From NCBI GenBank assembly GCA_947588655.1, contig CANPYS010000003.1:11904-75903 (forward strand): a DNA stretch of 64,000 nucleotides. The letters run 5' to 3'. The translations under genes and the position numbers were made by a program. This document shows positions 1 through 64,000 of this stretch, one piece after another (position 1 is the stretch's first letter; the number at the start of each line of letters is the position of its first letter). The notes below the pieces were generated by a model. That model was given only the letters and a program-made list of their open reading frames with translations, was not told where the DNA came from and made no database searches. Source of the stretch: an uncultured Alphaproteobacteria bacterium. Lineage in GTDB: Bacteria > Pseudomonadota > Alphaproteobacteria > RF32 > CAG-239.

Positions 1-70
1 CCGCACGGTTGTCACAAACGCGGTAATAAGCATAAGTTATCAAAATATCGTTTTCAGACACGGTTACCTC

Positions 71-511
71 CTAAAGCTTTTTAACCATTTTTGCGAAAGT
101 AATGCCCTGCTCAGCAAACAAGCCGCCCTCTTGATGATAGCCCAATTTTTCATAAAAACCCACGACGGAAAGCATCGCATGCATGATTATCGTTTTGAAT
201 CCGGCTTCTTTGGCGCGTTTTTCAGCATACGCGACCAAATCGCGACCAACGCCCTCGCCCTGACAAACAGGATCAACCGCCACCTGCATTAACCGCACGC
301 ACTTATCGTCAACAGGCGCTAAAATCAAACCGCCAACGAGTTTGCCGTCCAAATTTTCAACACAACCGATATGCAAATACGAGGCCTCTTTATCCCGAAA
401 CGAGTCCAAAAACTTTAAGCCAAGAGGTTCAAGCAAAACCTTGTAGCGCAGTTCAACCAATTCATCATAGCGGCTAGAGCCAAAATCAACATCAATCATT
501 TTCTTCATCAT
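71..511 (-). CDS. GNAT-family N-acetyltransferase
   Basis: 146-aa ORF with a GNAT-like core (QGEGVGRDLVAYAEKRAKEAGF resembles the acetyl-CoA binding motif). Size is typical of the family. Confidence 0.65.
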   Translation of the reverse strand: MMKKMIDVDFGSSRYDELVELRYKVLLEPLGLKFLDSFRDKEASYLHIGCVENLDGKLVGGLILAPVDDKCVRLMQVAVDPVCQGEGVGRDLVAYAEKRAKEAGFKTIIMHAMLSVVGFYEKLGYHQEGGLFAEQGITFAKMVKKL

Positions 512-625
512 AAATTCTCCGTGTTATATAGTTATTAAAACATATTTTTTGCTTTTTTTCAATAAGATATTGCTTAAAGAAAAAAAATATTTTATGGATA
601 ATAGATAAATAGAAAAGGAAAATAA

Positions 626-2428
626 ATGACCGAGCTTCAAAACATACGTAATTTTGCTATTATTGCCCACATTGACCACGGCAAATCCACACTTGCCGAC
701 CGCCTGATTGAATATTGTGGCGGCCTAACGGCGCGCGAGATGACCGAGCAGGTTCTTGATTCTATGGATATTGAAAAAGAACGCGGCATTACCATTAAAG
801 CGCAGACCGTACGCTTAAACTACACTGCCAAAGACGGCAAAACTTATCAGCTGAACCTCATGGACACGCCGGGGCATGTTGACTTTTCGTACGAGGTTTC
901 ACGCTCCATGGCGGCATGCGAAGGCTCGGTTTTGGTGGTAGACGCGACCCAAGGTGTTGAGGCGCAAACGCTTGCCAACGTTTATTTAGCGCTTGATAAC
1001 AACCATGAAATTGTGCCGGTTTTAAATAAAATTGACCTCCCATCCGCCGATTCGCAACGCGTCAAACAACAGATTGAGGATGTGATAGGGCTTGACGCTT
1101 CTGACGCAGTGGAAACATCAGGCAAAACGGGTTTGGGCGTGCCGGAACTCTTGGAAGCGATTGTGCATCGCCTGCCTGCCCCTCAAGGCGATGAATCCGC
1201 CCCGCTTCAAGCGCTTTTGATTGACAGCTGGTACGATTCTTACTTGGGCGTGATTATTTTGGTGCGCATAAAAGAGGGCGTCTTAAAAAAGAAAATGCAA
1301 ATCCGTATGATGTCAAACAATGCGGTTTATAACGTGGAGAAGTTAGGTTATTTTTCGCCCAAAATGCAAGATACCGAGGCTTTATTCCCTGGCGAAATTG
1401 GGTTTTTAACGGCAAGCATTAAAAGCGTTGGCGATTGCAGCATTGGCGATACCATTACCGACAACAAGCGCCCGTGTCTAAACGCTTTGCCGGGGTTTAA
1501 GCCTTCCGTGCCGGTGGTGTTTTGCTCCATTTTTCCGGTGGATTCGTCACAATACGAGGCGTTAAAAGACGCGCTTGCCAAGCTCAAGCTTAATGACGCG
1601 AGCATCAATTATCAAAACGAAAATTCGCAAGCTTTGGGCTTAGGTTTTCGGTGCGGTTTTTTGGGCTTGTTGCACATGGAAATCATTCAAGAGCGCATAG
1701 GGCGCGAGTTTGATTTAGACATCATCACAACCGCCCCGAGCGTGGCTTATAAAATTCACTTAACGGACGGCAAAGAGTTGATGTTGCACAACCCCGCCGA
1801 TATGCCTGATTTAAGCACCGTCCGAAGCATTGAAGAACCTATGGTTCGCGCCACCATTTTAGTGCCAGACACTTATTTAGGCGCTGTCCTCAAGCTTTGC
1901 ACCGAGCGTCGCGGAACGCAGGCGGAACTCACTTATGTCGGGAGCCGCGCGATGGTGGTTTATGATATTCCTTTAAATGAAATTGTGTTTGACTTTTATG
2001 ATCGGCTCAAGTCTATCACAAGCGGTTACGCAAGTTTTGACTATCAGCTCACGGGTTATCAGGAGTCTGATTTGGTTAAAGTCCAGATTTTATTAAATGA
2101 AGAACCCGTTGACGCTTTGGCGTTTTTGTGCCACCGATCCGAGGCGGAAAGCCGCGGACGGCAAATTTGCGAACGTTTAAAAGATTTAATCCCGAGGCAT
2201 TTATTTAAAATTCCGATTCAAGCGGCGATTGGCGGGCGCGTTGTGGCACGTGAAACAATATCGCCTTTGCGCAAAGATGTGACTGCAAAATGTTACGGTG
2301 GCGACATCACGCGCAAACGCAAACTTTTAGATAAACAAAAGAAAGGCAAACAACGTATGCGTCAATTCGGCAAAGTTGAAGTGCCACAATCGGCGTTTAT
2401 TGAAGCTTTGCGCATCGGGGACGAATAA
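626..2428 (+). CDS. lepA: elongation factor 4 (LepA)
   Basis: 600 aa. GTPase motifs [17 protein letters not shown] and NKID are present, and the C-terminal LepA-specific region is full length. An RBS-like AAAAGGAAAA precedes the ATG. Confidence 0.95.
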
Positions 2429-2782
2429 GACTTAATATGGCACGCCATGCGCCCGAAAGACAGAATAAGAGTCTTCGGTTGAAGTCAGGTTATCAACACT
2501 ATGGTGCGAAATTTTAACAATAAAAAAGATAAGCGCTAAAATAATCAAAAAATTCAAAAATAAATGGTGCGTGATAAAATGCCACATGACAATCTCCTTA
2601 ACAACATGCATTTTAAGGGCAAAACATTTCAAAAAAGTAAATAAAAAAGGTTGCCTTTTAAGGTTTTTTGAGCCGATTTTTGATGCAAATTTTTATGCAA
2701 ATCCGCAACACTATTGCAGATTTTCATAAAATATATTGACTTTTTATAATTTTGCATTAAAATAAAAACAAGGAGAAACGCT

Positions 2783-3985
2783 ATGTATTACGAAAGAACA
2801 TTATCAAACATTGTTGAAAAAGCGAGCAAATCTTTTAAAGTTGTGATGATTACAGGACCAAGACAAGTTGGTAAATCAACTTTGTTCAACAAAATCATAA
2901 AGCCCAACCGCACAAAAGTAACCTTAGATGATACCGATGTTTTATCATTGGCTAAAAATGATCCTAACTTATTTTTTCAAACTTATCGGCCGCCCTTGCT
3001 GATTGATGAAGTTCAAAAAGCGCCGGAACTTTTAACATATATCAAAAAGATTGTTGATAATTCTGATGAAAAAGGGCTCTTTTGGCTAACGGGTTCTCAA
3101 AAATTCCAACTGATGAAAAACGTTTCGGAAAGCCTTGCCGGACGCGTGGCGGTGCTAGATTTGCAAGGCTTATCACAATCTGAAAAAATAAAAGATTCTA
3201 AAAGACCTCCGTTTACGCCCGATATAAACTTACGTACAAAACGCCCTATTTGGACGGCAAAAAAGACCTTTGAGTTTATTCACAAAGGCTCCTACCCTCA
3301 ACTATTTGACAACATAACGGATTGGGCGCTTTATTATAAATCGTACAAAGACACTTATTTGTTGCGAGATGTCAAAGATATTATTAAATTAGAGGATGAA
3401 ACGGTTTTTACCAGATTTTTAAAGATATTAGCAAGCCGAACATCGCAAGTGATAAGCTATGCCGATATTGCCCGTGACGCCGATATTGCGCCAAACACCG
3501 CCAAAGCTTGGATGAACATTTTGCAAACTTTGGGCATTATCTATTTTTTGCAGCCTTATTTTGAAAATAACATCAACAAACGCCTTGTGAAAACGCCCAA
3601 ACTTTATTTTATGGATACCGGCTTATGTGCGCATTTATGTGGTTTAAATACGGCTGAAATGTTGATGAACAGCTATTTAAGCGGTGCTTTTATAGAAACT
3701 TATGTTGTTTCAGAAATAATTAAAAGCTATATCCACAACGGCAAAACACCAAACCTTTATTATCTTCGCACAAGCAATAAAGAAGAAATAGACATCATTT
3801 TGGAAGAAAACGGCAAAATTTATCCGCTTGAAATAAAACAAACCGCCACGCCAACCTTATCCATGGCAAAGCACTTTAAACTCATTGATGAAAAAAAGAG
3901 AGGCATCGGCGGCATTATTTGCTTAAGTGACAAATTTATTCCGATAAATAAAGATGTTTATATTATCCCAATAAGCTACATATAA
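2783..3985 (+). CDS. AAA+ superfamily ATPase (AAA_14/DUF4143 type)
   Basis: 400 aa with Walker A ITGPRQVGKST near the N-terminus. The architecture matches the widespread ATPase + DUF4143 proteins. A hairpin terminator follows at about 3990-4015. Confidence 0.7.
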   Translation: MYYERTLSNIVEKASKSFKVVMITGPRQVGKSTLFNKIIKPNRTKVTLDDTDVLSLAKNDPNLFFQTYRPPLLIDEVQKAPELLTYIKKIVDNSDEKGLFWLTGSQKFQLMKNVSESLAGRVAVLDLQGLSQSEKIKDSKRPPFTPDINLRTKRPIWTAKKTFEFIHKGSYPQLFDNITDWALYYKSYKDTYLLRDVKDIIKLEDETVFTRFLKILASRTSQVISYADIARDADIAPNTAKAWMNILQTLGIIYFLQPYFENNINKRLVKTPKLYFMDTGLCAHLCGLNTAEMLMNSYLSGAFIETYVVSEIIKSYIHNGKTPNLYYLRTSNKEEIDIILEENGKIYPLEIKQTATPTLSMAKHFKLIDEKKRGIGGIICLSDKFIPINKDVYIIPISYI

Positions 3986-4031
3986 AAAAGGTTGCCTTTT
4001 TAGGCAACCTTTTTTAAGCCTGTAACAAACT

Positions 4032-6467
4032 TTATTTAGCTTGAACAATACGCATTGCGTAAAATGAACGCCAAACAAAGATTAACCCGAGGACAAAGAA
4101 GAAAATTCCCAAACCAAGGGCAACGTTTTCGGGCGCTTTTGCCGCCATTTCAACGGCAAGCAAACCAAACAACGTCGTAAACTTGATAATCGGGTTCAAG
4201 GCAACGGACGACGTATCTTTGTACGGATCGCCAACCGTATCGCCAACCACAGAAGCATCGTGCAAAGGCGTGCCTTTTTCCTCTAAATCAACCTCAACCA
4301 CTTTCTTGGCATTATCCCATGCGCCGCCGGCATTTGCCATATAAAGCGCTTGGAACAACCCAAAAACGGCAATTGAAATCAGGTAACTTGCAAACAAGTT
4401 CGCATTAAAGCAAGCAAACGCAATTGTGAATGAGAAAATCACAATAAAGATGTTAAACATGCCTTTTTGCGCATAAATTGTGCAAATACGAACAACATTT
4501 TTAGAATCTTCAATAGAAGCGGCTTTTTTACCATCAAGCTTAATGTGCTTTTTGATATAAGCTACAGCGCGATAAGCGCCGGCCGAAACCGCCTGCATAG
4601 AAGCGCCCGAGAACCAGTAAATAACAGCGCCGCCCAAAATGAGCCCGAACAAAACATTCGGATCAAGCAAATTAAGCGAAAGGTTCAACAGCAAGATAAT
4701 TGAGAAAATCATCGTTGTTGCGCCAATCACCGCCGTTCCAATTAAGACAGGCTTTGCAGTTGCCTTAAAGGTATTTCCAGCGGAGTCGTTTTCTTCCAAC
4801 AGATGTTTACCTGTTTCAAAATCAGGTTTGAAACCGTAATCTTTTTCAATTTCTTTTGAAATATTTTTCTGTTGTTCAATTTGTGAAAGTTCAAACACCG
4901 ACTGCGCATTATCTGTTACCGGACCATACGAGTCAACGGCAATGGTTACCGGCCCCATGCCCAGCATACCAAACGCCACCAAGCCAAACGCAAAGATTGT
5001 CGGATAAACCATATAAGCATCCAAGCCTTCACGCGCGGTAAAATAAGCAATTGCCATCAGGCCGACCATAACTGTTCCCTGCCAAAAAGCGGAGAAGTTA
5101 CCGGCAACAATACCTGAAATAATGTTAAGTGACGCGCCGGCTTCACGGCTAGCGTTCACCACTTCTTCAACATGCTTTGATTTAGATGACGTAAAGATTT
5201 TTGTAAATTCCGGAATAAGAGCCGCCGCCAAAGTGCCGCAACTAATAATAACCGAAAGTTTCCACCACAAATCAGGTCCGAAAGTAGCCGTATCAATCAT
5301 CAAGTACGAAACGCCAAACGTAACCATAATAGAAACAACCGATGTAAGCCAAATCAGGCTTGTTAAAGGTGTTTCAAAGTTAAAGGCTTTTTTAGCGCCA
5401 AAACGAGCTTTGCTGATGATATTATTCAAGGTATAAGAAAACACTGAAGTCATAATCATCAAAACGCGCATCGCAAAAATCCATGTAATCAAGCGCGCCT
5501 GAATATCAATGCCGTTTTGCATCAAGGTCAAAGCGCCCTCAGAGGTGTACATCATACCTGCGCCCAAAACGATAAAGCTAATTAAAGCCACGCCGGTCAC
5601 GCCGTATGTTTCAAAGCCATCAGCGGTTGGGCCAACGGAGTCGCCGGCATTATCGCCGGTACAGTCAGCAATCACGCCGGGGTTGCGAGCGTCATCTTCA
5701 TCAATTTTGAAGATAATCTTCATCAAGTCAGCGCCAATATCGGCAATTTTGGTAAAGATACCGCCGCAAATTCTAAGGGCCGAAGCGCCGAGCGATTCGC
5801 CAATAGCAAAACCAATAAAGCAAGCGCCGGCATTATCGCGCGGAACAAAAAGCAAAATAGAAATCATCATCACGAGTTCAACGCAAATCAGCAAAACGCC
5901 GATAGACATACCCGAATGCAACGGCAGGTTCATCACCGGATAAGCCTTGCCTTTAAGCGAGGCAAACGAGGTGCGCGCGTTGGCATAAGTGTTAATGCGC
6001 ATACCAAACCACGCCACCGAGAACGAGCCCAAAATACCCAACACCGACCAAAGCAAAATATTCAAGACCTTAGGCAACGGCGTTGCGTTCAGATAAAAGA
6101 AGTAATAGAAAATGCAAACCGCGATAAAACATTCCAAAATCAGGAGCAAAACAGCCTGTTGTTTCATATAGGTTTTGCAAGTTGCATAAATTGTTTCGGC
6201 AACATTAATCATCAACTTATGCGCCGGCAGACTTTTAATATGCAAAAACTCTGAAAGGCCAAAAAGCATACCCAAAAGGCACACGCCCAAACCCGCGAGC
6301 AAAATGTGCGAGCCGGTAACATTCCAGCCAAAAATATTAAACATAACGTCAAGCGACGGAATATTTAAATCAATTTCCGAAGCATGCGCTTCTGTTGCAA
6401 TAAAAAAGCTAAAAGCAACCAATGCCGCCTTAGCCAAATTTTTAAACTTAAACATTATTTTCCTCAT
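4032..6467 (-). CDS. hppA: membrane-bound H+(or Na+)-translocating pyrophosphatase
   Basis: 811-aa polytopic membrane protein with H+-PPase signature blocks (GGIFTKIADIGADL, DNAGDSVGPTADGFETY, GDTVGDPYKDTSSVALNPIIKF). The many + strand ORFs inside it are shadow ORFs. Confidence 0.9.
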   Translation of the reverse strand: MRKIMFKFKNLAKAALVAFSFFIATEAHASEIDLNIPSLDVMFNIFGWNVTGSHILLAGLGVCLLGMLFGLSEFLHIKSLPAHKLMINVAETIYATCKTYMKQQAVLLLILECFIAVCIFYYFFYLNATPLPKVLNILLWSVLGILGSFSVAWFGMRINTYANARTSFASLKGKAYPVMNLPLHSGMSIGVLLICVELVMMISILLFVPRDNAGACFIGFAIGESLGASALRICGGIFTKIADIGADLMKIIFKIDEDDARNPGVIADCTGDNAGDSVGPTADGFETYGVTGVALISFIVLGAGMMYTSEGALTLMQNGIDIQARLITWIFAMRVLMIMTSVFSYTLNNIISKARFGAKKAFNFETPLTSLIWLTSVVSIMVTFGVSYLMIDTATFGPDLWWKLSVIISCGTLAAALIPEFTKIFTSSKSKHVEEVVNASREAGASLNIISGIVAGNFSAFWQGTVMVGLMAIAYFTAREGLDAYMVYPTIFAFGLVAFGMLGMGPVTIAVDSYGPVTDNAQSVFELSQIEQQKNISKEIEKDYGFKPDFETGKHLLEENDSAGNTFKATAKPVLIGTAVIGATTMIFSIILLLNLSLNLLDPNVLFGLILGGAVIYWFSGASMQAVSAGAYRAVAYIKKHIKLDGKKAASIEDSKNVVRICTIYAQKGMFNIFIVIFSFTIAFACFNANLFASYLISIAVFGLFQALYMANAGGAWDNAKKVVEVDLEEKGTPLHDASVVGDTVGDPYKDTSSVALNPIIKFTTLFGLLAVEMAAKAPENVALGLGIFFFVLGLIFVWRSFYAMRIVQAK

Positions 6468-6533
6468 ATAAAAATTAAAACATTTTTATGAACGCATCAT
6501 AGGAAGAGATTCTAAAAAATCAGTTAAAGGGAT

Positions 6534-7283
6534 TCAGTTTTCCGAAAATTCTTCCGCCGCCAAACGCTCAACCTCCAGATAAGTTTTACCATCGGCATCT
6601 TTAACATCGGGGTTTGCGCCAGCCGCGAGCAATGCCGCAATAATTTCGTCATTGCCACCCGCGGCGGCATAAAACAAAGCTGTTTTACCGTCTTTATCCA
6701 CTTCATCAAGACGAGCGCCGGCATCTATCAAAAGTTTAACAATATCCATATTCCAAGCATTGGTGGCGGCGTTCATCAAGGGTGTGCCGAGCGGGCTAAC
6801 TTTATTGACATCCGCGCCATTTTGAATAAGGATTTTTGCCACTTCTGACATACGGCTCATTTCATTAAAAATGTTTTCTTCCAAGGTTTGTTTAATCTGC
6901 GGATTATGAATATCCAGCCCCATATTTTGCATCATCAAAACCTGGAGTTGGAGTTCATTAGCCTTAGAGGTTGAAACATTTAAAGGAAGCATACCATTTG
7001 CGGCGTTTTGATTAGCATCTGCGCCAGCGGCAAGCATTTCCGAGACAATATCGGGTTGCGGATTTTGCGTTAAGACATAATAAAACAGCGGATTCCCCTG
7101 ATTATCCACGCCTTTAAAATCAAAATTTTCGGATTTTAATTTTGCAATTGTTTCAACAGACATATTTTCCGCAATGTGAGCCCAATCATCATCTTGAAAA
7201 TCAACTTGTGTCAAATTGTTTGTTTGAGCGTAAGCGTTTGCACCCAGCACAAACAAAAAAGCGGCCATAAAATACTTCATCAT
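6534..7283 (-). CDS. secreted ankyrin-repeat protein
   Basis: 249 aa with an N-terminal signal peptide (MMKYFMAAFLFVLGANAYA). Ankyrin-like repeats recur (G-TPL--A, LL-AGA--N), for example NGADVNKVSPLGTPLMNAA and AGANPDVKDADGKT. Confidence 0.7.
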   Translation of the reverse strand: MMKYFMAAFLFVLGANAYAQTNNLTQVDFQDDDWAHIAENMSVETIAKLKSENFDFKGVDNQGNPLFYYVLTQNPQPDIVSEMLAAGADANQNAANGMLPLNVSTSKANELQLQVLMMQNMGLDIHNPQIKQTLEENIFNEMSRMSEVAKILIQNGADVNKVSPLGTPLMNAATNAWNMDIVKLLIDAGARLDEVDKDGKTALFYAAAGGNDEIIAALLAAGANPDVKDADGKTYLEVERLAAEEFSEN

Positions 7284-7343
7284 AATATCCTCTCAACAAA
7301 ATTAGATATTGCGTTGATAAGCATACAATATTTTTCTTAACTT

Positions 7344-8321
7344 TCAAGCCCTATTATCTTTTTGCGCAAAAGCGCGTTTTAAGGCCGCCGCGCACAAGTC
7401 CATCGCGACTTCTGACGAGGCGGATTGAGAAAGGGCGTTTAGCATTAAAAAGTCGTGGATTGTGCCATTAATGCGCACGCTTGCGGTTTTAACGCCCGCC
7501 TCATTTAAGCGCATAGCAAGCGATTCGCCCTCATCGCGCAGAACATCGTTTTCATCAGTGATAATAAGGGTTGCCGGCAAGCCTGAAAGCTCTTCTTGAG
7601 AGGCATTAAGAGGGCTAGCATAAACCTCTGATCTTGTTTCTTTATCAGGCGCGTACTGCTGCCAAAACCATTGCATAGCCTGACGCGTCAACCACGGACC
7701 TTGCGCAAAAATTTCATACGATTCGGTTTCAAAATCAGCCGCCGCCACCGGATAAAGCAAAAGCATAAAAATCGGATTCGGAGCTTTATTTGCCTTTGAC
7801 ATCAGCCCCATCACAAGCGCCATATTTCCGCCAACGGAGTCGCCGGCAAGCGCCAAGCGCTCAAAATCAAGGCTAAACTTTGCGCCATGTTCCGTCATGT
7901 ATTGAAGCACCGCGAATAAATCGGTTGTTGTTTGCGGATATTGTGCCTCGGGCGATTGCTCATAAATAGGAAAAACAACTGCCGCGCCTGTTTCTAAAGC
8001 CAACGTGCGCACAAGTCGCGCATGTGTTTTATCATCGCCCATAACCCAACCGCCACCATGAATATAAAAAACAACGGGCAACGTATCAGGGGCTTTTTCG
8101 GGCTTAATAATCTGAACGCGCATTGTTCGCCCATTGCCCAAAGGAACGCTAATTTCATCAACTTCTGCCGCGGGCAGATTTTCGGTGTCTGCCTGAACGC
8201 TTAACAAAACAGCGCGCGCCTCTTGAGGCGTTAATTCATACAAGGGTTTAGCGTCGCTTTTTTCCAATGACGCGACAAATTTTGATACATCGGCTTCCAA
8301 ATACATTATTTTTCTCCTCAA
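7344..8321 (-). CDS. alpha/beta-hydrolase fold esterase/lipase (HSL-like)
   Basis: 325 aa with an HGGGW oxyanion-hole motif and a GDSVGG nucleophile elbow. The order of the His/Asp region is typical of the hormone-sensitive-lipase family. Confidence 0.8.
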   Translation of the reverse strand: MRRKIMYLEADVSKFVASLEKSDAKPLYELTPQEARAVLLSVQADTENLPAAEVDEISVPLGNGRTMRVQIIKPEKAPDTLPVVFYIHGGGWVMGDDKTHARLVRTLALETGAAVVFPIYEQSPEAQYPQTTTDLFAVLQYMTEHGAKFSLDFERLALAGDSVGGNMALVMGLMSKANKAPNPIFMLLLYPVAAADFETESYEIFAQGPWLTRQAMQWFWQQYAPDKETRSEVYASPLNASQEELSGLPATLIITDENDVLRDEGESLAMRLNEAGVKTASVRINGTIHDFLMLNALSQSASSEVAMDLCAAALKRAFAQKDNRA

Positions 8322-8392
8322 AAGCTAAATAAAACGCCTTTCAAAAGTTTCATCATAACATTTGGGTTAAATTTCCGATTTTCATTGACAGC

Positions 8393-8989
8393 ATGCCAAA
8401 AGCTTTTAGACTTGGAGCCGTACAACATATTATTAACCTTAAACATACTATTATGAAAAGCTCTATTTTTCTGAATTTTATTATTTTAGGCGCGTTATTG
8501 GTTTTGGTTGTTTGGATAAGTCGCGTAATTTTAAAGGCTATTCATCGGAAACGGGCTTCCATGCTTAGAAGAAATTACGGCGATTATCTCTACACCGCTG
8601 GTTACTGGGACGTTGGCAGAGAGATTTTTCTTGATACGCAAAAAAAGCCCCTCGCCGCTTTAGAAAAGTGCGATTTTGTGCCAAACATGTACAGTACAAA
8701 CTTAAGGTACATTCCGTGCGAGATTAACGCTTTCAAATACGCGGGTGGCAAAGTTCAAGTTTACTTAGAGCCAATACACGTTATTTGCTCATGTCGTATT
8801 GTATGGATAAGCGAAGAACGCCCCGAGCTTATTTTGCGCTTTGAAAACTTGGAAGACTTTTTTTGGACAGGGGAAAAACCACTTCCGAAAACACTTCAAG
8901 TTGGGCAGAAAGTAAGGATTATCCACAACATGTGCTTTGAGCCAAAAACCAAAATGTTCAGGTGTTCTTTTGAACCTTACCTGAAGTAA
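8393..8989 (+). CDS. hypothetical membrane protein
   Basis: 198-aa ORF with one N-terminal TM helix. An intrinsic terminator follows. No recognisable domain. Confidence 0.4.
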   Translation: MPKAFRLGAVQHIINLKHTIMKSSIFLNFIILGALLVLVVWISRVILKAIHRKRASMLRRNYGDYLYTAGYWDVGREIFLDTQKKPLAALEKCDFVPNMYSTNLRYIPCEINAFKYAGGKVQVYLEPIHVICSCRIVWISEERPELILRFENLEDFFWTGEKPLPKTLQVGQKVRIIHNMCFEPKTKMFRCSFEPYLK

Positions 8990-8993
8990 ATTA

Positions 8994-9024
8994 AAGCCTC
9001 CAAAAATCAGGAGGCTTTTATATT
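8994..9024 (+). terminator. rho-independent terminator
   Basis: AAAGCCTCC / GGAGGCTTT stem followed by a T-rich run immediately after the 8989 stop codon. Confidence 0.7.
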
Positions 9025-9097
9025 ATAAAGGTTTTTTGCCAAGCCCTCATTTTTTGCTTGATTTCAAAATTTGAATGCGTTATGTTGCAGATACTTT

Positions 9098-9190
9098 GGG
9101 GCTAAAGCTTTGTTGCGATAGCTAAGCAAGGGAATAATTATTTGTTATTTTGGGGCTGTAGCTCTGTTGGGATGGCTAAGCAAAAACAAC
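9098..9190 (+). repeat. two degenerate tandem copies of the 5' half of tRNA-Ala
   Basis: GGGGCTAAAGCTTTGTTGCGATAGCTAAGCA and GGGGCTGTAGCTCTGTTGGGATGGCTAAGCA resemble the acceptor/D-arm of the downstream tRNA (GGGGCTGTAGCTCAGTTGGGAGAGC). Both lack a 3' half. Confidence 0.6.
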
Positions 9191-9340
9191 AAATACTTGT
9201 TGTTTTTGTCTGTAACATCTTGTACATCTTAATGAGCAAGGGAAGTGGCAACGACCGCGGCGAATTTAGATGCACAAGGCGACAGGTTCCTGGCGCTCTC
9301 CCCAAGAGAGAAAAATTATTTTGTTTTTTTGAATTTATTT

Positions 9341-9416
9341 TGGGGCTGTAGCTCAGTTGGGAGAGCGACAGGTTCGCAATCTGTAGGTCGTGGGTTCAAT
9401 CCCCATCAGCTCCACC
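9341..9416 (+). tRNA. tRNA-Ala (anticodon CGC)
   Basis: 76-nt cloverleaf with a 7-bp acceptor stem, a G3:U70 alanine identity pair, anticodon loop TTCGCAA, TTCAATC T-loop and an encoded CCA. The 3' 45 nt form the prophage attL core. Confidence 0.9.
9372..9416 (+). repeat. attL core (45-bp direct repeat, 3' end of tRNA-Ala)
   Basis: Exact 45-bp match to 49726-49770 (TTCGCAATCTGTAGGTCGTGGGTTCAATCCCCATCAGCTCCACCA). Confidence 0.85.
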
Positions 9417-9480
9417 ACTAGGAAAATAAAGGCTTTTACAGTTTCTGTGAGAGCCTTATTTTTGTTCTAAAAACAAAGTT

Positions 9481-9502
9481 GTCCCTAATTTGTCCCTAAT
9501 TT
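9481..9502 (+). promoter_or_regulatory. putative integrase arm-type sites (tandem GTCCCTAATTT x2)
   Basis: The same tandem 11-mer is found immediately upstream of the integrase start (49573-49594). A third, partial copy lies at 50061-50076. Confidence 0.5.
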
Positions 9503-9801
9503 TGCGATTAAAAGTAATTAAAGATAATTAAAATTTTGTTGTTCATTGATGATTTACAAATTGCTTTGTATGTCGCAAAAACGTATATATGACATGCAAC
9601 CATCTTGCTAATGTCGTCAAAAGGTTTTGCAATATTGATACCAGTTTAAAATAAAACCAATGACACAAAATAAACTTGATTATTCAACACATTAGATTGA
9701 TTCTTAAGGACTCGGCGGTTTGTGATGACATAAAAATAACGTTTTGCGTGGCGGCAAAACGTTATTAAGGGCTGGTGTCTAACTAGGTTTTTATACATCA
9801 A

Positions 9802-10605
9802 TTAAGTAAGTATGTACGCGCGTCCGCGCTTTTCTTCTCGCACCGTCTGCGAGTCTGTCTGTTTCACCCCCTCCCGCCCTTGTCGTACCAATCTTCGCCT
9901 CTTACCGTTTAAGCTATCTTTGAGTTTGATAAAATAGTTTCTATCCGCTGTATTTATAAGAATTTGTACCCACTTATCAGTAATCTTTGGCATACCGTCC
10001 TCATAAAATCCGTTAGCCAACCCAAACCAGATTTCGCTTGAATATCGCTGTGCAATGTATATTAAAGCCAATGCCGAGCTATCAAGCATAGGCTCACAAC
10101 TGATTGAAGTCCTTATGCCTTTATTATAAGCATACTTCAAAATATTCAACCTATTTTCAAGTTTCGGAGCGTTCGGCTCAAAATGTTTAAGCCGCTTGTT
10201 GTCCATACTTCCGATTGTAACTCTTAACTCAAGCTTATATAGCTTTTCAGGACAATTCGTTATAATATAATCTATAACGTCAAACATCTCGGGGTTGCCC
10301 TTTGTTACCACAAGGACATTATTGTTGTTATTCAAGAGCATGTAAAGATAATGCTTATAATACTGCTTGTTCAAAGGGCTTATGTCGTGCATAGTCGGAA
10401 ACATTATCACGCCGTCAACGGTTTTTTGCAATAAGTTTCCTGCCGTTTTGGTCAAGTGCAACACTGGCTTTTCAAAATCAAAATCAGGCTCAAAGCGTTG
10501 CATTATCCGCCGAGCATAGCAATATTTACAACCATTCACACACCCCTTTTGAAAATTAAAGCTGTGCTTAGCCCACTCCTGTACTCCTGTTTTTCCTTTA
10601 GTCAT
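9802..10605 (-). CDS. radical SAM protein (SplB / DNA-photolyase-like, COG1533-type)
   Basis: 267 aa. The N-terminal CX3CX2C cluster GCVNGCKYCYARR is a radical SAM motif of the kind seen in SplB-like proteins. This is the last gene of the leftward early operon. Confidence 0.55.
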   Translation of the reverse strand: MTKGKTGVQEWAKHSFNFQKGCVNGCKYCYARRIMQRFEPDFDFEKPVLHLTKTAGNLLQKTVDGVIMFPTMHDISPLNKQYYKHYLYMLLNNNNNVLVVTKGNPEMFDVIDYIITNCPEKLYKLELRVTIGSMDNKRLKHFEPNAPKLENRLNILKYAYNKGIRTSISCEPMLDSSALALIYIAQRYSSEIWFGLANGFYEDGMPKITDKWVQILINTADRNYFIKLKDSLNGKRRRLVRQGREGVKQTDSQTVREEKRGRAYILT

Positions 10606-10934
10606 TTCACACGCTCCCCAAGATGTATTGCGTAGACATCGCCGTCATATTGTAAGTCGGTATACCTGCCTGGCATGGTTGTTATTTCTTTAATTTTGAA
10701 AGTCATTTTTTCAGGGTTTTTGCGGTACGCCTTTTGAAACTCAACAAAAGGTGCATTCATAGAAAATATATTAAAAATGACATATCCTTGTTTTGAAAAA
10801 TCATAACCTTTGCAAATATTCATAATCCGTTTAAGCCAAAAGGGTGTGGCTTTCCGGAATTCTTGTTTTTTGCGCCCGCTTTTTATTTCCTCAAACCAGT
10901 GATCAGTGAGGACAAGTTTTAATGTGTTAGTCAT
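10602..10934 (-). CDS. ASCH-domain protein
   Basis: 110 aa. The N-terminal LKLVLTDHWFEEIKSGRKKQEFRK fits the ASCH/PUA-like beta-barrel signature. It overlaps the radical SAM gene by 4 bp. Confidence 0.5.
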   Translation of the reverse strand: MTNTLKLVLTDHWFEEIKSGRKKQEFRKATPFWLKRIMNICKGYDFSKQGYVIFNIFSMNAPFVEFQKAYRKNPEKMTFKIKEITTMPGRYTDLQYDGDVYAIHLGERVK

Positions 10935-11145
10935 TTACCGCTGTTTTCCTTATCTTAAATGGTTGTGAGTAAAAGCCAAAATATATAACTCCCTCGCCGA
11001 TTTCTTCGTTTACTGAAAATTCAAGCGTTGAGCCAAAATAAGGCTTAAATACTCTGTTTAGTTCTGAAAATGAAAGACTTTTTATTGTAGTTTTACCGCT
11101 TGCCTTCATGTGTCCTAAATTTTCATAAATAATTTCATAACTCAT
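10927..11145 (-). CDS. hypothetical phage protein
   Basis: 72-aa ORF translationally coupled within the operon. Confidence 0.35.
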   Translation of the reverse strand: MSYEIIYENLGHMKASGKTTIKSLSFSELNRVFKPYFGSTLEFSVNEEIGEGVIYFGFYSQPFKIRKTAVND

Positions 11146-11635
11146 GTGTTACCTCCTCCATAAAGTTTGGGCGCTCATTATAAGTTGCAACAACCGTGCA
11201 TTTTTCATAAAACTCTGGTGGCTCTAAATCCTCCGCCTCGCTCGGCAAAGATTTTATATGCCAAAACCCTCTATCTTTTATAACGTAGCCATAAGTATTA
11301 TCCGCTGTTTTTAACCAATCGCCCTCGTATATTGGTATGTTATTTCGGTCGTATAAGCCGGTAAATTGTTCAACGATGCCCAATTCTACGCTAAACCAGT
11401 CGTAATCTTCACAATAACTGTTACTGCTTATATCGTCTATAATTCTATCTTTTTGTTTTTTGGTTATATCTAGTGGACTTAAAGCATCCACAAGATTATT
11501 GAGCGAAAAGCCGATGCCGCCGTCTGAATAGACAGCGATGTTATCAACATAAAAACCAACCTCTTTTTCTTCGTTATTATCGTCGTAAGTTGTTATCTCA
11601 ATGTATGCTCTAAACTTAAGCTCATCCTTGGTCAT
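11135..11635 (-). CDS. hypothetical phage protein (possibly YopX-like)
   Basis: 166 aa. The N-terminal KFRAY motif and overall size are reminiscent of the YopX family. The assignment is weak. Confidence 0.35.
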   Translation of the reverse strand: MTKDELKFRAYIEITTYDDNNEEKEVGFYVDNIAVYSDGGIGFSLNNLVDALSPLDITKKQKDRIIDDISSNSYCEDYDWFSVELGIVEQFTGLYDRNNIPIYEGDWLKTADNTYGYVIKDRGFWHIKSLPSEAEDLEPPEFYEKCTVVATYNERPNFMEEVTHEL

Positions 11636-12173
11636 TGCCTATCCTTTTTATATCTAAGTGTTCAAAAACAATTTTCTCTGGTAATATGCCGTTACAAAAA
11701 TATCCCACGGCAAAACTTGGTTGCGCGCCGCAATTTATAAAACGAACGCGTCTATCAAATATCATTAATTCAAGTCCTCCCCCCCCCTTAAAAATCCTGT
11801 AAGGCGCGCTGTCATTAAGCCATGTCATAGGCAACATTAACGCAAAAGGCTTTTTAAAAGACTGTACAAGTTCCACAATCTTTGCCTTGTTACTAAAAGG
11901 CGGGTTTGAAACAATCAAATCAAAATCCGGAGCTTTCTGTGCTAATAAGTCATTTTGAAAACTATAAAAATCAACGCCTGTATCTTTATGTGTGTAAATA
12001 ACTTTATGTCCGGCCGCCGATAATACTTTAACAAACTGGCTTTCTTTTTTATCAAACGGACACCAAATTGTTTTTCCTTTAAACCTTTCTAAATATTTTA
12101 GCAATGGTTCAACAGCATAAGCAGGAGTATAACATTCGTCGTTTTTCTCTAGGCTTTTATAGACATACAACAT
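11622..12173 (-). CDS. phage Dam-family DNA N6-adenine methyltransferase
   Basis: 183 aa with an N-terminal ECYTP motif and the catalytic SNPPF (motif IV, D/N/S-PP-Y/F). The gene contains an in-frame C9/G9 homopolymer at 11779-11787. Confidence 0.7.
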   Translation of the reverse strand: MLYVYKSLEKNDECYTPAYAVEPLLKYLERFKGKTIWCPFDKKESQFVKVLSAAGHKVIYTHKDTGVDFYSFQNDLLAQKAPDFDLIVSNPPFSNKAKIVELVQSFKKPFALMLPMTWLNDSAPYRIFKGGGGLELMIFDRRVRFINCGAQPSFAVGYFCNGILPEKIVFEHLDIKRIGNDQG

Positions 12174-12383
12174 CGTTTACCCCTTTCCAAGCAACTACGG
12201 TCAACTCGTCATAACTAATCATTTTTAATCCTTTCAAGCGCCTTTTTTGCAATAATTGCAAAGCAATGTCCGCAACCGCTGTCAAAGCCCTCGCCACCGT
12301 TTAAAGGGCAATCATCGTCATTAACGCAAGACGGCGCGTTTTCTAGAATTTCCCTTAAAGCCTCTATCAATATTAATTCTCTA

Positions 12384-12617
12384 TCAGTCATTTACAATCT
12401 CCCAATCAAACATTGTTATAAACCTTGTGTTTATTTGCTTTAATCGTTGCGTTACTTTGCCTTCTTCTTGGTAATAAAGCCTTATATCATACTTACTGTT
12501 AGACTTGTTTTTTACATAATCAAGAAAATAAACACCTTTAGAATATTTCAAGGTGGCACTTTTTCCAGCTCGTAGTGCCGGTAATACGTCCTCAAACCTC
12601 ATCTGATTGCTCCTCAA
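12384..12617 (-). CDS. hypothetical phage protein
   Basis: 77-aa ORF with no recognisable motif. Confidence 0.35.
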   Translation of the reverse strand: MRSNQMRFEDVLPALRAGKSATLKYSKGVYFLDYVKNKSNSKYDIRLYYQEEGKVTQRLKQINTRFITMFDWEIVND

Positions 12618-12659
12618 TATGCTTTCTTATACCATCAGAAAATTTATCAAATGTATATC

Positions 12660-13256
12660 TCATATTTGACAAATCCTTTCAAATATATATTTACCGTCTT
12701 CAGGTTTTACGGCGTTTCTTAAACACTTTCTAATATCCGTTGTTCCTTTAAACTCGCTCAAATCAAAACCGTATTCTTTTTCCATCTCGCCTATATCATC
12801 TCTTATGTCTGTAAAAGTCTTTTCCGTGTGTTCTTGCGCCATAATATAATCACTTGACCAATAACAATGTCTATCCATCGTAAAGGTCGGCTGTATCAGC
12901 GGTTTATAGTACGGCTTAACGTTCTCAATAACCCACTTGCCTTTGAAAAAGCTCTGCAACCAAATAATCTCTTGATAAAGTGTCATATCAGGGTACTTTA
13001 AGCTTTCGTCATAATAACGTGTCATCTGCAAAACAGAGTGTGTCGGGCAAGGCGGACTAGCCCAAATAAAATCAAACTCTCTAAAGTGCTTACGCAAATA
13101 TTCGTGTGCGTCATCAATGATAACATTGTCATTCGGGAAGAAGTGCTTATAGATATTCGCAACCTCGGATACAATCTCAACCGCTGTTATATCGTGGTTA
13201 TCACCCCAAAGCTTACGATTTCCGCCTATTCCTGCATAAAGGTTTAATATCTTCAT
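12660..13256 (-). CDS. short DNA (cytosine-5)-methyltransferase-like protein
   Basis: 198 aa with motif I LYAGIGG, motif IV ASPPCP (catalytic Cys) and motif VI ENV. It lacks a recognisable TRD and motifs IX/X, so it may be split, truncated or atypical. Confidence 0.6.
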   Translation of the reverse strand: MKILNLYAGIGGNRKLWGDNHDITAVEIVSEVANIYKHFFPNDNVIIDDAHEYLRKHFREFDFIWASPPCPTHSVLQMTRYYDESLKYPDMTLYQEIIWLQSFFKGKWVIENVKPYYKPLIQPTFTMDRHCYWSSDYIMAQEHTEKTFTDIRDDIGEMEKEYGFDLSEFKGTTDIRKCLRNAVKPEDGKYIFERICQI

Positions 13257-13696
13257 TGTTCAAGCATCTCCTCCAAAACTCTTTTAACCTGTGCAGGCGT
13301 GCCGTGGTATATCTTAAGGTTAGTGTATGAATCACGCAATTCTATTAATCCGGAGGTCAGGTTTTTCACGCAACAAACATTTAAAATATTATTGGTTATT
13401 GTAAAGCAATTCTTTCCAAGCGTTTTATATGCTTTATTTTTTTTCGCCCAATCTCTTAACTGCTCAAACGTCTTAACCTCTTTTGGGCGTTCAATACAAC
13501 ATTCAGTCCAGTCTTTGCCTTTGAAGTCGTCAATATTAAAATAACCTATGATTTGCCTATTGCCGCTAAACAGTACCCAAAACATATCTGTGATCTTTGG
13601 CTCTTTTTCCCAAGCACAAACGCACCCTTCTTTATCTTGAGTTATCCAATTAACCCAAGAGAAAACGTCAAAAACACTACTCGCTTTCGTCATCAT
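13253..13696 (-). CDS. hypothetical phage protein (Cys-rich)
   Basis: 147-aa ORF coupled to neighbouring genes. Confidence 0.4.
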   Translation of the reverse strand: MMTKASSVFDVFSWVNWITQDKEGCVCAWEKEPKITDMFWVLFSGNRQIIGYFNIDDFKGKDWTECCIERPKEVKTFEQLRDWAKKNKAYKTLGKNCFTITNNILNVCCVKNLTSGLIELRDSYTNLKIYHGTPAQVKRVLEEMLEQ

Positions 13697-13752
13697 AAAA
13701 GCTCCTACTTTCTCAAATTCCCTTAAATGCTCTATAGCCTTTAAAGCATCTC

Positions 13753-14028
13753 TTAGTTAAGCGCTGTGTCAGGAGCGGCGCACTCCTCAATTCTAAAAGC
13801 GTAATATTTATCGCCAAAGGAAAATTTAACCTCAAAAAGCGGTTGCCTCTCTGTTTTCATTGTGAGTAAAAGAGGAAAAATGCGTGACAATAATGTCTTT
13901 TGATATTTTTTAAAAAATTCCTCCATATCATCAGGCACAAAAACGTTAATATCAATAAAACCGTCTTCCTCTTCGGTTAATTTTATTTCTTTTACCTCAT
14001 TCTCGGTTATTTCTTTTTTAATTGTCAT
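13753..14028 (-). CDS. hypothetical phage protein
   Basis: 91-aa ORF. Confidence 0.35.
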   Translation of the reverse strand: MTIKKEITENEVKEIKLTEEEDGFIDINVFVPDDMEEFFKKYQKTLLSRIFPLLLTMKTERQPLFEVKFSFGDKYYAFRIEECAAPDTALN

Positions 14029-14293
14029 TTACCGCCCCTTTCGTGTGTTTGTTATAATTAAAATTGCTTTCAAGCCAACATTTCATATTGGTAATTTTAT
14101 CCTGATCCCAAGTATTTTTGCGCAAGCGCTCTAAATCCGTAAGCACCGGCGCAATAGCGCTCCAAGCGTTTTTATTTGATAAAGCAACGGCATTGTTTGC
14201 TACGCGGATAACAAGCTCATCAAAAGTTTGTTGGCGCATAATTACCGGTTTGTTGCGCTTGATGAAATATTTAAGATTGCTAAACATGTGCAT
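14018..14293 (-). CDS. hypothetical phage protein
   Basis: 91-aa ORF. Confidence 0.35.
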   Translation of the reverse strand: MHMFSNLKYFIKRNKPVIMRQQTFDELVIRVANNAVALSNKNAWSAIAPVLTDLERLRKNTWDQDKITNMKCWLESNFNYNKHTKGAVNDN

Positions 14294-14445
14294 TTTCCTT
14301 TACCTCCTTGGTTTTAAGTTGCTTTAAAAGTTCTTTTGCTTTAACCTTAACGCGTGCAAGCTCGCTAAAGGGGTTGCCGTAATTTTCGGTTGCTAAATCC
14401 TCTAGCGCGCGGATAATGCGCTTTTCGGCTGTGATGTTAAACGGG

Positions 14446-14631
14446 TTAAGCCGCATTTGAATCCTCCTTTTTCTTTGGCGTTGGGCGCGTCATACAATAT
14501 GTTGTGAAAAGCTTAAGCACGCGTTGGCGGCTCTCAACGTTTCTAAATTCCTGTGAACGCGTGCCACGCGTCCAGTCTTGTAAAGCGCGGTGAGTTAATT
14601 CTAAAATATCTTGTTTGTTCATTTTTGGCAT
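14446..14631 (-). CDS. hypothetical small basic protein
   Basis: The listed ORF was trimmed to an internal ATG (MPKMNKQD...) that abuts the dut stop codon and has an AGGGAG RBS. Confidence 0.3.
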   Translation of the reverse strand: MPKMNKQDILELTHRALQDWTRGTRSQEFRNVESRQRVLKLFTTYCMTRPTPKKKEDSNAA

Positions 14632-14633
14632 AA

Positions 14634-15110
14634 CTAAATACTCCCTGTTGATCCGAAGCCGCTTGCGCCGCGCTCGGTTGGTGTGAGCGTATCTGCTTTT
14701 ATAACGGTTGGTTTGAATATTGGGCAAACAACAAGTTGAGCAATCCGCTCAAGCGGCTCTATGGTTTGCGCAAGATTGCTTGCATTGATAAGGGTTATCC
14801 ATATCTCGCCCCTATAAGACGCGTCTATTGTGCCAAATTGGGCAATTAAACCGCGCTTTGTTAAGCCCGAGCGCGGGCGTACTTGTAATTCATATTGCAA
14901 TGGCGTGCGTTTAGATCCGTCTTTTAATTCTTCCACAAAAAGCGGCGGCGTATCTATTTCAACAGCAATGCCGGTTGGTAAGCTGATGCGTTCGCCGGCG
15001 GCAATTTCTTTTGGCTCGTCAATGGCGGCGCGTATGTCATAACCACTATCGCCATCACGGCTTGCAAGCTCCGGAATATTTGGGAATAGATATTTAACTT
15101 TCAAATCCAT
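14634..15110 (-). CDS. dut: dUTP diphosphatase
   Basis: 158 aa carrying all five dUTPase motifs (SGYDIRA, RPRSGL, GTIDASYRGE, ERIAQL, RGASGFGSTG). Confidence 0.9.
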   Translation of the reverse strand: MDLKVKYLFPNIPELASRDGDSGYDIRAAIDEPKEIAAGERISLPTGIAVEIDTPPLFVEELKDGSKRTPLQYELQVRPRSGLTKRGLIAQFGTIDASYRGEIWITLINASNLAQTIEPLERIAQLVVCPIFKPTVIKADTLTPTERGASGFGSTGSI

Positions 15111-15345
15111 CTCTCTGCTCCTCTGTTAAGTTTTCATAATCTGGCACGCGCGCTAAAATGGTTACGGTAATAAGATTACCTACAAACCAACTCGATTTGC
15201 TTATAATCTGCGCTTGCGGCGCTGGTAGATTATTGTTGAGCCGATAGTCTTTTTTTGTTTCATCAACAGGGTAATATGTTCCAACACACGGTTTGCAATT
15301 TGAAACCATAAAATAGTAATCGCCTGCGGCAAGCGTGTTATTCAT
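15094..15345 (-). CDS. hypothetical phage protein
   Basis: The ORF was trimmed to an internal Met to avoid a long overlap. The start is uncertain. Confidence 0.3.
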   Translation of the reverse strand: MNNTLAAGDYYFMVSNCKPCVGTYYPVDETKKDYRLNNNLPAPQAQIISKSSWFVGNLITVTILARVPDYENLTEEQRDGFES

Positions 15346-15364
15346 ATATTGTGAAGTGAGCTTT

Positions 15365-15616
15365 TTAGCTGTTTGACTGAGTTGCATTTGCCGCCTCCAC
15401 CCTTGATAAAAACCACTCAATAAGATTTTCTTTGAGGTAGCCAACCCTGCCGCCCTCCATACGCACAGGATCTTTAATGCCTATGCCCTTGCTATCGTAG
15501 ACTGCCATTGTTTCGGTTTTATAAAGACCGCCGAGATAATGCCCAATTTTTGCGCGCGCCACTACCGGCGGTAATGACTCCTCCAAATCTGCGCGAAGTT
15601 TTGTTAAATTAACCAT
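15365..15616 (-). CDS. excisionase/AlpA-family DNA-binding protein (putative Xis)
   Basis: 83 aa. The C-terminal RVGYLKENLIEWFLSR resembles the winged-helix Xis/AlpA motif. Confidence 0.4.
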   Translation of the reverse strand: MVNLTKLRADLEESLPPVVARAKIGHYLGGLYKTETMAVYDSKGIGIKDPVRMEGGRVGYLKENLIEWFLSRVEAANATQSNS

Positions 15617-15631
15617 AAAAACAATCCTCCC

Positions 15632-15871
15632 TTATGAATGTGATGGTAATGTTAAGTAATAATGTACGTTGAGGTCGCTCATCTGTTCGTCTTTGAACCT
15701 ATCGCCCGCCCAAAAGGCAAGCCGAACTTGATAATACGGCGCATGATTGTTAAAGCCCGGTTTGTTGATGCGGTTTGGATTTGGCACAAGCACAACATAA
15801 TCTTTCATTTGCGCATCGGTTGTTTGTTCGGGCTTGTTTTGCGGATAAGGTTGCCAATTATTCATAATCAA
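15632..15871 (-). CDS. hypothetical phage protein
   Basis: 79-aa ORF. Confidence 0.3.
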   Translation of the reverse strand: MIMNNWQPYPQNKPEQTTDAQMKDYVVLVPNPNRINKPGFNNHAPYYQVRLAFWAGDRFKDEQMSDLNVHYYLTLPSHS

Positions 15872-16169
15872 CCTCGCCGAATTGTTGGCGCAAGCTATTA
15901 ATCTCTTGCTCCAAAATTACGCTACTAACCTCAATTTGTTTCAAAATCTGTACACAATTATCAAAAGATTTGTTATATGCGTACATATTGTAAGCTGTAA
16001 AGATAACCGCCGCCGCGCCAAAAGCATATAATGCGAGGGTTTTAACCTTGTCTTTGAGCTTTGAGCAAAATATTAACTGCGTTTGCTTTTTTATGCTTTT
16101 ATACTCGTAGATCGTTATTTGAGGTCTTGGCGTTGGCGAAGTTTTGAATTTATTTAATAAGTCTGACAT
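15858..16169 (-). CDS. hypothetical membrane protein (first gene of leftward early operon)
   Basis: 103 aa with a central TM helix. It lies directly downstream of the OL-like operator region. Confidence 0.4.
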   Translation of the reverse strand: MSDLLNKFKTSPTPRPQITIYEYKSIKKQTQLIFCSKLKDKVKTLALYAFGAAAVIFTAYNMYAYNKSFDNCVQILKQIEVSSVILEQEINSLRQQFGEVDYE

Positions 16170-16209
16170 AACTTTAATCTCCCTTAAATTTCATTAACTG
16201 GGATTATTT

Positions 16210-16262
16210 ATAATCGTATTATGATTATTCTGTCAAGAAAAAAATAATCGCATTGTGATTAT
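16210..16262. promoter_or_regulatory. OL-like operator pair (2 x ATAATC-N7-GATTAT)
   Basis: 19-bp palindromic operators at 16210-16228 and 16244-16262. They are identical in form to those in the cI/cro intergenic region. Confidence 0.6.
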
Positions 16263-16366
16263 TTTTATAAACAGGTAATTAAAAACCGCTTAAATAAAGA
16301 CTTTAAGCGGTTGAAAAAATTTATTTGAAATGTTAATTTTATCTTAAAAACATCAAAATCAAACGG

Positions 16367-16882
16367 TTATTTGCTCCACAAAGATAAACCGCCTATTTGT
16401 AATATCGGTGTTGCTTGAGGTTCTTTTTCCGATTCTTGGTAATATTCACCGTAAGGGTTGCCATTATAATGATTGTTGATGAGCGCATAAAAATTATTTA
16501 CTATATTTTCGTAGCAATCATTGCCCTGCATACTAAAAACTTCTTCGCTTGTCTTTAAGTCAACAAAGGATATGGCATAATGATATGAATCTTGGAGGCA
16601 TAATACGCCACAACAACCGCCGGTTCGTCTTACTATATTGTCCGATAGCTCATAACGTGATGTGCGTTTTGCATATCCGCTATCTTTTGTGTCGTTTTTT
16701 ACATACAGCTTATAGCCTGAATTTATAAGCGATTGCTTCAAAACTTGGTGCATTTCTGATAAGTTTGCGGTTGATATAGAAACCGTCTTTTGATTAGTGT
16801 CTATTTGCTGATAAGAAAAGATGTTTTGTGTTTCTGCACATGCGGATAATAGACACACAAAAAGTAATATATATTTTTTCAT
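16367..16882 (-). CDS. prophage lipoprotein (possible moron / superinfection exclusion)
   Basis: 171 aa with a signal peptide and LSAC lipobox. It is co-transcribed downstream of the repressor. Confidence 0.5.
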   Translation of the reverse strand: MKKYILLFVCLLSACAETQNIFSYQQIDTNQKTVSISTANLSEMHQVLKQSLINSGYKLYVKNDTKDSGYAKRTSRYELSDNIVRRTGGCCGVLCLQDSYHYAISFVDLKTSEEVFSMQGNDCYENIVNNFYALINNHYNGNPYGEYYQESEKEPQATPILQIGGLSLWSK

Positions 16883-17242
16883 TTAGTCCCTCTCTTTAAC
16901 TTTATCTGATAGTTTTTCCGGTTGCGAAGTATGTTTTTCATCTTGTGCCGTTTTAAATACATTCGTATTATTTGTATTTTGAGGTGTGGCAAATTTGCGG
17001 AAAGTGCGCAACATTTCCCTTTCTTCAGGCGTTGTTTCTTTTGGTTGCATATCAAGAGGCAAAAGCTCATAAGGCTCAACCTCTAAAACTTCCGCAAGAC
17101 GGCGCATCCAATTTGTGCTAAACTCTATTTGGTCGTTTTCAAGCTTTTGAATAGTGCCTTGTGTAATACCTAGCTTTTCCGCAAGCTCTACCTGAGTCAT
17201 GCCGTGCGCCTTTCTTAATACTTTAATGCGATTTTTTTCCAT
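16883..17242 (-). CDS. cI-like repressor (XRE-family HTH)
   Basis: Started at MEKNRIKVLRKAHGMTQVELAEKLGITQGTIQKLE, preceded by an AAGAGGTG RBS. The HTH_XRE signature is clear. It is divergent from the cro-like gene. Confidence 0.8.
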   Translation of the reverse strand: MEKNRIKVLRKAHGMTQVELAEKLGITQGTIQKLENDQIEFSTNWMRRLAEVLEVEPYELLPLDMQPKETTPEEREMLRTFRKFATPQNTNNTNVFKTAQDEKHTSQPEKLSDKVKERD

Positions 17243-17267
17243 ATTATCACCTCTTTTCTGATTAATT

Positions 17268-17401
17268 ATAATCATTTTATGATTATTTTTCAACAAAAAT
17301 AAGGTCAAAGCAAAAAATAATCACAAAAAAATTATTTTTAATTAGCCTTAATTTGTTTTAATTGATACCATAAATTTAAGAAATAATCACAAAACGATTA
17401 T
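17268..17401. promoter_or_regulatory. OR-like operator region (three ATAATC-N7-GATTAT sites) with divergent promoters
   Basis: Operators at 17268-17286, 17317-17335 (degenerate right half) and 17383-17401 lie between the repressor and cro starts. Confidence 0.6.
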
Positions 17402-17453
17402 TTTTTTATTGCATTTTTTTCTTTTTGCGAACATCATAGTAGCGGAGGTAAAA

Positions 17454-17669
17454 ATGATGACACTTCAAAAATATTTGGAACAGACCAACAAACGTGTTGC
17501 GGATTTGGCGCGCGATTTTAACGTTGTCCATTGCGTTGCGCGGCGTTGGGCAAATGGCGAAGTTATGCCGAGCCGACAAACCATAGAAAAAATCTATGAG
17601 TGGAGCGGTGGCATGGTTGAGCCTAATGATTTTTATAATATTGGCGAAACAGAAAAAGATGAGGGCTAG
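17454..17669 (+). CDS. Cro/YdaS-like HTH regulator
   Basis: 71 aa starting at MMTLQKYLEQT with a GGAGGTAAAAATG RBS. It is small and helical, and sits in the position and orientation of cro. Confidence 0.6.
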   Translation: MMTLQKYLEQTNKRVADLARDFNVVHCVARRWANGEVMPSRQTIEKIYEWSGGMVEPNDFYNIGETEKDEG

Positions 17670-17672
17670 ATA

Positions 17673-18338
17673 ATGCTGAATGCACTTGCTTATATGACGA
17701 AAGACGAGCGTAAAGATCTTGCTAAATATGTGACGGATTTGGAAGCCGCCACAAAAGTTGACACTGAAATAATTTTCAGGGCGATGTGCGAGAAAGGCGT
17801 TAATATCAATACGGCAATCCATTGTAATATGATAAAATGCCAAACATTAATAGAGATGGGCGAGCCTATTTATGCACTTACCGTTGATGACTATGCGCAA
17901 ATTTGCGCACCTAAAACAGAAGAACAGCGCCGGAAAGTCCTATGTGATGTACTGACGGAAAAGAAACTTAATTTTGAAAAAGGAGTAAAAACCATGGAAA
18001 ACAACAGTAAATATAGCGAAACACGCATTGGAAAGGTTTTAGATAAAAAGCCTGAACCGAAAGACGAGCCTGTTATGGATTGCGTTGCAAAAAAAGATGC
18101 CGAGATTGGCGGCATTGCCGCTGACCGCTTGCGTTCTTTTGTTGAACGCATTGAACGGCTTGACGAGGAAAAACGCGGGATAAGTAGCGATATAAACGAT
18201 GTGTTCGCTGAAGCTAAAAGTGCCGGTTTTGATGTCAAGATTATGCGCGTTATCTTGAAGTTGCGTAAAATGAATGCGGCGGACAGAGATGAGCAAGAGA
18301 GTTTAACGGAGCTATACTGCAAGGCTCTTGATATGTAA
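17673..18338 (+). CDS. GapR (DUF2312)-like nucleoid-associated domain fused to an unknown N-terminal domain
   Basis: The C-terminal 80 aa (RLRSFVERIERLDEEKRGISSDINDVFAEAKSAGFDVKIMRVILKLRKM) closely match Caulobacter GapR/DUF2312. The N-terminal 120 aa are unassigned. Confidence 0.6.
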   Translation: MLNALAYMTKDERKDLAKYVTDLEAATKVDTEIIFRAMCEKGVNINTAIHCNMIKCQTLIEMGEPIYALTVDDYAQICAPKTEEQRRKVLCDVLTEKKLNFEKGVKTMENNSKYSETRIGKVLDKKPEPKDEPVMDCVAKKDAEIGGIAADRLRSFVERIERLDEEKRGISSDINDVFAEAKSAGFDVKIMRVILKLRKMNAADRDEQESLTELYCKALDM

Positions 18339-18359
18339 AGCCTCCATAAGGACAGGAAA

Positions 18360-19129
18360 ATGTGCGTATTAGAGGGGGATTGTTTTGAGTTGTTAAATAC
18401 TGTGGCGGACGGCAGTATTGATATGATATTGACTGATCCGCCTTACGGCATTGCTAACGACACAAAAATCACAAGACTTGGCGGATCGCAAAAATTTGCG
18501 AAAGCAAAGGCAATTACGCACGATTTCGGCGCGTGGGATAAATTTGGTGGCTTTGATGATTTTATGAACTTTACTAAGCGTTGGGTTGATTTGTGTGTTC
18601 CGAAATTAAGGGGGGGGGAATGTTTATTGCATTTTTTGATAGGGATAGGATAAATTTTTTATCGCACTACTTGCAATCTCAACACGGATTTAAGTGTAAA
18701 GGGTATTTTTCTTTTATAAAACAAAATCCCGTACCGCAAGCACGCAAGGTAAAATTTCAAAACGGTTGGGAAGAAGCTGTTATGCTCCAAAAGCCGGATG
18801 GAAAGCTCACTTTCAATTATGAGAATGGTCAACAACCTGATTATATTATATTGCCAATATGCAGTGGCAATGAACGGACAGAACACCCAACGCAAAAGCC
18901 GCTTAAGGCTATGTATCCTTTTATCAAATATTTCACGAACAAAAACGATTTAATTTTAGATCCGTTTGCCGGTAGCGGCACAACTGCGGTTGCGGCGCGC
19001 AACTTAGGGCGGCGGTTTATTGTCATGGAAAAAGAGCCAAAATATGCGGAAATAATCCGCAATCGGCTCAATAACTTTAACACAAAGCACGGCAAGCCAA
19101 ACGCCGCGCAAATTAGTTTTAACTTATAA
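18360..19129 (+). pseudogene. beta-class N6-adenine/N4-cytosine DNA methyltransferase interrupted by a frameshift in a G9 tract
   Basis: The N-terminal ORF (18360-18653) carries motif IV DPPY. The C-terminal ORF (18593-19129) carries HPTQKP and motif I DPFAGSGTT. The two are joined out of frame at GGGGGGGGG (18610-18618). A tract of 10 (or 7) Gs would restore the frame. Confidence 0.75.
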
Positions 19130-19148
19130 TTTTAGGGAGATTTTTAAC

Positions 19149-19448
19149 ATGGTTGAGGAAGTAGAAAAGAAAAAAACAGGTTGGGTTGTTCCTGCCGACA
19201 GCGTGGAGGTTATGCGGAACGAGGACGGCGAACTGTTTAAGGAGGCTTTTATCGCTATGCATGATTATAATATGTGTGGTGCGGTTGATTTTCAAAAGCT
19301 ATCGCCGGCGGCAAGAATCCTGTTTAATTCTTTCAAAAATACAATGGATGCAAATTTGTTGCGGTATGAGGCAATTAAAAAGCGGAATCAAGAAAACAGC
19401 AAGGGAAAAAGAAAAAGCGGAGGACGAAAAGGCAATGCTCGTAATTAA
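19149..19448 (+). CDS. hypothetical protein with basic C-terminal tail (candidate iteron-binding protein)
   Basis: 99 aa ending in KGKRKSGGRKGNARN, immediately upstream of the iteron array. Confidence 0.4.
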   Translation: MVEEVEKKKTGWVVPADSVEVMRNEDGELFKEAFIAMHDYNMCGAVDFQKLSPAARILFNSFKNTMDANLLRYEAIKKRNQENSKGKRKSGGRKGNARN

Positions 19449-19800
19449 AACCCAAATGAACCCAAACGAACCCACTGGGTTGTTTTGGTTTAAAAAACAG
19501 CAAAAACGAACCCACTGGGTTATTTTGGTTCAAAAAATAGCAAAAATGAACCCACTGGGTTATTTTGGTTTAAAAAATAACAAAAATGAACCCACTGGGT
19601 TATAAAAAATGAAATGAGGTAAAAATATGTGCCTGAAACCCAATAAAATGGAAATTAAAAAAAATTTGGTAACCCACTGGGTTATTTTGGCTCAAAAAAT
19701 TGCAAAAATGAACCCAAACGAACCCACTGGGTTATTTTGGTTCAAAAAACAGCAAAAACGAACCCAAACGAACCCACTGGGTTATTTGGGTGTAAAAAAC
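19447..19800. repeat. iteron array, putative phage replication origin
   Basis: Seven copies of the near-palindrome AACCCACTGGGTT (19469, 19509, 19549, 19589, 19671, 19716, 19771). The first four sit at exact 40-bp phasing inside a 40-bp unit GAACCCACTGGGTTATTTTGGTTYAAAAAAYAGCAAAAAY. Extra GAACCCAAAC half-sites are present. An adjacent GGTTTAAGG-type A/T-rich repeat block follows at 19840-19905. Confidence 0.8.
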
Positions 19801-19905
19801 AAAAGAAAAAGAACCAAAAAGAAAAATAAAAATATATTTATGGGTTGTTGGTTTAAAGGATATTGGTTTAAGGGTTTTAGGTTAAAGGTTTAAGGATTCA
19901 GGGAT

Positions 19906-20190
19906 ATGGTAAAGGGGTTATTAGGGGAAAAGGAAAAGGTTGAACAACTTGTGGATAAATCCATGGGGTTTGTGGATAAATGCTTGCTTACAAACGCGCC
20001 TTTGCAGACAAGCCTTACGGCTTACCCTTGCAAAGACTGCGTTTTGCAAGCATTTTGGATGATTTGCGCTAAAAAAGCGCAAAGGTGCGCAATCTTACGA
20101 TTGCTTATTGCGGCTTACGCCGCAGGCTTAGCAAGGGATAAGGGGCGCGTTTTGGGCTTTGTCCGTAAATTTCTGTCTATTACTGGTTGA
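19906..20190 (+). CDS. hypothetical phage protein
   Basis: 94-aa ORF. Confidence 0.35.
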   Translation: MVKGLLGEKEKVEQLVDKSMGFVDKCLLTNAPLQTSLTAYPCKDCVLQAFWMICAKKAQRCAILRLLIAAYAAGLARDKGRVLGFVRKFLSITG

Positions 20191-20205
20191 GAGTTTGAAA
20201 GGATT

Positions 20206-20601
20206 TTGTCTATGTTAAGAAGAATAGAAACGATTGAAGACGTTAGATTTGAGGTATTGCGTTATTTTGAAACGCTTGCGGCGCTCCCAAAGCTCCGCCG
20301 CCCTGACTATGCTAAAAACTACATGTGGCTTTTCATCGTTACGGAGTGTACGGCGGAAGATGTTGAAAATACACGCTTTAGCCCTACAAACATTGATATT
20401 GCCGACTGTTGGTATATGGACGCAAACTTTATGTGTAAATTAACTCGTTTTGAATTTGATTTGCTTGCGGCACGCGTTCGTGAGCGCCCAACACCTTGGA
20501 AAGTTGTGTGTCATAAACTCGGATTCACACGGCAGATGTTGGATTTGTATCTTAGAAAAGCCCTTGAAAAGTTATACATTGAAATGAAAAATGCTTTATA
20601 A
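20206..20601 (+). CDS. putative late-gene regulator (Q-like/activator), C-terminal HTH-like
   Basis: 131 aa. The C-terminal WKVVCHKLGFTRQMLDLYLRKALEKL is HTH / sigma-70 region-4-like. The gene sits directly upstream of the promoter-terminator region and the terminase genes. Confidence 0.35.
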   Translation: MSMLRRIETIEDVRFEVLRYFETLAALPKLRRPDYAKNYMWLFIVTECTAEDVENTRFSPTNIDIADCWYMDANFMCKLTRFEFDLLAARVRERPTPWKVVCHKLGFTRQMLDLYLRKALEKLYIEMKNAL

Positions 20602-20614
20602 TCATATAGTTAAT

Positions 20615-20700
20615 GTGTTATTTTACACTCATTTGACAATATTTTACACAATTTTACATTTTTCCATTTGACATAATCGGGCGAATTAAAGTATAAAAAG
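20615..20700 (+). promoter_or_regulatory. putative late promoter with reiterated TTTTACAC / ATTTGACA motifs
   Basis: GTTATTTTACACTCATTTGACAATATTTTACACAATTTTACATTTTTCCATTTGACATAAT contains reiterated motifs at roughly 10-12 bp spacing. Confidence 0.4.
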
Positions 20701-20733
20701 TATAAGCTAGGGGTTTTACACTCTAGCCAAAAG

Positions 20734-20768
20734 ACGCAAGGATTTGAAACCCTTGCGTTATTTTGTTT
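20734..20768 (+). terminator. intrinsic terminator 1 upstream of terS
   Basis: ACGCAAGG-ATTTGAAA-CCTTGCGT stem-loop followed by TATTTTGTTT. Confidence 0.6.
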
Positions 20769-20806
20769 GGCATAACTGGGGCAATGCTCCGGCATTAAGT
20801 AAGAAC

Positions 20807-20837
20807 GGCGGTGCACTCAACCACACCGCCGTTTTTT
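20807..20837 (+). terminator. intrinsic terminator 2 upstream of terS
   Basis: GGCGGTG-CACTCAACCA-CACCGCC followed by GTTTTTT, 15 bp before the terS RBS. Confidence 0.65.
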
Positions 20838-20852
20838 ATATGGAGGCGGCTC

Positions 20853-21377
20853 ATGAAAGGAAAGGATAAAAAAGCGGCTGTTAAACCCAAAAGAAAGGTT
20901 GGCAGACCAAAGGCAAAATGGAAAACAAAAGCAAATGCCGATCGCATTTTTGAGGCTATGAGAAACGGGCAAAGCCTCCGCAATTATTGCACTCTCAATA
21001 GCTTACCCCTGACTAAAGTTTACGAGTGGTTGAATAGTGATGAATTTCGTGAGAACTACGCGGACGCGCAAGCGGCGCGCGCGGATTATTTCTTTGATGA
21101 AATCTTGAATATCGCCGATGATTGCCCTCCTGATAAAGAGGAAGTGGCAAGGGCAAAGTTAAGAATTGAAACACGAAAATTTGCGATGGCGCGGATGAGC
21201 CCCAAAAAGTATGGGGAAAAGTTTAATGTAGATTTAAGCGGCACAACCGAGGTAAAGCATAATGGAAAAGTTGATATTGCTCCGACAGATAGCGCAATAC
21301 AAGGAATTAATGCAATCCTTGGCGCAATTATCCGATCAGGAAAGAGTGAGCGCGTGGAGGACACTAGCGAAAAATGA
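20853..21377 (+). CDS. terminase small subunit
   Basis: Started at MKGKDKKAAV with a GGAGGCGG RBS. The N-terminus is basic and HTH-like, followed by an oligomerisation-type region. The gene lies immediately upstream of the large subunit. Confidence 0.55.
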   Translation: MKGKDKKAAVKPKRKVGRPKAKWKTKANADRIFEAMRNGQSLRNYCTLNSLPLTKVYEWLNSDEFRENYADAQAARADYFFDEILNIADDCPPDKEEVARAKLRIETRKFAMARMSPKKYGEKFNVDLSGTTEVKHNGKVDIAPTDSAIQGINAILGAIIRSGKSERVEDTSEK

Positions 21378-22755
21378 TTTGTTTTTTCTGATTGTTTATG
21401 TGCTTGGGGTTAGTTTTGCCAATAATCAATGGGTGCTTGATAGGTGCAGGGAATTTCAAGAAAAGCCCTACGGTTATTTAGACTTGTGGGCGCGCGGACA
21501 TTATAAAAGCACAATTATTACATATGGGCACACGATATTTGAAATATTAAACAATCCCGAAATAACAATTGGGATTTTTTCACACAAGTTGCCGATTTCA
21601 AGGGCTTTTGTGATTCAAATTAAAAACACATTGGAAAACAACGAACTCTTAAAGGCGTTGTTTCCTGAAATTTTGTATGCAGATCCTAAAAAACAAAGTC
21701 CTAAATGGACGGAAGATAAGATTTGTGTAAAGCGCAACAGCACACGCAAGGAAATGACTGTTGAGGCTTGCGGTGTGGTTGAGGGGCAACCTACGGGCAT
21801 GCACTATGACATTTTGGAGTATGACGACCTTGTCACGCTTGAAAGCGTGAGTACGCCGGAGCAAATTTTAAAAACAACGGCGGCTTTTAGAATGAGCTTA
21901 AACTTAGGCTCCGCAAACGCCAAACGTATCATGATAGGCACTTTTTATGCTTATAATGATACATATAACGAACTTATTAAAGATGGCACGGTTTTGCCGC
22001 GGATATATCCGGCAATGACTGATGCCACGGATTTTAACACGAGTGTTTTCTTATCGCCCGAAGATTTGAAAGCCAAGCGTGTTGAAATGGGCGCGGCGAC
22101 ATTTGGAACGCAAATGCTCCTTGATCCATCTGTTGCTAATAACCGCTATTTTATGCCGGAATGGATAAAATACTATAACGGCGAGGGTTGGGAAACAATG
22201 AATCGTTATATTGTGGTTGATCCGGCAAGCTCAAAAGATAAGAAGAGCGATTACACGGTTATGATTGTATTGGGCTTAGGTAAGGACGGCAACTATTATG
22301 TTATTGACGGCATACGCGATAGGCTTAATTTGTCCGAACGCACAAACTGGCTTTTCCGCTTGGTGCAAATGTATAAGCCCAATGCTGTATGGTATGAAAG
22401 TTATGGGCAACAGGCTGACCATGAACATATTGAAGCAGAAATGGCGACAAGGCACTATCGCTTTAATATCAACCGGCTTGGCGGAAATGTTGCTAAAAAG
22501 CAAAGGATTGAACGGTTGCAACCGCTTTTTGAGCAAGGAAAAATCTTTTTCCCAACACGGTTACCGATGATAACCGTTGATGGGGAAATAAAAGATTTTA
22601 CGCAAACTTTTATTGACGACGAATATTTGAAATATCCGGCGGTTAATCACGATGATATGATTGACGCGTTGGCAAGGCTATTTGATATTAATGGCGTTTT
22701 TCCTAATGCAACCGGCGGAACACCTTATCAAACGGTTATGTATAATAGGGGGTAA
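21262..22755 (+). CDS. terminase large subunit
   Basis: 497 aa with an N-terminal ATPase region (LWARGHYKST, Walker-A-like) and a C-terminal RNase-H-like nuclease (VDPASSKDKKSDYTVMIVLGL). The 5' end overlaps terS, so the exact start is uncertain. Confidence 0.75.
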   Translation: MEKLILLRQIAQYKELMQSLAQLSDQERVSAWRTLAKNDLFFLIVYVLGVSFANNQWVLDRCREFQEKPYGYLDLWARGHYKSTIITYGHTIFEILNNPEITIGIFSHKLPISRAFVIQIKNTLENNELLKALFPEILYADPKKQSPKWTEDKICVKRNSTRKEMTVEACGVVEGQPTGMHYDILEYDDLVTLESVSTPEQILKTTAAFRMSLNLGSANAKRIMIGTFYAYNDTYNELIKDGTVLPRIYPAMTDATDFNTSVFLSPEDLKAKRVEMGAATFGTQMLLDPSVANNRYFMPEWIKYYNGEGWETMNRYIVVDPASSKDKKSDYTVMIVLGLGKDGNYYVIDGIRDRLNLSERTNWLFRLVQMYKPNAVWYESYGQQADHEHIEAEMATRHYRFNINRLGGNVAKKQRIERLQPLFEQGKIFFPTRLPMITVDGEIKDFTQTFIDDEYLKYPAVNHDDMIDALARLFDINGVFPNATGGTPYQTVMYNRG

Positions 22756-22757
22756 CA

Positions 22758-23144
22758 ATGGCGATAGTTAGGAGGTATGAAAAAGGCGATGTTGAAAGCA
22801 TCGCCTTTAATGATATTGGCAAGGCTGAATGGAAAGCCGATCCTGATAAATCGGGGTTGGAAAACGGCGAGGCTTATACCATTATCGTTGGCGAATATAA
22901 GTGTGTTTTGGCGGTGGAGTATATTGACGGCTGTTATTGCGTTTGGTTTTCGCCGGACAAAAGAATTAGCCCTTTGTATTTGAAATACGCCAAAAAGCTT
23001 ATTGATAAGGTGGCTGAACGTGGTTTACCACTGTGCACGCTATCCAAAAAAGGTAAAATGCAAACAAAAATGCACAAATTTTTAGGCGGTAAGCCTATTG
23101 GAACGGATAAAGGAAAACAAATTTGGCTTTATGAAAGGAGTTAA
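22758..23144 (+). CDS. hypothetical phage protein
   Basis: 128-aa ORF coupled to terL. Confidence 0.4.
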   Translation: MAIVRRYEKGDVESIAFNDIGKAEWKADPDKSGLENGEAYTIIVGEYKCVLAVEYIDGCYCVWFSPDKRISPLYLKYAKKLIDKVAERGLPLCTLSKKGKMQTKMHKFLGGKPIGTDKGKQIWLYERS

Positions 23145-23146
23145 TT

Positions 23147-23557
23147 ATGGGAAAAGCAGCTAAATCAGTTACTAATTCAGTTACGAAAGCAGTTAAAAAA
23201 GCCGTCAAAGCAACAACAAAAACAGCTGAAAGCTTTGTTAAATCGCCCGTAGATCAGGTTAAATCACTCGCAAAGGGCGATTTGATGGGTTCTATGGATG
23301 CCGCGACAAGATTTGCTACAGGCGGTATAGTTTCATTGGAAGATAAAGGTCTTTTGAACGCTAATCTTAATCCAAAGGTAAAAGATGCAAGCGATCCTGT
23401 CCAACAAACAGATACTCAAACAGACGGTCTATTGCAATATGTGAGTGATTTGCGCACGCGTAAGGCAAGACGTAATAGAGCAAGCACAAATAACACTGAC
23501 GGCAGTGCCTCCGGCAATGCGAATAAACTTAGCGGCACAACAGCGTTGGGGGTTTAA
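23147..23557 (+). CDS. Lys-rich hypothetical virion protein (paralog A)
   Basis: 136 aa. Its C-terminus (YVSDLRTRKARRNR...TALGV) is paralogous to the next ORF. Confidence 0.4.
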   Translation: MGKAAKSVTNSVTKAVKKAVKATTKTAESFVKSPVDQVKSLAKGDLMGSMDAATRFATGGIVSLEDKGLLNANLNPKVKDASDPVQQTDTQTDGLLQYVSDLRTRKARRNRASTNNTDGSASGNANKLSGTTALGV

Positions 23558-23875
23558 ATGGGTAAAAAAATTGAAAAAGCCTTTAAGGCTTTGAGGTATA
23601 AAAAAGCTCAAGAAGAAGCGCAAAGGCAAGCGGCTGAAGCGCAAAAACAACAGGCGGCGCAAGCTTTAGCAAATGCTAGCGCGGTTACAGATAGCGGGCG
23701 CACAACAACAGTTGTAAATGATACCACTAATGCGCCGGCAACCTCTGGAACTGCTGATGACGAATTAATTGAATATGTTGGCGATGTTAGAAATCGCTCA
23801 TCAAGACGCAAACGCGGTGCGCCAATGGCACAAAGTCAAGGAGTTCTTGGGCAACCAACCACCTTAGGAGTATAA
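23558..23875 (+). CDS. Lys-rich hypothetical virion protein (paralog B)
   Basis: 105 aa. Its C-terminus (YVGDVRNRSSRRKR...TTLGV) is paralogous to the preceding ORF. Confidence 0.4.
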   Translation: MGKKIEKAFKALRYKKAQEEAQRQAAEAQKQQAAQALANASAVTDSGRTTTVVNDTTNAPATSGTADDELIEYVGDVRNRSSRRKRGAPMAQSQGVLGQPTTLGV

Positions 23876-23877
23876 AA

Positions 23878-25596
23878 ATGTTTGATATTAACAAAGAGCA
23901 AGCGCAAGAATACATTAGAGATTTGGGCAAGCTTGAAAATAACCGCAAGCCGTTAGAGTCCGTTTGGCAACAAATTATGGAAATGATTGATCCGGCAAAT
24001 GCGTTTATCACAAAAAAATACGCGGCTAAAAAGATTTGGAACGAAAAAATCTACTCAACAACAGCTCAAAGGGCTTTGCCAAAGTTTGTGGCGGCTTTGC
24101 AATCAACCGTCACGCCTAATAATCAGCGATGGCATAGATTTACCGCGCCGCTTAACCGCTTAAAAGAAAAACAAGCAATTACGGATTGGCTTGAAAAACT
24201 AACCGATGCTATTTTTGAAATGCGTTACCGCCCGAATGCCGGATTTAACAAGGCAATGATTAAAACTTGGCGCGGATATGGCAAGCTCGGTTTGGGCGTT
24301 ATGTTTGTTGACGAAGATAGAGATGGCGACGGCGCAACTTATGAATCTGTTAATATTAAAGATTTTTATCCCGTTTTATATAAAGACGGCAAAATTAAAA
24401 CTTGTTATCGCAAAATTGTAAAATCAGGTTGGGAGGTTTGCGAACTCTTGAAAGACAAAGGCATTAATCCCGAAGAGGTTATACCGTCCGAGGTTTTAGA
24501 CAAGGTAAAAGCGAACAAGTTTTGCGAATTAAACCTTATTCACGTTGTCTGTAAGCTAACCAAAGAGGAAGTTGACAAGTATAAAGATATTTTGGAGCGC
24601 CCTGATGGCTCTAGGATTATTACAAAATATCGCTATAAATCATTCTTAATCCTTAATGATATAAATAAACCGGCTGTTTTGGATAGCGGTAAGTTTTTTA
24701 CTTGTCCTTATATGTTTACGCGCTATCAAGAACTGGACTATGATATTTATTCAAACTCGCCGTCTTTGGAGGCTTTGCCTGATATTAAGATGTTACAGCG
24801 CATTAAAAAATCAACGATAGAGGCGGCAGAAAAGGCTGTTGATCCACCGTTGCTTGCGCGTAATGATGCGGCGTTTGGCGGTTTAATGCCGATTGCCGGC
24901 GCTATTATGGCGGGTACGTTAGATGCAGAGGGGCGTGAATTATTAAAACCATTACAAACCGGCGATAATACGCGACTCGGCGTTGAAATGGAAGAACTGA
25001 CAAACAAGGGAATTGAGGACTTTTACCTTGTGCCGCTCTACATGATGTACTATCAGGAGGGCAAAATGACGGCAACGGAAATCAATCAACGCGCCTTTGA
25101 ACGTGCAATGATTATGAGTATTAACGTTTTCCCGATTGAAAACGAGCTACTTGATCCGATGGTTGCGCGTGAGTTGGATATTATGCGCCGGCAAGGCAAA
25201 TTACCCGATGGAATGCCTGACGAATTAAGGGCTTTAATGGATTCGGATGAACCTTATGCGGCTATTCAATACGAGGGTGAACAGCATAAGGCGCAGGAGT
25301 TAATCAAGGCTAATGGTATTGCAATGACAATGCAGGCCGCCGTTGGTTTATCTAACTTTGATAGGCATATACCTTTAGCCTTTAAGGGTTATAAATGTCT
25401 AACAACCATTGCAAGCGCAAACGGTATGCCTGCGGATCATTTACTAAATGAGGACGATTACGAAGAAGTATCACAACAGCAAGCCGACATAGCGCAACAA
25501 GCGGCGGCGCAAGCGGCAATAGACAGTGCGGCGGCTAGCGTTGCCGGCGATGTCAGCGCGCGCTATGATAATAGGCTTGCAACAGGGGATTATTAA
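23878..25596 (+). CDS. portal protein
   Basis: 572 aa. The size and position (after terL, before scaffold and capsid) fit a portal. The C-terminus is acidic and Ala-rich. Confidence 0.6.
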   Translation: MFDINKEQAQEYIRDLGKLENNRKPLESVWQQIMEMIDPANAFITKKYAAKKIWNEKIYSTTAQRALPKFVAALQSTVTPNNQRWHRFTAPLNRLKEKQAITDWLEKLTDAIFEMRYRPNAGFNKAMIKTWRGYGKLGLGVMFVDEDRDGDGATYESVNIKDFYPVLYKDGKIKTCYRKIVKSGWEVCELLKDKGINPEEVIPSEVLDKVKANKFCELNLIHVVCKLTKEEVDKYKDILERPDGSRIITKYRYKSFLILNDINKPAVLDSGKFFTCPYMFTRYQELDYDIYSNSPSLEALPDIKMLQRIKKSTIEAAEKAVDPPLLARNDAAFGGLMPIAGAIMAGTLDAEGRELLKPLQTGDNTRLGVEMEELTNKGIEDFYLVPLYMMYYQEGKMTATEINQRAFERAMIMSINVFPIENELLDPMVARELDIMRRQGKLPDGMPDELRALMDSDEPYAAIQYEGEQHKAQELIKANGIAMTMQAAVGLSNFDRHIPLAFKGYKCLTTIASANGMPADHLLNEDDYEEVSQQQADIAQQAAAQAAIDSAAASVAGDVSARYDNRLATGDY

Positions 25597-25597
25597 G

Positions 25598-25882
25598 ATG
25601 GCTGATACTGATGAAAAAATAAAAAAAATGCGAGAAGATACAAGGCTTGCTGTTGAGCAACTTAAAGCTGCTTATGTGGAGCTTTCAAAGAATGAGGTTG
25701 TTATGCAAGACTTGAGAACGTTTTGCGCTCTGTCCATACCAACGGATATGAGCGGAAAGACACCTAACCTTGATGCAAATAAGGTGCTGGTGGCAACCGG
25801 GCGCGCCACGGTTCTTGAAAGAGTTGACTACTTTATCAATACACCTGTGGAGCAAATTGTTAAACAATATTTAGGAGCTTAA
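25598..25882 (+). CDS. hypothetical head-assembly protein
   Basis: Trimmed to the ATG right after the portal stop (MADTDEKIKKMRED). Encodes 94 aa. Confidence 0.4.
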   Translation: MADTDEKIKKMREDTRLAVEQLKAAYVELSKNEVVMQDLRTFCALSIPTDMSGKTPNLDANKVLVATGRATVLERVDYFINTPVEQIVKQYLGA

Positions 25883-25884
25883 AT

Positions 25885-26511
25885 ATGGCAGAAGAAAACG
25901 ATAATGCGGCGACTGGCGAAACACAAACCACACCGCCGGAGCAAACTACTACACCACCAGCGGAAACGCAAACACCTCCTGAGGCAGGAAACGATAAAAC
26001 CCCTAGCGACAACGCCGGGGGGTTGGTTTTTCCTGACGGCACGGACGGCAATGCTGTTTTGGCTTTTAGAAAATCTTGCGGCTATCCTGATGAGGCAAGC
26101 GGTTATGGCTTGCCGATGGAAACGGAAGAACAAAAAAATCTATTAAACTTTATTCATAAATGCCAACTTGATCCGATTGCGGCAAAAGTCGTGGTTAAAA
26201 ATGTAGCTGAAATAATGGCGGCTGATGAAGCAAATGCTAAGCAAGCCTTTATTGATGGTTACAACAAAGTTGTTGAGAGTTGGGGCGAAAATAAAAAAGA
26301 AAACGAAAGCTTAATGAATAAAGGCTTGTCCTTGATGAAGTTGGATCAGGACAAGTTAAGGGGAATCTCCGAATCAATCGGAGTGGAGGCGGCACTCAGT
26401 ATGATGATGCTATTGGGAAAAACACAGACAGACCATAGCGGCGTGTCAGGTGGCAATAGTGAAGATAATGAGAGCCTTTTGGGGTATATTTCGCGCAAAC
26501 GCGGTTATTAG
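25885..26511 (+). CDS. putative scaffolding protein
   Basis: 208 aa with an acidic, T/P-rich, low-complexity N-terminus followed by a helical region. It lies between the portal and the major capsid gene. Confidence 0.45.
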   Translation: MAEENDNAATGETQTTPPEQTTTPPAETQTPPEAGNDKTPSDNAGGLVFPDGTDGNAVLAFRKSCGYPDEASGYGLPMETEEQKNLLNFIHKCQLDPIAAKVVVKNVAEIMAADEANAKQAFIDGYNKVVESWGENKKENESLMNKGLSLMKLDQDKLRGISESIGVEAALSMMMLLGKTQTDHSGVSGGNSEDNESLLGYISRKRGY

Positions 26512-26575
26512 CTGTGAGCGAAATATATTTTTTAACAGGAGGCAATAAAGCCTCCATTTTTATAAGGAAAAAATA

Positions 26576-27559
26576 ATGAGCAATGATACTTTGCAACAAG
26601 TAGCTTTGAGTTATAGCAAAACGCAACAGATGCTTATTAACAGCTTTATGAAAGAATTAAAGTTTTTGGCGACTGTTCCGTTTATGCCGGCAACTCATGG
26701 CTTATTTAACCAATACGAAGAAGTGTCCGGCGTTAGCGGTGCTTCTTTTCGTGAATTTGACGCACCAAACGTCGTAATGGATATTTCAACCATTATGAAA
26801 CAAGAAAAACTTGGTGTTTTGGCTGGCGAAATGAGCGTTTCCGAGGAAAAGGCTGTTTTGATTGCCAACAATACCAAAGATGGTGGCAAAGCGGCTGAAA
26901 TCTATTTCGCCAAACGTACGCCTATTGTGCTTAATGATGCTGGTAAGGCAACAGAGCGGCACTTTATCTATGAACACCTTTATAAAAAGGCGTATCAGTA
27001 TAATAAACTTGTCGGTTCTGATACCTCTAAGCGCACAATTATTAACGCCGGCGGCTCTAATAATACCAACTACTCTATTATGGCTATTCGCCAAAATAAA
27101 GAGGAAAACTGCGGACTTGTTAGCCCTGTCGGGGAAAACAGCGACGAAGTGATGGTCATGGATTGGCTGAATGGCGGCGAGCGTCATAAACTTACAAGCG
27201 GTCCTGATGCTGGCAAAATCGGATATGAGGCGACCTGGAAAGCATTTTTAGGCTATCAGGTGGCTCGCCCTGATTGCTTAGGCGTGATTGTCAACATTGA
27301 TCCGGCGAACGATCATGATGTTACGGCGGCAATGATTGATGATTTGCTTGATAGAATTGAGGCAGATCCGTCTGATACTGCACTTGTTATGAGCCGTGGC
27401 ATGAAAACCCACTTAGGACAGTTCAAGTATGAAAAATTGCGCACTGTCTTGGCTGATGATAAGATTAAGAATGTTATCCAAGAATGGAATGATATTCCGC
27501 TTATCGGCACAAATACAATGTTACGCGGCACTGAGTCTAACTTTGATATGCCGTTCTAG
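26576..27559 (+). CDS. major capsid protein
   Basis: 327 aa. Strong RBS AGGAAAAAATAATG. Lies in the capsid position after the scaffold. Its size is consistent with podovirus HK97-fold capsid proteins. Confidence 0.6.
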   Translation: MSNDTLQQVALSYSKTQQMLINSFMKELKFLATVPFMPATHGLFNQYEEVSGVSGASFREFDAPNVVMDISTIMKQEKLGVLAGEMSVSEEKAVLIANNTKDGGKAAEIYFAKRTPIVLNDAGKATERHFIYEHLYKKAYQYNKLVGSDTSKRTIINAGGSNNTNYSIMAIRQNKEENCGLVSPVGENSDEVMVMDWLNGGERHKLTSGPDAGKIGYEATWKAFLGYQVARPDCLGVIVNIDPANDHDVTAAMIDDLLDRIEADPSDTALVMSRGMKTHLGQFKYEKLRTVLADDKIKNVIQEWNDIPLIGTNTMLRGTESNFDMPF

Positions 27560-27621
27560 GTTTTGGGCGCACCTATAACAAGGTGCGCCTTTGTTTTAAC
27601 TTTTTTGTAAAGGATAAAAAA

Positions 27622-28002
27622 ATGAAAATTGGTTTTTATAATGAAAACTTTATTGATGAGGCAACCGCGGCGGCTAGCGTTGATGCTACTCGTGGCGTTA
27701 AGGTTGGCGGCGCACTCGGACACGTTTTCGCACAATGTGTTGCTGGCGAGGGTGGTTGCACAATCGCTGACGGGAAAACCGTTACCTTAACAGCTACCGA
27801 ATGCGATACTCTTGATGGCGTTTATTCGGACTTGGGTTCTCACGCACGCAAAATCAGTGGCGCTACAACTTTTGCAGAGGGTGAAGTGATTGCCGAAATT
27901 GGCTTTCCATCCTATGTAAAAGATTATGCCAAAGTTGCTTTTGCAAGTGACGACGAAGAAATTAGCGGCAAGGTAAAGATCATACCTTATACCGTTGGTT
28001 AA
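27622..28002 (+). CDS. hypothetical virion protein
   Basis: Started at MKIGFYNENF. Encodes 126 aa. Confidence 0.4.
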   Translation: MKIGFYNENFIDEATAAASVDATRGVKVGGALGHVFAQCVAGEGGCTIADGKTVTLTATECDTLDGVYSDLGSHARKISGATTFAEGEVIAEIGFPSYVKDYAKVAFASDDEEISGKVKIIPYTVG

Positions 28003-28027
28003 TCAAGTTAATTAACGGAGGTAAGAC

Positions 28028-28387
28028 ATGGTTGAATATGTTGCTTTAACTGAAACTGTCTATAAATTCAAATTTTACCACAAAGGGCAAACGCTTAATG
28101 CTGGCGAAGAATTAGACAGTAACCCAAATTTTGAACGCGTTGGCGGTTCTAAACCTGCCGTTGCGAAGAATGACGGAAAGCAAGACGGTAATACCGTTGA
28201 TGAAGTTGCTATTCGCACGCGTGCAAAAGAGCTGAAAATTGCAAATTGGCACAATAAAAATATTAAAAATTTATTGGCTGAAATTGCAGAGGTTGAGGCT
28301 AAACTTGCCGCACCGACTATCGTTACCGAGGATGAAAGCCCCGATGATGATAAACCCGCTGACGGTAAAGTACAAGCCGAAAACTAA
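28028..28387 (+). CDS. hypothetical virion protein
   Basis: 119 aa with a GGAGG RBS. A hairpin terminator follows at 28395-28425. Confidence 0.4.
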   Translation: MVEYVALTETVYKFKFYHKGQTLNAGEELDSNPNFERVGGSKPAVAKNDGKQDGNTVDEVAIRTRAKELKIANWHNKNIKNLLAEIAEVEAKLAAPTIVTEDESPDDDKPADGKVQAEN

Positions 28388-28443
28388 ACTTTGAGGGGGC
28401 TTATAACCCCCTCTTTTTTAATTTATTTTTGAGGAATTTTAAA

Positions 28444-29085
28444 ATGAGTGCAACATTTACGACTGAGCTTGATGTTATCAATGCGGCAATACGCGCGCTT
28501 GGCGGTAAACATAATATTTCAGCGGATGATAAAACAAACGCGGCTGAGGAAATGAGCGCGGCATACCGCTTGACTCGCGACACTTTAATACGCTCCTATA
28601 ATTGGAATTGTTGCATTAAAAGAGATACGGCGGCTTTTTTGGAAGAAAGCGCAAGCCTTTTATACCAAGATTATAAATATATCTATCAAGTTCCTAGTGA
28701 TTGTTTGGGAATCATAATCATAAACGATAGATTTACCGGCTATTCAGGAACTGAATTAACTGAAAGATACAGCCCTTTTTATAAAATTCGCGGTAATAAA
28801 ATTTATACACGCTATAAACCGCCGCTTATCATTGAATATAAATACAGAAATGAGGATGTGACAAGCTATGATGCTTGTTTTTGCAAAGTGCTTGCACTTG
28901 ATTTGGCTATTGAATGTTGCGAGAGAATTAAACAAAGCACAACCGCTATTGAAGAATTGCGCCGTTTGCGGCAAGACGCTTTGGATGATGCTTTGCGCGC
29001 AAATGCACTTGAAATACCAGAAAGACCGAAATTAACCGGAAACTGGCTACGCGGGCGCACTATTGATGAGTGGGGAGTTGAATAA
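28444..29085 (+). CDS. putative tail adaptor / tail tubular protein A-like
   Basis: 213 aa located immediately upstream of the 760-aa protein. The assignment rests on position only. Confidence 0.3.
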   Translation: MSATFTTELDVINAAIRALGGKHNISADDKTNAAEEMSAAYRLTRDTLIRSYNWNCCIKRDTAAFLEESASLLYQDYKYIYQVPSDCLGIIIINDRFTGYSGTELTERYSPFYKIRGNKIYTRYKPPLIIEYKYRNEDVTSYDACFCKVLALDLAIECCERIKQSTTAIEELRRLRQDALDDALRANALEIPERPKLTGNWLRGRTIDEWGVE

Positions 29086-31367
29086 TGGTGCAGAAAAGAG
29101 TTTTGCGCGCATTTAATGCAGGCGAAGTAAGCCCTGATTTATATGGGCGCGATGATGTGACAAAGGTTAATAGCGGTTGTAAGGTTTGTGATAATATGTT
29201 GCTTACCATACAGGGAGCGGCTTATTTTAGGGGTGGCATGAATTATTCCGGACAAACAAAAGATAACTCTAAAGCCTTGCTTTTGCGCTTTGCTTATAAT
29301 GACAATGATGTTTATGTGTTGGAGTTTGGTAATCGTTATGTGCGCTTTTATCGCGATGGGGTATTGATGAAAGACGCCGATCAAACGCCTCTTGAGCTTG
29401 AAACGCCTTACTTATTGGCTGATTTATTTGACGCGGACGGAACACCAGCATTAAAAAGCGCACAGTCCGCTGATGTGGTGTATTTATTCCAAACACAAAA
29501 GAAATATCCGGTGCAATGCCTTGAACGTTTAAGCGATGGTCGGTTTAGTATATCCGAGGTTGATTATGCAGAAGACGGCGGTTTTGAGGACTTGAATTTG
29601 GAGCGTGATGATAGGGTTTATGCTTCGGCACAAACTGGTAGTGAAGTTATTATTACCGCAACAAAATCTATCTTTAAGCCTGGGCATATTGGAGGGCTTT
29701 TTTACATAGAACCTATTAATTTTAATGAAATCTATAATTGGGCGGAAGACAAAGATGTTAAAGCAGGTCAACGAATTGTTGCGAATTATAAAACATATCG
29801 TGCCGAGGCTGGCGGAACGACTGGATATACAACCCCTAAACATACAGAGGGAACAGCTACAGACGGCAAAATCAATTGGATATATGAAGATTGTGGTTAT
29901 GGAATTGGCAAAATAAAATCTGTTGCGGAGGATGGCAAGAGTGCAGTTGTTGATGTTTTGCTCCCTATACCGTTTGCGGCTGTTGGCGAGGCTAGAAAAA
30001 CGTGGAAGTGGAAATTTGGAAGTTGGTGTGAGGAATACGGTTACCCAACTTGTGGCTGTTTTCATCGTGAGCGGCTTTGCATGGCGCGGGGTAATCGTGT
30101 TTGGTTTAGTTGGAGTGATGACTTTGAAAATTTTGCCGAAAAAGATTTTGGCGCGATAACCTATGAAACCGGCTTTAGTTTTAATGTTTCAAGCGGTGTA
30201 ACGGTTGGATCTACAAAATGGCTAGAAAGCGCAAAAGATTTGATTTGCGGCACTGATGTCAATGTTGCGGCTATTGGCGAAAGCAATACAAGCGATTTAT
30301 TCTATGTTAGCAACTGCCGTAGCTTTGAACAAACACACGATGGTTGCCGCACGATTCAGCCGGTAAGAATTGGGCAGAAGTTTGTGTTTATTGATATTAC
30401 CGGCAAAAATGCAAATGTTCTTACATACAACGCGAACAATTATCAGTACGATAGCGACACAATACAAACATACGCCAAACATATCTGCGTTGAGGGTATT
30501 GTGGATATGGTACACATAAAAGAGCCGTTTGATGTCATTTATTGCCTGAAAACCAACGGCACACTTTCTTGTTGCCTTTATGATCCGGCACAAGAGGGCT
30601 TAGCTTGGTATCGGATAAAAACAGATGGCGAGATTGTAAGTATTGCCGCCGATAGCGCGAACCTCGCTTTGTGTATTAAGCGCAAAAGAATTATTGACGG
30701 GCAAGAAGTTGATAATTATGGCGTTGAATTTTTGCAAAATCCATTTCAAGGCTTTTTCTCTAAGACAATCGCAGATTTTAATACGTCTAAAGAATACAAG
30801 CAATATTGTATTGATAGCCTCCTGGAGGCACAAAAAGAGGCGTGCTATTTGGACGCAAGCAACGTTTATACTAGCAATAATGAATTTGATGTTATCAATC
30901 AAGGACTGGATCATTTGGCTGGGCGCACGGTTAGTATTGTTTCCGAGGGCGGTATTGAACCGGAACAAACTGTAAAACTGGTCAATGGTGCGTGGACTGT
31001 AACATTGCAACATAAAAGCAAAATAGCGATTGTTGGGTTGCCATATAAAGGGGTAATTATACCAACCTCAATGGAGGGGGATGGGGAATCAAGCGCCCGT
31101 GCGCGTAAAAAGCGCATAAACCAAATAGGCTTTAGAGTTTATAATTCCATGGGCGGCATGAGTGGCGACACGATGGATAGTTTAAAAGATGTTTTAAGCC
31201 GCTCGGGTGGCGATGTCTTGGGTAATCCTATACCGCTTTATAGCGGCGATATTGAGCTTTCGCCATTTAATGGCGATTATGAGGAGGCGGAGCAACTTAT
31301 ATTTGTTCAACCCTATCCATTTCCTTTTACATTGCAGGCAATCGTATTTGAATTTGAAATTTATTAA
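29085..31367 (+). CDS. putative tail tubular/nozzle protein (gp12-like)
   Basis: 760 aa. Size and position are the only evidence. Confidence 0.35.
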   Translation: MVQKRVLRAFNAGEVSPDLYGRDDVTKVNSGCKVCDNMLLTIQGAAYFRGGMNYSGQTKDNSKALLLRFAYNDNDVYVLEFGNRYVRFYRDGVLMKDADQTPLELETPYLLADLFDADGTPALKSAQSADVVYLFQTQKKYPVQCLERLSDGRFSISEVDYAEDGGFEDLNLERDDRVYASAQTGSEVIITATKSIFKPGHIGGLFYIEPINFNEIYNWAEDKDVKAGQRIVANYKTYRAEAGGTTGYTTPKHTEGTATDGKINWIYEDCGYGIGKIKSVAEDGKSAVVDVLLPIPFAAVGEARKTWKWKFGSWCEEYGYPTCGCFHRERLCMARGNRVWFSWSDDFENFAEKDFGAITYETGFSFNVSSGVTVGSTKWLESAKDLICGTDVNVAAIGESNTSDLFYVSNCRSFEQTHDGCRTIQPVRIGQKFVFIDITGKNANVLTYNANNYQYDSDTIQTYAKHICVEGIVDMVHIKEPFDVIYCLKTNGTLSCCLYDPAQEGLAWYRIKTDGEIVSIAADSANLALCIKRKRIIDGQEVDNYGVEFLQNPFQGFFSKTIADFNTSKEYKQYCIDSLLEAQKEACYLDASNVYTSNNEFDVINQGLDHLAGRTVSIVSEGGIEPEQTVKLVNGAWTVTLQHKSKIAIVGLPYKGVIIPTSMEGDGESSARARKKRINQIGFRVYNSMGGMSGDTMDSLKDVLSRSGGDVLGNPIPLYSGDIELSPFNGDYEEAEQLIFVQPYPFPFTLQAIVFEFEIY

Positions 31368-31379
31368 AGGAGGTTTGAC

Positions 31380-31883
31380 ATGAGTGGAGCGGCTTTTGCG
31401 GCGGCGGCAAGTTTTGGTTTGAATTTTGCAAACAGTCTAATTCAAACAAACTCACAGATAAAACAATTAAAACAGCAAGCCGCCTTAAAAAATTTAGAGG
31501 GCGACATTTATGAGTATAATGCGGCGGCGCGAGCTAATGCTGACGCTTATAATGAAGATACAGACAGGCGTGCGCGTGATTTGGAGTTATCACGGCTACG
31601 CGCAACAACAGCTCAAAGCGGCGTTAGCGGTGGCACGCTGATTGATGTGCAAATGCGCTCTGAACAAGAGGCGGAACTTGATAATATGATGGAGCGCTAT
31701 AATAATCACACTGCTTATGTGGCTACGATGTACGAAGCGCAAAAATCACGCACGGAGGCTCAACAGCTTTTAGCTAATGCAAAAAGTCTTAAAAAGAACC
31801 GTTGGCTTAATGCTTTTATAAGCGGCGCAAACGGCTCTATGGGAACTGCCGCTGCTGGCGGTTTGTTTAACGCTAAGGAGTAA
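31380..31883 (+). CDS. putative internal virion/ejection protein
   Basis: 167 aa, Ala-rich and coiled-coil. Confidence 0.35.
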   Translation: MSGAAFAAAASFGLNFANSLIQTNSQIKQLKQQAALKNLEGDIYEYNAAARANADAYNEDTDRRARDLELSRLRATTAQSGVSGGTLIDVQMRSEQEAELDNMMERYNNHTAYVATMYEAQKSRTEAQQLLANAKSLKKNRWLNAFISGANGSMGTAAAGGLFNAKE

Positions 31884-31889
31884 TAAAAG

Positions 31890-33632
31890 ATGGCTATGGC
31901 TTTAGAAAATACATACACAAGGCAAGTAAGGGCAAACCCTACCGCTTTAAATCCAACTCAACACAATGTGCCAAAATATGATGCAACTGCTGAATTAGCT
32001 AATAATCTTACAGAATTTGGCACGGCTGTTGCCAATGTATATGCAAAAGCTGATTATGAGGCGGCTAAGCGCGATATGAAAGAGGACTATACAAACCGCG
32101 CTTTAGAGCAAAAAAACGCCCTTAACGAGGCAAACTCTATTGCTGAACCACGCATGCGTGAGGCTTATTTTGAAAAGGCAATGGATAAAATCAATAAAAA
32201 ATATGGGCAAAATATTGATAGCCGTTTTTCACAAGAATATCAATCAATGACGAGTTTAGACGACAAAGAGGCTCTGCTTAATTTACGTTTTAAGCAGACG
32301 CAAGATTTACAGCGCGAAAACAGACTGCGTGCTACGCGTGAACGCGATAAGGCGGCTGAACAGGCGGCAAGCGCCAATCCTGCTTATGCGGCTGAAATTG
32401 ATAACCGCGTGCGTTCTGATCTTGATGGTATGCTGAAAGACGGTTCACTTAGCCAATATGAGGTTGATATTGCTTGGGAAGATTACACGAAAAAGAAAAC
32501 AACGGCAACCATTAATAATTTTCTTGACAGCTCATCTGAAGATTTGAGCGATGATCAGGTTAATACGGCACTTGATGTTATCACAGCAAGCGTAAGCGAT
32601 GAAAACACGCGCAAACAGCTCAAAGATTTTGCGAAAGCTAAAATACAAGGGCTAAAACGGCAAAAAGAATATTTAGATACCTTTAATCAACTTCATAGCG
32701 AGTATGATCTATTAAATCAAAGCGCAACAAATAATCTAAGTATTTCAGAAATTAACCGCCGTATGCCGCAAGGTGCAAGTAAGGAGTATAAAAGCCTTAT
32801 TGAATCATTAAATGGTTATGGCAAGCTTATCCAACCGGACGAAAGCGAAAAGGTTATGATAAAAGAAAGCCTTTATGATGAAATAGCGCAAGTGACAAGT
32901 AATGCCGAGGCAACGCCGCAAGACTACGCAAAACTTCAAAATAAGATATATGGGGCATTATCCGTTAAGGCTATAAGCGTTGCAGAGGGCAAGAAAGTTT
33001 TAGATCAGATAATTATGCCATTAAATGATAGTTGGGGGCGACAAATTGACAAACTTTCAACCGACAATCTTGGCTTATTTACTGGCGATTTAGGAATGAG
33101 TGAAGTGAAAGCTTATTTGGAAAACAACGGTTGGCTGAAAAACACCAAGCAAATTGCTAAAAAAAGCCAAAAAGGCAAAAGCTTGTCAAAGGAATTAAAG
33201 GCAGATGCAACGAATAACGCGCGATTAAGCATTAAAGCTTATCAGTTATATAATAATAACCTTTTAAAAGCGGCACAAGCCAACGGTTTTAATAGTATTG
33301 CTGATGTTATTGCGCTTGATGACAATTCACAAAAGCGCGCTTTATTTAAAAATGCGCAAGATACCACAATAAGACAACTGGCAAATGATAGATTTAGCTT
33401 TTTATCAGGCTTGCCCGAAGATCAACAACCTAACAAGGTACTTGATGGCGGCGTACTTGTTGGAAATACAAACAATATCAACAATGCACGACTCGGCACG
33501 CCTGTTACTGATACGCGTTATAAAGGCACTGCGTATGACGCGGAAAGCGGCAAATATGGTTTAGTGCGTGCTGATGGTACGATTGAAGAAGTGAGTTATG
33601 AAAGATATAAACAATTTGGAGGGCAAAAATAA
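31890..33632 (+). CDS. putative internal virion/ejection protein
   Basis: 580-aa helical protein immediately upstream of the giant protein. Confidence 0.4.
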   Translation: MAMALENTYTRQVRANPTALNPTQHNVPKYDATAELANNLTEFGTAVANVYAKADYEAAKRDMKEDYTNRALEQKNALNEANSIAEPRMREAYFEKAMDKINKKYGQNIDSRFSQEYQSMTSLDDKEALLNLRFKQTQDLQRENRLRATRERDKAAEQAASANPAYAAEIDNRVRSDLDGMLKDGSLSQYEVDIAWEDYTKKKTTATINNFLDSSSEDLSDDQVNTALDVITASVSDENTRKQLKDFAKAKIQGLKRQKEYLDTFNQLHSEYDLLNQSATNNLSISEINRRMPQGASKEYKSLIESLNGYGKLIQPDESEKVMIKESLYDEIAQVTSNAEATPQDYAKLQNKIYGALSVKAISVAEGKKVLDQIIMPLNDSWGRQIDKLSTDNLGLFTGDLGMSEVKAYLENNGWLKNTKQIAKKSQKGKSLSKELKADATNNARLSIKAYQLYNNNLLKAAQANGFNSIADVIALDDNSQKRALFKNAQDTTIRQLANDRFSFLSGLPEDQQPNKVLDGGVLVGNTNNINNARLGTPVTDTRYKGTAYDAESGKYGLVRADGTIEEVSYERYKQFGGQK

Positions 33633-36600
33633 TGGCTTGGGAAATTGAAAATACGGTTGCAACGGATAACGAAGAAAACAAAAATATCCAACCGCAATGG
33701 GAAATTGAAGACGTGCAACCTATAACGCAATCCGTTATGGATGCCGAAACTAAGCAAATGTATAATGTGCCTCTCGGAATGGACGGAACAGACGCTAAAT
33801 TTGCGATTGATACGCAACACGGTGGCAAGGATAAAGGCTCGTTTTTGGGCAAGGTTTGGACTGGAATTGATACTCTTGGATCGCATATTGAAAGAGGATT
33901 CCAAGACTTTGACCGCGCCGTTGTTGAGCATGCGGGGCAATTAGTGGATTCGCTTGTTTTAGATAAAGGCTTAAGATACCAAAAGCGTCTAAAGTTGGTT
34001 GAAGATTGGGAAAATGGCGATTGGAGCTATTTTGGCAATCGCGAGCTTACCGATGAAGAAAAACAAGGTGTTATTAGCCGCCAAAAGGAACAAATTGCCT
34101 ATATTCAAAACTTGCGCGAGCGGACACAAAAGTTTTTCAATAAAGGCGCTCAAATTATGCGCCCTGATGAAAAGATGAATAATGTTGATAAATTTCTTGT
34201 TGCGGCAAGTAGTGGCGTTATTAGCCTTGGTGAAGCGGCGGCTGTGTTTATGGCAACGAAAAACCCCGTACTAGCGGCTGCGACAATAGGAACATCATTC
34301 GCCTCTTTAAAAGATACTGAATATTTTGATAAAGCTATTGCCGCCGGCGAAAGCGCAAATGACGCGAGTACTGACGCGACCGTTGCCGGTGCAATAGAGG
34401 GCGGGCTTGAATTTGTTGGCGATAGGCTTTTGTTTGGCATTGCTAAGTTTAAACCTATTCAAGAGCTAGGAAACAAGGTTATTCAATCGTCTATTACCAA
34501 AACATTACAAAGCAAAATCGGGCGTTCGGCTCTCGGAAAGATTGCCTCAAGACACCCTCAAAGCATATTTGGCGCGGCTGTTAAGGGCGGCTTTACAGAG
34601 GGCGGCGAGGAATTTATGCAAGAGGGCGCTGGTATGCTTTGGGAAAATTATACTGGTGTTTCTAGTTATGGCATGGATGAAATTTTAAGCCAAAGTTTAT
34701 TTGCCTTTGCGGCAGGCTCTATTCCGGGCGCTGGTATGGGCGGTATAGGAACAAGTATATATAATCAGAAGATTACAAAAGATAACAATTCTATTAAGAA
34801 TATCTTGAAAGAAAACACACCTGAATTAACCGATGAAGAATTGCAAGTTGTTGCAGATAATGTGCAAGAGGCTTTGTTGCAACAAGGTGCGGCGTATGAT
34901 GATCAAATTACAAATTTATTGCGCAAGGAATCGGAAATTGATGTTATGCCGGACGGTTTAACCGCTGAAAGCCTTACTGCCGACACGCGTAATATGCTCA
35001 AAGAAAAATATGGCATGAGCGATGAGGATATTAACAAAACCATTGACATTGCCGCCAATTATATTGACGCGCGCAATGGCTTTAACGAAACGTATAACGA
35101 ATATTTTGATAAAATGGACACCGCTGGTTATGATCGGAGCGTGGCGGATAATGCCGCACGCGTTTTGGCGGCTCGCGCTGTTGCTATTGCAAGGGCGGAG
35201 GGTGTTAGCACAGAAGAAGTGCGCAAGCGTTGGAATTTGAACCTGACACGGCAAACCTACGAGGATTTTAAAAACGGCGTGCCGGTTGCGGATAATTATG
35301 CACAACGCCAACAGCAAATAAACGATATTATGGGCGTTGTGCCTGATAATTGGACGGATGAACAGAAAAAGGCGTTGCGTAAAGGTATTGCCGCCCGCGC
35401 ACGCTACGGCGATCTTGACGCGGCTAATTTTAACGCCGAAACGGCTAAACAATGGTTTGAAAGCAAGGGAGCTGACGAATCCATTAAAGACATCAATAAA
35501 CGCGTTCAAACCATTATGGGCGTTTTGAATTTTAAGGAAGAATTGGAAACAGTTAAAAAATCAAAGCGCATCAATCCGCAAGATATTAATCCGTTTGAGG
35601 CGTTGGTTAATGATAAACTATACAATAAGATTGCCAAAATTGATAAGGAAAACAGGGGCGACAGCCTGATTACGTTTATTGTTAAGCGCGGTGGCTTAAA
35701 AGACGTTGGTGGCGAGTTGAAAGCAAAGGACGCTCAAAAGCAACGTGTTGGGCTTATCAACAACAAAAGCGGGAACGATTTTGACGATATGGCTTTGATT
35801 GCTTGGGAACACGGGTATTTTCCGGCGAAGACAGAAAGACCAACCATACAAGATTTGCTTGATGCGATTGATGATGAGCTTTTTGGGAAAAAGCGCTACC
35901 AATATCAAGATGGCATCAGTCAATCAATGACCGAATATGTTGACAGCCTTGCTGAACAAATGGATATGCTCGGTGTGGATTATGCCGGTATGAGCGCCGA
36001 GGAGGCAGAGGCGGCTTATTATAAAGCGGCAGAAGAATATAAGAAAAACGCGCGGCAATATGAATCTGATTATGGCGATAATGGCGTAAATTTTGATGAT
36101 GATCTTCCGCTGTTTCAAGAATCGGCAGAACTTGCTGATAAAATAAGCAAAATTGACGCTGAACGGCTTGCTTTTGAGCGAAAGGATATTAACCCCGAAC
36201 TCAAAGGTAGGGAAAACGAAAAAGTTAAAGCGGTTAAAATTAACCGCTTTTTTTCTGATCGTGCGGAAAGCAAAGATATAAGCCTTGATGATATTATCGC
36301 GGCGATTGATACTAAAGTTAATAAAAATGCTAAAGGTACCCGCATTTTAAAAAATAGTCATACTGGCGAAGTTGTTACCTTGTCAGGGCGGGCGATTGGT
36401 AAAATGTTTAATACAACAAGAGATAGACTTGATAATCAAAATATTGGTGGCGTTCTCGGTAAGGAATGTATTGCTAATATTGCTGATATTTTTGACAGTG
36501 CCATGCTTATTAAAACCACAAATGACGAAAGACACGATACAAACAATAAAATTCTGCGTTACGCAAATGCTGTTGAATCCGATTGCGAAAATTTTATTGT

Positions 36601-39600
36601 TAAAATAACCGTAAAAGAAATGGCTAATAACCGCAAAGAGCTTACGGATATTGAAATTGAAAACAACAATGGCAGAGATTTAGCCGCCTATGATTTGAAA
36701 GTTGGCAGAAAAAATACCGTTGAGGGTAATTCCTCTACAGATAAATCCGTAGCCAGCCTCAACGGTAATGCTATTATTATAAACGATTTAATAGAGTTTG
36801 TCAATACCTATACGACAAAAACTATAAACATTAATGGAAAAGAACGCATGACAACCAATAGCGAAGGCAACCGCATTGCTAAAACCGAAGAGGGCTTGCG
36901 CGCTTTTTATGAATGGTTTGGGGATAGCAAGGTGGTTGATGATCAGGGTAGACCGTCGGTTGTTTATCACGGAACAAGAGCAAAGTTTTCAACTTTTGAC
37001 AAGGGAAAGAAGGGCGAAGCATCATCAGTATCAAGGGTTGGTTTTTGGTTTTCCCCATCAGAGGAGTTTGGAAGAAATTTTGCGGAAGATGCGTGGTATG
37101 GCGAAGAAGATGTTATTGTTATGCCGGTTTATCTTAATCTGAAAAATCCAAAAATTTATAAACCAGGACAAGCAACAGAAACAGAGCAAAAAAAGGCTAG
37201 GAAAGCATTTGACAAGGCACAAAATAAATTAGAAGAAGCAGTTAAAGAAGAAAAAAGAATATTAGAAAAAGAGGGACTTTATGCATCGTGGAAATACAAA
37301 GATAAGGTTAATATTGATAAAATAAGAGAAGATTTCGAATATGCACTATCAGAGCTACACGCAACGCAAAAAAAAGATTCGTACGAAAAATTTAAAATGG
37401 ATATATATCGTGTAGGCGGACAAAAACCAACTGATGCAACAGTCGGTGGGCTTGGTATGGCTCTTGACGATTATAATGCACCTGAAAAATATGCAGATAT
37501 GCTAAAAGAGCAAGGATATGACGGAATTATTATTGAAGATACAGAATATGACGCTGGAAATATAACAAACGCTGAAACTAACACTCAATATGTAATTTTT
37601 GAAAGCAATCAGGCAAAATCCACAGAAAACATAGGAACATATAGCAGGACAAATAATAATATCTATTATCAGTCAGCATTTGCGGCTTCACGCGTTGACT
37701 ATGAAGCACCGAGCCTTGAAGCAATAGGTACAGGAACAGACGCACAGACGCACGGTTATGGACTTTATTACGCTCTTAATAGAAACATTGCAGAAAATTA
37801 TAGAGAGGGCTTTATTCAAGATGAGTATAATGAAGAAGTCCGAGAAAAAATAAAAGAATTAGGAAAAGAAGAAGCTATAAAATACTTTAAACAAAAAGCA
37901 GAAGAAGCAAAAATAAATAAATCTTTGTATAAAGGGGATATTCAATATCAAATAAAAGAACAGGAAGAAAAAAAATATAATATTATGTCCGATATGGCAA
38001 AAACAGGTGCAGAGGGGCAAATTCACGAGGTTGACATACCCGAAAATCCGTACTTGCTTGACGAACAGCTACCATTTGAAGAACAATCTGATTATGTAAA
38101 AGAAAGGCTTGAAAGAATAAATAAAGAAAGTGAAGCAAAAGGCTTTTTAGATACTTTGCGCTCTTATGACAGAACAATAGACGGCTATGATATTTATTAT
38201 AAAATATCACAATACGTTAATGGCGATAAAGAAGCTTCCGCTTTGCTTGAAAGGTACGGTATTAAAGGAATAACATATTTTGGAAAAAAGGACGGCAAGT
38301 GCTTTGTTATCTTCAATCCGGCAGACATTAGAGTTATCCAAAAATTTTATCAAGAAACTCTTGGAAATAATACACCTCCGCGCGGTGCGTTTGTTGAGCG
38401 CGGTGATGAAAACATTATTTATGCTTTTGAGGGGGCTGACGCTTCAACAGTTATTCATGAACTTGGACACTTCTTTTTGCGCGATATGCAAAAATTTTCC
38501 GATAATGAAAAGACGGCTGAACAGTTAGCTGAAGTTTATAAATATCTTGGGGCTGAAAACGGCGAGCTGACACGCGAACAAGAAGAAAAATTTGCTGATA
38601 CCTTTGAAGTCTATTTGCTTGATGGACGCGCGCCTAATCAGGTATTAAGAGGCGTGTTTGCTCGTTTCAAAAAATGGATCAGTAGCCTATGGTATGAGGT
38701 TAAGCGTCTTAAAGGTATTAACCTCACAAATGAAGTGCGCACAACCTTTGATGATATGCTTGGCGGTAAAGGGCTTGATTTTGCTATGCGAGCAAGCACG
38801 CTTAAAATGGGGCAAATGCTTGAACGCGGCAATATATCGCAATGGCAAATAAACCGCGCTATGCAAATGCTTTATGATGGCAAAATGAGTAAGGCAGACT
38901 TGCAAAACCTTATTCAAAAGCTCCGCAACGGTATGAAAAATAAAGAGTTTGTTGAGGCGCTTAAAGAATTTGAAAATAAACCTGCAAAAGGCAACAAAGA
39001 ATTGCTTACCGAATGGGATTACACTGTTTTGCGTAACCAGTTAGACGGGTTGAACTTTAATCGTGACAATGTCAAGACGCGTATTGAAAAATTGCTTAAA
39101 TGGAGCGAGCCGCGTACTAGTGGCGGCAAGCTCGTTGGGCGTTTTCCGAACAAACAGCTTAATGATGCTTTTGCTCGCTATCGTGAATTGGTAACAATGA
39201 ATAAAGACGAGGCAAGGCAAAAACTGCAAGAGAACGTTGAACTCATTGAAGATCAAATGAGGTCTGGTGGCGATGTTGATATTGAACAGCTGATTTTTGA
39301 AAATCGCTTGCTTTCTTATAACCTCAACAAGATTAGCAATAGTGAATTGCTAAAATTATATGACGGCTTAGCTGAAAGCTATAATATAGGGCGTTTGACT
39401 GATAAAATTACTGGCGATGCCAAGCGTGAGCGCAAAAAACAAATGATTGAGCGAGCAAAGGCAGTCTTAACCAACTACGGCGCAATCAATCCGAACGTTG
39501 AAAGATCTGAAATCAAGAAAAGGTTAGCGCGCTTTGGTTTAAGTCAACAAAGTTGGGGTGGCTTGCTTGACACACTTTCAATGAATGACACACGTTCGCA

Positions 39601-41515
39601 AACCGGAAAAAGCGCCTTAAGCCAAGATTTGGATATGTTTGACGCTGAACAAAAAAAATATGCGGGCATTGCCGCTGATAGCGATAGTATAAGCGAAAAG
39701 CTTGAAAAGGCTTTAAGCGGCACAAAGAACAACGCGCAAAGCGTGACACATTACATCAATACGGAGCTTGATAAAAAGGTTGTTATTGAATGGAGTGGCT
39801 TAACCAACCCCAAAGAACGGAATCCAAAATACCAAAAATGGCAACAATTCAAGCGTACATTTACAAAAGATCAGCTCATTGATATTTATATGAAGTCTTT
39901 AGATGATGATACGCGCAATATTATGATTAATGATCCGGTTAATCAATACAACGAGGCTTTTTTGAGGCAGGTAAAAGACGAATTGACCACCGATGATTTG
40001 GCGGTTGCTGATGCTATTTTTGCCTTTTACAACGAAAACTATACGCGGTTTAACGCGTTCTATGAAGAGCATTTTGGCATGAGCTTGCCTAAGTCAAAAT
40101 ATTATACACCGCGTGCAATGAGCGTTGACGGCGTAAGTATTGACGACAAAACCACTCACGGCTATGCTAGCTTTAGCGGTGCAAAAAAACGTGTGGCGGT
40201 GGCTGGTACTGGCGTGATCAATATTCAAGGCGCGTTTAGAGCATTAAACAAATATATCAACCAACAAAACCATTATATGGGCTATATGGATAAGCTAACG
40301 GATATTAACGCCGTGCTAGCGAACAAAGAAATTAAAAACACCATTAACTCTTTGTTCGGCGCTGAAATGAACAAACGTATACAATACGAGATCAACAATC
40401 TCGCAAACAATGGAAACGATAAAGTTGACTCTTGGGGCAAGTTTTGGAATAAATTGCGTGCAAATTATGCAAAATCTGTGCTTGCGGCTAAACCTAGCTT
40501 GACAATAAAACAGCTTACCTCTTTTCCTGCATATTGGGAAAATATGGAAACGATAGATTTTGTTACTGGTGTTGCTGACTTTTTTGCACACCCTAAAGAG
40601 GCAATACAAATATTAGGTAGCACAACCTTAATGAAAACACGCGGAACGGATATTATCCGAGATTTTGACCAAATAAGCAAAAGCGATTTGTTCTCAAAAA
40701 TGAAAAAAGCCAAAGGCAAAATAAAATGGAATGATTTGCTCATGTTTAATATTAAATTCGGCGATAGGGGCGCAATTTATATGGGCGGTTGGGCGTTATA
40801 TAAAGCGGAGCTTAATAAAAACCTAAAAGCCGGCATGAGTGAGCAAGAGGCAAAGGCGCAAGCGTTGGCTACGTTTGAGCGTGTGACTGATGAAACGCAA
40901 CAATCGGGGCGGTTAAGCCAACAAAGCTTTATGCAAAGCAATTCCGCTCTACGTGCGTTTACAATGTTTACAAGCTCTCAAAACCAGTATTTGCGCAAGG
41001 AAATTAACGCAATTCGTGGCTTGGTAACCGGCAGAATGAGTAAGACAAAGGCGGCTAAAACTATATTTATTTATCACGTTTTGTTGCCCGTGTTCTTCCA
41101 AGTCGTAAGCGATGGCTTTAGATGGGATAAAGATAATGACATACGCGCCGCCGTTCTTGGTTCGCTTAATGGTTGGTTTATCTTGAATAAGGTTCTTGAA
41201 AATGTTTATAATTGGCTTACAGACAATGGCAATATGTTCAAAACCCGCATGTCTGTCCGTGATTTAGTGCCGTTTTGGGGTTCAGTTGAGGATTTGAAAA
41301 ACGATGTGCTTAAATTTGCCGATGACGAAATGGAGCTTGAAGATATGCTTGATGTCATTAAACCGCTTGGCGAAGTAACCGGTTTACCGCTAAAATATGC
41401 CAAAGACGTTATTGAAAACGCTGGCGAATATGCAGATGATGGGGAATATTTTAAGGAGGGCTTGTTATGGCTTGGTTGGAGTCCATATTCTTTAAGAGAT
41501 TTGGGCGACGAGTGA
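33632..41515 (+). CDS. giant polyvalent internal-virion (ejection) protein, 2627 aa
   Basis: A single uninterrupted ORF. It contains an HExxH zincin motif (VIHELGHFF, nt about 38455-38469) and an H-G-T/aromatic/E region (VVYHGTRAKFSTFD...GFWFS...IIIEDTEYD, nt about 36950-37560) that resembles H-Y-E ADP-ribosyltransferases. Gly-rich hydrophobic segments lie near the N-terminus. No Walker A or SLT motif is present. Confidence 0.7.
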   Translation: MAWEIENTVATDNEENKNIQPQWEIEDVQPITQSVMDAETKQMYNVPLGMDGTDAKFAIDTQHGGKDKGSFLGKVWTGIDTLGSHIERGFQDFDRAVVEHAGQLVDSLVLDKGLRYQKRLKLVEDWENGDWSYFGNRELTDEEKQGVISRQKEQIAYIQNLRERTQKFFNKGAQIMRPDEKMNNVDKFLVAASSGVISLGEAAAVFMATKNPVLAAATIGTSFASLKDTEYFDKAIAAGESANDASTDATVAGAIEGGLEFVGDRLLFGIAKFKPIQELGNKVIQSSITKTLQSKIGRSALGKIASRHPQSIFGAAVKGGFTEGGEEFMQEGAGMLWENYTGVSSYGMDEILSQSLFAFAAGSIPGAGMGGIGTSIYNQKITKDNNSIKNILKENTPELTDEELQVVADNVQEALLQQGAAYDDQITNLLRKESEIDVMPDGLTAESLTADTRNMLKEKYGMSDEDINKTIDIAANYIDARNGFNETYNEYFDKMDTAGYDRSVADNAARVLAARAVAIARAEGVSTEEVRKRWNLNLTRQTYEDFKNGVPVADNYAQRQQQINDIMGVVPDNWTDEQKKALRKGIAARARYGDLDAANFNAETAKQWFESKGADESIKDINKRVQTIMGVLNFKEELETVKKSKRINPQDINPFEALVNDKLYNKIAKIDKENRGDSLITFIVKRGGLKDVGGELKAKDAQKQRVGLINNKSGNDFDDMALIAWEHGYFPAKTERPTIQDLLDAIDDELFGKKRYQYQDGISQSMTEYVDSLAEQMDMLGVDYAGMSAEEAEAAYYKAAEEYKKNARQYESDYGDNGVNFDDDLPLFQESAELADKISKIDAERLAFERKDINPELKGRENEKVKAVKINRFFSDRAESKDISLDDIIAAIDTKVNKNAKGTRILKNSHTGEVVTLSGRAIGKMFNTTRDRLDNQNIGGVLGKECIANIADIFDSAMLIKTTNDERHDTNNKILRYANAVESDCENFIVKITVKEMANNRKELTDIEIENNNGRDLAAYDLKVGRKNTVEGNSSTDKSVASLNGNAIIINDLIEFVNTYTTKTININGKERMTTNSEGNRIAKTEEGLRAFYEWFGDSKVVDDQGRPSVVYHGTRAKFSTFDKGKKGEASSVSRVGFWFSPSEEFGRNFAEDAWYGEEDVIVMPVYLNLKNPKIYKPGQATETEQKKARKAFDKAQNKLEEAVKEEKRILEKEGLYASWKYKDKVNIDKIREDFEYALSELHATQKKDSYEKFKMDIYRVGGQKPTDATVGGLGMALDDYNAPEKYADMLKEQGYDGIIIEDTEYDAGNITNAETNTQYVIFESNQAKSTENIGTYSRTNNNIYYQSAFAASRVDYEAPSLEAIGTGTDAQTHGYGLYYALNRNIAENYREGFIQDEYNEEVREKIKELGKEEAIKYFKQKAEEAKINKSLYKGDIQYQIKEQEEKKYNIMSDMAKTGAEGQIHEVDIPENPYLLDEQLPFEEQSDYVKERLERINKESEAKGFLDTLRSYDRTIDGYDIYYKISQYVNGDKEASALLERYGIKGITYFGKKDGKCFVIFNPADIRVIQKFYQETLGNNTPPRGAFVERGDENIIYAFEGADASTVIHELGHFFLRDMQKFSDNEKTAEQLAEVYKYLGAENGELTREQEEKFADTFEVYLLDGRAPNQVLRGVFARFKKWISSLWYEVKRLKGINLTNEVRTTFDDMLGGKGLDFAMRASTLKMGQMLERGNISQWQINRAMQMLYDGKMSKADLQNLIQKLRNGMKNKEFVEALKEFENKPAKGNKELLTEWDYTVLRNQLDGLNFNRDNVKTRIEKLLKWSEPRTSGGKLVGRFPNKQLNDAFARYRELVTMNKDEARQKLQENVELIEDQMRSGGDVDIEQLIFENRLLSYNLNKISNSELLKLYDGLAESYNIGRLTDKITGDAKRERKKQMIERAKAVLTNYGAINPNVERSEIKKRLARFGLSQQSWGGLLDTLSMNDTRSQTGKSALSQDLDMFDAEQKKYAGIAADSDSISEKLEKALSGTKNNAQSVTHYINTELDKKVVIEWSGLTNPKERNPKYQKWQQFKRTFTKDQLIDIYMKSLDDDTRNIMINDPVNQYNEAFLRQVKDELTTDDLAVADAIFAFYNENYTRFNAFYEEHFGMSLPKSKYYTPRAMSVDGVSIDDKTTHGYASFSGAKKRVAVAGTGVINIQGAFRALNKYINQQNHYMGYMDKLTDINAVLANKEIKNTINSLFGAEMNKRIQYEINNLANNGNDKVDSWGKFWNKLRANYAKSVLAAKPSLTIKQLTSFPAYWENMETIDFVTGVADFFAHPKEAIQILGSTTLMKTRGTDIIRDFDQISKSDLFSKMKKAKGKIKWNDLLMFNIKFGDRGAIYMGGWALYKAELNKNLKAGMSEQEAKAQALATFERVTDETQQSGRLSQQSFMQSNSALRAFTMFTSSQNQYLRKEINAIRGLVTGRMSKTKAAKTIFIYHVLLPVFFQVVSDGFRWDKDNDIRAAVLGSLNGWFILNKVLENVYNWLTDNGNMFKTRMSVRDLVPFWGSVEDLKNDVLKFADDEMELEDMLDVIKPLGEVTGLPLKYAKDVIENAGEYADDGEYFKEGLLWLGWSPYSLRDLGDE

Positions 41516-41605
41516 AAAATAAAACAAAGTTTTTATTGACATTGTATTCCTGATGTAATACAATGTATGTATAAACGATGTAAAAATAATTTTAAGGAGG
41601 AAGAT

Positions 41606-41881
41606 ATGCTATCCGTTATTCAAACTAGGATTGATGCAGAAAGTCGCAAGCGCGCCGAAGATATTGTCGGGCGAATGGGTATGAATTTATCTGATGCGAT
41701 TAGAATATTCATTTATCAAGTCATTAACGAAAGAGCCTTACCTTTTAAGCCATGCGTTGGAGAAGATCCTACTGAAGAGCTTAAAAAAGATCTTATTGAA
41801 GTAGAGGATGACTTGAAAAATGATCGTTTAGCGTCTTTTAATGATGTTGGCGCGCTTATGTCCTATCTCAATAAGGAGTAG
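41606..41881 (+). CDS. dinJ: DinJ/RelB-family antitoxin
   Basis: 91 aa. RIDAESRKRAEDIVGRMGMNLSDAIRIFIYQVINERALPFKP matches the DinJ N-terminal ribbon-helix-helix. RBS AAGGAGGAAG. Confidence 0.8.
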   Translation: MLSVIQTRIDAESRKRAEDIVGRMGMNLSDAIRIFIYQVINERALPFKPCVGEDPTEELKKDLIEVEDDLKNDRLASFNDVGALMSYLNKE

Positions 41882-41885
41882 TATA

Positions 41886-42158
41886 ATGTATGTACTAAAA
41901 CTTTCTAAGCGATTTAGGAGGGATTATAGACTGTGTGTTCGGCGCGGACTTGACGCTAAAAAGCTTGAAATCGTGTTAAACCTTTTGGCGGCCGGAAGTG
42001 AGTTGCCACCGCAATATAAGGATCATCCGCTAAAAAATGAGTTAAAGGGTTATCGCGATTTACATATTGATCCCGATTGGCTCTTAATATATAAATATTG
42101 CGACGATTCGATCATACTTCTATTTGCAACAGGTACTCATTCGGATCTGTTTAAATAG
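41886..42158 (+). CDS. yafQ: YafQ-family (RelE-fold) mRNA interferase toxin
   Basis: 90 aa. YKDHPLKNELKGYRDLHIDPDWLLIYKY...LLFATGTHSDLF matches YafQ. RBS AAGGAG lies 5 bp after the dinJ stop. Confidence 0.8.
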   Translation: MYVLKLSKRFRRDYRLCVRRGLDAKKLEIVLNLLAAGSELPPQYKDHPLKNELKGYRDLHIDPDWLLIYKYCDDSIILLFATGTHSDLFK

Positions 42159-42262
42159 TTTTTAAAAGCGCAAACTTTGCGCTCAATTATTATAAATGAA
42201 ACAAAAAAAGAAAACCACGCGTTTAACGCGTGGTTTTTCGTTACAACAATTAGCAGTTCAAG

Positions 42263-44956
42263 ATGGACTGCTTTATTTTTAAGAAAGGTAAAACCATGAC
42301 AATTACTGCAAGTATGCCCGCCAAGGCTGTCTATCTAGGCGATGGCGTTACTGTTAATTTTCCAGTTCCGTTTATTTATTTTGAAAATTTGGACGGAACA
42401 AAACAAATTAAAGTCGTTCTCGCTGATGAAAATGGCGAAAACGAGGTTGTACAGGAAGAGAATATAAATTTTACCATTACAGCGTCTGGTCAAATTAACG
42501 GTACGCTGACAATGAACACACCTCCTCCTGCTAATTATATTTTGACAATTCTATATGATATACCGATTGAACAGCTGACGGACTGGAAAGAGTTCGGTAG
42601 ATTGCCTAGCGAGAGTATTGAAAAGGCTGTTGATAAATTGACGGCTATTATTAAACAAATTTATGAAGTATTAGATCGGTGTGTTAAGGTTACAATCAGT
42701 GGCAAGCAAACGCCTGAAGAGCTTCTTGCGACTGTTTATGATAAATTGGACAGCGCAACAGAGGTTGCAAAACAGGCTTCAAGCGCCGCCGAAAAAGCAA
42801 CCGCCGCCGCGGATAACGCGACAAATGCGGCGGCTAATGCCGTGCAAGCGGCGGAAACGGCTGTGCAAGATATTGAAAACGCTGTTGCCGGCGCTAAAGA
42901 CGATATTGCCGAAACCCTCCAACAGTCTGAGGCAAGCATTCAAGAAACGATTGCGTCGGCTATTGAGGATGTTAAAGGCGCGGCGACTGCCGCCGCACAA
43001 GAAATTGTGGATAATGCCGCCGAAAGCGCCACGGAAACGGCAAAAAGCAACCTTAATGCGTATGTTGATGAAACGGTTGAGCCGTCCTTGCAGAAATACG
43101 TTGATGCCGCCGTCGCTTCCGCCGAGGAGGCTCATAGTTACGAAAGCTTGGCAGAACAGAAGATTGAGGAGTTTAAGACATTATACGAAACTTCAACGTC
43201 TGAATTTGAAACGCTATACAGCACTTCAACATCTGAATTTGATACAAACGCGCAGGCTCAAACATCTGATTTTAACGCCAATGCCGCAGAGAAGCAAGCG
43301 GCGGTTGATAAATCAGCCGAGGCGGCGGCAAATAGCGCCACAGCCGCTGAAAAATCCAAACAGGACGCGGCGGCGAAAGCAGATGCCGCTGCGACATCAG
43401 AAACAAACGCAAAAAAAAGCGAACTGCTAGCCGCCGCGCTTGCAGAACGCGTGAGAAGTGAGGGAATTCCAATGAGCATTATTGAACACAAAAGAATTGA
43501 GAAGTCGGGGAACACCGTTAAATTGTACTGGCAAGATCCGCGCAACACGATTATTGACGGATATACACTTGCGAGTTGGAAGTCAACGACAATCGTTAAG
43601 AAACAAGGGACATACCCCGAAGACGTTGACGATGGCGAGATTGTAGCCATTGTAACAGAACGTAATAGATATTTAGACACGCCGCTTGAAGACACACAAG
43701 AGGATGCCGCAAATTGGTATTATCGGGCGTTTCCGTTGTCTGTTAATGGTGTGTATTGCCTTGACAAGCGCAACTGCTTTGGCGTTGTGTTATATGGTTA
43801 CCGCATTAACGAGATTGATCAAGTGCCGTCTACGCGCGTGGAATATTTGCCGTATTGCGATAATTATTTCTATGATCCGTGTTCTATGGATCATATTGCT
43901 GATACGTTCAGTTGGGGAAGTTGGGAAAGGGCTTTCTTCGTTCCAAAGCCGTGCGCTTTGAAATACAACGGCGAAGTTGATTATTATCTTGATGTGCATG
44001 ATTTTACTAAAAAGGCAGACGGTAGTGCTTCGGATGTGAGTAGCTTTGACTATGGCGGAAACTTCATGTGTGAATTTCCCAAGATTTTCGTTAAGTTTTG
44101 GCGCGAAAACAACTATATTTATGTCCTTGTATCAAATACAAAGCTTGATGATGGCTTTGAGTGTTACGCATGCAAGAAATCCGACGGAAGCTATGCTGAA
44201 CATTTTTATTTGCCAATGTTTGAGGGTACAAAAGATACCGATAACCGTCTACGTTCAATCGCCACAAATACAGTGCCAACGGCTTCAACGAACGCCGAAA
44301 CCGAAGCAACCTATGCAATGGCAAACGGTACGGGTTGGAACACTACATTGTGGGCAGATGAAATGTTGATGATCTTATTATTCCCGCTGTTATTCAAGTC
44401 CACAGATAGCCAAGTTGCGTTGGGTTATGGCGCAAGCGGCTCATCTAGTGGCTTAACGTGTAGAAACGATGCGGCGTTGGCAAAAGGCATGATGTATGGC
44501 ACGGCAAGCGGCAATGCCGCCGGCATGACGTATCTCGGATTGCATAACTGGTGGGCGCACCGGTGGCGCCGATGCAACGGCTTAATGAATAATAAAGGAA
44601 CGATTTACGTTAAAATGACACCGTCAACGATTGACGGCAGTTCTACGGACGGTTTTAACCGCACTGGCGAGGGATATATCAACACAGGGCATTTGATGCC
44701 CGCTTGCGAAAACTCGTACTACAGGCGTTATTTACCGGTCGGAAAATATGGCTTAATGCCGCAGACTGTTTCAGGCAGTAGCACGACGTATTATTGCGAT
44801 GCCGGTTGGGCGAACAACGGTCAACTTGATCAGCTTCTCCTGGGCGGCTCTGTTAATAACGGCACGTCCGGTGGGGTGTTTTGCTTTCACGTTAACGGCG
44901 CACCTTCGATCACGAATTGGAGCTTCGGCGCTTCGCCCTCTTATCATCCCCTTTAA
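42263..44956 (+). CDS. tail fiber protein with C-terminal C-type-lectin-fold DGR variable region
   Basis: 897 aa. The middle is an Ala-rich coiled-coil. The C-terminus GWANNGQLDQLLLGGSVNNGTSGGVFCFHVNGAPSITNWSFGASP is CLec/FGE-like. An alternative start at 42296 (MTITAS) has a better RBS. Confidence 0.75.
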   Translation: MDCFIFKKGKTMTITASMPAKAVYLGDGVTVNFPVPFIYFENLDGTKQIKVVLADENGENEVVQEENINFTITASGQINGTLTMNTPPPANYILTILYDIPIEQLTDWKEFGRLPSESIEKAVDKLTAIIKQIYEVLDRCVKVTISGKQTPEELLATVYDKLDSATEVAKQASSAAEKATAAADNATNAAANAVQAAETAVQDIENAVAGAKDDIAETLQQSEASIQETIASAIEDVKGAATAAAQEIVDNAAESATETAKSNLNAYVDETVEPSLQKYVDAAVASAEEAHSYESLAEQKIEEFKTLYETSTSEFETLYSTSTSEFDTNAQAQTSDFNANAAEKQAAVDKSAEAAANSATAAEKSKQDAAAKADAAATSETNAKKSELLAAALAERVRSEGIPMSIIEHKRIEKSGNTVKLYWQDPRNTIIDGYTLASWKSTTIVKKQGTYPEDVDDGEIVAIVTERNRYLDTPLEDTQEDAANWYYRAFPLSVNGVYCLDKRNCFGVVLYGYRINEIDQVPSTRVEYLPYCDNYFYDPCSMDHIADTFSWGSWERAFFVPKPCALKYNGEVDYYLDVHDFTKKADGSASDVSSFDYGGNFMCEFPKIFVKFWRENNYIYVLVSNTKLDDGFECYACKKSDGSYAEHFYLPMFEGTKDTDNRLRSIATNTVPTASTNAETEATYAMANGTGWNTTLWADEMLMILLFPLLFKSTDSQVALGYGASGSSSGLTCRNDAALAKGMMYGTASGNAAGMTYLGLHNWWAHRWRRCNGLMNNKGTIYVKMTPSTIDGSSTDGFNRTGEGYINTGHLMPACENSYYRRYLPVGKYGLMPQTVSGSSTTYYCDAGWANNGQLDQLLLGGSVNNGTSGGVFCFHVNGAPSITNWSFGASPSYHPL
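44833..44937 (+). repeat. DGR variable repeat (VR)
   Basis: A 105-bp match to 45107-45211 with 8 mismatches, every one at a position that is A in the downstream copy. Confidence 0.9.
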
Positions 44957-45011
44957 GGGGGTTTGCAAAGGGGGAGCAATCCCCCTTGCATTACGTTTCG
45001 GCGAAGCCGAA
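44947..45011 (+). promoter_or_regulatory. hairpin cluster 3' of VR (putative DGR target-recognition / IMH-associated structure)
   Basis: Three consecutive stem-loops: CCCCT-TTA-AGGGG, then TGCAAAGGGGGA-GCAA-TCCCCCTTGCA (GNRA loop), then TTCGGC-GAA-GCCGAA. Confidence 0.5.
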
Positions 45012-45106
45012 TCTGTATTTTTAAAAAATTAAGAACTTGTTAAAACATTGGTTTTAATTTGATTACGGGATTGAATGGGCGATTTGTCGGGCGCTGTTCC
45101 CTCGTG

Positions 45107-45211
45107 GCTTCTCCTGGGCGGCTCTGTTAATAACGGCACGTCCGGTGGGGTGTTTTGCTTTAACGTTAACAACGCACCTACGAACACGAATTGGAACAAC
45201 GGCGCTTCGCC
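45107..45211 (+). repeat. DGR template repeat (TR)
   Basis: Noncoding copy of VR. It contains in-register AAC codons (TTT AAC GTT AAC AAC ... AAC ACG AAT TGG AAC AAC). Confidence 0.9.
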
Positions 45212-45336
45212 AACCTTATAGCACAGGTAAAAAGCTCTAAAATGCCCTATCAGTTCCGCGCTAGGTATGGCGAAAATTAAGCTGTAAAAGGCACGGATTA
45301 GTAAGCGCAAGCCTAAAGTCCGTGAAGCTATAAGAG

Positions 45337-46488
45337 ATGAAGACATACAACGGATTGTTTGATAAAATTGTTGACGAAGACAATATTCAGAAAGCCATCT
45401 TAAAGGCTTCGCTCGGCAAACGAAAGAAAGCAAGCGTCCGGCGTACGCTGTGTAATATCTCTGAAATAGCGCACAAATTGAGCCAAGAGCTTAAAACTGA
45501 TACTTGGCGACCGGTTGAAGCACACCAAACAACGCAGATTAATGACGGTGTTGAGCTTAAAAAACGGTATATTGTTTGCCCGAATTTTGCGAGTGAACAA
45601 TGCGTGCATCACGCAATCATGAATATATGCGAGCCGCTGTTTCGCAAGAAGTTTTACCAGTACTCATGCGGAAGTGTCAAAGGGCATGGTGGCGATCAGG
45701 CTAAAAAGTACATTGAAAAGATATTGAAAAAATATCCGGCTAAAACAAAATATGTTGCAAAGCTTGATATTAAGAAATTCTTTGCCAATGCCAAGCCGAG
45801 TTTTATATTTCATGAAGTCAGGCGCACTATTCGCGATCGGCGGGTACTTAGGCTGTTTGCGTTGATTTTGCGCGCAAATAAACAAATTGTAGATGGCAAG
45901 GTAATAAAAGGCGGCATTCCAATTGGGTTTTATACTAGTCCGATATTTGCCAATATCTTACTCAATCCCCTTGATCACTACATTAAAGAAGTACTTGGCA
46001 TTGAATATTATGTGCGGTACATGGACGATATAATAATGTTTAGCCCGAATCGCCGCAAGCTCAAACGTGCTTGCCTATCAATCAGGGAATGGTTAGAGAC
46101 TCGCAAGCTTCAGCTCAAACCGATATGGCAGGTTCACCGGATGACAAGTGTTAATTTTATTGGGTATCAATTTAAGAAGAGTGGTCTTATTCGTATTCGC
46201 GATAGGATATTCTTAAAATCCGTTCGCTGTGTGCGCCGTGTGGCGCGCAAAAAGGCGGAAAGGCGTATGACAATACATGATTGTCTGCGCATCTTAAGCT
46301 ATATGGGGCGTTTCAAGAACGCCCAAACATATAGCGCATTTCGGCGGTATATTTCCCCGCTGATTAATATACGCGAAATGCGCAAGCGTGTTTCGCGGCA
46401 CTTCAAAAAACTGGCAAAAACGCAAAAAGAAAGGATGGGTAACAAATATGATATGGCGACATGCAGAGGGCAACCAGCGACCGCGTGA
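45337..46488 (+). CDS. DGR reverse transcriptase
   Basis: 383 aa with RT motifs IPIGFYTSPIFANILLNPLD and YVRYMDDIIMF (YxDD). The N-terminal LFDKIVDEDNIQKAILKASLGKRKK is typical of DGR RTs. Confidence 0.9.
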   Translation: MKTYNGLFDKIVDEDNIQKAILKASLGKRKKASVRRTLCNISEIAHKLSQELKTDTWRPVEAHQTTQINDGVELKKRYIVCPNFASEQCVHHAIMNICEPLFRKKFYQYSCGSVKGHGGDQAKKYIEKILKKYPAKTKYVAKLDIKKFFANAKPSFIFHEVRRTIRDRRVLRLFALILRANKQIVDGKVIKGGIPIGFYTSPIFANILLNPLDHYIKEVLGIEYYVRYMDDIIMFSPNRRKLKRACLSIREWLETRKLQLKPIWQVHRMTSVNFIGYQFKKSGLIRIRDRIFLKSVRCVRRVARKKAERRMTIHDCLRILSYMGRFKNAQTYSAFRRYISPLINIREMRKRVSRHFKKLAKTQKERMGNKYDMATCRGQPATA

Positions 46489-46516
46489 TGTGGAAGCTAT
46501 TGCCGGCGGACGTTAT

Positions 46517-46714
46517 ATGATCCGCCAAAACATCAAAAAAGAAAGCCGCACCGATGCAAACGGGGCGGCTTTTGAATTATGGACGTACGATGAAGCAGTG
46601 GCTTCAACTGCCGAATATGCGGCATATTATGCCGTTCAAACGGCTGAACTAAAGCGCGAAGCTGAAATCGTTGACGATTATACATTAAAATTAATTGAGG
46701 AGGGAACGTTATGA
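46517..46714 (+). CDS. hypothetical small protein
   Basis: 65 aa from an internal Met of the listed ORF. Its stop overlaps the next start (ATGA). Confidence 0.3.
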   Translation: MIRQNIKKESRTDANGAAFELWTYDEAVASTAEYAAYYAVQTAELKREAEIVDDYTLKLIEEGTL

Positions 46715-46854
46715 GAGCGATTGTTGAAAGCCTTAAACGGCTATATGAAGCGGGGCGATTAACGCGGGCGCAGTTGTTGGAACGTGTTGACAAGGGAACA
46801 ATAACCGTTGCCGAGCATGAACAAATTGTTGGCGAAGAGGAGCAAGGGGCATAA
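46711..46854 (+). CDS. XkdX-family small phage protein
   Basis: 47 aa (MRAIVESLKRLYEAGRLTRAQLLERVDKGTITVAEHEQIVGEE). It is not in the ORF track, which lists only ORFs of 60 aa or more. A GGGGC/GCCCC terminator hairpin follows. Confidence 0.5.
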   Translation: MRAIVESLKRLYEAGRLTRAQLLERVDKGTITVAEHEQIVGEEEQGA

Positions 46855-46893
46855 AGCCCCTTGTTCTTTATTATTTATAAAGGGGAAGAAGCG

Positions 46894-47331
46894 ATGAACA
46901 ATCAAAATGATATTGAAACGCTTGCGCGCACTCTGTATGGTGAGGCACGCGGCGAAAGCAGACAGGGCAAGATAGCTGTTGCTTGCGTTGTCTTAAACCG
47001 TGTCCGGCGGCACAAAATGTGCGGTTGGCGAGATATTGGCGGTTATAAGGTCGCAACCGTTGCGGCAACATGCCTTAAACCTTTTCAATTCAGCTGTTGG
47101 AATAAAAATGATCCAAATCGGAAGAAGATTATCAATGTGACAATGGATGATAAAAAGTTTGCTGAGTGTTATGAGATTGCGCAAGGGGTTTGCGATGGCT
47201 CTATTGAGGATGTTGTCCAAGGTGCTACACATTATTATAACCCAAAGGCTTGCGCGCAACCAAATTGGGCAAAAGGCAAGACACCGTGCGCGCACATTGG
47301 CAACCACCTATTTTTTAATAATATTGATTAA
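46894..47331 (+). CDS. endolysin, SleB/CwlJ-type cell-wall hydrolase
   Basis: 145 aa. LARTLYGEARGE and VACVVLNRV are SleB (Hydrolase_2) signatures. RBS AAGGGGAAG. Confidence 0.8.
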   Translation: MNNQNDIETLARTLYGEARGESRQGKIAVACVVLNRVRRHKMCGWRDIGGYKVATVAATCLKPFQFSCWNKNDPNRKKIINVTMDDKKFAECYEIAQGVCDGSIEDVVQGATHYYNPKACAQPNWAKGKTPCAHIGNHLFFNNID

Positions 47332-47342
47332 GGGGGTGCGCA

Positions 47343-47678
47343 ATGATTAAAACAATCAAGGATTTGATTATTGAGTTCGGTTTGGTAGGATTTGCTTTCG
47401 GCATTTTATCAATTTTCTGGACAAAGGAGCAGTTGTCGCCAAAAGATAGGATGAAAAAGGTGTTTGCTTCGATCACGTTAAGCCTGATTATCGGCAGTAT
47501 CTGCATGGGCGTTGGCGTCAACGAATACCTTACATTTGCAATCATCGGCGGCGGTTGTAGCTTTGCCCGTGAATTTTTTGACGTTGTCGGCGGAATATTA
47601 AAGATCTTGGGCGAACGTCCGATAGAAACGGTTAAGCATATTGTCAACATCATTCGGGGGAAAAGCGATGAAATTTAA
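47343..47678 (+). CDS. holin
   Basis: 111 aa with 3 predicted TM helices and a charged C-terminus. Located just after the endolysin. Confidence 0.55.
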   Translation: MIKTIKDLIIEFGLVGFAFGILSIFWTKEQLSPKDRMKKVFASITLSLIIGSICMGVGVNEYLTFAIIGGGCSFAREFFDVVGGILKILGERPIETVKHIVNIIRGKSDEI

Positions 47679-47931
47679 GCTAATTCGTGGGCTTGGTAAT
47701 ATCGTCCTTATGGCGCTTGCGGCGGCGGCATTATGGCTTTGGGGCGGACACCAAGTAGAAAAACGCGCCTTTGCAGAGTGTGAAGCGCAATATCACAAGC
47801 AACTTGTTGAAATTGAAAGGTCTTATAAAAAGGAGTTGAAAAATGTTGAGAAACAAAGAGAAGTTATTCATAGCAAGCCTAATGCTACTCGCGACAGCTT
47901 GCTCCACGCCATGCACAAAGGTCTATTATAA
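47668..47931 (+). CDS. i-spanin (Rz-like)
   Basis: 87 aa with an N-terminal TM helix and a coiled-coil. Its start overlaps the holin stop. Confidence 0.5.
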   Translation: MKFKLIRGLGNIVLMALAAAALWLWGGHQVEKRAFAECEAQYHKQLVEIERSYKKELKNVEKQREVIHSKPNATRDSLLHAMHKGLL

Positions 47932-48091
47932 TTATTGTCCAATTTATCCGGTTGCAGGGAAAAATGTTGCTCTAGAGCTTGAAAAAGTGAGTTATGAGGA
48001 ATATCCGGCGACTTGGGAATGGATCGGGCGCATTGATAAATTAAGGCAAGAACTTGAATTATGTAGGAGTAGAGAAAATGATGTTGAATAA
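47843..48091 (+). CDS. o-spanin (Rz1-like lipoprotein), overlapping the i-spanin 3' end
   Basis: 82 aa with a signal peptide followed by Cys (LLATAC|ST) and a Cys/Pro-rich mature region. It lies in a +1 frame overlapping the i-spanin. Confidence 0.5.
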   Translation: MLRNKEKLFIASLMLLATACSTPCTKVYYNYCPIYPVAGKNVALELEKVSYEEYPATWEWIGRIDKLRQELELCRSRENDVE

Positions 48092-48335
48092 TTTTAAAAT
48101 TGACGAGGACGCTCGTTTTGCAAACATTGTTTTGGCAGATTCAGAGCGTCAACCTTGTGAAATATGGACTCGCGTCATGGGGTATTTTCGCCCTGTTTCC
48201 GAATTTAATAAGGGGAAAAAGTCGGAATTTAAAAAACGCAAATGTTTTACGGAGGCAAAAGCGCTTGTGGGAATGGAAAATATTAAGATTCAAGCCTCGC
48301 TTGATGATGGTTGTTCTTGCGTCGCGGCAGAATGA
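48078..48335 (+). CDS. small protein with NrdD-like glycyl-radical C-terminal motif
   Basis: 85 aa. TRVMGYFRPVSEFNKGKKSEFKKR aligns with the class III RNR C-terminus (RVCGYLG...FNAGKQEEVKRR). Four Cys are available for a Zn ribbon. Confidence 0.35.
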   Translation: MMLNNFKIDEDARFANIVLADSERQPCEIWTRVMGYFRPVSEFNKGKKSEFKKRKCFTEAKALVGMENIKIQASLDDGCSCVAAE

Positions 48336-49564
48336 TTGTCTAGGGCGGCAATGGCGGCGGTAAATTTTTGCGGTGCAAGATGGGCATAGCGCATTGTCAT
48401 ATCTAGCGTTTTATGTCCCATGAGCTCCTTGACCGTGTATAAATCAACCCCCGCCATGACAAGCCAACTTGCGTATGTATGGCGCAAAGTGTGAAACACA
48501 GCTTTTTGCTGTCTGTCTGTTATCCCCTGATTAAATAGCTCATCTACAATTTCTTGATAACGATCAGATATTTCATGTAATGCGCCTCCGTTTATATCTT
48601 GAAAAATAAGACTTTCGCCTGTGATATTTAGCGATTCCACCCGTTTTTTTAACATAGTATGTATAATTTGCGGCATAGGAATATTGCGTGCGTTATGATT
48701 TTTAGATTTGCGAATCGTTAAGAATCCTGTATCAAAATTTATATCGTTTGCTTTTAATTCGTATAATTCGCCGGCTCTACAACCGCAATAAAGGGAAACA
48801 AGTGCCATTTCATAAACTTGCGATGTTTGGTTATCTTTGTAATATTGATATGTAAACGCTCTCTTGTCTTTTGGTTGTATTTTTTTTAAGCGCTCAAGCA
48901 ATATTTCCGCCTCAGCATGTGTAAAAAACCGCAATCTCTGATTTTCCAGTGGTAATAGTTTAATGTGTTGCGTTGGATTTTCCTTTGCTTTTTTCCATAA
49001 TATGGCTGTTTTGAAAATATGCCGGCAAAGTTTAATAACATGATTAATGGTTGCGGCGGCATATTTTTGCTCTTGGGATGTGCTTTTACCTTTTAGCATA
49101 GATTGTTTTATTTTTTCTATATCTTCAACTGTGATGGCTTTGAGCGGCTTTTCGCCTATATATTTCTTAATATGATTGTTGAAGTATTGTCTTTCGCATT
49201 TTATCCCTTTAGGTGTTTTTGTTCCATGTTGGGCGTTTTCATACAGATCATAAAAAGCGGCAAGGGTTATGCTCTCATTTTCATTTTCTTGCGCGGCTTT
49301 TCTTATAGACGCGTTTTTTTCTTTAAGCGATGTGTAACCCGAACCTTTTTTAATGTTCTCCCGAATCGTTTCCACTTCTGCCGCCGCCTTTGCCTCTGTA
49401 TAGCCCTCAGATTCCCAACCGAACCCCTCATCTCTTTGCTTTCCGTTTATTGTGTAACGCAGAATAAAATATCTGTCAAAACGAATGCCATTTTTACGCG
49501 TTGGGTGTGAGCGATAATAAACGCCTTTATATCTTGTTTTTTGTTTTGTGCTTTTCTCAACCAT
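48290..49564 (-). CDS. int: tyrosine integrase
   Basis: 424 aa. The C-terminal catalytic region HTLRHTYASWLVMAGVDLYTVKELMGHKTLDMTMRYAHL carries the R-H-R-Y residues. Arm-type repeats precede the start, and attR lies 160 bp away. Confidence 0.9.
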   Translation of the reverse strand: MVEKSTKQKTRYKGVYYRSHPTRKNGIRFDRYFILRYTINGKQRDEGFGWESEGYTEAKAAAEVETIRENIKKGSGYTSLKEKNASIRKAAQENENESITLAAFYDLYENAQHGTKTPKGIKCERQYFNNHIKKYIGEKPLKAITVEDIEKIKQSMLKGKSTSQEQKYAAATINHVIKLCRHIFKTAILWKKAKENPTQHIKLLPLENQRLRFFTHAEAEILLERLKKIQPKDKRAFTYQYYKDNQTSQVYEMALVSLYCGCRAGELYELKANDINFDTGFLTIRKSKNHNARNIPMPQIIHTMLKKRVESLNITGESLIFQDINGGALHEISDRYQEIVDELFNQGITDRQQKAVFHTLRHTYASWLVMAGVDLYTVKELMGHKTLDMTMRYAHLAPQKFTAAIAALDNHSAATQEQPSSSEA

Positions 49565-49725
49565 ATAAAGTTGTCCCTAATTTGTCCCTAATTTTTACAT
49601 TAAATGCTATTAAGGGAAATTAATGATAATTAAAAGAATGATAGAGCAAAAAGCGCTTGAAGTCAAGGGTTTTGTACTTACGAATTAATGCTAATTAAAA
49701 TCATTTAAAGTCACATTAAATCAGA

Positions 49726-49770
49726 TTCGCAATCTGTAGGTCGTGGGTTCAATCCCCATCAGCTCCACCA
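49726..49770 (+). repeat. attR core (45-bp copy of tRNA-Ala 3' end)
   Basis: Identical to 9372-9416. Three further upstream nt also match, with one mismatch at the junction. Confidence 0.85.
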
Positions 49771-49780
49771 AATTAAAAAA

Positions 49781-49802
49781 GCACCTTAGGGTGCTTTTTT
49801 AA
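49781..49802 (+). terminator. hairpin terminator after attR
   Basis: GCACC-TTAG-GGTGC followed by TTTTTT. Confidence 0.5.
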
Positions 49803-49805
49803 TTT

Positions 49806-49925
49806 GGCGCTCGCTGTGGGGATACTTGCTCCGTAAGCTTTGCGTTAATCGCAAAGCTAACTGCGCTTCGGACAAGATATTGTAACACTTGCTTCGCTCG
49901 CCTGTCGGCGGCTCGCGCGTTAACA
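49806..49925 (+). repeat. intergenic repeat family copy 1 (about 110 bp)
   Basis: Shares CTTGCTC-GTAAG...TTGCGTTAA-GCAAA...CTCGCTTCGG...GCCTGTCGGCG-CTCGC with 55262-55385 and, in reverse complement, with 53030-53135. Confidence 0.7.
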
Positions 49926-49981
49926 AAATCTGATTAAAGTCCATAAAAATTATCCGTTGGGATATTTTTTATGAACTTTAA

Positions 49982-50082
49982 CCCATCAGCTCCACCACTA
50001 GAAAAATAAAGGCTTTCACGGTTTTTGTGAGAGCCTTATTTTTGTTCTAAAAACAAAGTTGTCCCTAATTTGTCCCACTTTT
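49982..50082 (+). repeat. relic att: last 16 nt of tRNA-Ala plus about 85 bp of tRNA-downstream flank
   Basis: CCCATCAGCTCCACCACTAGAAAAATAAAGGCTTTCACGG...AAAGTTGTCCCTAATTTGTCCC is a near-identical copy of 9401-9501, with a few mismatches. Confidence 0.75.
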
Positions 50083-50171
50083 ACCCTAAAAATTACGCTA
50101 TCTCCACTACTCTCCGTGTTTTATTTTTTAGCCGTTGATAACTTTTGATTATTGTTTGTTAAAAATTTTGA

Positions 50172-52661
<2,490 letters not shown>

Positions 52662-52698
52662 CGAGAGGGAACGCGTCTAATGGGCGCCTAATCGTTCA

Positions 52699-52910
52699 AA
52701 AAGAGGATTTGAAATTCACGTACTTCTAGGTCTTACTCATAAGGGTTGCCAGAAATGGCAACCCTAACTCGTTTCGGTCACTTGCTTTGTAAAACCTGCC
52801 ACGGTCGCTACCGCTCCCTAGCAGTTTTAACAAAGCTACGCCGCTTGTGGTAAAAACAACCCGTTGGGGTTGTTTTTATCCTCGCGCGCTAAAATTCCAA
52901 ATCCTCTTTT
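52699..52910. mobile_element. MITE-like element bounded by 18-bp terminal inverted repeats
   Basis: AAAAGAGGATTTGAAATT (52699-52716) and the reverse complement of AATTCCAAATCCTCTTTT (52893-52910) match with 1 mismatch. The interior contains a GGGTTGCCA-GAAA-TGGCAACCC GNRA hairpin and an AACAACCC/GGGTTGTT terminator hairpin. Confidence 0.45.
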
Positions 52911-53029
52911 CTCACTTCTATTTGCCTCATTATCCGCATTCCCAACTTCTCCGTCCGTCACTCTGACGACCGTAGGGTAGAGCCTAAAAAACAACAAAAG
53001 TAATTGTTGTTTTTTAGGCGAGATAACGC

Positions 53030-53135
53030 GATTGTTAGCTTGCGAGGCGGCGACAGACGCCAAAGCAAGCGTTACAGAGCGGTGACCGAAGCGAGTTAGT
53101 TTTGCGCTAAACGCAAAACTTACGAGCAAGTAGAG
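53030..53135 (-). repeat. intergenic repeat family copy 2 (reverse orientation)
   Basis: Reverse complement of the 55262-55385 element. The central hairpin is GTTTTGCG-CTAAA-CGCAAAAC. Confidence 0.7.
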
Positions 53136-53149
53136 TTTTCAAAACAACA

Positions 53150-53475
53150 AAAGTAATTGGTGTTTTTTGGGCTCTACGCCTCAGAATGACATAAATATTC
53201 TCATTAAAATCAACAACTTATCAACAAAACGTGTGCAAAAAAAGGTACGTTTAAATGTGCAATTTGTCAAGCAAATAATGCATTGTTTTTTCAAATATAA
53301 ATTTCTTTGACGATTTGCGCATTTAAACGTACCTTTTTTTGAGAAGATTCTCAAAGGTCATCCTGAACTCGTTTCAGGATCTCATAAAAAGAGATGCTGA
53401 AACAAGTTCAGCATGACATTTGGGGGCGTTTCAGAATAACGATTCGGATGGGGACTAATAATTAAGGAGCAGATA
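53150..53475 (+). repeat. duplicated upstream region (copy 1) of the secreted Cys-rich protein family
   Basis: About 90% identical to 55393-55732. It contains a long inverted repeat GGTACGTTTAAATGTGCAA (53244-53262) / TTGCGCATTTAAACGTACC (53315-53333) flanking a 52-bp core, and a GCTGAAACAAGTTCAGC hairpin. Confidence 0.75.
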
Positions 53476-54501
53476 ATGAAGTATGTTTTATTTTTGATAG
53501 CAATTTTGTTTTCAAATCAAGCGGTGGCATTAGATTGTAGCAAACAACCGACCTGTGAAGAATTAAATTATTCCAAAGAAGATAATCCGAAATGTGATAA
53601 AAACGGTTATATTCTTTGCCCTTACGACCAATCATATAAAAAGTGTGTGCAATATAATTGTGAAACTTTAGGCTTTACACAATCGGATAAATCCTCTTGG
53701 TGTGGCAAAATTTCAAAATGCCCAACAGATAACACATTCACGCTTTGCAAAGCCCTATGTGAAGTTGGCGATGTTTATTATGACAACGGCACCTGCGGGT
53801 ATGTTGATGATTATGACAACACTAAAACCCCTGTCGGCGTGGTGTTTTATACAACAGACGAAGGTCGCCACGGGACAGTCATCAACCTCAAAGATTTATC
53901 CATTGACAGCGAGACGTATGTTTTTAACCCCGATTCTCCATATGATTCTGATTTAAAAATGATTCCTTATGGTCTTCATAATACAGATGTTCCCGAAATT
54001 GAGAATCATCCTTATTGGGACAAGGATAAATTAAAACAAGAACTTGAAAATCGCTCATCTGATATGTACGAGGGCAAACGTTTAACTGCGGTTTTGGCGC
54101 AAACAGAACCTAAGGATGGTAGCTGTTTGAACGGTAATTATCAAACAAACACGCCCGATTATGCCAAGTATTGTCAAGCCACCGCCGCCAAAGCCGCGCT
54201 CGCGTTTTATCCGCCACTCACCTCGCCTGGAAATCCGCTCACAGGCCAAGGAAAATGGTATTTACCTGCAATTGGGAACTGGTCAGATTTTTGCGAGCCA
54301 CGTCATACGGTCAATGCCACACTGAAAAAGCTGGCAGAAAAAGGCGCACAAGCAGCTCAGTTAACTTGGGCTAATTCTTGGTCTGTTTCCACCACGGAAC
54401 AGCTGAGTACAGCAGAATGGACGATGGCTATGGATAATTGCAATTTCGGACTCCATTATAAAAATAGCCCAAAGTACGTGCGCGTATTTTTAGATTTTTA
54501 A
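53476..54501 (+). CDS. secreted Cys-rich protein (family member 1)
   Basis: 341 aa with a signal peptide. The 75-aa Cys-rich N-terminal module is near-identical to the 55733 paralog. The C-terminal domain is unique. Confidence 0.6.
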   Translation: MKYVLFLIAILFSNQAVALDCSKQPTCEELNYSKEDNPKCDKNGYILCPYDQSYKKCVQYNCETLGFTQSDKSSWCGKISKCPTDNTFTLCKALCEVGDVYYDNGTCGYVDDYDNTKTPVGVVFYTTDEGRHGTVINLKDLSIDSETYVFNPDSPYDSDLKMIPYGLHNTDVPEIENHPYWDKDKLKQELENRSSDMYEGKRLTAVLAQTEPKDGSCLNGNYQTNTPDYAKYCQATAAKAALAFYPPLTSPGNPLTGQGKWYLPAIGNWSDFCEPRHTVNATLKKLAEKGAQAAQLTWANSWSVSTTEQLSTAEWTMAMDNCNFGLHYKNSPKYVRVFLDF

Positions 54502-55202
54502 GCTAACGATTGCGCAACGGCTTTTAAGACTTGCAAAAACATTTCATCTTTCTGAGGATTAAATTGCGAATCAAACGGATTCTCTAAAAGATGATAAATA
54601 TCACAATCGGTCGGCACAAGTTGCGGCAGATAGCGCCGACAAAATGCCGTTTCCGCCGCCGGCAAATCAGAGGTATCATAGCCGATTTGCGCCAAAAGTT
54701 TGGCAACATCATTTTCTTCAACGCGCGCGGCATTTTTGAGCCGATACCATTTCCCGATGCCGTGACGCGCCAAATAAGCCCAAGGGAAAGCCTTGCCAGG
54801 GTCGGGCTTGCGCGTGGGCGCGATATCCGAATGCCCTACAATGTTTTCGGGCTTGATGTGATACTTCCTCATCAGCCGATGACAAAGCCTGATGAGCGCG
54901 CTGATTTGTCGCTTATCATAAGCTTCTTGTCCCAAAGTGTTGGAGCAAATTTCAATCCCGATTGAAAAATTATTCAGCCCCTCTCTGCCCCGCCAAAAAC
55001 TTTTGCCGGCATGCCAGGCACGTTTATGCTCCGGCACAAGGGAAATAAGACGCCCGTTAGGGGCAATCAGATAATGCGCGCTCACTTTCGCCTCATGAAA
55101 ACTTTTGAGTGCGTCATCAACATCAAACGCCAAACAATGAATAACGAGCATATCAATTTCGCCCGCGCGTTCATCACAATAGGACAATTCTAGTCTTTGC
55201 AT
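54498..55202 (-). CDS. ampD: N-acetylmuramoyl-L-alanine amidase, AmpD-like (amidase_2)
   Basis: Motifs AHYLIAPNG, AWHAGKSFW, FSIGIEI and VGHSDIAPTRKPDPG are present. The true start is probably the internal Met at 55151. Confidence 0.8.
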   Translation of the reverse strand: MQRLELSYCDERAGEIDMLVIHCLAFDVDDALKSFHEAKVSAHYLIAPNGRLISLVPEHKRAWHAGKSFWRGREGLNNFSIGIEICSNTLGQEAYDKRQISALIRLCHRLMRKYHIKPENIVGHSDIAPTRKPDPGKAFPWAYLARHGIGKWYRLKNAARVEENDVAKLLAQIGYDTSDLPAAETAFCRRYLPQLVPTDCDIYHLLENPFDSQFNPQKDEMFLQVLKAVAQSLA

Positions 55203-55261
55203 TTCAAACCTCTTTAAAACGCATTATCAACTCAAAAAATTAAAATATAGCTAATTTGTTT

Positions 55262-55385
55262 CACCTGGATTCTTCGGCTTCTTGCTCGTAAGTGTTGCGT
55301 TAATTGCAAAACAAACTCGCTTCGGTCACCGCTCTGTAACGCTTGCTTTGGCGCCTGTCGGCGTCTCGCAAGCTAACACTCGCGT
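55262..55385 (+). repeat. intergenic repeat family copy 3
   Basis: See 49806-49925. Followed by a CAAAAAACACCAATTACTTTTGGTGTTTTTTG hairpin. Confidence 0.7.
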
Positions 55386-55392
55386 TATCTCG

Positions 55393-55732
55393 CCCAAAAA
55401 ACACCAATTACTTTTGGTGTTTTTTGGGCTCTACGCCTCAGAATGACATAAATATTCTCATTAAAATCAATAACTTATCATCTAAATACGCACAAAAAAA
55501 GGTACCTTTAAATGCGCATTTTGTCAAGCAAATAATGCATTGTTTTTCTAAATATTTTTTCACTAGATAATTTGAACATTTAAACGTACGTTTTTTTGAG
55601 AAGATTCTCAAAGGTCATCCTGAACTCGTTTCAGGATCTCATAAAAAGAGATGCTGAAACAAGTTCAGCATGACATTTGGGGCGTTCAGCATGACGATTC
55701 GGATGGGAAACTTTGTAATTAAGGAGCAAAGA
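55393..55732 (+). repeat. duplicated upstream region (copy 2)
   Basis: Paralogous to 53150-53475. The inverted-repeat arms are GGTACCTTTAAATGCGCA (55501-55518) and TGAACATTTAAACGTACG (55573-55590). Confidence 0.75.
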
Positions 55733-56926
55733 ATGAAGTACGTTTTAATTTTGATGATGGTTTTATTTTCAAATCAGGCGGTGGCGCTAGATTGTAGCAA
55801 ACAACCAACTTGTGCAGAGTTAAATTATTCCAAAGAAGATAATCCGAAATGTGATAAAAATGGTTATATTCTTTGCCCTTATGACCAATCATATAAAAAG
55901 TGTGTGCAATATAACTGTGAAGCTTTAGGTTTTACCGAATCGGACAAAACATCGTGGTGTGCTGACCTCATCAAATGCAAGGGCAATGAAAAAATGACGC
56001 TTTGTCAAAAACCGTGTTTTGCAACCACTTATGAGGAACTTAGCAATCTTGCTAAATCGGGCAAATGCAAAGTGGTAACCGTGCGTCATGATATTACAGT
56101 CCCTCAAAACCAAAGCATTACCCTTGCCGCAAATACCACGATTGACGGCGGCGGGCATACGTTGTTCACCTCTGCTAACAAAGCCGGACAACTTTTTTAT
56201 ATAAAAGAAAATTGCACTTTTAAAAACCTTACGATAGAGCATCATCAAACAGAAACTCAATCTTATCGTATAATATATTCTGAAAATATTTATTTTTTGC
56301 ATGATGTAACTTGTCATGTAAAATCAGATTATACAGAAAATCATTATACTTATCTTTGGGGAGCGCCAAATGTTATTAGTGGGTTATTTAAAATTGATTT
56401 AGATGCACATTGGCATTGGATTCTTTTTGCACATGGAATGGTACAATTTAAAAATGCCGAGTTGGATGTAGATTTAAAAGGGGTAAGCTCTGATGCTTTT
56501 TATCATGCAAACTTTGAAAACAGTCATGGACGGCTTAGTCAAGAGGGAGCGTTAACGTTGAGTGGCGCAACTTTAGAATTTACAAATTCACAAATTGTTT
56601 TTGAAAATTCATTATTTTATGCGGATATTCCAGAAAATACACCAAAAATTACATTGAATGAAGGTTCTGAAATTACATTTAAAAAACCTTCTGCCCAGCA
56701 TGCTCATCCTCATAGCCCGCAGATTATCTTAAATGGAACGGATAAGAACCCCGCCAAGCTCATTTTAGAGGGTGACGACACAATTTTTCAAAATCAGATT
56801 CAAATTATAACCAAAAACCTTACGGATGTTCTTGTCATAAATGGTGTGACTTATAAGCCAACACAAATCGGCACAACGCTTTTATCAGAAATTGAAAATT
56901 CGCAAAATTGGACACGGGTTCAATAA
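55733..56926 (+). CDS. secreted Cys-rich protein (family member 2) with beta-helix-like C-terminal region
   Basis: Started at MKYVLILMM with an AAGGAG RBS. The N-terminal 75 aa are about 90% identical to 53476-53700. The C-terminus has repetitive NxT/ITL-type strands. Confidence 0.6.
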   Translation: MKYVLILMMVLFSNQAVALDCSKQPTCAELNYSKEDNPKCDKNGYILCPYDQSYKKCVQYNCEALGFTESDKTSWCADLIKCKGNEKMTLCQKPCFATTYEELSNLAKSGKCKVVTVRHDITVPQNQSITLAANTTIDGGGHTLFTSANKAGQLFYIKENCTFKNLTIEHHQTETQSYRIIYSENIYFLHDVTCHVKSDYTENHYTYLWGAPNVISGLFKIDLDAHWHWILFAHGMVQFKNAELDVDLKGVSSDAFYHANFENSHGRLSQEGALTLSGATLEFTNSQIVFENSLFYADIPENTPKITLNEGSEITFKKPSAQHAHPHSPQIILNGTDKNPAKLILEGDDTIFQNQIQIITKNLTDVLVINGVTYKPTQIGTTLLSEIENSQNWTRVQ

Positions 56927-57243
56927 GCACCCCTCCTTCTTGCTCATAGAGCAGAGCTTACGAGCAAAAGCGAAGAGTCCAGGACAATAAATTAGCTATA
57001 TTATTTGTCCTGGATGCTTCGCGAATGCCCTTCGGGCAAAGCTCAGCATGACGTCCCTAGGCAGCCGCAACGCCAATAAACAAATCCTTATTTTGCATCC
57101 AAACCAAGGGAATGCGGAGAGTGGTGCAGATAAAGTCGTTTTAAGGGCGAGGGAAATTCTAGTGTACAAAAGAGGTACATGAATTTCCCGAGACCCGCAA
57201 AAACGGCTTTAGATGCGCCGCTATACGCATTCCCTCACGGGAG

Positions 57244-58278
57244 CTAGTACTTTTGCGCCATCAAAGCCAAAGGAAGGGGCTTAATTTTATCTGCATTCCC
57301 CGCCGCTCCAAAGGCGATGTAACGCGCCTCACAAACTTTTTGCATTTCTTCTATAGCGGGTTTGAGATATTTGCGCGGATCAAATTCTTTGGGATTCTCG
57401 GCAAAAAGACGACGAATAGCGCCGGTGATGGCCATGCGGGAGTCTGTGTCCACATTCACTTTGCGCACACCTGAACGAATGCCGCGCACAATCTCTTCCA
57501 CAGGCACGCCGTAAGTTTGCGGAATGGCGCCACCGTATGCATTAATCAAGTCTTGCAATTCCTGCGGAACGGAAGAAGAGCCGTGCATCACCATGTGCGT
57601 ATTGGGAAGTTTTTGGTGGATTTTTTCAATCACATCAATCGCCAAAATATCGCCGTCGGGCTTACGCGTAAATTTATATGCGCCGTGCGATGTTCCAACC
57701 GCCACCGCCAAGGCATCAACATTTGTTTCCGCCACAAAACGCGCCGCCTCGTCCGGATCAGTTACAAGGCGCTTTTTATCAATCAAGCCTTCCGCGCCAT
57801 GACCGTCTTCTTTATCGGCCTTGCCGGTTTCTAACGAGCCAATCACGCCAAGCTCGCCCTCAACGGACGCTCCAACGGCATGCGCGCGCGCCACAACTTC
57901 TTTGGTCACGCGAACATTATATTCATACGAAGAAGGCGTTTTGCCGTCAGATTCCAACGAGCCGTCCATCATCACGGAAGAATAGCCGTTCACAAGCGCC
58001 GACTGGCAAATATCCACCGATGAGCCATGATCTTGGTGCAAACAAATCGGGAGTTCCGGGAACATCTCAATCCCTGCCGCCACCATATGGCGAATCATCG
58101 GATCGCCGGCAAACTTGCGCGCGCCTGTAGATGTTTGCAAAATCACAGGGGCATTAACCTTGCGCGCCGCTTGTAAAACGGCAATAATTTGTTCCATATC
58201 ATTAATATTAAACGCCGGCACGCCATAACCGTTTTCAGCGGCGTGATCCAAAAGTTGGCGCATAGAAATCAAAGGCAT
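57244..58278 (-). CDS. fbaA: fructose-bisphosphate aldolase, class II
   Basis: 344 aa. Class II FBA signatures include [16 protein letters not shown] and HGSSSVPQE. Confidence 0.9.
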
Positions 58279-58366
58279 TTTCTTCTCCTTAAAATATTTT
58301 CATCTCAAAGAACTATAAAAGATTTCGTTTAATTTGCAAGCAAAATAAGCTAAGGTGTAAACAGGC

Positions 58367-60136
58367 TCACAAATGTCCGATAAACCCTTGCGACTGCATA
58401 TCGTAAAACTTTTTGTAAATGCCGCCTTTTTGCAACAGAAAATCAGACGTACCTTGCTCGGCGATTTTGCCTTTTCTTAAAACAATCAGCCTGTCCATAG
58501 CTTTTAAGGTGGAAAGGCGGTGCGCAATTGCAATCACGGTTTTATTTTTCATCAATGTCTGAAGCGATTTTTGGATATATTGCTCCGATTCGCTGTCAAG
58601 GGCAGAGGTTGCCTCGTCTAAAATGAGAATAGGCGCGTCTTTTAAGATAGCGCGCGCAATCGCAATACGTTGCCTTTCGCCACCCGAGAGCATCACGCCG
58701 CGCTCGCCGACTTTGCTGTTATATTGATCGGGCAAAGTCATAATAAAGTTATGAATATAGGCTTTTTTGGCGGCGGCAATCACTTGCTTATCGGTTGCTT
58801 TGGGGTTGCCGTAACGAATATTTTCCATAATGGAGCGGTTAAAAAGCGTGCTTTCTTGGGGAATAAAGGCAATATGCCGGCGCAAAGATTCTTGGCGCAC
58901 ATCGGCAATGTTTTGCCCGTCAATCAAAATTTGCCCGCCTTGAATATCGTAATAACGGAGCAAAAGCTTTACAAGCGTAGATTTTCCGCTCCCCGAATAT
59001 CCCACAAGCCCAACTTTTTCACAAGGGCGAATATCAAGCTGAAATTTCTCAAACAAAGGCTTATCGGGCTTATAGCGGAACTTGACATTTTCAAAACAAA
59101 CGTCGTTATGCCTGATTTTTAAGTTTTTGGCGTTGGGCTTATCCAAAACCTCATAAGGTTTGCACAAAAGGTTCAAACCGTCTTGAATGCCACCGTAAAA
59201 CTCCGCAAAAGACGAAGCAAAAAAGCCGATGTTTTTAATGCCGTCTACAAAAGAGCCGATTAAAAGCGTGGCAAGCACCACATTGGCAAGAGTCAGTTCT
59301 TGTATGTACCAAAAATAAAAAATCAGCGCGTAGGAGATAATCATCATCACATCAAAAATAGATTTTGAAGCCCAGTTGATAAAGGCATCTTTCATCATTT
59401 GTTCGCGCCTGGCATGCGAGGCGGCACGCACAGCGTTAAAATAAAAATGTTTTTCATAAAAATAGTTGGCAAAACTTTTAACCAAACTGCTGTTCGTGAC
59501 ACCATCCACAAAAACGCCGCTCATCGCCGAAAGCGTTTTATAACGCACCACAGCAAAAGGCGTGATTTGTCGCCGGAACCATATGGTTAAGCCCATAAAA
59601 AATAAATTAATGCCACCCAAAATAAGCCCGAGCCAAACATTCATCACCAAAATAAAGCCAAGGCTTACAAAAATACTGATAAGCGGTTGCAAAATACCAA
59701 ACAAAACAGTACCGCAAAAATGCTCTAAATTGTTTAAGATATTGCGCACTTTGCCGGCAATGTTACCTGCCATTTCCTCTTCAAAATAGCGCATGGCGTG
59801 CTTATGCACCATCGCAAACATATCTTTGGCGGCAATACCTGTGAAATAAGGCACAAAGCGCGCCTCTAACACGCGCCGATAACCGTCGCCGGCACTGATG
59901 CACAAGCCTGCCACGGCAAAAGCAATAAGCCAGCTAATAAGCATTTGCGCCAAATTCGGATATTGTGAAGCCGCACCCAAAACGCCAATCATTTGTGACA
60001 TCACATAATCTTGCGAGCGGCGCAAAACCATAGTAAGCACAAACATCAAAACCAGGCTCAATGCCAAAAACTTGGCTTTAGAAACATATTTCCAAACAAA
60101 TTTCCAAACGCTTATGTTTTGATTTTCAGTCATCAA
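58367..60136 (-). CDS. ABC transporter permease/ATP-binding protein (MsbA-like exporter)
   Basis: 589 aa with an N-terminal 6-TM domain and a C-terminal NBD. Walker A GYSGSGKST, signature LSGGERQRIAIARA and Walker B ILILDEATS are present. Confidence 0.85.
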   Translation of the reverse strand: MMTENQNISVWKFVWKYVSKAKFLALSLVLMFVLTMVLRRSQDYVMSQMIGVLGAASQYPNLAQMLISWLIAFAVAGLCISAGDGYRRVLEARFVPYFTGIAAKDMFAMVHKHAMRYFEEEMAGNIAGKVRNILNNLEHFCGTVLFGILQPLISIFVSLGFILVMNVWLGLILGGINLFFMGLTIWFRRQITPFAVVRYKTLSAMSGVFVDGVTNSSLVKSFANYFYEKHFYFNAVRAASHARREQMMKDAFINWASKSIFDVMMIISYALIFYFWYIQELTLANVVLATLLIGSFVDGIKNIGFFASSFAEFYGGIQDGLNLLCKPYEVLDKPNAKNLKIRHNDVCFENVKFRYKPDKPLFEKFQLDIRPCEKVGLVGYSGSGKSTLVKLLLRYYDIQGGQILIDGQNIADVRQESLRRHIAFIPQESTLFNRSIMENIRYGNPKATDKQVIAAAKKAYIHNFIMTLPDQYNSKVGERGVMLSGGERQRIAIARAILKDAPILILDEATSALDSESEQYIQKSLQTLMKNKTVIAIAHRLSTLKAMDRLIVLRKGKIAEQGTSDFLLQKGGIYKKFYDMQSQGFIGHL

Positions 60137-60597
60137 CGATAATACTTTTCAAAAGGAACGTCTTGGTTCACATCTTGTGGTTTATAAATAAAGATATTTG
60201 TCGTGGAGGGCAAATTATCCGTCCGTCTTGTATAGCCGCGCTTTTCCATACACCGACGATATTTGCGCGGGCTAGAGCCTGAATCGTCACGAATGGAATT
60301 AACCATCACGGGTTGCGCGCCCTCATAAGGCACATAGCTTGCCCAAATGCCTTTTTCAGAGTGCCAATCGGCGCGGATATCATAGCGCACTTCTTCGGAA
60401 TAAAACCAGTTTTTGAAATCAGGCAAGAGCTTAAAATCTTCCGCCTCGCGCATACATTCAGAGTGATCGCGCGAAAACTTCTGCACCCCCGTGTTCGGGC
60501 GTTGCCAATGGTAAATAACTTGCCCTTTACCGCCACTAAGCCAAGTGCAGGACATTGTTAAAAATAAGGCCAAAAAAGTAAAACAAATTTTTCTCAT
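60133..60597 (-). CDS. hypothetical lipoprotein
   Basis: Trimmed to the internal Met (MRKICFTFLALFLTMSC). Has a signal peptide and Cys. Overlaps the ABC transporter start. Confidence 0.4.
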   Translation of the reverse strand: MRKICFTFLALFLTMSCTWLSGGKGQVIYHWQRPNTGVQKFSRDHSECMREAEDFKLLPDFKNWFYSEEVRYDIRADWHSEKGIWASYVPYEGAQPVMVNSIRDDSGSSPRKYRRCMEKRGYTRRTDNLPSTTNIFIYKPQDVNQDVPFEKYYR

Positions 60598-60598
60598 G

Positions 60599-61264
60599 TT
60601 AAAAATCCAAATTACGATAATGTTTTGACGGAGGAATACCTTTAAGGGTATCATTTAAAATTTCTTTAAAGCTGGGGCGTGATTTGAGTTTAGAATACCA
60701 AAGCTTTGCGTTTTTATAATTTTCCCAATCTATATCGCCCAGATAATCCACAACGGAAAGATGCGCCGCCGCGGTCAAATCAGCAAGAGTAATGTCTTGT
60801 CCAGCCAAATAATTGTTACGCTCGGCAAGCCAATCCACATATTCTAAATGGAAAGATAAATTATGTTGCCCCGCTTTTAAGATTTTAGAATTGGGCGGCT
60901 CGCCCGTTTCGTAGCGTTTAAGGGCTTTTTCGCCAACAATATAGCGATAAACCTCTTTATAAAATTTTTCATCAAACCAACTGCAAAGGCTTCTGATTTG
61001 CGCGCGTTTCAAAGTATCGCCCATTAAAAGCGGATTTTCTTTATTGCTTTCTTCCAAATATTCAGTCACGGCATAATTTCCAACAATCATCTGTCCGTCA
61101 AAAATCAAAACCGGCAACTGCCCCGAAGGATTAATTTTATAAAATTCGGAATCTTTTTTCCACGGCTCGGCTTCTTTTAAGACAAAGAGCATCTTTTTTT
61201 CAGCCATCATTAGGCGTGCTTTGCGGCTGAAAGGCGATAAACTATGATGAACAAGCAAAACCAT
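60599..61264 (-). CDS. glutathione S-transferase family protein
   Basis: 221 aa with an N-terminal thioredoxin-like GST_N region (SPFSRKARL) and a C-terminal helical domain. Confidence 0.7.
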   Translation of the reverse strand: MVLLVHHSLSPFSRKARLMMAEKKMLFVLKEAEPWKKDSEFYKINPSGQLPVLIFDGQMIVGNYAVTEYLEESNKENPLLMGDTLKRAQIRSLCSWFDEKFYKEVYRYIVGEKALKRYETGEPPNSKILKAGQHNLSFHLEYVDWLAERNNYLAGQDITLADLTAAAHLSVVDYLGDIDWENYKNAKLWYSKLKSRPSFKEILNDTLKGIPPSKHYRNLDF

Positions 61265-62145
61265 TATTTCAAGCCCTTTTCATCAGCAGGCGTGATGTCG
61301 TCCGCGCCCTGAGATTTCACAAACATTGGCGGAACAATGCTCTGAGATTGAACTTCAATTTGCGACACATATTCTTTCAGCGCTTGCTCCAAGTCATTTT
61401 TAAAAATATCTCTTACCACATATTTTTCCAGATGCCCCTTAATTCTTTTGGCATTTAACGATGCCTTGGAAACGCCAATAAACAACGGCATATTCCACAA
61501 AGCCCCTTTTGAAAAGGCAATACTATTTTTAAGCCCCGAAAGCAATGTTTGAATATAATTATAATAGTAGCTACCAATCACATAATCAGCCTCGCCAACA
61601 AAAAGCATTTCATAGGCTTTTAAGGGTGTTTCAACAGATTTAATGCCGTAACGCTTAAAGTTATTAATCATATAATTGCTTAAAAATTCGGTTTGAGCAT
61701 ACACGCCACGCAAATTTTTCAAATCGTCCAGCGTTTGGATTTTATCAATATTTTGAGGTAACGCCAAAACATGAATTGGGTTATTCAACACTGCCGGATA
61801 AATAAATGCTTCATAAAATTCTCTTTCAGCGTCAAAATAATCGCCAACAACAATATCAACGTTGCCACGCCGAATAAGCTGCAAAAGATTTTTATAATCA
61901 GAAGCTTTTTTTTGTTCAAGTTCATAGTTGCCGGCCCTCGCAAAGCCGTCAAGGGCTTTATCAAACACTGAAAGCGTGTCGCCCCTATCCGAAACATATG
62001 AAATAGGCGGATAATTTGGCACAAGGGCATATTTTAGCGTTGTTTTTTTATGCTCAACCTCAGAGGTTACCGAATATTGTGCCACAGACGCACGGCATAA
62101 AAAGCTCAAACACAACAAAAGCAAAAGGATTAATTTTTTCATCAA
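61264..62145 (-). CDS. periplasmic substrate-binding protein (type 3 SBP-like)
   Basis: 293 aa with a signal peptide and a two-lobe SBP-like composition. The stop/start overlaps the GST gene. Confidence 0.55.
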   Translation of the reverse strand: MMKKLILLLLLCLSFLCRASVAQYSVTSEVEHKKTTLKYALVPNYPPISYVSDRGDTLSVFDKALDGFARAGNYELEQKKASDYKNLLQLIRRGNVDIVVGDYFDAEREFYEAFIYPAVLNNPIHVLALPQNIDKIQTLDDLKNLRGVYAQTEFLSNYMINNFKRYGIKSVETPLKAYEMLFVGEADYVIGSYYYNYIQTLLSGLKNSIAFSKGALWNMPLFIGVSKASLNAKRIKGHLEKYVVRDIFKNDLEQALKEYVSQIEVQSQSIVPPMFVKSQGADDITPADEKGLK

Positions 62146-62207
62146 AAAAACCTTTTTATAAAATCCATTAAGAAGATTCTAACTAAATTGTGTTAAAAAG
62201 GATTTAA

Positions 62208-63017
62208 TTGTTTAAAATTTTTACGCAATGGTTCAAAATAAAAACAAAAGAGATGAATAACGCACAAACGCAACATACAAAAGCTTATCAATCCCGCATA
62301 ATTGGCATTTGTTCGGGAGGTTCTTCTGTGGGCAAAACGTGGCTTGGGTTATCTTTGTGCAAAGCCCTCACACAACAAGGCAAAAAAGTTTTGTTTTTTG
62401 ATGCCGATTGTGGCTTAAACAATGCAACTGCTCAATTAAGCTTAGGAAAAACGCCGTCTTATGCCGCACTTTTAAGTGGCGCACTCACCCTCAACAACGC
62501 CTTAAACCGCTTGCCTGACTTGGGTTTTGATTTGATTACTGCCCCAAGTGGCGAAGAAAAACTTTTTCAAGCGCCGTTTGGACGTTTGCAACTTTTGGCG
62601 CAAGATTTGTGCTGTTTTTCAAATTTTTATGACGTGGTCATCATTGATTGCGGTTGTAAAAATCCGCTTGTAGAAAACTTGTTCTTAAAACATTGCGCCG
62701 AGGTTTTGCTTGTCACAAACCCAGATTCGGCAAGCCTTACCGCCAATTATCAAAAAATGCAAACACTTTTTAATTTAGAGCTTAAAAACACGGGCGTTGT
62801 GATAAATCAGGTAAATTCGGTCAACGAAGGACAAGAGATTTTTAAGACAATCATCAAGTCGGCGGCGACGTTGATTGGACTTAACGTAACGGAAAAAGGT
62901 AGCATTTGCCGCGATTCCCGAATACGAGAATCTGTTGAGAGTGGCGCAATTTTTTTAAGCCGCTATCCAGACTGCGAAAGCGCGCGACAAATACAAAAAC
63001 TCTCAGCTGTTTTATGA
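62208..63017 (+). CDS. ParA/MinD-family P-loop ATPase
   Basis: A deviant Walker A (GICSGGSSVGKT) and a Walker B-like VVIIDCG are present. The start may be 62253. Confidence 0.55.
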   Translation: MFKIFTQWFKIKTKEMNNAQTQHTKAYQSRIIGICSGGSSVGKTWLGLSLCKALTQQGKKVLFFDADCGLNNATAQLSLGKTPSYAALLSGALTLNNALNRLPDLGFDLITAPSGEEKLFQAPFGRLQLLAQDLCCFSNFYDVVIIDCGCKNPLVENLFLKHCAEVLLVTNPDSASLTANYQKMQTLFNLELKNTGVVINQVNSVNEGQEIFKTIIKSAATLIGLNVTEKGSICRDSRIRESVESGAIFLSRYPDCESARQIQKLSAVL

Positions 63018-63031
63018 AAGGAAAAAACTGA

Positions 63032-64000
63032 TGATAGATCCTTTAGGTTATTATGCTTTACTTGATTTACCGCTCAATTTTGATGAGACCGGTCTAAAAA
63101 TCAGCTATCGGGAAAAGGCAAAATTTTGGCACCCTGATCATAATAAATCGCCCGAGGCGATGGAAAATTTTCAAAAATTGGCGGTAGCATACGAGATTTT
63201 GAAAAATCCGCAGTCAAAAATGGTGTACGATATTTTAGCAACCGTTTACGAAACGTCCGACTTTCCGGATATGAAAGCCCTCAAGATTTATTGCTCTGCC
63301 AAAGGCGAAGAAACGCCTTATCTGCGTGTGTTTAATTTATATAAAATGGTTGGCTTTAAGCTGAAAGTTCAAAAGCTCATCGGAACATTTACTGACGCCA
63401 TAAGCTTTATTTCAAAAATCACGGCGCATAACTGGCTTAAAGGTTGGTGGACACCGCAAGCTTTCAAGCAAAATATTTTTGCCTTAAAGCAAAATTATCA
63501 GGGCATAAATGCCAACACAACAGATAATTATAAACTTTTGGCGCATAATGCCGCCGCTTTTTTGAATGAAAACAAAATTCCAAACGCTTGTCTTTCGGCT
63601 TATCAGGCTTTGGAATACGCCACAACGACACAGCAACGCCGCATTTTGGAATTGTTTTTAGCAAAATGCCGCTTTGAAAAAGTGACGCTCAAGCCTTGGA
63701 ATTTCAAATATCTTCAAAAAATTCAGCTCAAATTTTTATATGCTTTGCTTGGCATTTTGAGCCTTATTCTTATTGCCGGCGGCGCGTACTTTGCGTCAAC
63801 ACACTATACGAAAGGCGAACCTGAAAAAACCGCTTATTATCAAAAAGTGCGCTTTAATAGCGGTTCTGAAACGGTTGATGATATGGTAACCGCCAAAATT
63901 TTTAACATTCCGGCTGATACAAAAGACACAACCATGTTGTATCATTTAACATCGGCGCAAAAAATTATGTATGGGCCGTCTGAAAAATTTGATGTGATGA
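63032..64000 (+). CDS. J-domain (DnaJ-like) membrane protein, 3' partial at window end
   Basis: The open frame from ATG 63032 runs off the window. The J-domain signature is YYALLDLPLNFDETGLKISYREKAKFWHPDHN (HPD). A TM segment (LLGILSLILIAGGAYF) follows. Confidence 0.55.

Follow-up and report, generated by a model that had tools for sequence, protein, structure and literature searches.

The window considered here, that is, the whole 64,000-nt stretch of DNA that was analysed (41.4% GC), contains a 40-kb prophage inserted at tRNA-Ala, and two methyltransferase (MTase) genes that each carry a 9-nt G:C run lie inside it. The left border of the prophage is attL (9373..9417, + strand), the 3' 45 nt of tRNA-Ala (9342-9417), and its right border is attR (49726..49770, + strand), an identical 45-nt repeat beside the integrase gene (48290..49564, - strand; PF00589 match). 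In contig L353, position 9369 is joined to 49770, the attP junction of the excised circle. The junction and the exact att repeats indicate that the prophage is still active and excising. It is a temperate phage with a DGR, in which every difference between TR and VR falls at a TR adenine.

A gene for a CI-like HTH repressor (16883..17308, - strand; PF01381, E 1e-13) lies at a divergent switch, with the first MTase gene (MTase1) in the leftward operon and the second (MTase2) in the rightward, cro-side operon, directly downstream of a gene for a GapR-like DNA-binding protein (17673..18338, + strand; PF10073, E 1.8e-31). Domain searches of the MTase neighbours (GapR-like, DUF6291, YopX-like and small ORFs) revealed no res or hsd domains. 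In addition, a third MTase-like ORF of 198 aa (12660..13256, - strand), absent from the initial annotation, corresponds to the N-terminal half of a C5-cytosine MTase; it covers PF00145 profile positions 1-112 of 324, also matches phrog_363 and TIGR00675, and is without a homopolymer.

The two tract-bearing methyltransferase genes

MTase1 (11622..12173, - strand) translates as an orphan amino-methyltransferase of 183 aa with an NPPF motif and is in frame (ON) in the window. Its tract, C9 on the + strand and G9 in the gene (11779..11787), occupies codons 129-133 and is read as K-G-G-G-G within ...IFKGGGGLEL...; the frame is ON at G9 and OFF at G8 or G10. The protein matches phrog_799 'DNA methyltransferase' (1.6e-32), whereas the Dam-family label first attached to it does not hold, since neither PF02086 (MethyltransfD12) nor PF05869 (Dam) gave a significant profile match. 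The Pfam matches are PF13651, which is weak (29 bits), and PF05175, which is sub-threshold, and searches of NCBIfam and of PDB sequences gave no match. An AlphaFold model (pLDDT 83.6) has as its nearest folds the TrmM, ZCCHC4 and M.TaqI N6-adenine MTases, with TM-scores of 0.4-0.55, and it is from motif, modelled fold and family name that the putative substrate of MTase1, DNA as against RNA, is judged.

MTase2 (18360..19129, + strand) encodes a beta-class N6-adenine/N4-cytosine DNA MTase that is frameshifted (OFF) in the window. Its G9 tract (18610..18618, + strand) lies in codons R84-G87 (AGG GGG GGG GGA when ON); a length of G10 or G7 is in frame, and G9 imposes a -1 shift that separates an ORF with the DPPYG motif (18360..18653) from one with FAGSGTT (18593..19129) in a different frame. 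The frame split and its mending by a single G, both proposed at the outset, were reproduced: one added G yields a 256-aa protein that matches PF01555 along the whole profile (positions 1-220 of 221; E 1e-42), has the beta-class motif order, with DPPYG (motif IV) at residues 26-30 and FAGSGTT (motif I) at residues 203-209, and finds PDB relatives in 5hek (3e-35) and the CcrM structure 6pbd (2e-28).

In the OFF state, the N-terminal product (18360..18653, + strand) has 97 aa, carries only the DPPY motif IV and ends after 11 out-of-frame codons; because this fragment lacks the SAM-binding motif I, the MTase2 gene is OFF at G9. The same ORF was called in three further contigs (L340, L368 and L370). 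A C-terminal ORF of 169 aa with FAGSGTT is predicted from an ATG that lies 1 nt past the tract (18620..19129, + strand), and gene callers reported it in L340, L344, L346 and L001-L005.

This arrangement raises the question of recoding, in which slippage of transcription or a ribosomal frameshift on the G run would still give full MTase2 from G9, or in which the 97-aa and 169-aa products would form a split enzyme. The 9-nt run and the adjacent ATG fit such a reading, the G-run could act as the ribosome-binding site (Shine-Dalgarno) of the 169-aa ORF, and close relatives with the tract all keep the Met just past it. However, the natural variation in DNA length suffices to explain the ON and OFF states, and the known cases of transcriptional slippage in bacteria are mainly at A/T runs, so that recoding is very improbable.

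Tract length in the window, in the same phage and in its relatives

The C9 and G9 tracts are the only G/C runs of at least 7 nt in the 64 kb, the next longest being one G6, and for lengths of at least 9 nt an iid model predicts 0.05 runs of G and 0.02 of C. The rarity, positions and reading frames stated in the initial annotation were thereby recovered from the sequence. Because both MTase genes together span only about 2% of the window, the probability that two random runs would both fall inside them is about 4e-4.

That annotation had also offered homopolymer sequencing error as an alternative, according to which MTase2 in the window really has G10 and its frameshift is spurious. Homopolymers of at least 9 nt are indeed error-prone on several platforms, and coverage is low in some comparison contigs. 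However, 7 A8/T8 runs and 27 A/T runs of at least 7 nt are found within intact ORFs of the window, one of which has 2627 aa, and every A8/T8 run inside an ORF is in frame; therefore, the assembly of the window is not prone to homopolymer errors. Independent assemblies of the same phage, described next, make error extremely unlikely and effectively exclude it as the source of the variation.

Loci of the same phage in other metagenomes were found through exact neighbour proteins and are 99.4-100% identical to the window at the nucleotide level. For MTase2, five of them (L340, L344, L346, L347 and L370) have G9, and these are separate assemblies of five further samples that belong to two or more projects. 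In three others (L341, L343 and L369), the tract is G10 and the gene is called as 256 aa; the in-frame G10 form predicted initially is thus present in nature. Counting the window, MTase2 is OFF in 6 of 9 genomes. For MTase1, the tract is G8 in L351, G9 in L349, L352 and L356, and G10 in L350, L354 and L363, the called products being 135, 183 and 134 aa, respectively. These polymorphisms are between samples and come from assembled contigs, many at 2-5x coverage, any single one of which may carry an assembly error at the tract; four contigs stop less than 30 nt from a tract, which at most hints indirectly at switching within a clonal population.

The G9 contig L349 and the G10 contig L350 share one SNP haplotype over 9402-12196 and differ in the tract alone, and at MTase2 three different haplotypes carry G10 and two carry G9. 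Such differences within and among haplotypes indicate that the length changes are recent and recurrent. Of the initial proposal of slipped-strand phase variation, the length-variable ON/OFF tracts (G8, G9 and G10 in near-identical genomes) are therefore established, whereas fast reversible switching within a clone is suggested by the between-sample polymorphism. In a census of 52.5 kb of alignment, the homopolymer indels besides those of the MTase tracts were one A8 and one C5/C6, the remaining indels fell in three divergent patches, and no variation was seen in 29 observations of 7-mers or in 4 of a T8. Since one A8 is also length-variable, instability is not confined to the MTase tracts.

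Diverged relatives keep the tracts at the DNA level. Among 10 MTase2 relatives (73-92% aa identity), more than one codon is used at 57 of 70 (81%) conserved-amino-acid columns, and all five of the other conserved Gly columns use at least three codons; however, all 10 have GGG for the Gly codons of the tract, against a share of 13-15% of GGG among Gly codons. In MTase1 relatives, the position ahead of the run is taken by Q, R, N, A, E or K, but the last base of its codon is always G. More distant MTase1 homologues have DIGL, KDGL or EKDL at the site without a Gly run, so the MTase1 protein does not require the run. Both sets retain their tracts despite saturated synonymous change, and the tracts thus appear to be maintained beyond what protein or codon usage would require. 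OFF alleles occur here as well: L001-L005 and L011 are at G9 where G8 is ON, and L254, L333 and L336 are OFF. L331/L332 (G9) share 98.6% identity and the same flanks with L333 (G11), and a truncation or frameshift exactly at the Gly site is seen in 16 clusters of MTase1 homologues. OFF alleles in diverged relatives, like those in the sequences deposited in GenBank for BIP-1 and BMP-1, both cultured phages, also count against sequencing error.

The large share of OFF alleles might suggest a non-adaptive hotspot, in which fragile tracts sit in dispensable MTases that decay in lysogens and the ON and OFF states have no selected function. The predominance of MTase2 OFF fits relaxed selection in lysogens, MTase genes may be decaying here, judging by the half-length C5 MTase ORF of this operon, and truncated MTase1 homologues are many. 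Decay should nonetheless break the tracts, yet they persist at saturated synonymous divergence and against codon bias. Moreover, OFF alleles carry no second lesion and their downstream frames are open, each OFF allele seen is one step off an in-frame length, and ON and OFF occur within one haplotype of a phage that is still excising. This explanation is therefore unlikely.

Relation to Bordetella phage BPP-1

The closest parallel is the adenine methylase gene bpm (bbp30) of Bordetella phage BPP-1, which belongs to the same PF01555 beta-class family as MTase2 (28% identity, E 8e-26) and sits at the equivalent place in the genome, in the cro-side region that runs from the immunity switch to the terminase genes. 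The two phages are collinear over cI/cro, TerS/TerL, a T7-like portal, a tail protein, a giant virion protein, the DGR reverse transcriptase and the integrase; seven proteins are homologous in identical order (21-34% identity), and the prophage also has a BPP-1-like tail fibre with VR, TR and reverse transcriptase. A megablast of the prophage against GenBank phages gave no match. By its layout, the prophage is a distant BPP-1-like (Rauchvirus-type) relative, with sequence similarity below genus level.

The bpm tract is likewise a run of 8-10 G:C pairs, the sole one in its genome, and near-identical isolates vary in it by +1 or +2: it is C8 in BPP-1 and vB_BbrP_003, C9 in BIP-1 and C10 in BMP-1, in DNA that is at least 99.7% identical. 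Work by Liu et al. from 2004 in J Bacteriol is said to describe the homopolymer tract as a frameshift hotspot. There are also differences. The bpm tract lies at codons ~195-197, before motif I, whereas that of MTase2 lies at codons 84-87; because of this difference in position, the MTase2 tract must have arisen independently. BPP-1 resides in Bordetella with 65% GC, whereas the prophage resides in an uncultured alphaproteobacterium with 41% GC, and the prophage, unlike BPP-1, encodes another, unrelated MTase that bears a tract as well. A polyG tract in the phage methylase gene bpm is mentioned in PMC12633550. Phage-borne, tract-switched orphan MTases are therefore of a kind already known from bpm, and this phage adds a case.

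Proposed role of the tracts and its implications

Both MTase genes combine the features of a homopolymer contingency locus, namely a run within the ORF, a frame switch by ±1, polymorphism and maintenance. We consider it probable (roughly three chances in four) that the tracts are hypermutable contingency loci in two unrelated orphan MTase genes of an active BPP-1-like temperate phage with a DGR. Slipped-strand mispairing during replication would add or remove one G:C pair. At G10, MTase2 would be made as the full 256-aa beta-class enzyme, and at G9 as a 97-aa piece with motif IV and without motif I; MTase1 would be the 183-aa enzyme at G9, while G8 or G10 would lead to a stop within about 5 codons and to the loss of the last ~50 residues. 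The phage population would then be a heritable and reversible mix of methylation states. Slippage as the cause, the reversibility and rate of switching, enzyme activity and specificity, and any selective benefit are all read from sequence and are to be taken as inferred.

The most likely use of such switches is bet-hedging of phage-DNA methylation: methylated genomes could evade host restriction-modification, and unmethylated genomes could evade methylation-dependent (Type IV) restriction and save the cost of the enzyme. In the six samples in which both states can be read, representing about four independent haplotypes, the two genes are always discordant, with three MTase1 ON/MTase2 OFF and three the reverse. 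It is tempting to imagine a coupled two-bit switch with exactly one MTase ON, giving progeny with either of two methylation 'coats' in place of a plain choice between methylated and unmethylated, and tract-switched MTases that are perhaps common in gut and rumen phages, the latter because both families retain the tract across diverged lineages and the 16 MTase1 clusters are broken at it; this extension is speculative and rather doubtful.

The initial annotation had likened the loci to phasevarions, in which Type III mod or Type I hsd genes of Haemophilus, Neisseria, Helicobacter and Moraxella likewise carry a simple-sequence tract in an MTase ORF whose frameshift toggles between alternative methylomes. 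By analogy with mod in Haemophilus and Neisseria, prophage MTases expressed in the lysogen would reprogram host genes. Prophage MTases can change host phenotype, a reviewed example being PamA of S. aureus; the MTase1 gene follows the repressor gene on a common strand, which makes read-through in lysogens conceivable; and MTase2 is CcrM-like and adjoins the GapR-like gene. However, phasevarion MTases are chromosomal restriction-modification parts that are expressed in the growing cell and have demonstrated regulons, whereas the prophage genes are of phage orphan-MTase families, lie in early/lytic operons, MTase2 on the cro side like bpm, and neither belongs to a Type I or III system or has a restriction partner among its neighbours. 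The phasevarion analogy is thus not upheld with regard to host regulation, which is quite improbable here, and phage-DNA methylation is more likely than host gene regulation as the role.

Phage contingency loci are only now gaining recognition: a 2025 preprint states that such loci had not previously been ascribed to phages, and the older methylase case, BPP-1 bpm, was never followed up. In the phage homopolymer loci of that preprint, slippage likewise produces reversible subpopulations and bet-hedging; those loci concern adsorption and host-range proteins or anti-defence and lysis genes, whereas here they concern DNA methyltransferases, and the prophage tracts are known by comparative metagenomics, as against measured rates for other phage contingency loci.

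The present case provides evidence from natural populations: two unrelated MTases of a temperate phage, whose host is an uncultured bacterium of the gut or rumen, are on homopolymer switches, with DNA-level conservation of the tract that spans whole phage MTase families. If the switches are adaptive, the methylation state of a phage would be a hedged, heritable trait, which would bear on phage passage through restriction and methylation-dependent defence. The use of methylation to link phages with their hosts in metagenomes would then be affected as well, because the same phage would show different motifs, and there would be a consequence for the annotation of 'pseudogene' MTases in viromes.

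Two methyltransferase genes and their tracts

Runs of G or C of at least 7 nt occur at exactly two places in the window, a C9 at 11779-11787 and a G9 at 18610-18618, the next-longest being a single G6; at the GC content of 41.4%, an iid model predicts 0.05 (G) and 0.02 (C) runs of at least 9 nt. Both lie, 6.8 kb from each other, in DNA methyltransferase genes, MTase1 (11622..12173, minus strand) and MTase2 (18360..19129, plus strand), which together make up ~2% of the window. The C9, a G9 on the coding strand, is read in frame as KGGGG within the 183-aa ORF of MTase1, and the G9 divides an ORF of 97 aa carrying DPPYG (18360..18653) from one carrying FAGSGTT (18593..19129) in a different frame. 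The initial annotation had described both tracts in this way and is confirmed as written, as is its proposal that one added G joins the MTase2 halves, the product being a 256-aa protein that matches PF01555 end to end (Pfam, E 1e-42).

MTase2 is a beta-class amino-methyltransferase in which motif IV precedes motif I; it matches phrog_67, and among solved structures it is closest to an H. pylori N6-adenine methyltransferase (5hek, 3e-35) and then to CcrM (6pbd, 2e-28). MTase1 had been labelled Dam-family, an assignment that we do not retain: Pfam yields only a weak PF13651 match, NCBIfam and a PDB sequence search yield none, and its PHROG match is phrog_799 'DNA methyltransferase'. Its AlphaFold model (pLDDT 83.6), to which the N6-adenine methyltransferases TrmM, ZCCHC4, M.TaqI and CamA are closest by Foldseek, suggests only a generic N6-adenine methyltransferase fold, and its substrate is inferred from motif, fold and family name; in this predicted model the Gly run falls in the loop joining helix 122-129 to strand 135-139. 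No nuclease gene was found adjoining either gene. In addition, an ORF of 198 aa (12660..13256, minus strand) matches only the N-terminal part, about a third to half, of a C5-cytosine methyltransferase profile and may be a truncated or mosaic methyltransferase.

Both genes are carried by a prophage of 40.3 kb with identical 45-nt repeats at its two borders, attL at the 3' end of a tRNA-Ala (9373-9417) and attR at 49726-49770; an integrase gene lies at 48290..49564 (minus strand). In contig L353 (ERZ27059539), window positions 9369 and 49770 are directly joined; this is the attP junction of the phage in its excised, circular form, and the phage therefore excises. Further partial repeats near the borders (9446-9496 = 50026-50076; 9475-9503 = 49567-49595) suggest earlier integration events. 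A CI-like repressor gene (16883..17308, minus strand) marks a divergent switch; MTase1 lies in the leftward operon together with dUTPase and YopX-like genes, and the cro side runs from a GapR-like gene through MTase2, DUF6291, TerS, TerL, a T7-type portal and a capsid gene to a 2627-aa virion protein (33632-41515), a distant relative of the giant virion protein bbp10 of Bordetella phage BPP-1 whose ORF is unbroken despite three A8 runs. Among the small ORFs 3' of MTase2, secondary BLAST hits reveal a 61-nt direct repeat of ~97% identity (19454-19514 / 19706-19766). A complete diversity-generating retroelement (DGR) occupies 42263-46488, with VR (44833-44937) at the 3' end of an 897-aa tail-fibre ORF, TR at 45107-45211 and a reverse transcriptase gene at 45337..46488, and all TR/VR mismatches are at TR adenines. 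The host is an uncultured alphaproteobacterium; MAG proteins labelled as such share 88-99% identity with its GyrB.

Tract length in the same phage from other samples

Loci of the same phage, retrieved from other assemblies via exact neighbour proteins (DUF6291, YopX-like, dUTPase and GapR-like), are 99.4-100% identical to the window and come from at least 10 samples in several projects. MTase2 carries G9, the frameshifted OFF state called as products of 97 aa and 169 aa, in the window, L340, L344, L346, L347 and L370, and G10, the full-length ON state called as 256 aa, in L341, L343 and L369. MTase1 is ON at G9 (183 aa; window, L349, L352 and L356) and OFF at G10 (134 aa; L350, L354 and L363) or at G8 (135 aa; L351). 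L349 and L350, with G9 and G10 in MTase1, have one SNP haplotype in common over 2.8 kb, and in MTase2 three haplotypes carry the G10 allele and two carry G9. The C5-cytosine methyltransferase-like ORF is kept in L351 and L352, and a 71-aa ORF takes its place in the L349/L350 haplotype.

Homopolymer error is the rival explanation that the initial annotation itself had raised. Across the 52.5 kb alignment, the only other homopolymer indels are one A8 and one C5/C6, the remaining indels being confined to three divergent patches, and no length change was seen in 29 observations of 7-mers or four of a T8; within the window, seven A8/T8 runs lie inside intact ORFs. Because of the same-phage polymorphism, the shared haplotype, this indel census and the intact A8/T8 ORFs taken together, a sequencing artefact is effectively excluded as the source of the tract differences. 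Four contigs from other samples (L353, L357, L347 and L342) end inside a tract or within 30 nt of one, which fits assembly-graph ambiguity, with within-sample length heterogeneity or loss of poly-G coverage as possible causes.

Of the two other variable runs, the A8 (19657-19664), in codons 4-6 of a small ORF (19627..19893), reads A9 in both L341 and L348, in which the called ORF is shorter (67 aa), and it may be a third variable homopolymer of this phage. The C5 (~9863-9867), near the 3' end of a weakly radical-SAM-like ORF (9802..10605, minus strand), is C6 in L349, L350, L354 and L355, and the product changes from 267 to 271 aa.

All six samples in which both tract states are known have exactly one methyltransferase ON, three with MTase1 ON and MTase2 OFF and three the reverse (the window and the MTase2/MTase1 locus pairs L341/L354, L343/L351, L369/L363, L370/L356 and L347/L352); one DRR848556 contig, counted among the six, bears both tracts, and a search via the dUTPase gene for contigs spanning both returned short contigs only. 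The six represent about four independent haplotypes (P ~0.06), and for that reason the pattern is suggestive only and not significant.

Tract conservation in diverged relatives

Gut samples, from ruminants and other sources, yielded Alphaproteobacteria MAGs that carry related prophages. For 10500-20500, megablast found no match among GenBank phages. Scanning representative genomes with a single protein turned up no relatives, and an alignment-based rescan of those genomes only two close ones, both MAGs of uncultured Alphaproteobacteria.

Taken together, the sequences of the diverged relatives indicate that selection acts on the tract as DNA rather than on the encoded protein. Every close relative of MTase2 (73-92% aa identity) retains the run at the same codons, mostly as aga-G8-t (ON), in one case as G9-atg (ON), and in one lineage, seen in several assemblies, an NCBI MAG among them, as cga-G9-t (OFF). 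Among ten MTase2 relatives, 57 of the 70 columns in which the amino acid is conserved use more than one codon, and each of five other conserved Gly columns shows at least three codons; the tract codons are GGG in 10/10, and elsewhere GGG makes up 13-15% of Gly codons. In more distant homologues this site reads LKPGGV or LRAGGI, without a run. In MTase1 relatives the run is G8, G9, G11 or G12, and the register is ON in some and OFF in others; L331/L332 (G9) differ from L333 (G11) with identical flanks at 98.6% identity. The codon preceding the MTase1 run always ends in G, the encoded residue being variable, and distant homologues have DIGL, KDGL or EKDL at the Gly-run site.

In 16 MTase1 homologue clusters the gene is broken, by truncation or frameshift, precisely at the Gly site. 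Neutral decay of the methyltransferase genes is unlikely as an account of the OFF alleles, because the tracts are conserved, the downstream frames are intact and one haplotype holds both ON and OFF alleles. One further, unlikely reading is that the G-run serves as ribosome-binding site for a split enzyme. The feature itself, a variable homopolymer tract in each methyltransferase gene, is real.

The related phages have other G/C runs of 7-9 nt (L094 7399-7407 and 7669-7676, L172 5612-5620, L093 1322-1329, L092 5500-5506), two of them in or just upstream of the GapR-like region, one in a small ORF and one, a C8, near the 3' end of a third methyltransferase type with a DPPH motif.

Mechanism, role and comparison with BPP-1

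Directly documented here are the tract lengths, what they do to the frame, the natural polymorphism and the tract conservation. G8-G10 tracts in Campylobacter, Neisseria and Haemophilus are an established basis for slippage that is reversible and occurs at a high rate, and we infer from them that replication slippage would change tract length here in the same manner. Of the slipped-strand, phasevarion-like switching initially proposed, the core stands on same-phage polymorphism and tract conservation; the analogy to a phasevarion does not, a host-regulatory role being possible but unsupported. Both are orphan phage methyltransferases located in early or lytic operons, and such enzymes usually shield phage DNA from host restriction. 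ON/OFF switching would be a hedge, either against methylation-dependent restriction or against the enzyme's cost.

The closest known case is bpm, the adenine methylase gene of BPP-1. This prophage and BPP-1 are distantly related and collinear: homologues of TerS, portal, tail protein, giant protein, reverse transcriptase, integrase and methyltransferase occur in the same order in both, at 21-34% identity. The bpm gene encodes a homologue of MTase2 (28% identity, E 8e-26) and occupies the same genomic slot. Read straight from GenBank records, its tract, the sole long G/C run there, is C8 in BPP-1 and vB_BbrP_003, C9 in BIP-1 and C10 in BMP-1, at DNA identities of at least 99.7%. However, it lies at codon ~195, compared with 84-87 in MTase2, and the two tracts therefore have independent origins. 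Phage contingency loci are the subject of a 2025 preprint that cites the bpm tract together with Fletchervirus polyG tracts (PMC12633550); neither the literature on C. jejuni prophage CJIE1 nor a 2025 long-read gut phage paper concerns phage methyltransferase tracts. Beyond bpm, the present prophage adds a second, unrelated switched methyltransferase in the same phage, as well as conservation of the tract across whole methyltransferase families.

Follow-up and report, generated by a model that had tools for sequence, protein, structure and literature searches.

The window, by which we mean the whole stretch of 64,000 nucleotides analysed here, comes from an uncultured alphaproteobacterium and carries a prophage of ~40 kb integrated at a tRNA-Ala gene. 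One giant reading frame of this prophage, listed among the window ORFs as a single uninterrupted frame, encodes a predicted polyprotein of 295 kDa (Table 1). The frame is embedded in the late structural operon and co-oriented with it. Its ATG shares one base with the TAA stop codon of the preceding 580-aa ORF (TAATG), GGAGGG is sited 10 nt 5' of the start, and the two genes are translationally coupled.

The structural genes of the window follow the order terminase, portal, capsid, tubular protein A, tubular protein B, gp14-like gene, 580-aa ORF, giant ORF and tail fibre. The same order from capsid to tail fibre was found in a prophage with 76% identity, around a short relative of 1908 aa and around a distant relative of 2378 aa. 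The arrangement of the 580-aa ORF recurs in L001, L020 and L022, and the gp14-like genes of the relatives have a recorded match to PF24072 (T7_gp14) at an E-value of at most 1e-5. No other large internal protein suited to the gp16 role was seen in the stretch from the gp14-like gene to the tail fibre. A preliminary description of this DNA had placed the giant ORF where podoviruses encode their internal proteins, and the gene order in the window and in the relatives agrees with this.

Table 1. Features of the giant ORF and its neighbouring genes. Positions are those of the window; residues are those of the 2627-aa protein.
Feature	Residues	Position	Strand	Evidence
gp14-like internal virion protein		31380..31883	+	phrog_418, E 2.4e-10; PF24072 T7_gp14 sub-threshold
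580-aa ORF in gp15 position		31890..33632	+	Gene order; TAATG coupling to giant ORF
Whole giant ORF, predicted polyvalent internal (gp16-slot) protein	1-2627	33632..41515	+	ORF list, Pfam, homologues
N-terminal conserved core	1-545	33632..35266	+	Conserved in 77/77 close family members
Module of unknown function	600-826	35429..36109	+	Also in giant proteins that are different elsewhere (P0081-P0102), ~40% identity
Junction motif LFQ	827-829	36110..36118	+	Breakpoint where relatives diverge
LPD3 domain, PF18798	891-1001	36302..36634	+	Pfam E 9.4e-11, 42.4 bits, cut-off 27
ART-PolyVal domain, PF18760	1103-1333	36938..37630	+	Pfam E 7.7e-20, 72.5 bits, cut-off 31.2
Junction motif YYQ	1345-1347	37664..37672	+	Conserved NIYYQ tail of ART-PolyVal copies; breakpoint
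Degenerate second ART-like module	1348-1571	37673..38344	+	hhalign against ART-PolyVal alignment
Junction motif FYQ	1572-1574	38345..38353	+	Q1574 in at least 90% of 20 family members
HExxH module, predicted zincin-like metallopeptidase	1575-1735	38354..38836	+	Invariant residues, AF2 model, sub-threshold zincin matches
C-terminal conserved scaffold, all-alpha	1736-2627	38837..41512	+	Family conservation, profile searches
Widespread C-terminal domain	last ~570 aa	39809..41512	+	Profile search
Hydrophobic helix	2474-2492	41051..41107	+	Within C-terminal scaffold
Tail fibre, gp17 position, diversified by DGR		42263..44956	+	Context annotation

This position also bears on the possibility that the protein is a prophage toxin or lysogenic-conversion factor, expressed from the lysogen and secreted without being part of the virion. 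The element is an integrated prophage, and domains of the kinds described below, ART and peptidase, are common in polymorphic toxins (PMC5512222). However, the gene lies inside the late structural operon and is coupled to it, its position is kept in phage-sized contigs of ~40 kb, and Pfam searches with the whole protein and its segments found no secretion-system domain or signal. We regard such a toxin as very improbable.

Modules of the giant protein

The LPD3 and ART-PolyVal domains both match their Pfam models above the gathering score, and the ART-PolyVal match spans positions 1-135 of the 140 in its profile. The two Pfam families were set up for the polyvalent proteins of Iyer et al. (2017, PMC5512222), and this bears out the naming of the protein as polyvalent in the preliminary description. 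By motif scan, no Walker A motif is present in the 2627 residues, and Pfam searches with the whole protein and its segments gave no lysozyme, transglycosylase or polymerase, in agreement with what had been noted before. NCBIfam returned no match for the giant ORF or its two neighbours. Searches against PDB sequences gave no meaningful match with the whole protein, a full-length profile of 20 sequences, or the profiles of the HExxH and ART modules. The motifs quoted in the preliminary description are all present in the reading frame; they are not due to chance, since the ART block scores 72.5 bits and the HExxH residues do not vary among 31 non-redundant homologous modules.

An ART fold is predicted for the ART-PolyVal domain from its Pfam family assignment. 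The motifs are VVYHGT at aa 1110 (nt 36959), GFWFS at aa 1137 and GIIIEDTEYD at aa 1298, and the residues read from the alignments are H1113 (nt 36968-36970), W1138 (37043-37045) and D1297 (37520-37522). H1113, in the YHG[TS] motif of strand 1, occupies a column that is invariant in 24 diverse ART copies, and the column of D1297, the Asp of strand 5 (YDGIII), is at least 90% conserved in the same copies. In the G-x-Y-F-[TS] motif of strand 2 the Tyr of the family is replaced by W1138 with the aromatic character kept; this column is mainly Y, F or W in most of 26 aligned copies, with His and a few non-aromatic residues in others. A helical insert of ~100 aa (about aa 1185-1290) interrupts the domain. 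The family belongs to the H-Y-D ARTs (Tox-ART-HYD2 clade; Iyer et al. 2017, PMC5512222), and its conserved acid is D1297 here. The ART block proposed earlier was found, its H-Y-E class was not: E1302 (in GIIIED) is not conserved across the aligned copies, and the "Y" position is held by W1138. The distance from this block to the HExxH motif, formerly given as ~400 aa, is ~500 aa by motif positions.

The region directly downstream (aa 1348-1571) matches no Pfam model. Local hhalign aligned it with the ART-PolyVal alignment at a probability of 96% and an E-value of 4.3e-9 over 197 columns, which suggests a second ART-like module, a detail newly added by the present analysis. This module is degenerate: the catalytic His is replaced by Ala (SAFAAS) and the Asp by Lys (GIKGITY). 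A combined model of the ART and middle modules was dropped because MAFFT spread ART fragments over both of them. The same spreading was the first hint of kinship between the two.

The only HExxH motif in the protein is HELGH at aa 1609-1613 (nt 38456-38470), and the motif reported earlier at about nt 38455 and aa about 1608 is thus real. It is followed at aa 1654 by FADTFEVYLLDG. The module is common to 107 of 120 homologues. Comparison of 31 non-redundant copies, which are 25-75% identical to the query, revealed nine invariant residues: S1605, H1609, E1610, H1613, E1652, Y1661, P1668, F1676 and W1682. The Glu downstream of HELGH, E1652 (nt 38585-38587), is a candidate third zinc ligand. In the AF2 model, whose core has pLDDT above 90, the HExxH motif lies within a long helix (model residues 50-67) after a beta-hairpin, and E1652 (model E98) within a later helix (model residues 94-110), an arrangement as expected of zincin-like metallopeptidases in which a Glu is the third zinc ligand. 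The recurring Pfam families among the sub-threshold matches of these copies are zincins only: ATLF in 11 of 31 (best E 0.0012), M78 in 11 of 31 (best E 0.009), and also SprT, M32 and M66. The matches of the model in BFVD are other phage polyvalent proteins. The Pfam MPTase-PolyVal model does not match the module, no curated zincin HMM does so above threshold, and Foldseek against PDB retrieved no solved structure alike (best E 0.8). The zincin-like module of the preliminary description is upheld by the conserved H-E-H and downstream Glu and finds no counterpart among solved structures or curated models. The assignment, based on motif conservation, recurrent sub-threshold HMM matches and the literature, is a prediction.

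The effector-like modules are flanked by N- and C-terminal scaffolds that are covered by no Pfam model. The N-terminal core has no Pfam, PHROG-function or PDB match and no match in isolated phages by tblastn; its only matches, weak and collinear, are with the N-terminal ends of polyvalent proteins that are more distant. It contains Gly/Ala-rich hydrophobic stretches, for example at aa 188-206 (mean hydropathy 1.72), which correspond to the Gly-rich amphipathic stretches seen earlier near the N-terminus. The module at aa 600-826 also has no Pfam match.

A profile of the C-terminal domain retrieved 10,699 cluster representatives. In the best 150 of these the domain is located at or near the C-terminus, and the proteins that bear it are mostly of 1100-3650 aa. 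The N-terminal core, the ART or the peptidase module is present in only 8-14% of the top 142 representatives. The family characterised by the C-terminal ~570 aa, with over 10,000 clusters, is newly pointed out here. Its relatives in isolated podoviruses are distant; in Pseudomonas phage AF the relative is placed after the internal virion proteins, and in Tenacibaculum phage Gundel_1 it is annotated as a structural protein. LPD38 was rejected as the identity of this domain, since no hhalign match to the P0100 tail was obtained. Foldseek against PDB with the C-terminal model, whose quality is too low for interpretation (pLDDT 57), gave no match with E below 0.8.

Mosaic relatives and module junctions

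In close relatives of the giant protein aa 1-857 and 1340/1572-2627 are retained with about 80% identity (75-91%), and the middle is exchanged. The replacement middles consist of the RNases PBECR5 or PBECR2, of LPD1, or of LPD23 together with a second HExxH peptidase, and more distant homologues that have just single modules in common with the query carry ddrB-ParB, LPD22 and LPD38. Three aromatic-Gln motifs, LFQ, YYQ and FYQ, coincide locally with the three breakpoints, and the last of them is a low-confidence stretch in the AF2 model.

A total of 562 Phi[FY]Q motifs were observed in 120 homologues, with 308 expected. A second, independent set (142 representatives) had 459 versus 295 expected, and the control motifs of the same set gave 537 versus 355 (Phi[FY]N) and 415 versus 294 (Q[FY]Phi). 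There was no fixed distance between Phi[FY]Q and the downstream HExxH motif in this set. Since the control motifs were equally enriched and the spacing to HExxH was not fixed, aromatic-Gln was rejected as a specific cleavage signature. A speculative reading of the junctions is that the gp16-slot protein is a plug-and-play effector chassis, in which the C-terminal domain directs packaging and ejection, modules swap in frame at LFQ 829, YYQ 1347 and FYQ 1574, and the resident HExxH peptidase cuts at these sites after injection and would free the ART and its degenerate partner. We consider it doubtful in this complete form.

Relation to described phage proteins

Polyvalent proteins were described in 2017 (Iyer, Burroughs, Anand, de Souza and Aravind, J Bacteriol 199:e00245-17; PMC5512222), earlier than the words "recently recognised" in the preliminary description would imply, and a model in which they are packaged and injected has been put forward (PMC5512222, PMC9503650). 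They carry two or more domains of disparate activity and are encoded among virion or late genes. Here ART-PolyVal, LPD3, HExxH and second ART-like modules lie in one prophage ORF, and the gene neighbourhood fits. The giant polypeptide resembles the published proteins in its unrelated predicted enzymatic modules, its place among virion genes and the mosaic structure of its orthologues, and the modules of its relatives (PBECR2/5, ddrB-ParB, LPD1/22/23/38) belong to the published polyvalent vocabulary. It differs in the HExxH module, which is unrecognised by the Pfam MPTase-PolyVal model, in the extra ART-like module and in the scaffolds lacking Pfam models at both ends.

The giant ORF has the same place in the gene order as gp16 of T7: a gp14-like gene and a mid-sized ORF precede it, the tail fibre follows, and its product is, like gp16, the largest protein of this gene module. 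The giant protein differs from gp16 (internal virion protein D) in its double length, its effector modules and the absence of a lytic transglycosylase at the N-terminus. Homology to gp16 was rejected with three profiles, from the N-terminus, aa 600-835 and the C-terminus (hhalign probability 0.6% or less), as was homology of the profiles and of the gp14-like and gp15-slot proteins of the window to T7 gp14, gp15 and gp16 (1.2% or less). The protein could still be structural in essence and do the work of gp16, as an ejectosome or core component that forms a trans-envelope conduit, with the ART-like and HExxH modules as non-catalytic relics. The occupied gp16 slot, kept in the relatives, the large all-alpha conserved ends with hydrophobic helices, the clear degeneration of one ART-like module and the lack of a fold match for the HExxH module are in keeping with this. 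However, H1113, D1297, the HExxH residues and E1652 are conserved or invariant in copies only 25-35% identical, which is unexpected for relics, and the free swapping of the middle for nuclease and other effector modules points to cargo and not to a structural rod. In view also of the missing sequence similarity to T7 gp16, a purely structural role is unlikely.

The ART-PolyVal family was prototyped on N4-like vRNAP (PMC5512222), and N4-like vRNAPs with an ART occur, as in Roseovarius Plymouth podovirus 1. The giant protein resembles N4 vRNAP (gp50) in its size and in the HExxH region near its C-terminal part; gp50 is located inside the capsid, and the same location is predicted here. Unlike gp50, it has no RNA polymerase module. 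Homology to N4 vRNAP was rejected, as the HELVH of N4 aligns with HELGH without significance (hhalign E 0.012, probability 3.6%) and neither the N-terminal nor the C-terminal profile produced a match. Iyer et al. noted that the MPTase-like region of N4 vRNAP is required for encapsidation and that the protein is packaged uncut. By analogy with N4 vRNAP or crAss-like cargo, the giant protein may be capsid cargo outside the ejection conduit, its HExxH module serving encapsidation or cleavage of host proteins and the polypeptide staying uncut. The N4 precedent, the HELVH/HELGH alignment and the aromatic-Gln counts, which do not exceed those of the controls in the independent set, lean in this direction. 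However, such cargo would differ from the explanation given below only in the role of the peptidase and in channel formation, and the genes from the gp14-like one to the tail fibre include no other large candidate for the gp16 role. We judge it improbable.

Proposed role and significance

In our opinion, the giant ORF probably encodes a phage-type polyvalent protein with modular effectors that occupies the gp16 slot of a temperate T7-like podovirus and is delivered together with the DNA. Its synthesis would fall late, along with that of the gp14-like and gp15-slot proteins, and its conserved ends would bring it inside the capsid; the foremost candidate for a packaging or ejection anchor is the C-terminal domain of ~570 aa. 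It would then exit the virion along with the DNA. The exchangeable effector stretch between the ends would comprise the unknown module, LPD3, the intact ART-PolyVal and the degenerate ART-like module, followed by the HExxH module. The intact ART (H1113 / W1138 / D1297) may ADP-ribosylate a host macromolecule early in infection. [quoted passage not shown] The peptidase-like module may process the polyprotein into functional parts, or have host proteins as its substrates. Domain content, conserved residues, gene order and mosaic evolution are seen in the sequences themselves, and the steps from packaging and injection to the two activities and their targets are inferred.

The giant ORF is a good example of a protein kind already described and not a new kind of system; the kind, its likely delivery and its mosaic evolution have been reported before. 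No biochemically characterised ART-PolyVal enzyme or polyvalent-protein peptidase was found in the searchable literature, and for this reason a tractable member would help to test the injection and self-processing predicted in 2017. Four residues for mutation (H1113, D1297, E1610 and E1652) and three candidate processing sites are provided for this purpose. A temperate T7-like phage of a gut alphaproteobacterium appears to use its largest internal-protein slot for exchangeable enzymes, and the unannotated and very large family of C-terminal domains may be a useful marker for such cargo proteins in metagenomes.

The giant gene and its prophage

The window encodes the giant protein in a single unbroken ORF, whose start ATG shares one base with the stop codon TAA of the 580-aa ORF before it (TAATG) and lies 10 nt downstream of a GGAGGG, an arrangement that suggests translational coupling of the two. 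All motifs quoted in the preliminary description were found in the protein (HELGH, FADTFEVYLLDG, VVYHGT, GFWFS and GIIIEDTEYD), and a Gly/Ala-rich hydrophobic segment lies near its N-terminus. Its lack of Walker A, transglycosylase and polymerase was borne out by a motif search, which found no Walker A in the protein, and by Pfam, which gave no match to the other two.

Features of the prophage, its flanks and the giant protein
Feature	Position	Evidence or remark
AAA_14/DUF4143 ATPase (host flank)	2783-3985	
Ankyrin-repeat protein (host flank)	6534-7283	minus strand
tRNA-Ala region at left prophage border	9342-9417	
Large terminase	21262-22755	PHROG/Pfam scans
Portal, Head-tail_con	23878-25596	PHROG/Pfam scans
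Capsid protein	26576-27559	PHROG/Pfam scans
Tail tubular A	28429-29085	PHROG/Pfam scans
Tail tubular B	29085-31367	PHROG/Pfam scans
gp14-like internal virion protein	31380-31883	PHROG/Pfam scans
580-aa ORF	31890-33632	no match in PHROG/Pfam scans
Giant ORF, 2627 aa	33632-41515	plus strand
Gly/Ala-rich hydrophobic stretch	aa 188-206	
LPD3, PF18798	aa 891-1001	Pfam, E 9.4e-11
ART-PolyVal, PF18760	aa 1103-1333	Pfam, E 7.7e-20; 72.5 bits, cut-off 31.2
VVYHGT	aa 1110	
GFWFS	aa 1137	
GIIIEDTEYD	aa 1298	
HELGH	aa 1609, nt 38456	sole HExxH of the protein
FADTFEVYLLDG	aa 1654	
C-terminal domain	aa 2060-2627, nt 39809-41512	
Tail fibre	42263-44956	PHROG/Pfam scans
VR, 105-nt repeat, 3' end of tail-fibre ORF	44833-44937	
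TR, copy upstream of reverse transcriptase	45107-45211	
Reverse transcriptase	45337-46488	RVT_1, E 1.4e-21
Tyrosine integrase	48290-49564	minus strand

Annotation of the neighbouring genes with PHROG and Pfam scans revealed a T7-like podovirus structural module, in which the gp14-like gene, the 580-aa ORF, the giant ORF and the tail fibre follow the T7 order gp14-gp15-gp16-gp17. The element is a prophage. The final 45 nt of tRNA-Ala (9373-9417) are repeated at 49726-49770, just past the integrase, and the pair delimits about 40.4 kb; LepA, H+-pyrophosphatase and GyrB are encoded in the flanks. A further repeat, of 9402-9496 (the tRNA 3' end and about 80 nt downstream), recurs in blocks at 49982-50076; it may represent a second att-like copy or the leftover of another integration. 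The left arm (9802-20600) consists largely of small minus-strand ORFs, has a GC skew that is strongly negative between 10 and 14 kb, and is presumably the early/lysogeny region. The host flanks also carry an AAA_14/DUF4143 ATPase gene and an ankyrin-repeat protein (Ank_2, E 1.4e-20), a type uncommon in bacteria. Downstream of the giant ORF, a diversity-generating retroelement targets the tail fibre: its VR and TR differ at 11 positions, counting two just beyond the 105-nt repeat, all A in the copy adjacent to the reverse transcriptase and non-A in the fibre copy. An Mtd_N protein and a reverse transcriptase occupy the equivalent place in L001, the 76%-identical prophage.

Relatives of the giant protein were found in metagenome-assembled genomes, the close ones from Alphaproteobacteria of the human, mouse and roe deer gut and the remoter ones from Lentisphaeria and Victivallaceae. 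The order capsid, Bbp16, nozzle/tubular B, T7_gp14, 575-696-aa ORF, giant ORF and tail fibre is kept in three relatives, namely the 76%-identical prophage, a short 1908-aa member and a distant 2378-aa member. In the relative with the 1908-aa form (L020/L021), a RelB / ParE-YafQ toxin-antitoxin pair (6651-7210) is inserted into the structural operon, after the gp14-like gene and before the ORF in the gp15 slot.

Exchangeable modules of the middle region

Comparison of 120 homologues showed that relatives retain aa 1 to about 545 and about 1572-2627 and that the middle varies; the closest relatives additionally retain aa 546-857 and 1340-1571. Replacement middles carry PBECR5, PBECR2, LPD1, or LPD23 with a second HExxH, and ddrB-ParB, LPD22 and LPD38 occur in remoter homologues sharing just single modules with our protein; all of these are polyvalent-protein modules. 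In the close relatives P0037, P0041 and P0104, LPD23 and the second peptidase (HEIQH), which weakly resembles the DUF6782 'putative metallopeptidase', stand in place of the LPD3-ART stretch, giving two different HExxH modules per protein. The shortest members (1750-1980 aa) are composed of the N-terminal core (aa 1-545), the HExxH module and the C-terminal part. Orthologous polyvalent proteins of Helicobacter prophages had already been described as mosaic.

ART-PolyVal and LPD3 were both defined in the polyvalent-protein paper (Iyer et al. 2017, PMC5512222), where ART-PolyVal is assigned to the Tox-ART-HYD2 clade with an H-Y-D arrangement: His on strand 1, Tyr on strand 2 and Asp on strand 5. 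Based upon the Pfam assignment, aa 1103-1333 would adopt an ART fold, and the ART-PolyVal profile gave no sequence match in the PDB. Alignment of 24-26 diverse copies places the invariant His at H1113, the 'Tyr' site, aromatic in most copies and chiefly Y, F or W, at W1138, and the conserved acid (at least 90%) at D1297 in the YDG motif. The ADP-ribosyltransferase block proposed in the preliminary description is supported by the Pfam match, but the acid chosen there, E1302, is not conserved. A helical insert of about 100 aa within this domain is present in just some relatives.

The following region, aa 1348-1571, has no Pfam match; it begins YQSAFAASRVDY...IGTGTDAQTHGYGLYYA and finishes GIKGITYFG..GKCFVIFNPADIRVIQKFYQ. 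Local profile-profile comparison aligned it to ART-PolyVal over 197 columns (probability 96%, E 4.3e-9), pairing SAFAAS with VYHGT, GLYYA with GFWFS and GIKGIT with GYDGII; the region is a divergent ART-fold paralogue. The His is retained in remoter copies (FHGSPH, YHGTPH) and is Ala in our protein and its close relatives, and all copies have Lys at the Asp site; use of the ART-PolyVal catalytic residues is unlikely.

Three breakpoints where relatives diverge coincide with the aromatic-Gln tripeptides LFQ 827-829, YYQ 1345-1347 and FYQ 1572-1574. Modules of relatives end in similar motifs, NIYYQ being the typical end of ART-PolyVal copies. Iyer et al. (PMC5512222) proposed self-cleavage for the peptidase module without naming sites. 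Phi-[FY]-Q occurs 4 times in our protein against 2.9 expected by chance and 459 times against 295 in an independent set of 142 representatives, but control motifs in the same set are equally enriched (Phi[FY]N occurs 537 times and Q[FY]Phi 415 times, where 355 and 294 are expected), and no constant distance to HExxH was found there. Self-cleavage at these junctions is therefore retained as a low-probability reading.

HExxH module and conserved ends

The region aa 1575-1735 is common to 107 of the 120 homologues by BLAST. Nine residues are invariant among 31 non-redundant copies with 25-75% identity to our protein: S1605, H1609, E1610, H1613, E1652, Y1661, P1668, F1676 and W1682. The AF2 model (mean pLDDT 76.6, core >90) predicts a beta-hairpin, a long helix with HExxH and further helices, one holding E1652, a pattern which, as modelled, is that of gluzincins, its His and Glu being spaced 43 residues apart. 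Zincins were the sole recurrent Pfam families among the 31 copies, all sub-threshold (ATLF and Peptidase_M78 in 11 each, SprT-like and M32 in two each, M66 in one), which is weak but consistent evidence of zincin homology. The HExxH region of N4 vRNAP was likewise tied to anthrax lethal factor (PMC5512222).

The N-terminal core had no match in isolated phages, and other giant proteins gave weak, collinear matches at best. The all-alpha C-terminal part carries a hydrophobic helix (aa 2474-2492), and its last 570 aa or so are covered by neither Pfam nor NCBIfam. A profile search with the last 568 aa retrieved 10,699 cluster representatives (50% identity) at E<=1e-3, of which 2,479 also passed E<=1e-30. 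Among the best 150 listed, the domain is C-terminal or nearly so in proteins that mostly measure 1100-3650 aa, and the few shorter ones resemble fragments or free-standing copies. Since few of the top 142 share the upstream modules (N-terminal core 12, ART-PolyVal 17, HExxH module 20, second ART-like module 4), this domain is the common denominator and everything upstream is variable, which fits a packaging or ejection anchor bearing variable cargo. PDB sequence and Foldseek searches found no solved relative; the AF2 model of the domain is of poor quality (pLDDT 57), and the Foldseek matches to it are meaningless. Two isolated podoviruses gave weak tblastn matches to this domain. In Pseudomonas phage AF the match is AF_016 (2213 aa), which comes after a structural lysozyme and the internal virion proteins A and B; in Tenacibaculum phage Gundel_1 it is a protein of 2482 aa annotated as 'structural protein'. 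Similarity to T7 gp14, gp15, gp16 or N4 gp50 could not be demonstrated.

A polyvalent protein in the gp16 slot

The best-supported reading transfers the published phage-type polyvalent-protein model to a temperate T7-like phage, with the protein in the gp16 slot. Domain membership, conserved residues, synteny and mosaicism are established directly here, and packaging, injection, catalysis and targets are inferences. As to packaging and injection, the protein would be made late alongside the core proteins, placed within the capsid by its conserved ends, and would leave it with the DNA. As to catalysis and targets, the intact ART may then modify a host macromolecule, and the HExxH module may cleave the polyprotein or host proteins. 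Residue conservation, module exchange and operon context are less consistent with a purely structural core protein whose domains are relics, with cargo that stays uncut as in N4, or with a secreted prophage toxin.

The giant protein is of a kind already known, and the present observations widen the 2017 description without departing from it. They add a degenerate second ART-like module, corrected catalytic residues, a huge family of C-terminal domains that lacks annotation, the placement in the gp16 slot of prophages from gut Alphaproteobacteria, and the coincidence of aromatic-Gln motifs with module junctions.

Follow-up and report, generated by a model that had tools for sequence, protein, structure and literature searches.

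The 64,000-nucleotide stretch of contig CANPYS010000003.1 analyzed here (the window) very probably carries, within a prophage of about 40 kb, a functional and recently active diversity-generating retroelement (DGR) of a minimal, accessory-free type, laid out as target gene with its variable repeat (VR), template repeat (TR), spacer RNA and reverse transcriptase (RT). An earlier note on this DNA had described a DGR in which VR, TR and a cognate RT diversify the tip of a tail fibre, and this is supported by the VR/TR mismatches, the RT structure and the alleles found in related strains. The features on which the analysis rests are collected in Table 1.

Table 1. Location of the retroelement components and of the prophage boundaries within the window
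Feature	Position	Strand	Evidence or remark
attL, 45-bp core, corresponding to the 3' half of tRNA-Ala(CGC) 9342-9417	9373-9417	+	exact direct repeat
DGR target, 897-aa tail fibre / receptor-binding protein	42263-44956	+	
Variable repeat (VR)	44833-44937	+	base recount and independent repeat finder (family D1)
GC-rich 3' end of VR/TR homology, GGCGCTTCGCC	44927-44937	+	VR/TR alignment
GC-rich hairpin/cruciform, GCAAAGGGGGA-GCAA-TCCCCCTTGC	44965-44989	+	folding
Terminator-like hairpin and T-run	44997-45021	+	consensus scan only
Template repeat (TR)	45107-45211	+	non-coding DNA
Structured spacer RNA, Rfam RT-18 (RF03021)	45241-45338	+	TR to RT start codon
DGR reverse transcriptase, 383 aa	45337-46488	+	YMDD catalytic motif, IGFYTSP motif 4
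Prophage tyrosine integrase, adjoining attR	48290-49564	-	Phage_integrase 2.3e-24
attR, second 45-bp core copy	49726-49770	+	exact direct repeat

Recounted base by base, and recovered independently by a repeat finder, VR and TR are 105 nt long, lie at an offset of 274 and are 92% identical; the repeats, coordinates and 8 mismatches claimed in the earlier note proved exact, and the mismatches remain restricted to TR adenines. At all 8 positions TR has A, where VR has C, G, G, T, T, G, T and T; with 22 A in the 105 nt of TR, the probability of this outcome by chance is P ~1e-6. All mismatches fall on codon position 1 or 2 of the target ORF. VR encodes the last ~35 residues ahead of the conserved C-terminal tail of the target, and ends 19 nt ahead of its stop codon; the 169-nt gap between VR and TR is without ORF. 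TR does lie in noncoding DNA, with the RT starting 125 nt past it, and contains the codons attributed to it (TTT AAC GTT AAC AAC GCA CCT ACG AAC ACG AAT TGG AAC AAC). Its 22 adenines, read in the VR frame, are confined to 9 AAY, 3 ACG and 1 GCA codons, so that up to 2.5e12 protein variants (2.46e12 as calculated) may be encoded, none of them with a stop codon.

In other samples the phage is represented by two ~98%-identical strains, which carry different VR alleles. Three alleles are known (HVNGAPSITNWSF in the window, IVYYAPTFSHWHI in L088 and SVIDAPSNLIWAH in L090), their source being low-coverage (about 2.5x) metagenome contigs. L088, which spans window positions 44859-48360 at 98.8% identity, features 15 differences over 79 nt of VR, of which 13 are opposite TR adenines (P = 1e-10) and 2 mirror substitutions in its own TR; L090 features 13, of which 11 are opposite TR adenines (P = 2.6e-7), 1 mirrors a TR substitution and 1, 44913 C>T, is neither. 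Examination of strain contigs for VR heterogeneity, a check proposed at the outset, thus found variation concentrated at TR-adenine positions (24 of 28 differences), while 3 of the 28 mirror substitutions in the strain's own TR, indicating that TR and VR changes are inherited together, and 1 is unexplained. TR is constant among contigs L088-L091, which agree at every position shared. Divergence between strains downstream of VR is about 0.8%, and outside VR the target gene has 99-100% identity across 8 other contigs, found via a YafQ toxin look-up, none of which extends to VR. The VR of L001, a contig reached by exact-protein look-up of the RT, is apparently identical to TR but was discarded as an allele, being the product of an assembler jump from VR to TR. 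Searches for further alleles with an unbiased anchor-N39-anchor pattern returned 0 matches in JGI metagenomes and 0 in IMG/VR, and the whole cassette, compared by megablast with the phages of GenBank, gave no match.

The same behavior is seen in related elements, the closest of which come from rumen and human-gut MAGs. In 87 related loci, TR/VR pairs with A-only mismatches were found in almost all those containing the region, and the VR-TR-RT layout with such mismatches is common to about 50. A sister element, with a 75% identical RT, is present in two copies on one contig; over 15,131 nt these show 11 differences, every one within VR and 10 of them opposite TR adenines. L015 and L016, also of the sister element, show 20 VR differences, 17 at TR adenines and 3 mirroring TR; between L009 and L011 one difference lies off the TR adenines.

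These comparisons bear on the possibility that the DGR is a fossil, once active, whose VR/TR differences are relics of a diversification no longer taking place. Current activity cannot be read from static sequence, and a consensus scan detected no sigma-70-like promoter upstream of TR. However, VR alleles 13-15 sites apart in strains diverged by 1-2%, together with TR substitutions copied into VR, indicate that homing postdates the split of the strains, and the sister copies differ within VR alone over 15 kb. Moreover, the RT is encoded by an intact ORF with 98-100% conservation, and both the spacer RNA and the hairpin downstream of VR are intact. A fossil is, on these grounds, very improbable.

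The C-terminal ~390 aa of the target form a C-type lectin (FGE-type) domain, whose fold most closely resembles those of the DGR variable proteins TaqVP, TvpA and Mtd; fold comparison bears out the proposal of a C-type-lectin tip, holding VR, on a prophage tail fibre. The Thermus aquaticus protein TaqVP (PDB 5vf4) shares 15% sequence identity with the target and is a cellular protein, whereas the lectin described here lies at the distal end of a phage tail fibre of 897 aa. The varied residues would make up the ligand-binding face of the lectin at the fibre tip, so that the phage could change receptor specificity; by analogy with BPP-1, tropism switching may be the phenotypic consequence. Two other ORFs, 44799-45032 and the antisense 45029-45433, considered as hidden genes of the VR-TR region, were rejected, having no family match at E<=1.

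Both motifs attributed to the RT, YVRYMDD and IPIGFYTSPIFANILL, are present in its ORF, and its C-terminus is a basic helix. Motif 4 reads IGFYTSP in place of the canonical (I/V/L)GxxxSQ; the near-invariant (I/V/L)G part is retained, and SP replaces SQ throughout the RT clade. SP is among the variants reported in 15 of 155 DGRs still showing A exchanges (Schillinger 2012), and the Q187P mutant of bRT retains adenine mutagenesis. IGxxxSP is a documented minority variant of the DGR motif.

An RT of another kind, from a group II intron, a retron or a defence system, might lie by chance next to a repeat, VR being varied by recombination or diversifying selection. The best matches by sequence do include group II intron RTs in NCBIfam and PDB (TIGR04416, 3e-29; GsI-IIC RT, 2e-17), but the scores stay below the family cut-offs (102 vs 300 bits for TIGR04416, 54 vs 235 for retron St85), and no defence-RT family of NCBIfam reaches its own. 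The structural nearest neighbour is the DGR enzyme bRT, which leads by 9 Z units, and not the RTs of group II introns or retrons; this answers the clade question raised in the earlier note. Rfam gives RT-18 only, and no RNA family of group II introns or retrons. Neither selection nor recombination can explain the tracking of TR adenines (P 1e-10), or its recurrence in about 50 relatives, and a non-DGR origin is effectively refuted.

In the best-studied DGR, that of Bordetella phage BPP-1, bRT requires Avd for cDNA synthesis. The machinery found here might accordingly be incomplete alone, and need an Avd-like or other accessory factor supplied by the host genome, of which the Avd search covered 64 kb, or by another element. 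Yet ORFs around the DGR gave no match to Avd (bAvd PF22296 / PF05635) at E<=1, and a local Avd HMM, run against the six-frame translation of the 64-kb window, reached a best E of 7.9, positive controls scoring 1e-56 or better (1e-56 to 1e-59 in the control loci). No bAvd or HRDC homologues were found in the window, nor within +/-7 kb of some 50 relatives in the clade, spread over at least 6 phyla, and a host-encoded partner is made unlikely by the movement of phage-borne elements among diverse hosts. Genomes with avd-less DGRs have been reported to contain no avd elsewhere, an Avd-independent mechanism being inferred (Wu et al. 2018, PMC5758913). Dependence on an outside factor is, in our judgement, unlikely.

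The lack of Avd and HRDC genes places the locus in the accessory-free "Architecture A1" (Wu, Gingery, Zimmerly et al. 2018, PMC5758913), a type making up 29% of catalogued DGRs, rather than in the BPP-1 layout, which has the order mtd - avd - TR - brt. Shared with Architecture A1 are the gene order target - TR - RT, the C-terminal VR in a C-type lectin target, the position of TR immediately upstream of the RT and the phage association; the type is defined as lacking avd, HRDC, MSL and CH1, of which the profile searches made here covered the first two. The avd-lacking 'Lineage 3' of the same authors is similar in architecture, and the RT may belong to it. The DGR described in the earlier note as "complete" is such only as Architecture A1, and not by the BPP-1 standard; similarly, in its "BPP-1 Mtd/bRT paradigm" the DGR with a cognate RT holds, while Avd is missing and the spacer RNA is of a different family. 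The ORFs past the RT encode an XkdX-like protein and a tail-associated one (phrog_20201), followed by a cell-wall hydrolase. An 88-aa ORF overlapping the RT stop (46448-46714) was considered as a new accessory protein and rejected, since it matches phrog_20201 and is next to the XkdX-like gene; the two resemble the pair commonly associated with tail fibres in PBSX-like phages, rather than a part of the DGR.

The spacer between TR and the RT scores 44.0 bits with the Rfam RT-18 model (gathering score 41.3), over its full length, at 45259-45338, and 85.6 bits at 45241-45335 with R1, a model of our own; a weak RT-4 match was also given by the Rfam scan. The RT-18 gathering score is exceeded here and in 7 relatives, and R1 places the RNA immediately ahead of the RT in 53 loci, almost all of which are accessory-free and have TR upstream. 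Covariation is extensive: 93.5% of cells are paired, vs 35-43% in slid controls, and compensatory changes occur at 15 of 15 pairs among 47 distinct sequences. The RNA presumably serves in cis for the binding of the RT and the priming of cDNA. In BPP-1 the spacer RNA is RT-10, which Rfam did not find here, permissive filters included. Weinberg et al. 2017 assigned only RT-10 to a DGR, leaving the other RT motifs as possible parts of retrons or DGRs; RT-18, from the same work, is here the TR-RT spacer of an Avd-less, A-mutagenising DGR clade. The link between RT-18 and the accessory-free architecture is found in neither Wu et al. 2018 nor Weinberg 2017.

Past the GC-rich end of their homology VR and TR diverge, forming an IMH-like boundary, the GGCGC(N)TCGC equivalent of which is conserved among relatives; by analogy, it may act like the IMH of BPP-1. 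The GC-rich hairpin lies 27 nt downstream of VR, and hairpins with other stem sequences occupy the same position in L009, L010, L013, L015 and L055. The window hairpin agrees in stem and distance with the one described for target recognition by Guo et al. 2011 (GC-rich stem, 4-nt GRNA loop, 4-34 bp downstream of VR), and may likewise help homing. The loop differs, being GCAA here and GCAA, TTTC, GAAA or longer in the window and relatives taken together, not consistently the GRNA consensus critical in BPP-1. The hairpin was rejected as a terminator of the target gene, as it has no T-tract and a separate terminator-like site follows, which is the probable end of the target transcript.

In the mechanism that we propose for this accessory-free DGR, one RNA spanning TR and the RT-18 spacer would be transcribed, and the RT would bind the spacer structure and copy TR into cDNA, possibly self-primed from the spacer RNA, as analogy with BPP-1 suggests. 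U, C and G would be copied faithfully, whereas opposite the 22 adenines the base incorporated would be close to random. This cDNA would then replace VR, its 3' boundary being set at the GC-rich end of homology, aided by the hairpin. We tentatively suggest, as a possibility somewhat short of an even chance, that the RT-18 RNA and a longer RT make up a self-sufficient two-component DGR, the RNA filling the scaffolding and priming role of the Avd pentamer. The longer RT has an extra basic C-terminal helix and belongs to a widespread lineage of gut and rumen phages.

The two 45-bp cores bound a prophage of about 40.4 kb, with integrase, terminase, portal, capsid, tail and lysis genes; as judged from att repeats and gene set, it is intact. 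The host belongs to an uncultured Alphaproteobacteria MAG lineage; the GyrB of the flanking DNA shares 88-91% identity with proteins labelled 'MAG: Alphaproteobacteria bacterium'. The suggestion of an "obligately host-associated bacterium" found no support, as neither the GyrB relatives nor those in gut and rumen MAGs establish a lifestyle.

The locus is a real, if unremarkable, instance of a known DGR system, of the minimal Avd-less type, for which no experimental study was found in the searchable literature. It offers a clean natural case, in which three alleles are known, TR is conserved and its changes have been copied into VR. In practical terms, the receptor-binding tip is hypervariable by design, and its C-terminal sequence is therefore unsuited to strain typing; assemblies are prone to breakage or collapse at VR/TR, which affected several of those used here. 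The pairing of RT-18 with the accessory-free architecture gives an orphan Rfam family a concrete role, and the compact module of RT and RNA is a candidate for programmable mutagenesis without Avd. If RT-18 RNA and RT do form a self-sufficient pair, the ~1.4 kb from TR to the RT stop would be the smallest autonomous module for targeted hypermutation, and would represent a mechanistically distinct route of mutagenic retrohoming.

The variable repeat (VR), in frame within the final 41 codons of a tail-fibre gene, and the template repeat (TR), in non-coding DNA, are direct repeats of 105 nt offset by 274 nt, and with the adjoining reverse transcriptase (RT) gene they very probably make up, judging from sequence comparisons, a real and active diversity-generating retroelement (DGR), by which the tip of a prophage tail fibre is diversified. 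The repeats differ at eight positions by direct reading, by a base-by-base script and by an independent repeat finder (family D1), all concordant; TR has A at all eight, where VR has C, G, G, T, T, G, T and T. Eight random mismatches would all fall on A with P of about 1e-6, since 22 of the 105 TR bases are A. The recount agrees with the earlier note, which had described eight A-only mismatches and an RT ORF starting 125 nt past TR, with YVRYMDD and IPIGFYTSPIFANILL motifs, and whose factual statements all proved correct on recheck. All mismatches occupy codon positions 1 or 2, the codons of the TR adenines being nine AAY, three ACG and one GCA; the computed protein repertoire obtainable from adenine variation is 2.46e12, with no stop codon possible.

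Coordinates of the features discussed (window positions)
Feature	Position	Strand	Remarks
att core	9373-9417; 49726-49770		45-bp exact direct repeat; first copy is 3' half of tRNA-Ala(CGC)
95-nt repeat	within 9402-9503; 49982-50076		95.8% identity; first copy is tRNA end plus phage left end
29-nt repeat	9475-9503; 49567-49595		exact; tandem TTGTCCCTAATT; beside both att sites
Polyvalent protein	33632-41515	+	2,627 aa; ART-PolyVal (ADP-ribosyltransferase, aa 1103-1333) and LPD3 domains
RelB antitoxin/YafQ toxin pair	41567-42158	+	
DGR target gene	42263-44956	+	897 aa
VR	44833-44937	+	upstream repeat
Hairpin 1			downstream of VR; spans target stop codon
Hairpin 2	44965-44989		GC-rich stem, 4-nt loop, no T-run
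Hairpin 3	44997-45021		terminator-like, with T-run
TR	45107-45211	+	downstream repeat
DGR RT	45337-46488	+	383 aa
phrog_20201 ORF	46448-46714	+	88 aa; function unknown; 41-nt overlap with RT stop
XkdX-like ORF	46711-46854	+	47 aa

By exact-protein look-ups the phage was recognised in at least 10 further samples; two contigs, L088 and L090, span from inside VR through TR to RT. L088, 98.8% identical to the window over 3.5 kb, shows 15 VR differences in 79 nt, 13 opposite TR adenines and two mirroring its own TR (44864 with 45138, A>T; 44905 with 45179, T>C), none being of any other kind. L090, 97.6% identical, shows 13, of which 11 lie opposite TR adenines, one mirrors its own TR and one is other (44913, C>T); hypergeometric P values for placement at TR adenines are 1e-10 and 2.6e-7, respectively. 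Strain divergence 3' of VR is about 0.8%, and outside VR the target gene is 99–100% identical in eight further contigs (for example, one mismatch in 5,531 nt). The three VR alleles translate as HVNGAPSITNWSF, IVYYAPTFSHWHI and SVIDAPSNLIWAH, and TR would encode NVNNAPTNTNWNN. The alleles are not VR/TR assembly chimeras, because some of their bases occur neither in TR nor in the VR of the window. With strain differences lying mostly opposite TR adenines, the DGR interpretation of the earlier note is upheld, and we consider it very unlikely that the element is a fossil.

The same pattern is seen in related elements. For a sister element with 75% RT identity, one contig contains a 42,130-bp unit twice, and comparison over 15,131 positions gives 11 differences between the copies, every one inside VR and 10 of them opposite TR adenines. 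Of the 20 VR differences within a Phascolarctobacterium pair, 17 fall at TR adenines and the other three mirror TR changes. Of 87 related loci scanned by script, almost all that include the region have TR/VR mismatches restricted to A. Contig JAFUSH010000052.1 (80,052 bp; loci L009 and L011), in which this 42,130-bp phage unit is present about 1.9 times with differences in VR alone, represents a tandem prophage or else a concatemer-style assembly held apart by VR heterogeneity.

The VR/TR repeat systematically breaks or collapses metagenome assemblies of the window phage (L001, L088-L091, L094-L101). An apparent allele with VR equal to TR, in L001, is false, as the assembly jumps from VR to TR with 274 nt deleted. 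A search of a 15-billion-protein collection gave no further full-length copy of the target protein at ≥90% identity.

The RT matches Pfam RVT_1 (1.4e-21) and the phage RT family phrog_1423 (2e-80), and by sequence alone stands at the same distance from PDB chain 8ub7 as from group II intron RTs. Its residues R77 and I196, invariant or nearly so among 36 homologues, align with R74 and I181 of bRT, the RT of Bordetella phage BPP-1, a pair with a demonstrated promoting role in adenine mutagenesis. Motif 4 reads IGFYTSP, whereas the DGR signature is (I/V/L)GxxxSQ; SP is, however, a minority variant still associated with adenine exchanges (Schillinger et al.), and misincorporation is normal in bRT Q187P. 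That the enzyme is a non-DGR RT is scarcely conceivable.

The target protein matches PHROG tail and tail-fibre families, and no Pfam or NCBIfam entry; the predicted model of its last 418 residues (pLDDT 92.8) has a C-type lectin/FGE fold. Its gene is flanked on one side by that of a giant virion-associated polyvalent protein and on the other by XkdX-like and lysis genes. As the prophage portal is of the T7 type and the polyvalent protein gene separates the DGR target from the tail genes, its product is probably an ejected internal virion protein. The RelB/YafQ pair, inserted between this gene and the tail-fibre gene, is kept in at least eight other samples of the same phage. The phrog_20201 and XkdX-like ORFs, in this order, probably encode tail-fibre-associated proteins and were separated from the fibre gene when TR-RT inserted; a DGR role for them is conceivable.

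The att cores bracket about 40.4 kb, which looks like an intact prophage, with an integrase adjoining attR, small and large terminase, portal, capsid, tail, lysis and RelB/YafQ genes. The additional repeats near the att sites may be integrase arm sites, a remnant of earlier integration, or both. A Pfam scan of all ORFs also detected two N6/N4 DNA methylases, an ankyrin-repeat protein, a GapR-like DNA-binding protein, a dUTPase and a ParA-like ATPase, which we assume to lie in the prophage early region (about 9.8–20 kb). The flanking GyrB is 88–91% identical to proteins named "MAG: Alphaproteobacteria bacterium", the closest DGR relatives come from Alphaproteobacteria MAGs of roe-deer rumen and human gut, and remoter clade members belong to Negativicutes, Melainabacteria, Clostridia, Verrucomicrobia and Bacteroidota; hence nothing here supports the earlier suggestion that the host is obligately host-associated, a lifestyle that is nonetheless conceivable.

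The BPP-1 paradigm, also invoked earlier, holds as to a DGR diversifying a prophage tail-fibre tip, but not as to the cassette, which lacks the accessory protein Avd and has an RT-18 spacer where BPP-1 has the RT-10 RNA. The 169-nt VR-TR gap contains no ORF, and ORFs around the cassette give no bAvd/PF05635 match even at E≤1, whereas avd ORFs taken from distant loci reached 1e-17 to 1e-20. When the entire window and about 50 clade loci were translated in all six frames, local profiles for Avd and HRDC likewise matched nothing, as against 1e-28 to 1e-61 in control loci, and a need for an accessory acting in trans is accordingly judged improbable. The DGR is a member of the known accessory-free class, corresponding to Architecture A1 (target, TR, RT) of Wu et al. 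2018 (PMC5758913), which accounts for 29% of catalogued DGRs; these authors also described an avd-lacking lineage and inferred an Avd-independent mechanism. In the searchable literature, theirs is the only report of "Avd-independent" DGRs, and all engineered systems are bRT-Avd.

RT relatives at 35% identity or less (L061, L063-L087) have TR downstream of RT; those examined, which served as positive controls, have an HRDC-domain ORF upstream of RT, with a bAvd ORF too in L063, L081 and L082. DGR architecture thus tracks RT relatedness.

For the GC-rich hairpin downstream of VR, position and GC-rich stem are conserved among relatives even where the sequence has changed; this fits Guo et al. 2011, but the loops are not consistently GRNA.

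The TR-RT spacer contains RT-18 (Rfam RF03021; 44.0 bits against a gathering score of 41.3), an RNA family reaching the Rfam threshold in seven of 10 relatives tested and abutting the RT start in every case. Alignment of 20 spacers gave three helices, with 87.9% of cells paired against 34–41% in slid controls and double changes in 14 of 15 pairs. A covariance model built from it detected the RNA at 53 loci, nearly all of which have TR ahead of RT and yielded no accessory gene; the RNA was always on the RT strand and nearly always immediately 5' of the RT start (in a few cases 50–150 nt upstream); no match was obtained among the TR-downstream loci, several of which have avd or HRDC ORFs. In the larger set, whose alignment was fitted to the model, 93.5% of cells are paired and all 15 pairs covary. 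Weinberg et al. linked only RT-10, of BPP-1, to DGRs and left RT-18 unassigned; the evidence from natural alleles and the assignment of this orphan RNA to the spacer of Avd-less DGRs constitute a modest addition, the second of them opening the Avd-independent mechanism to experiment.
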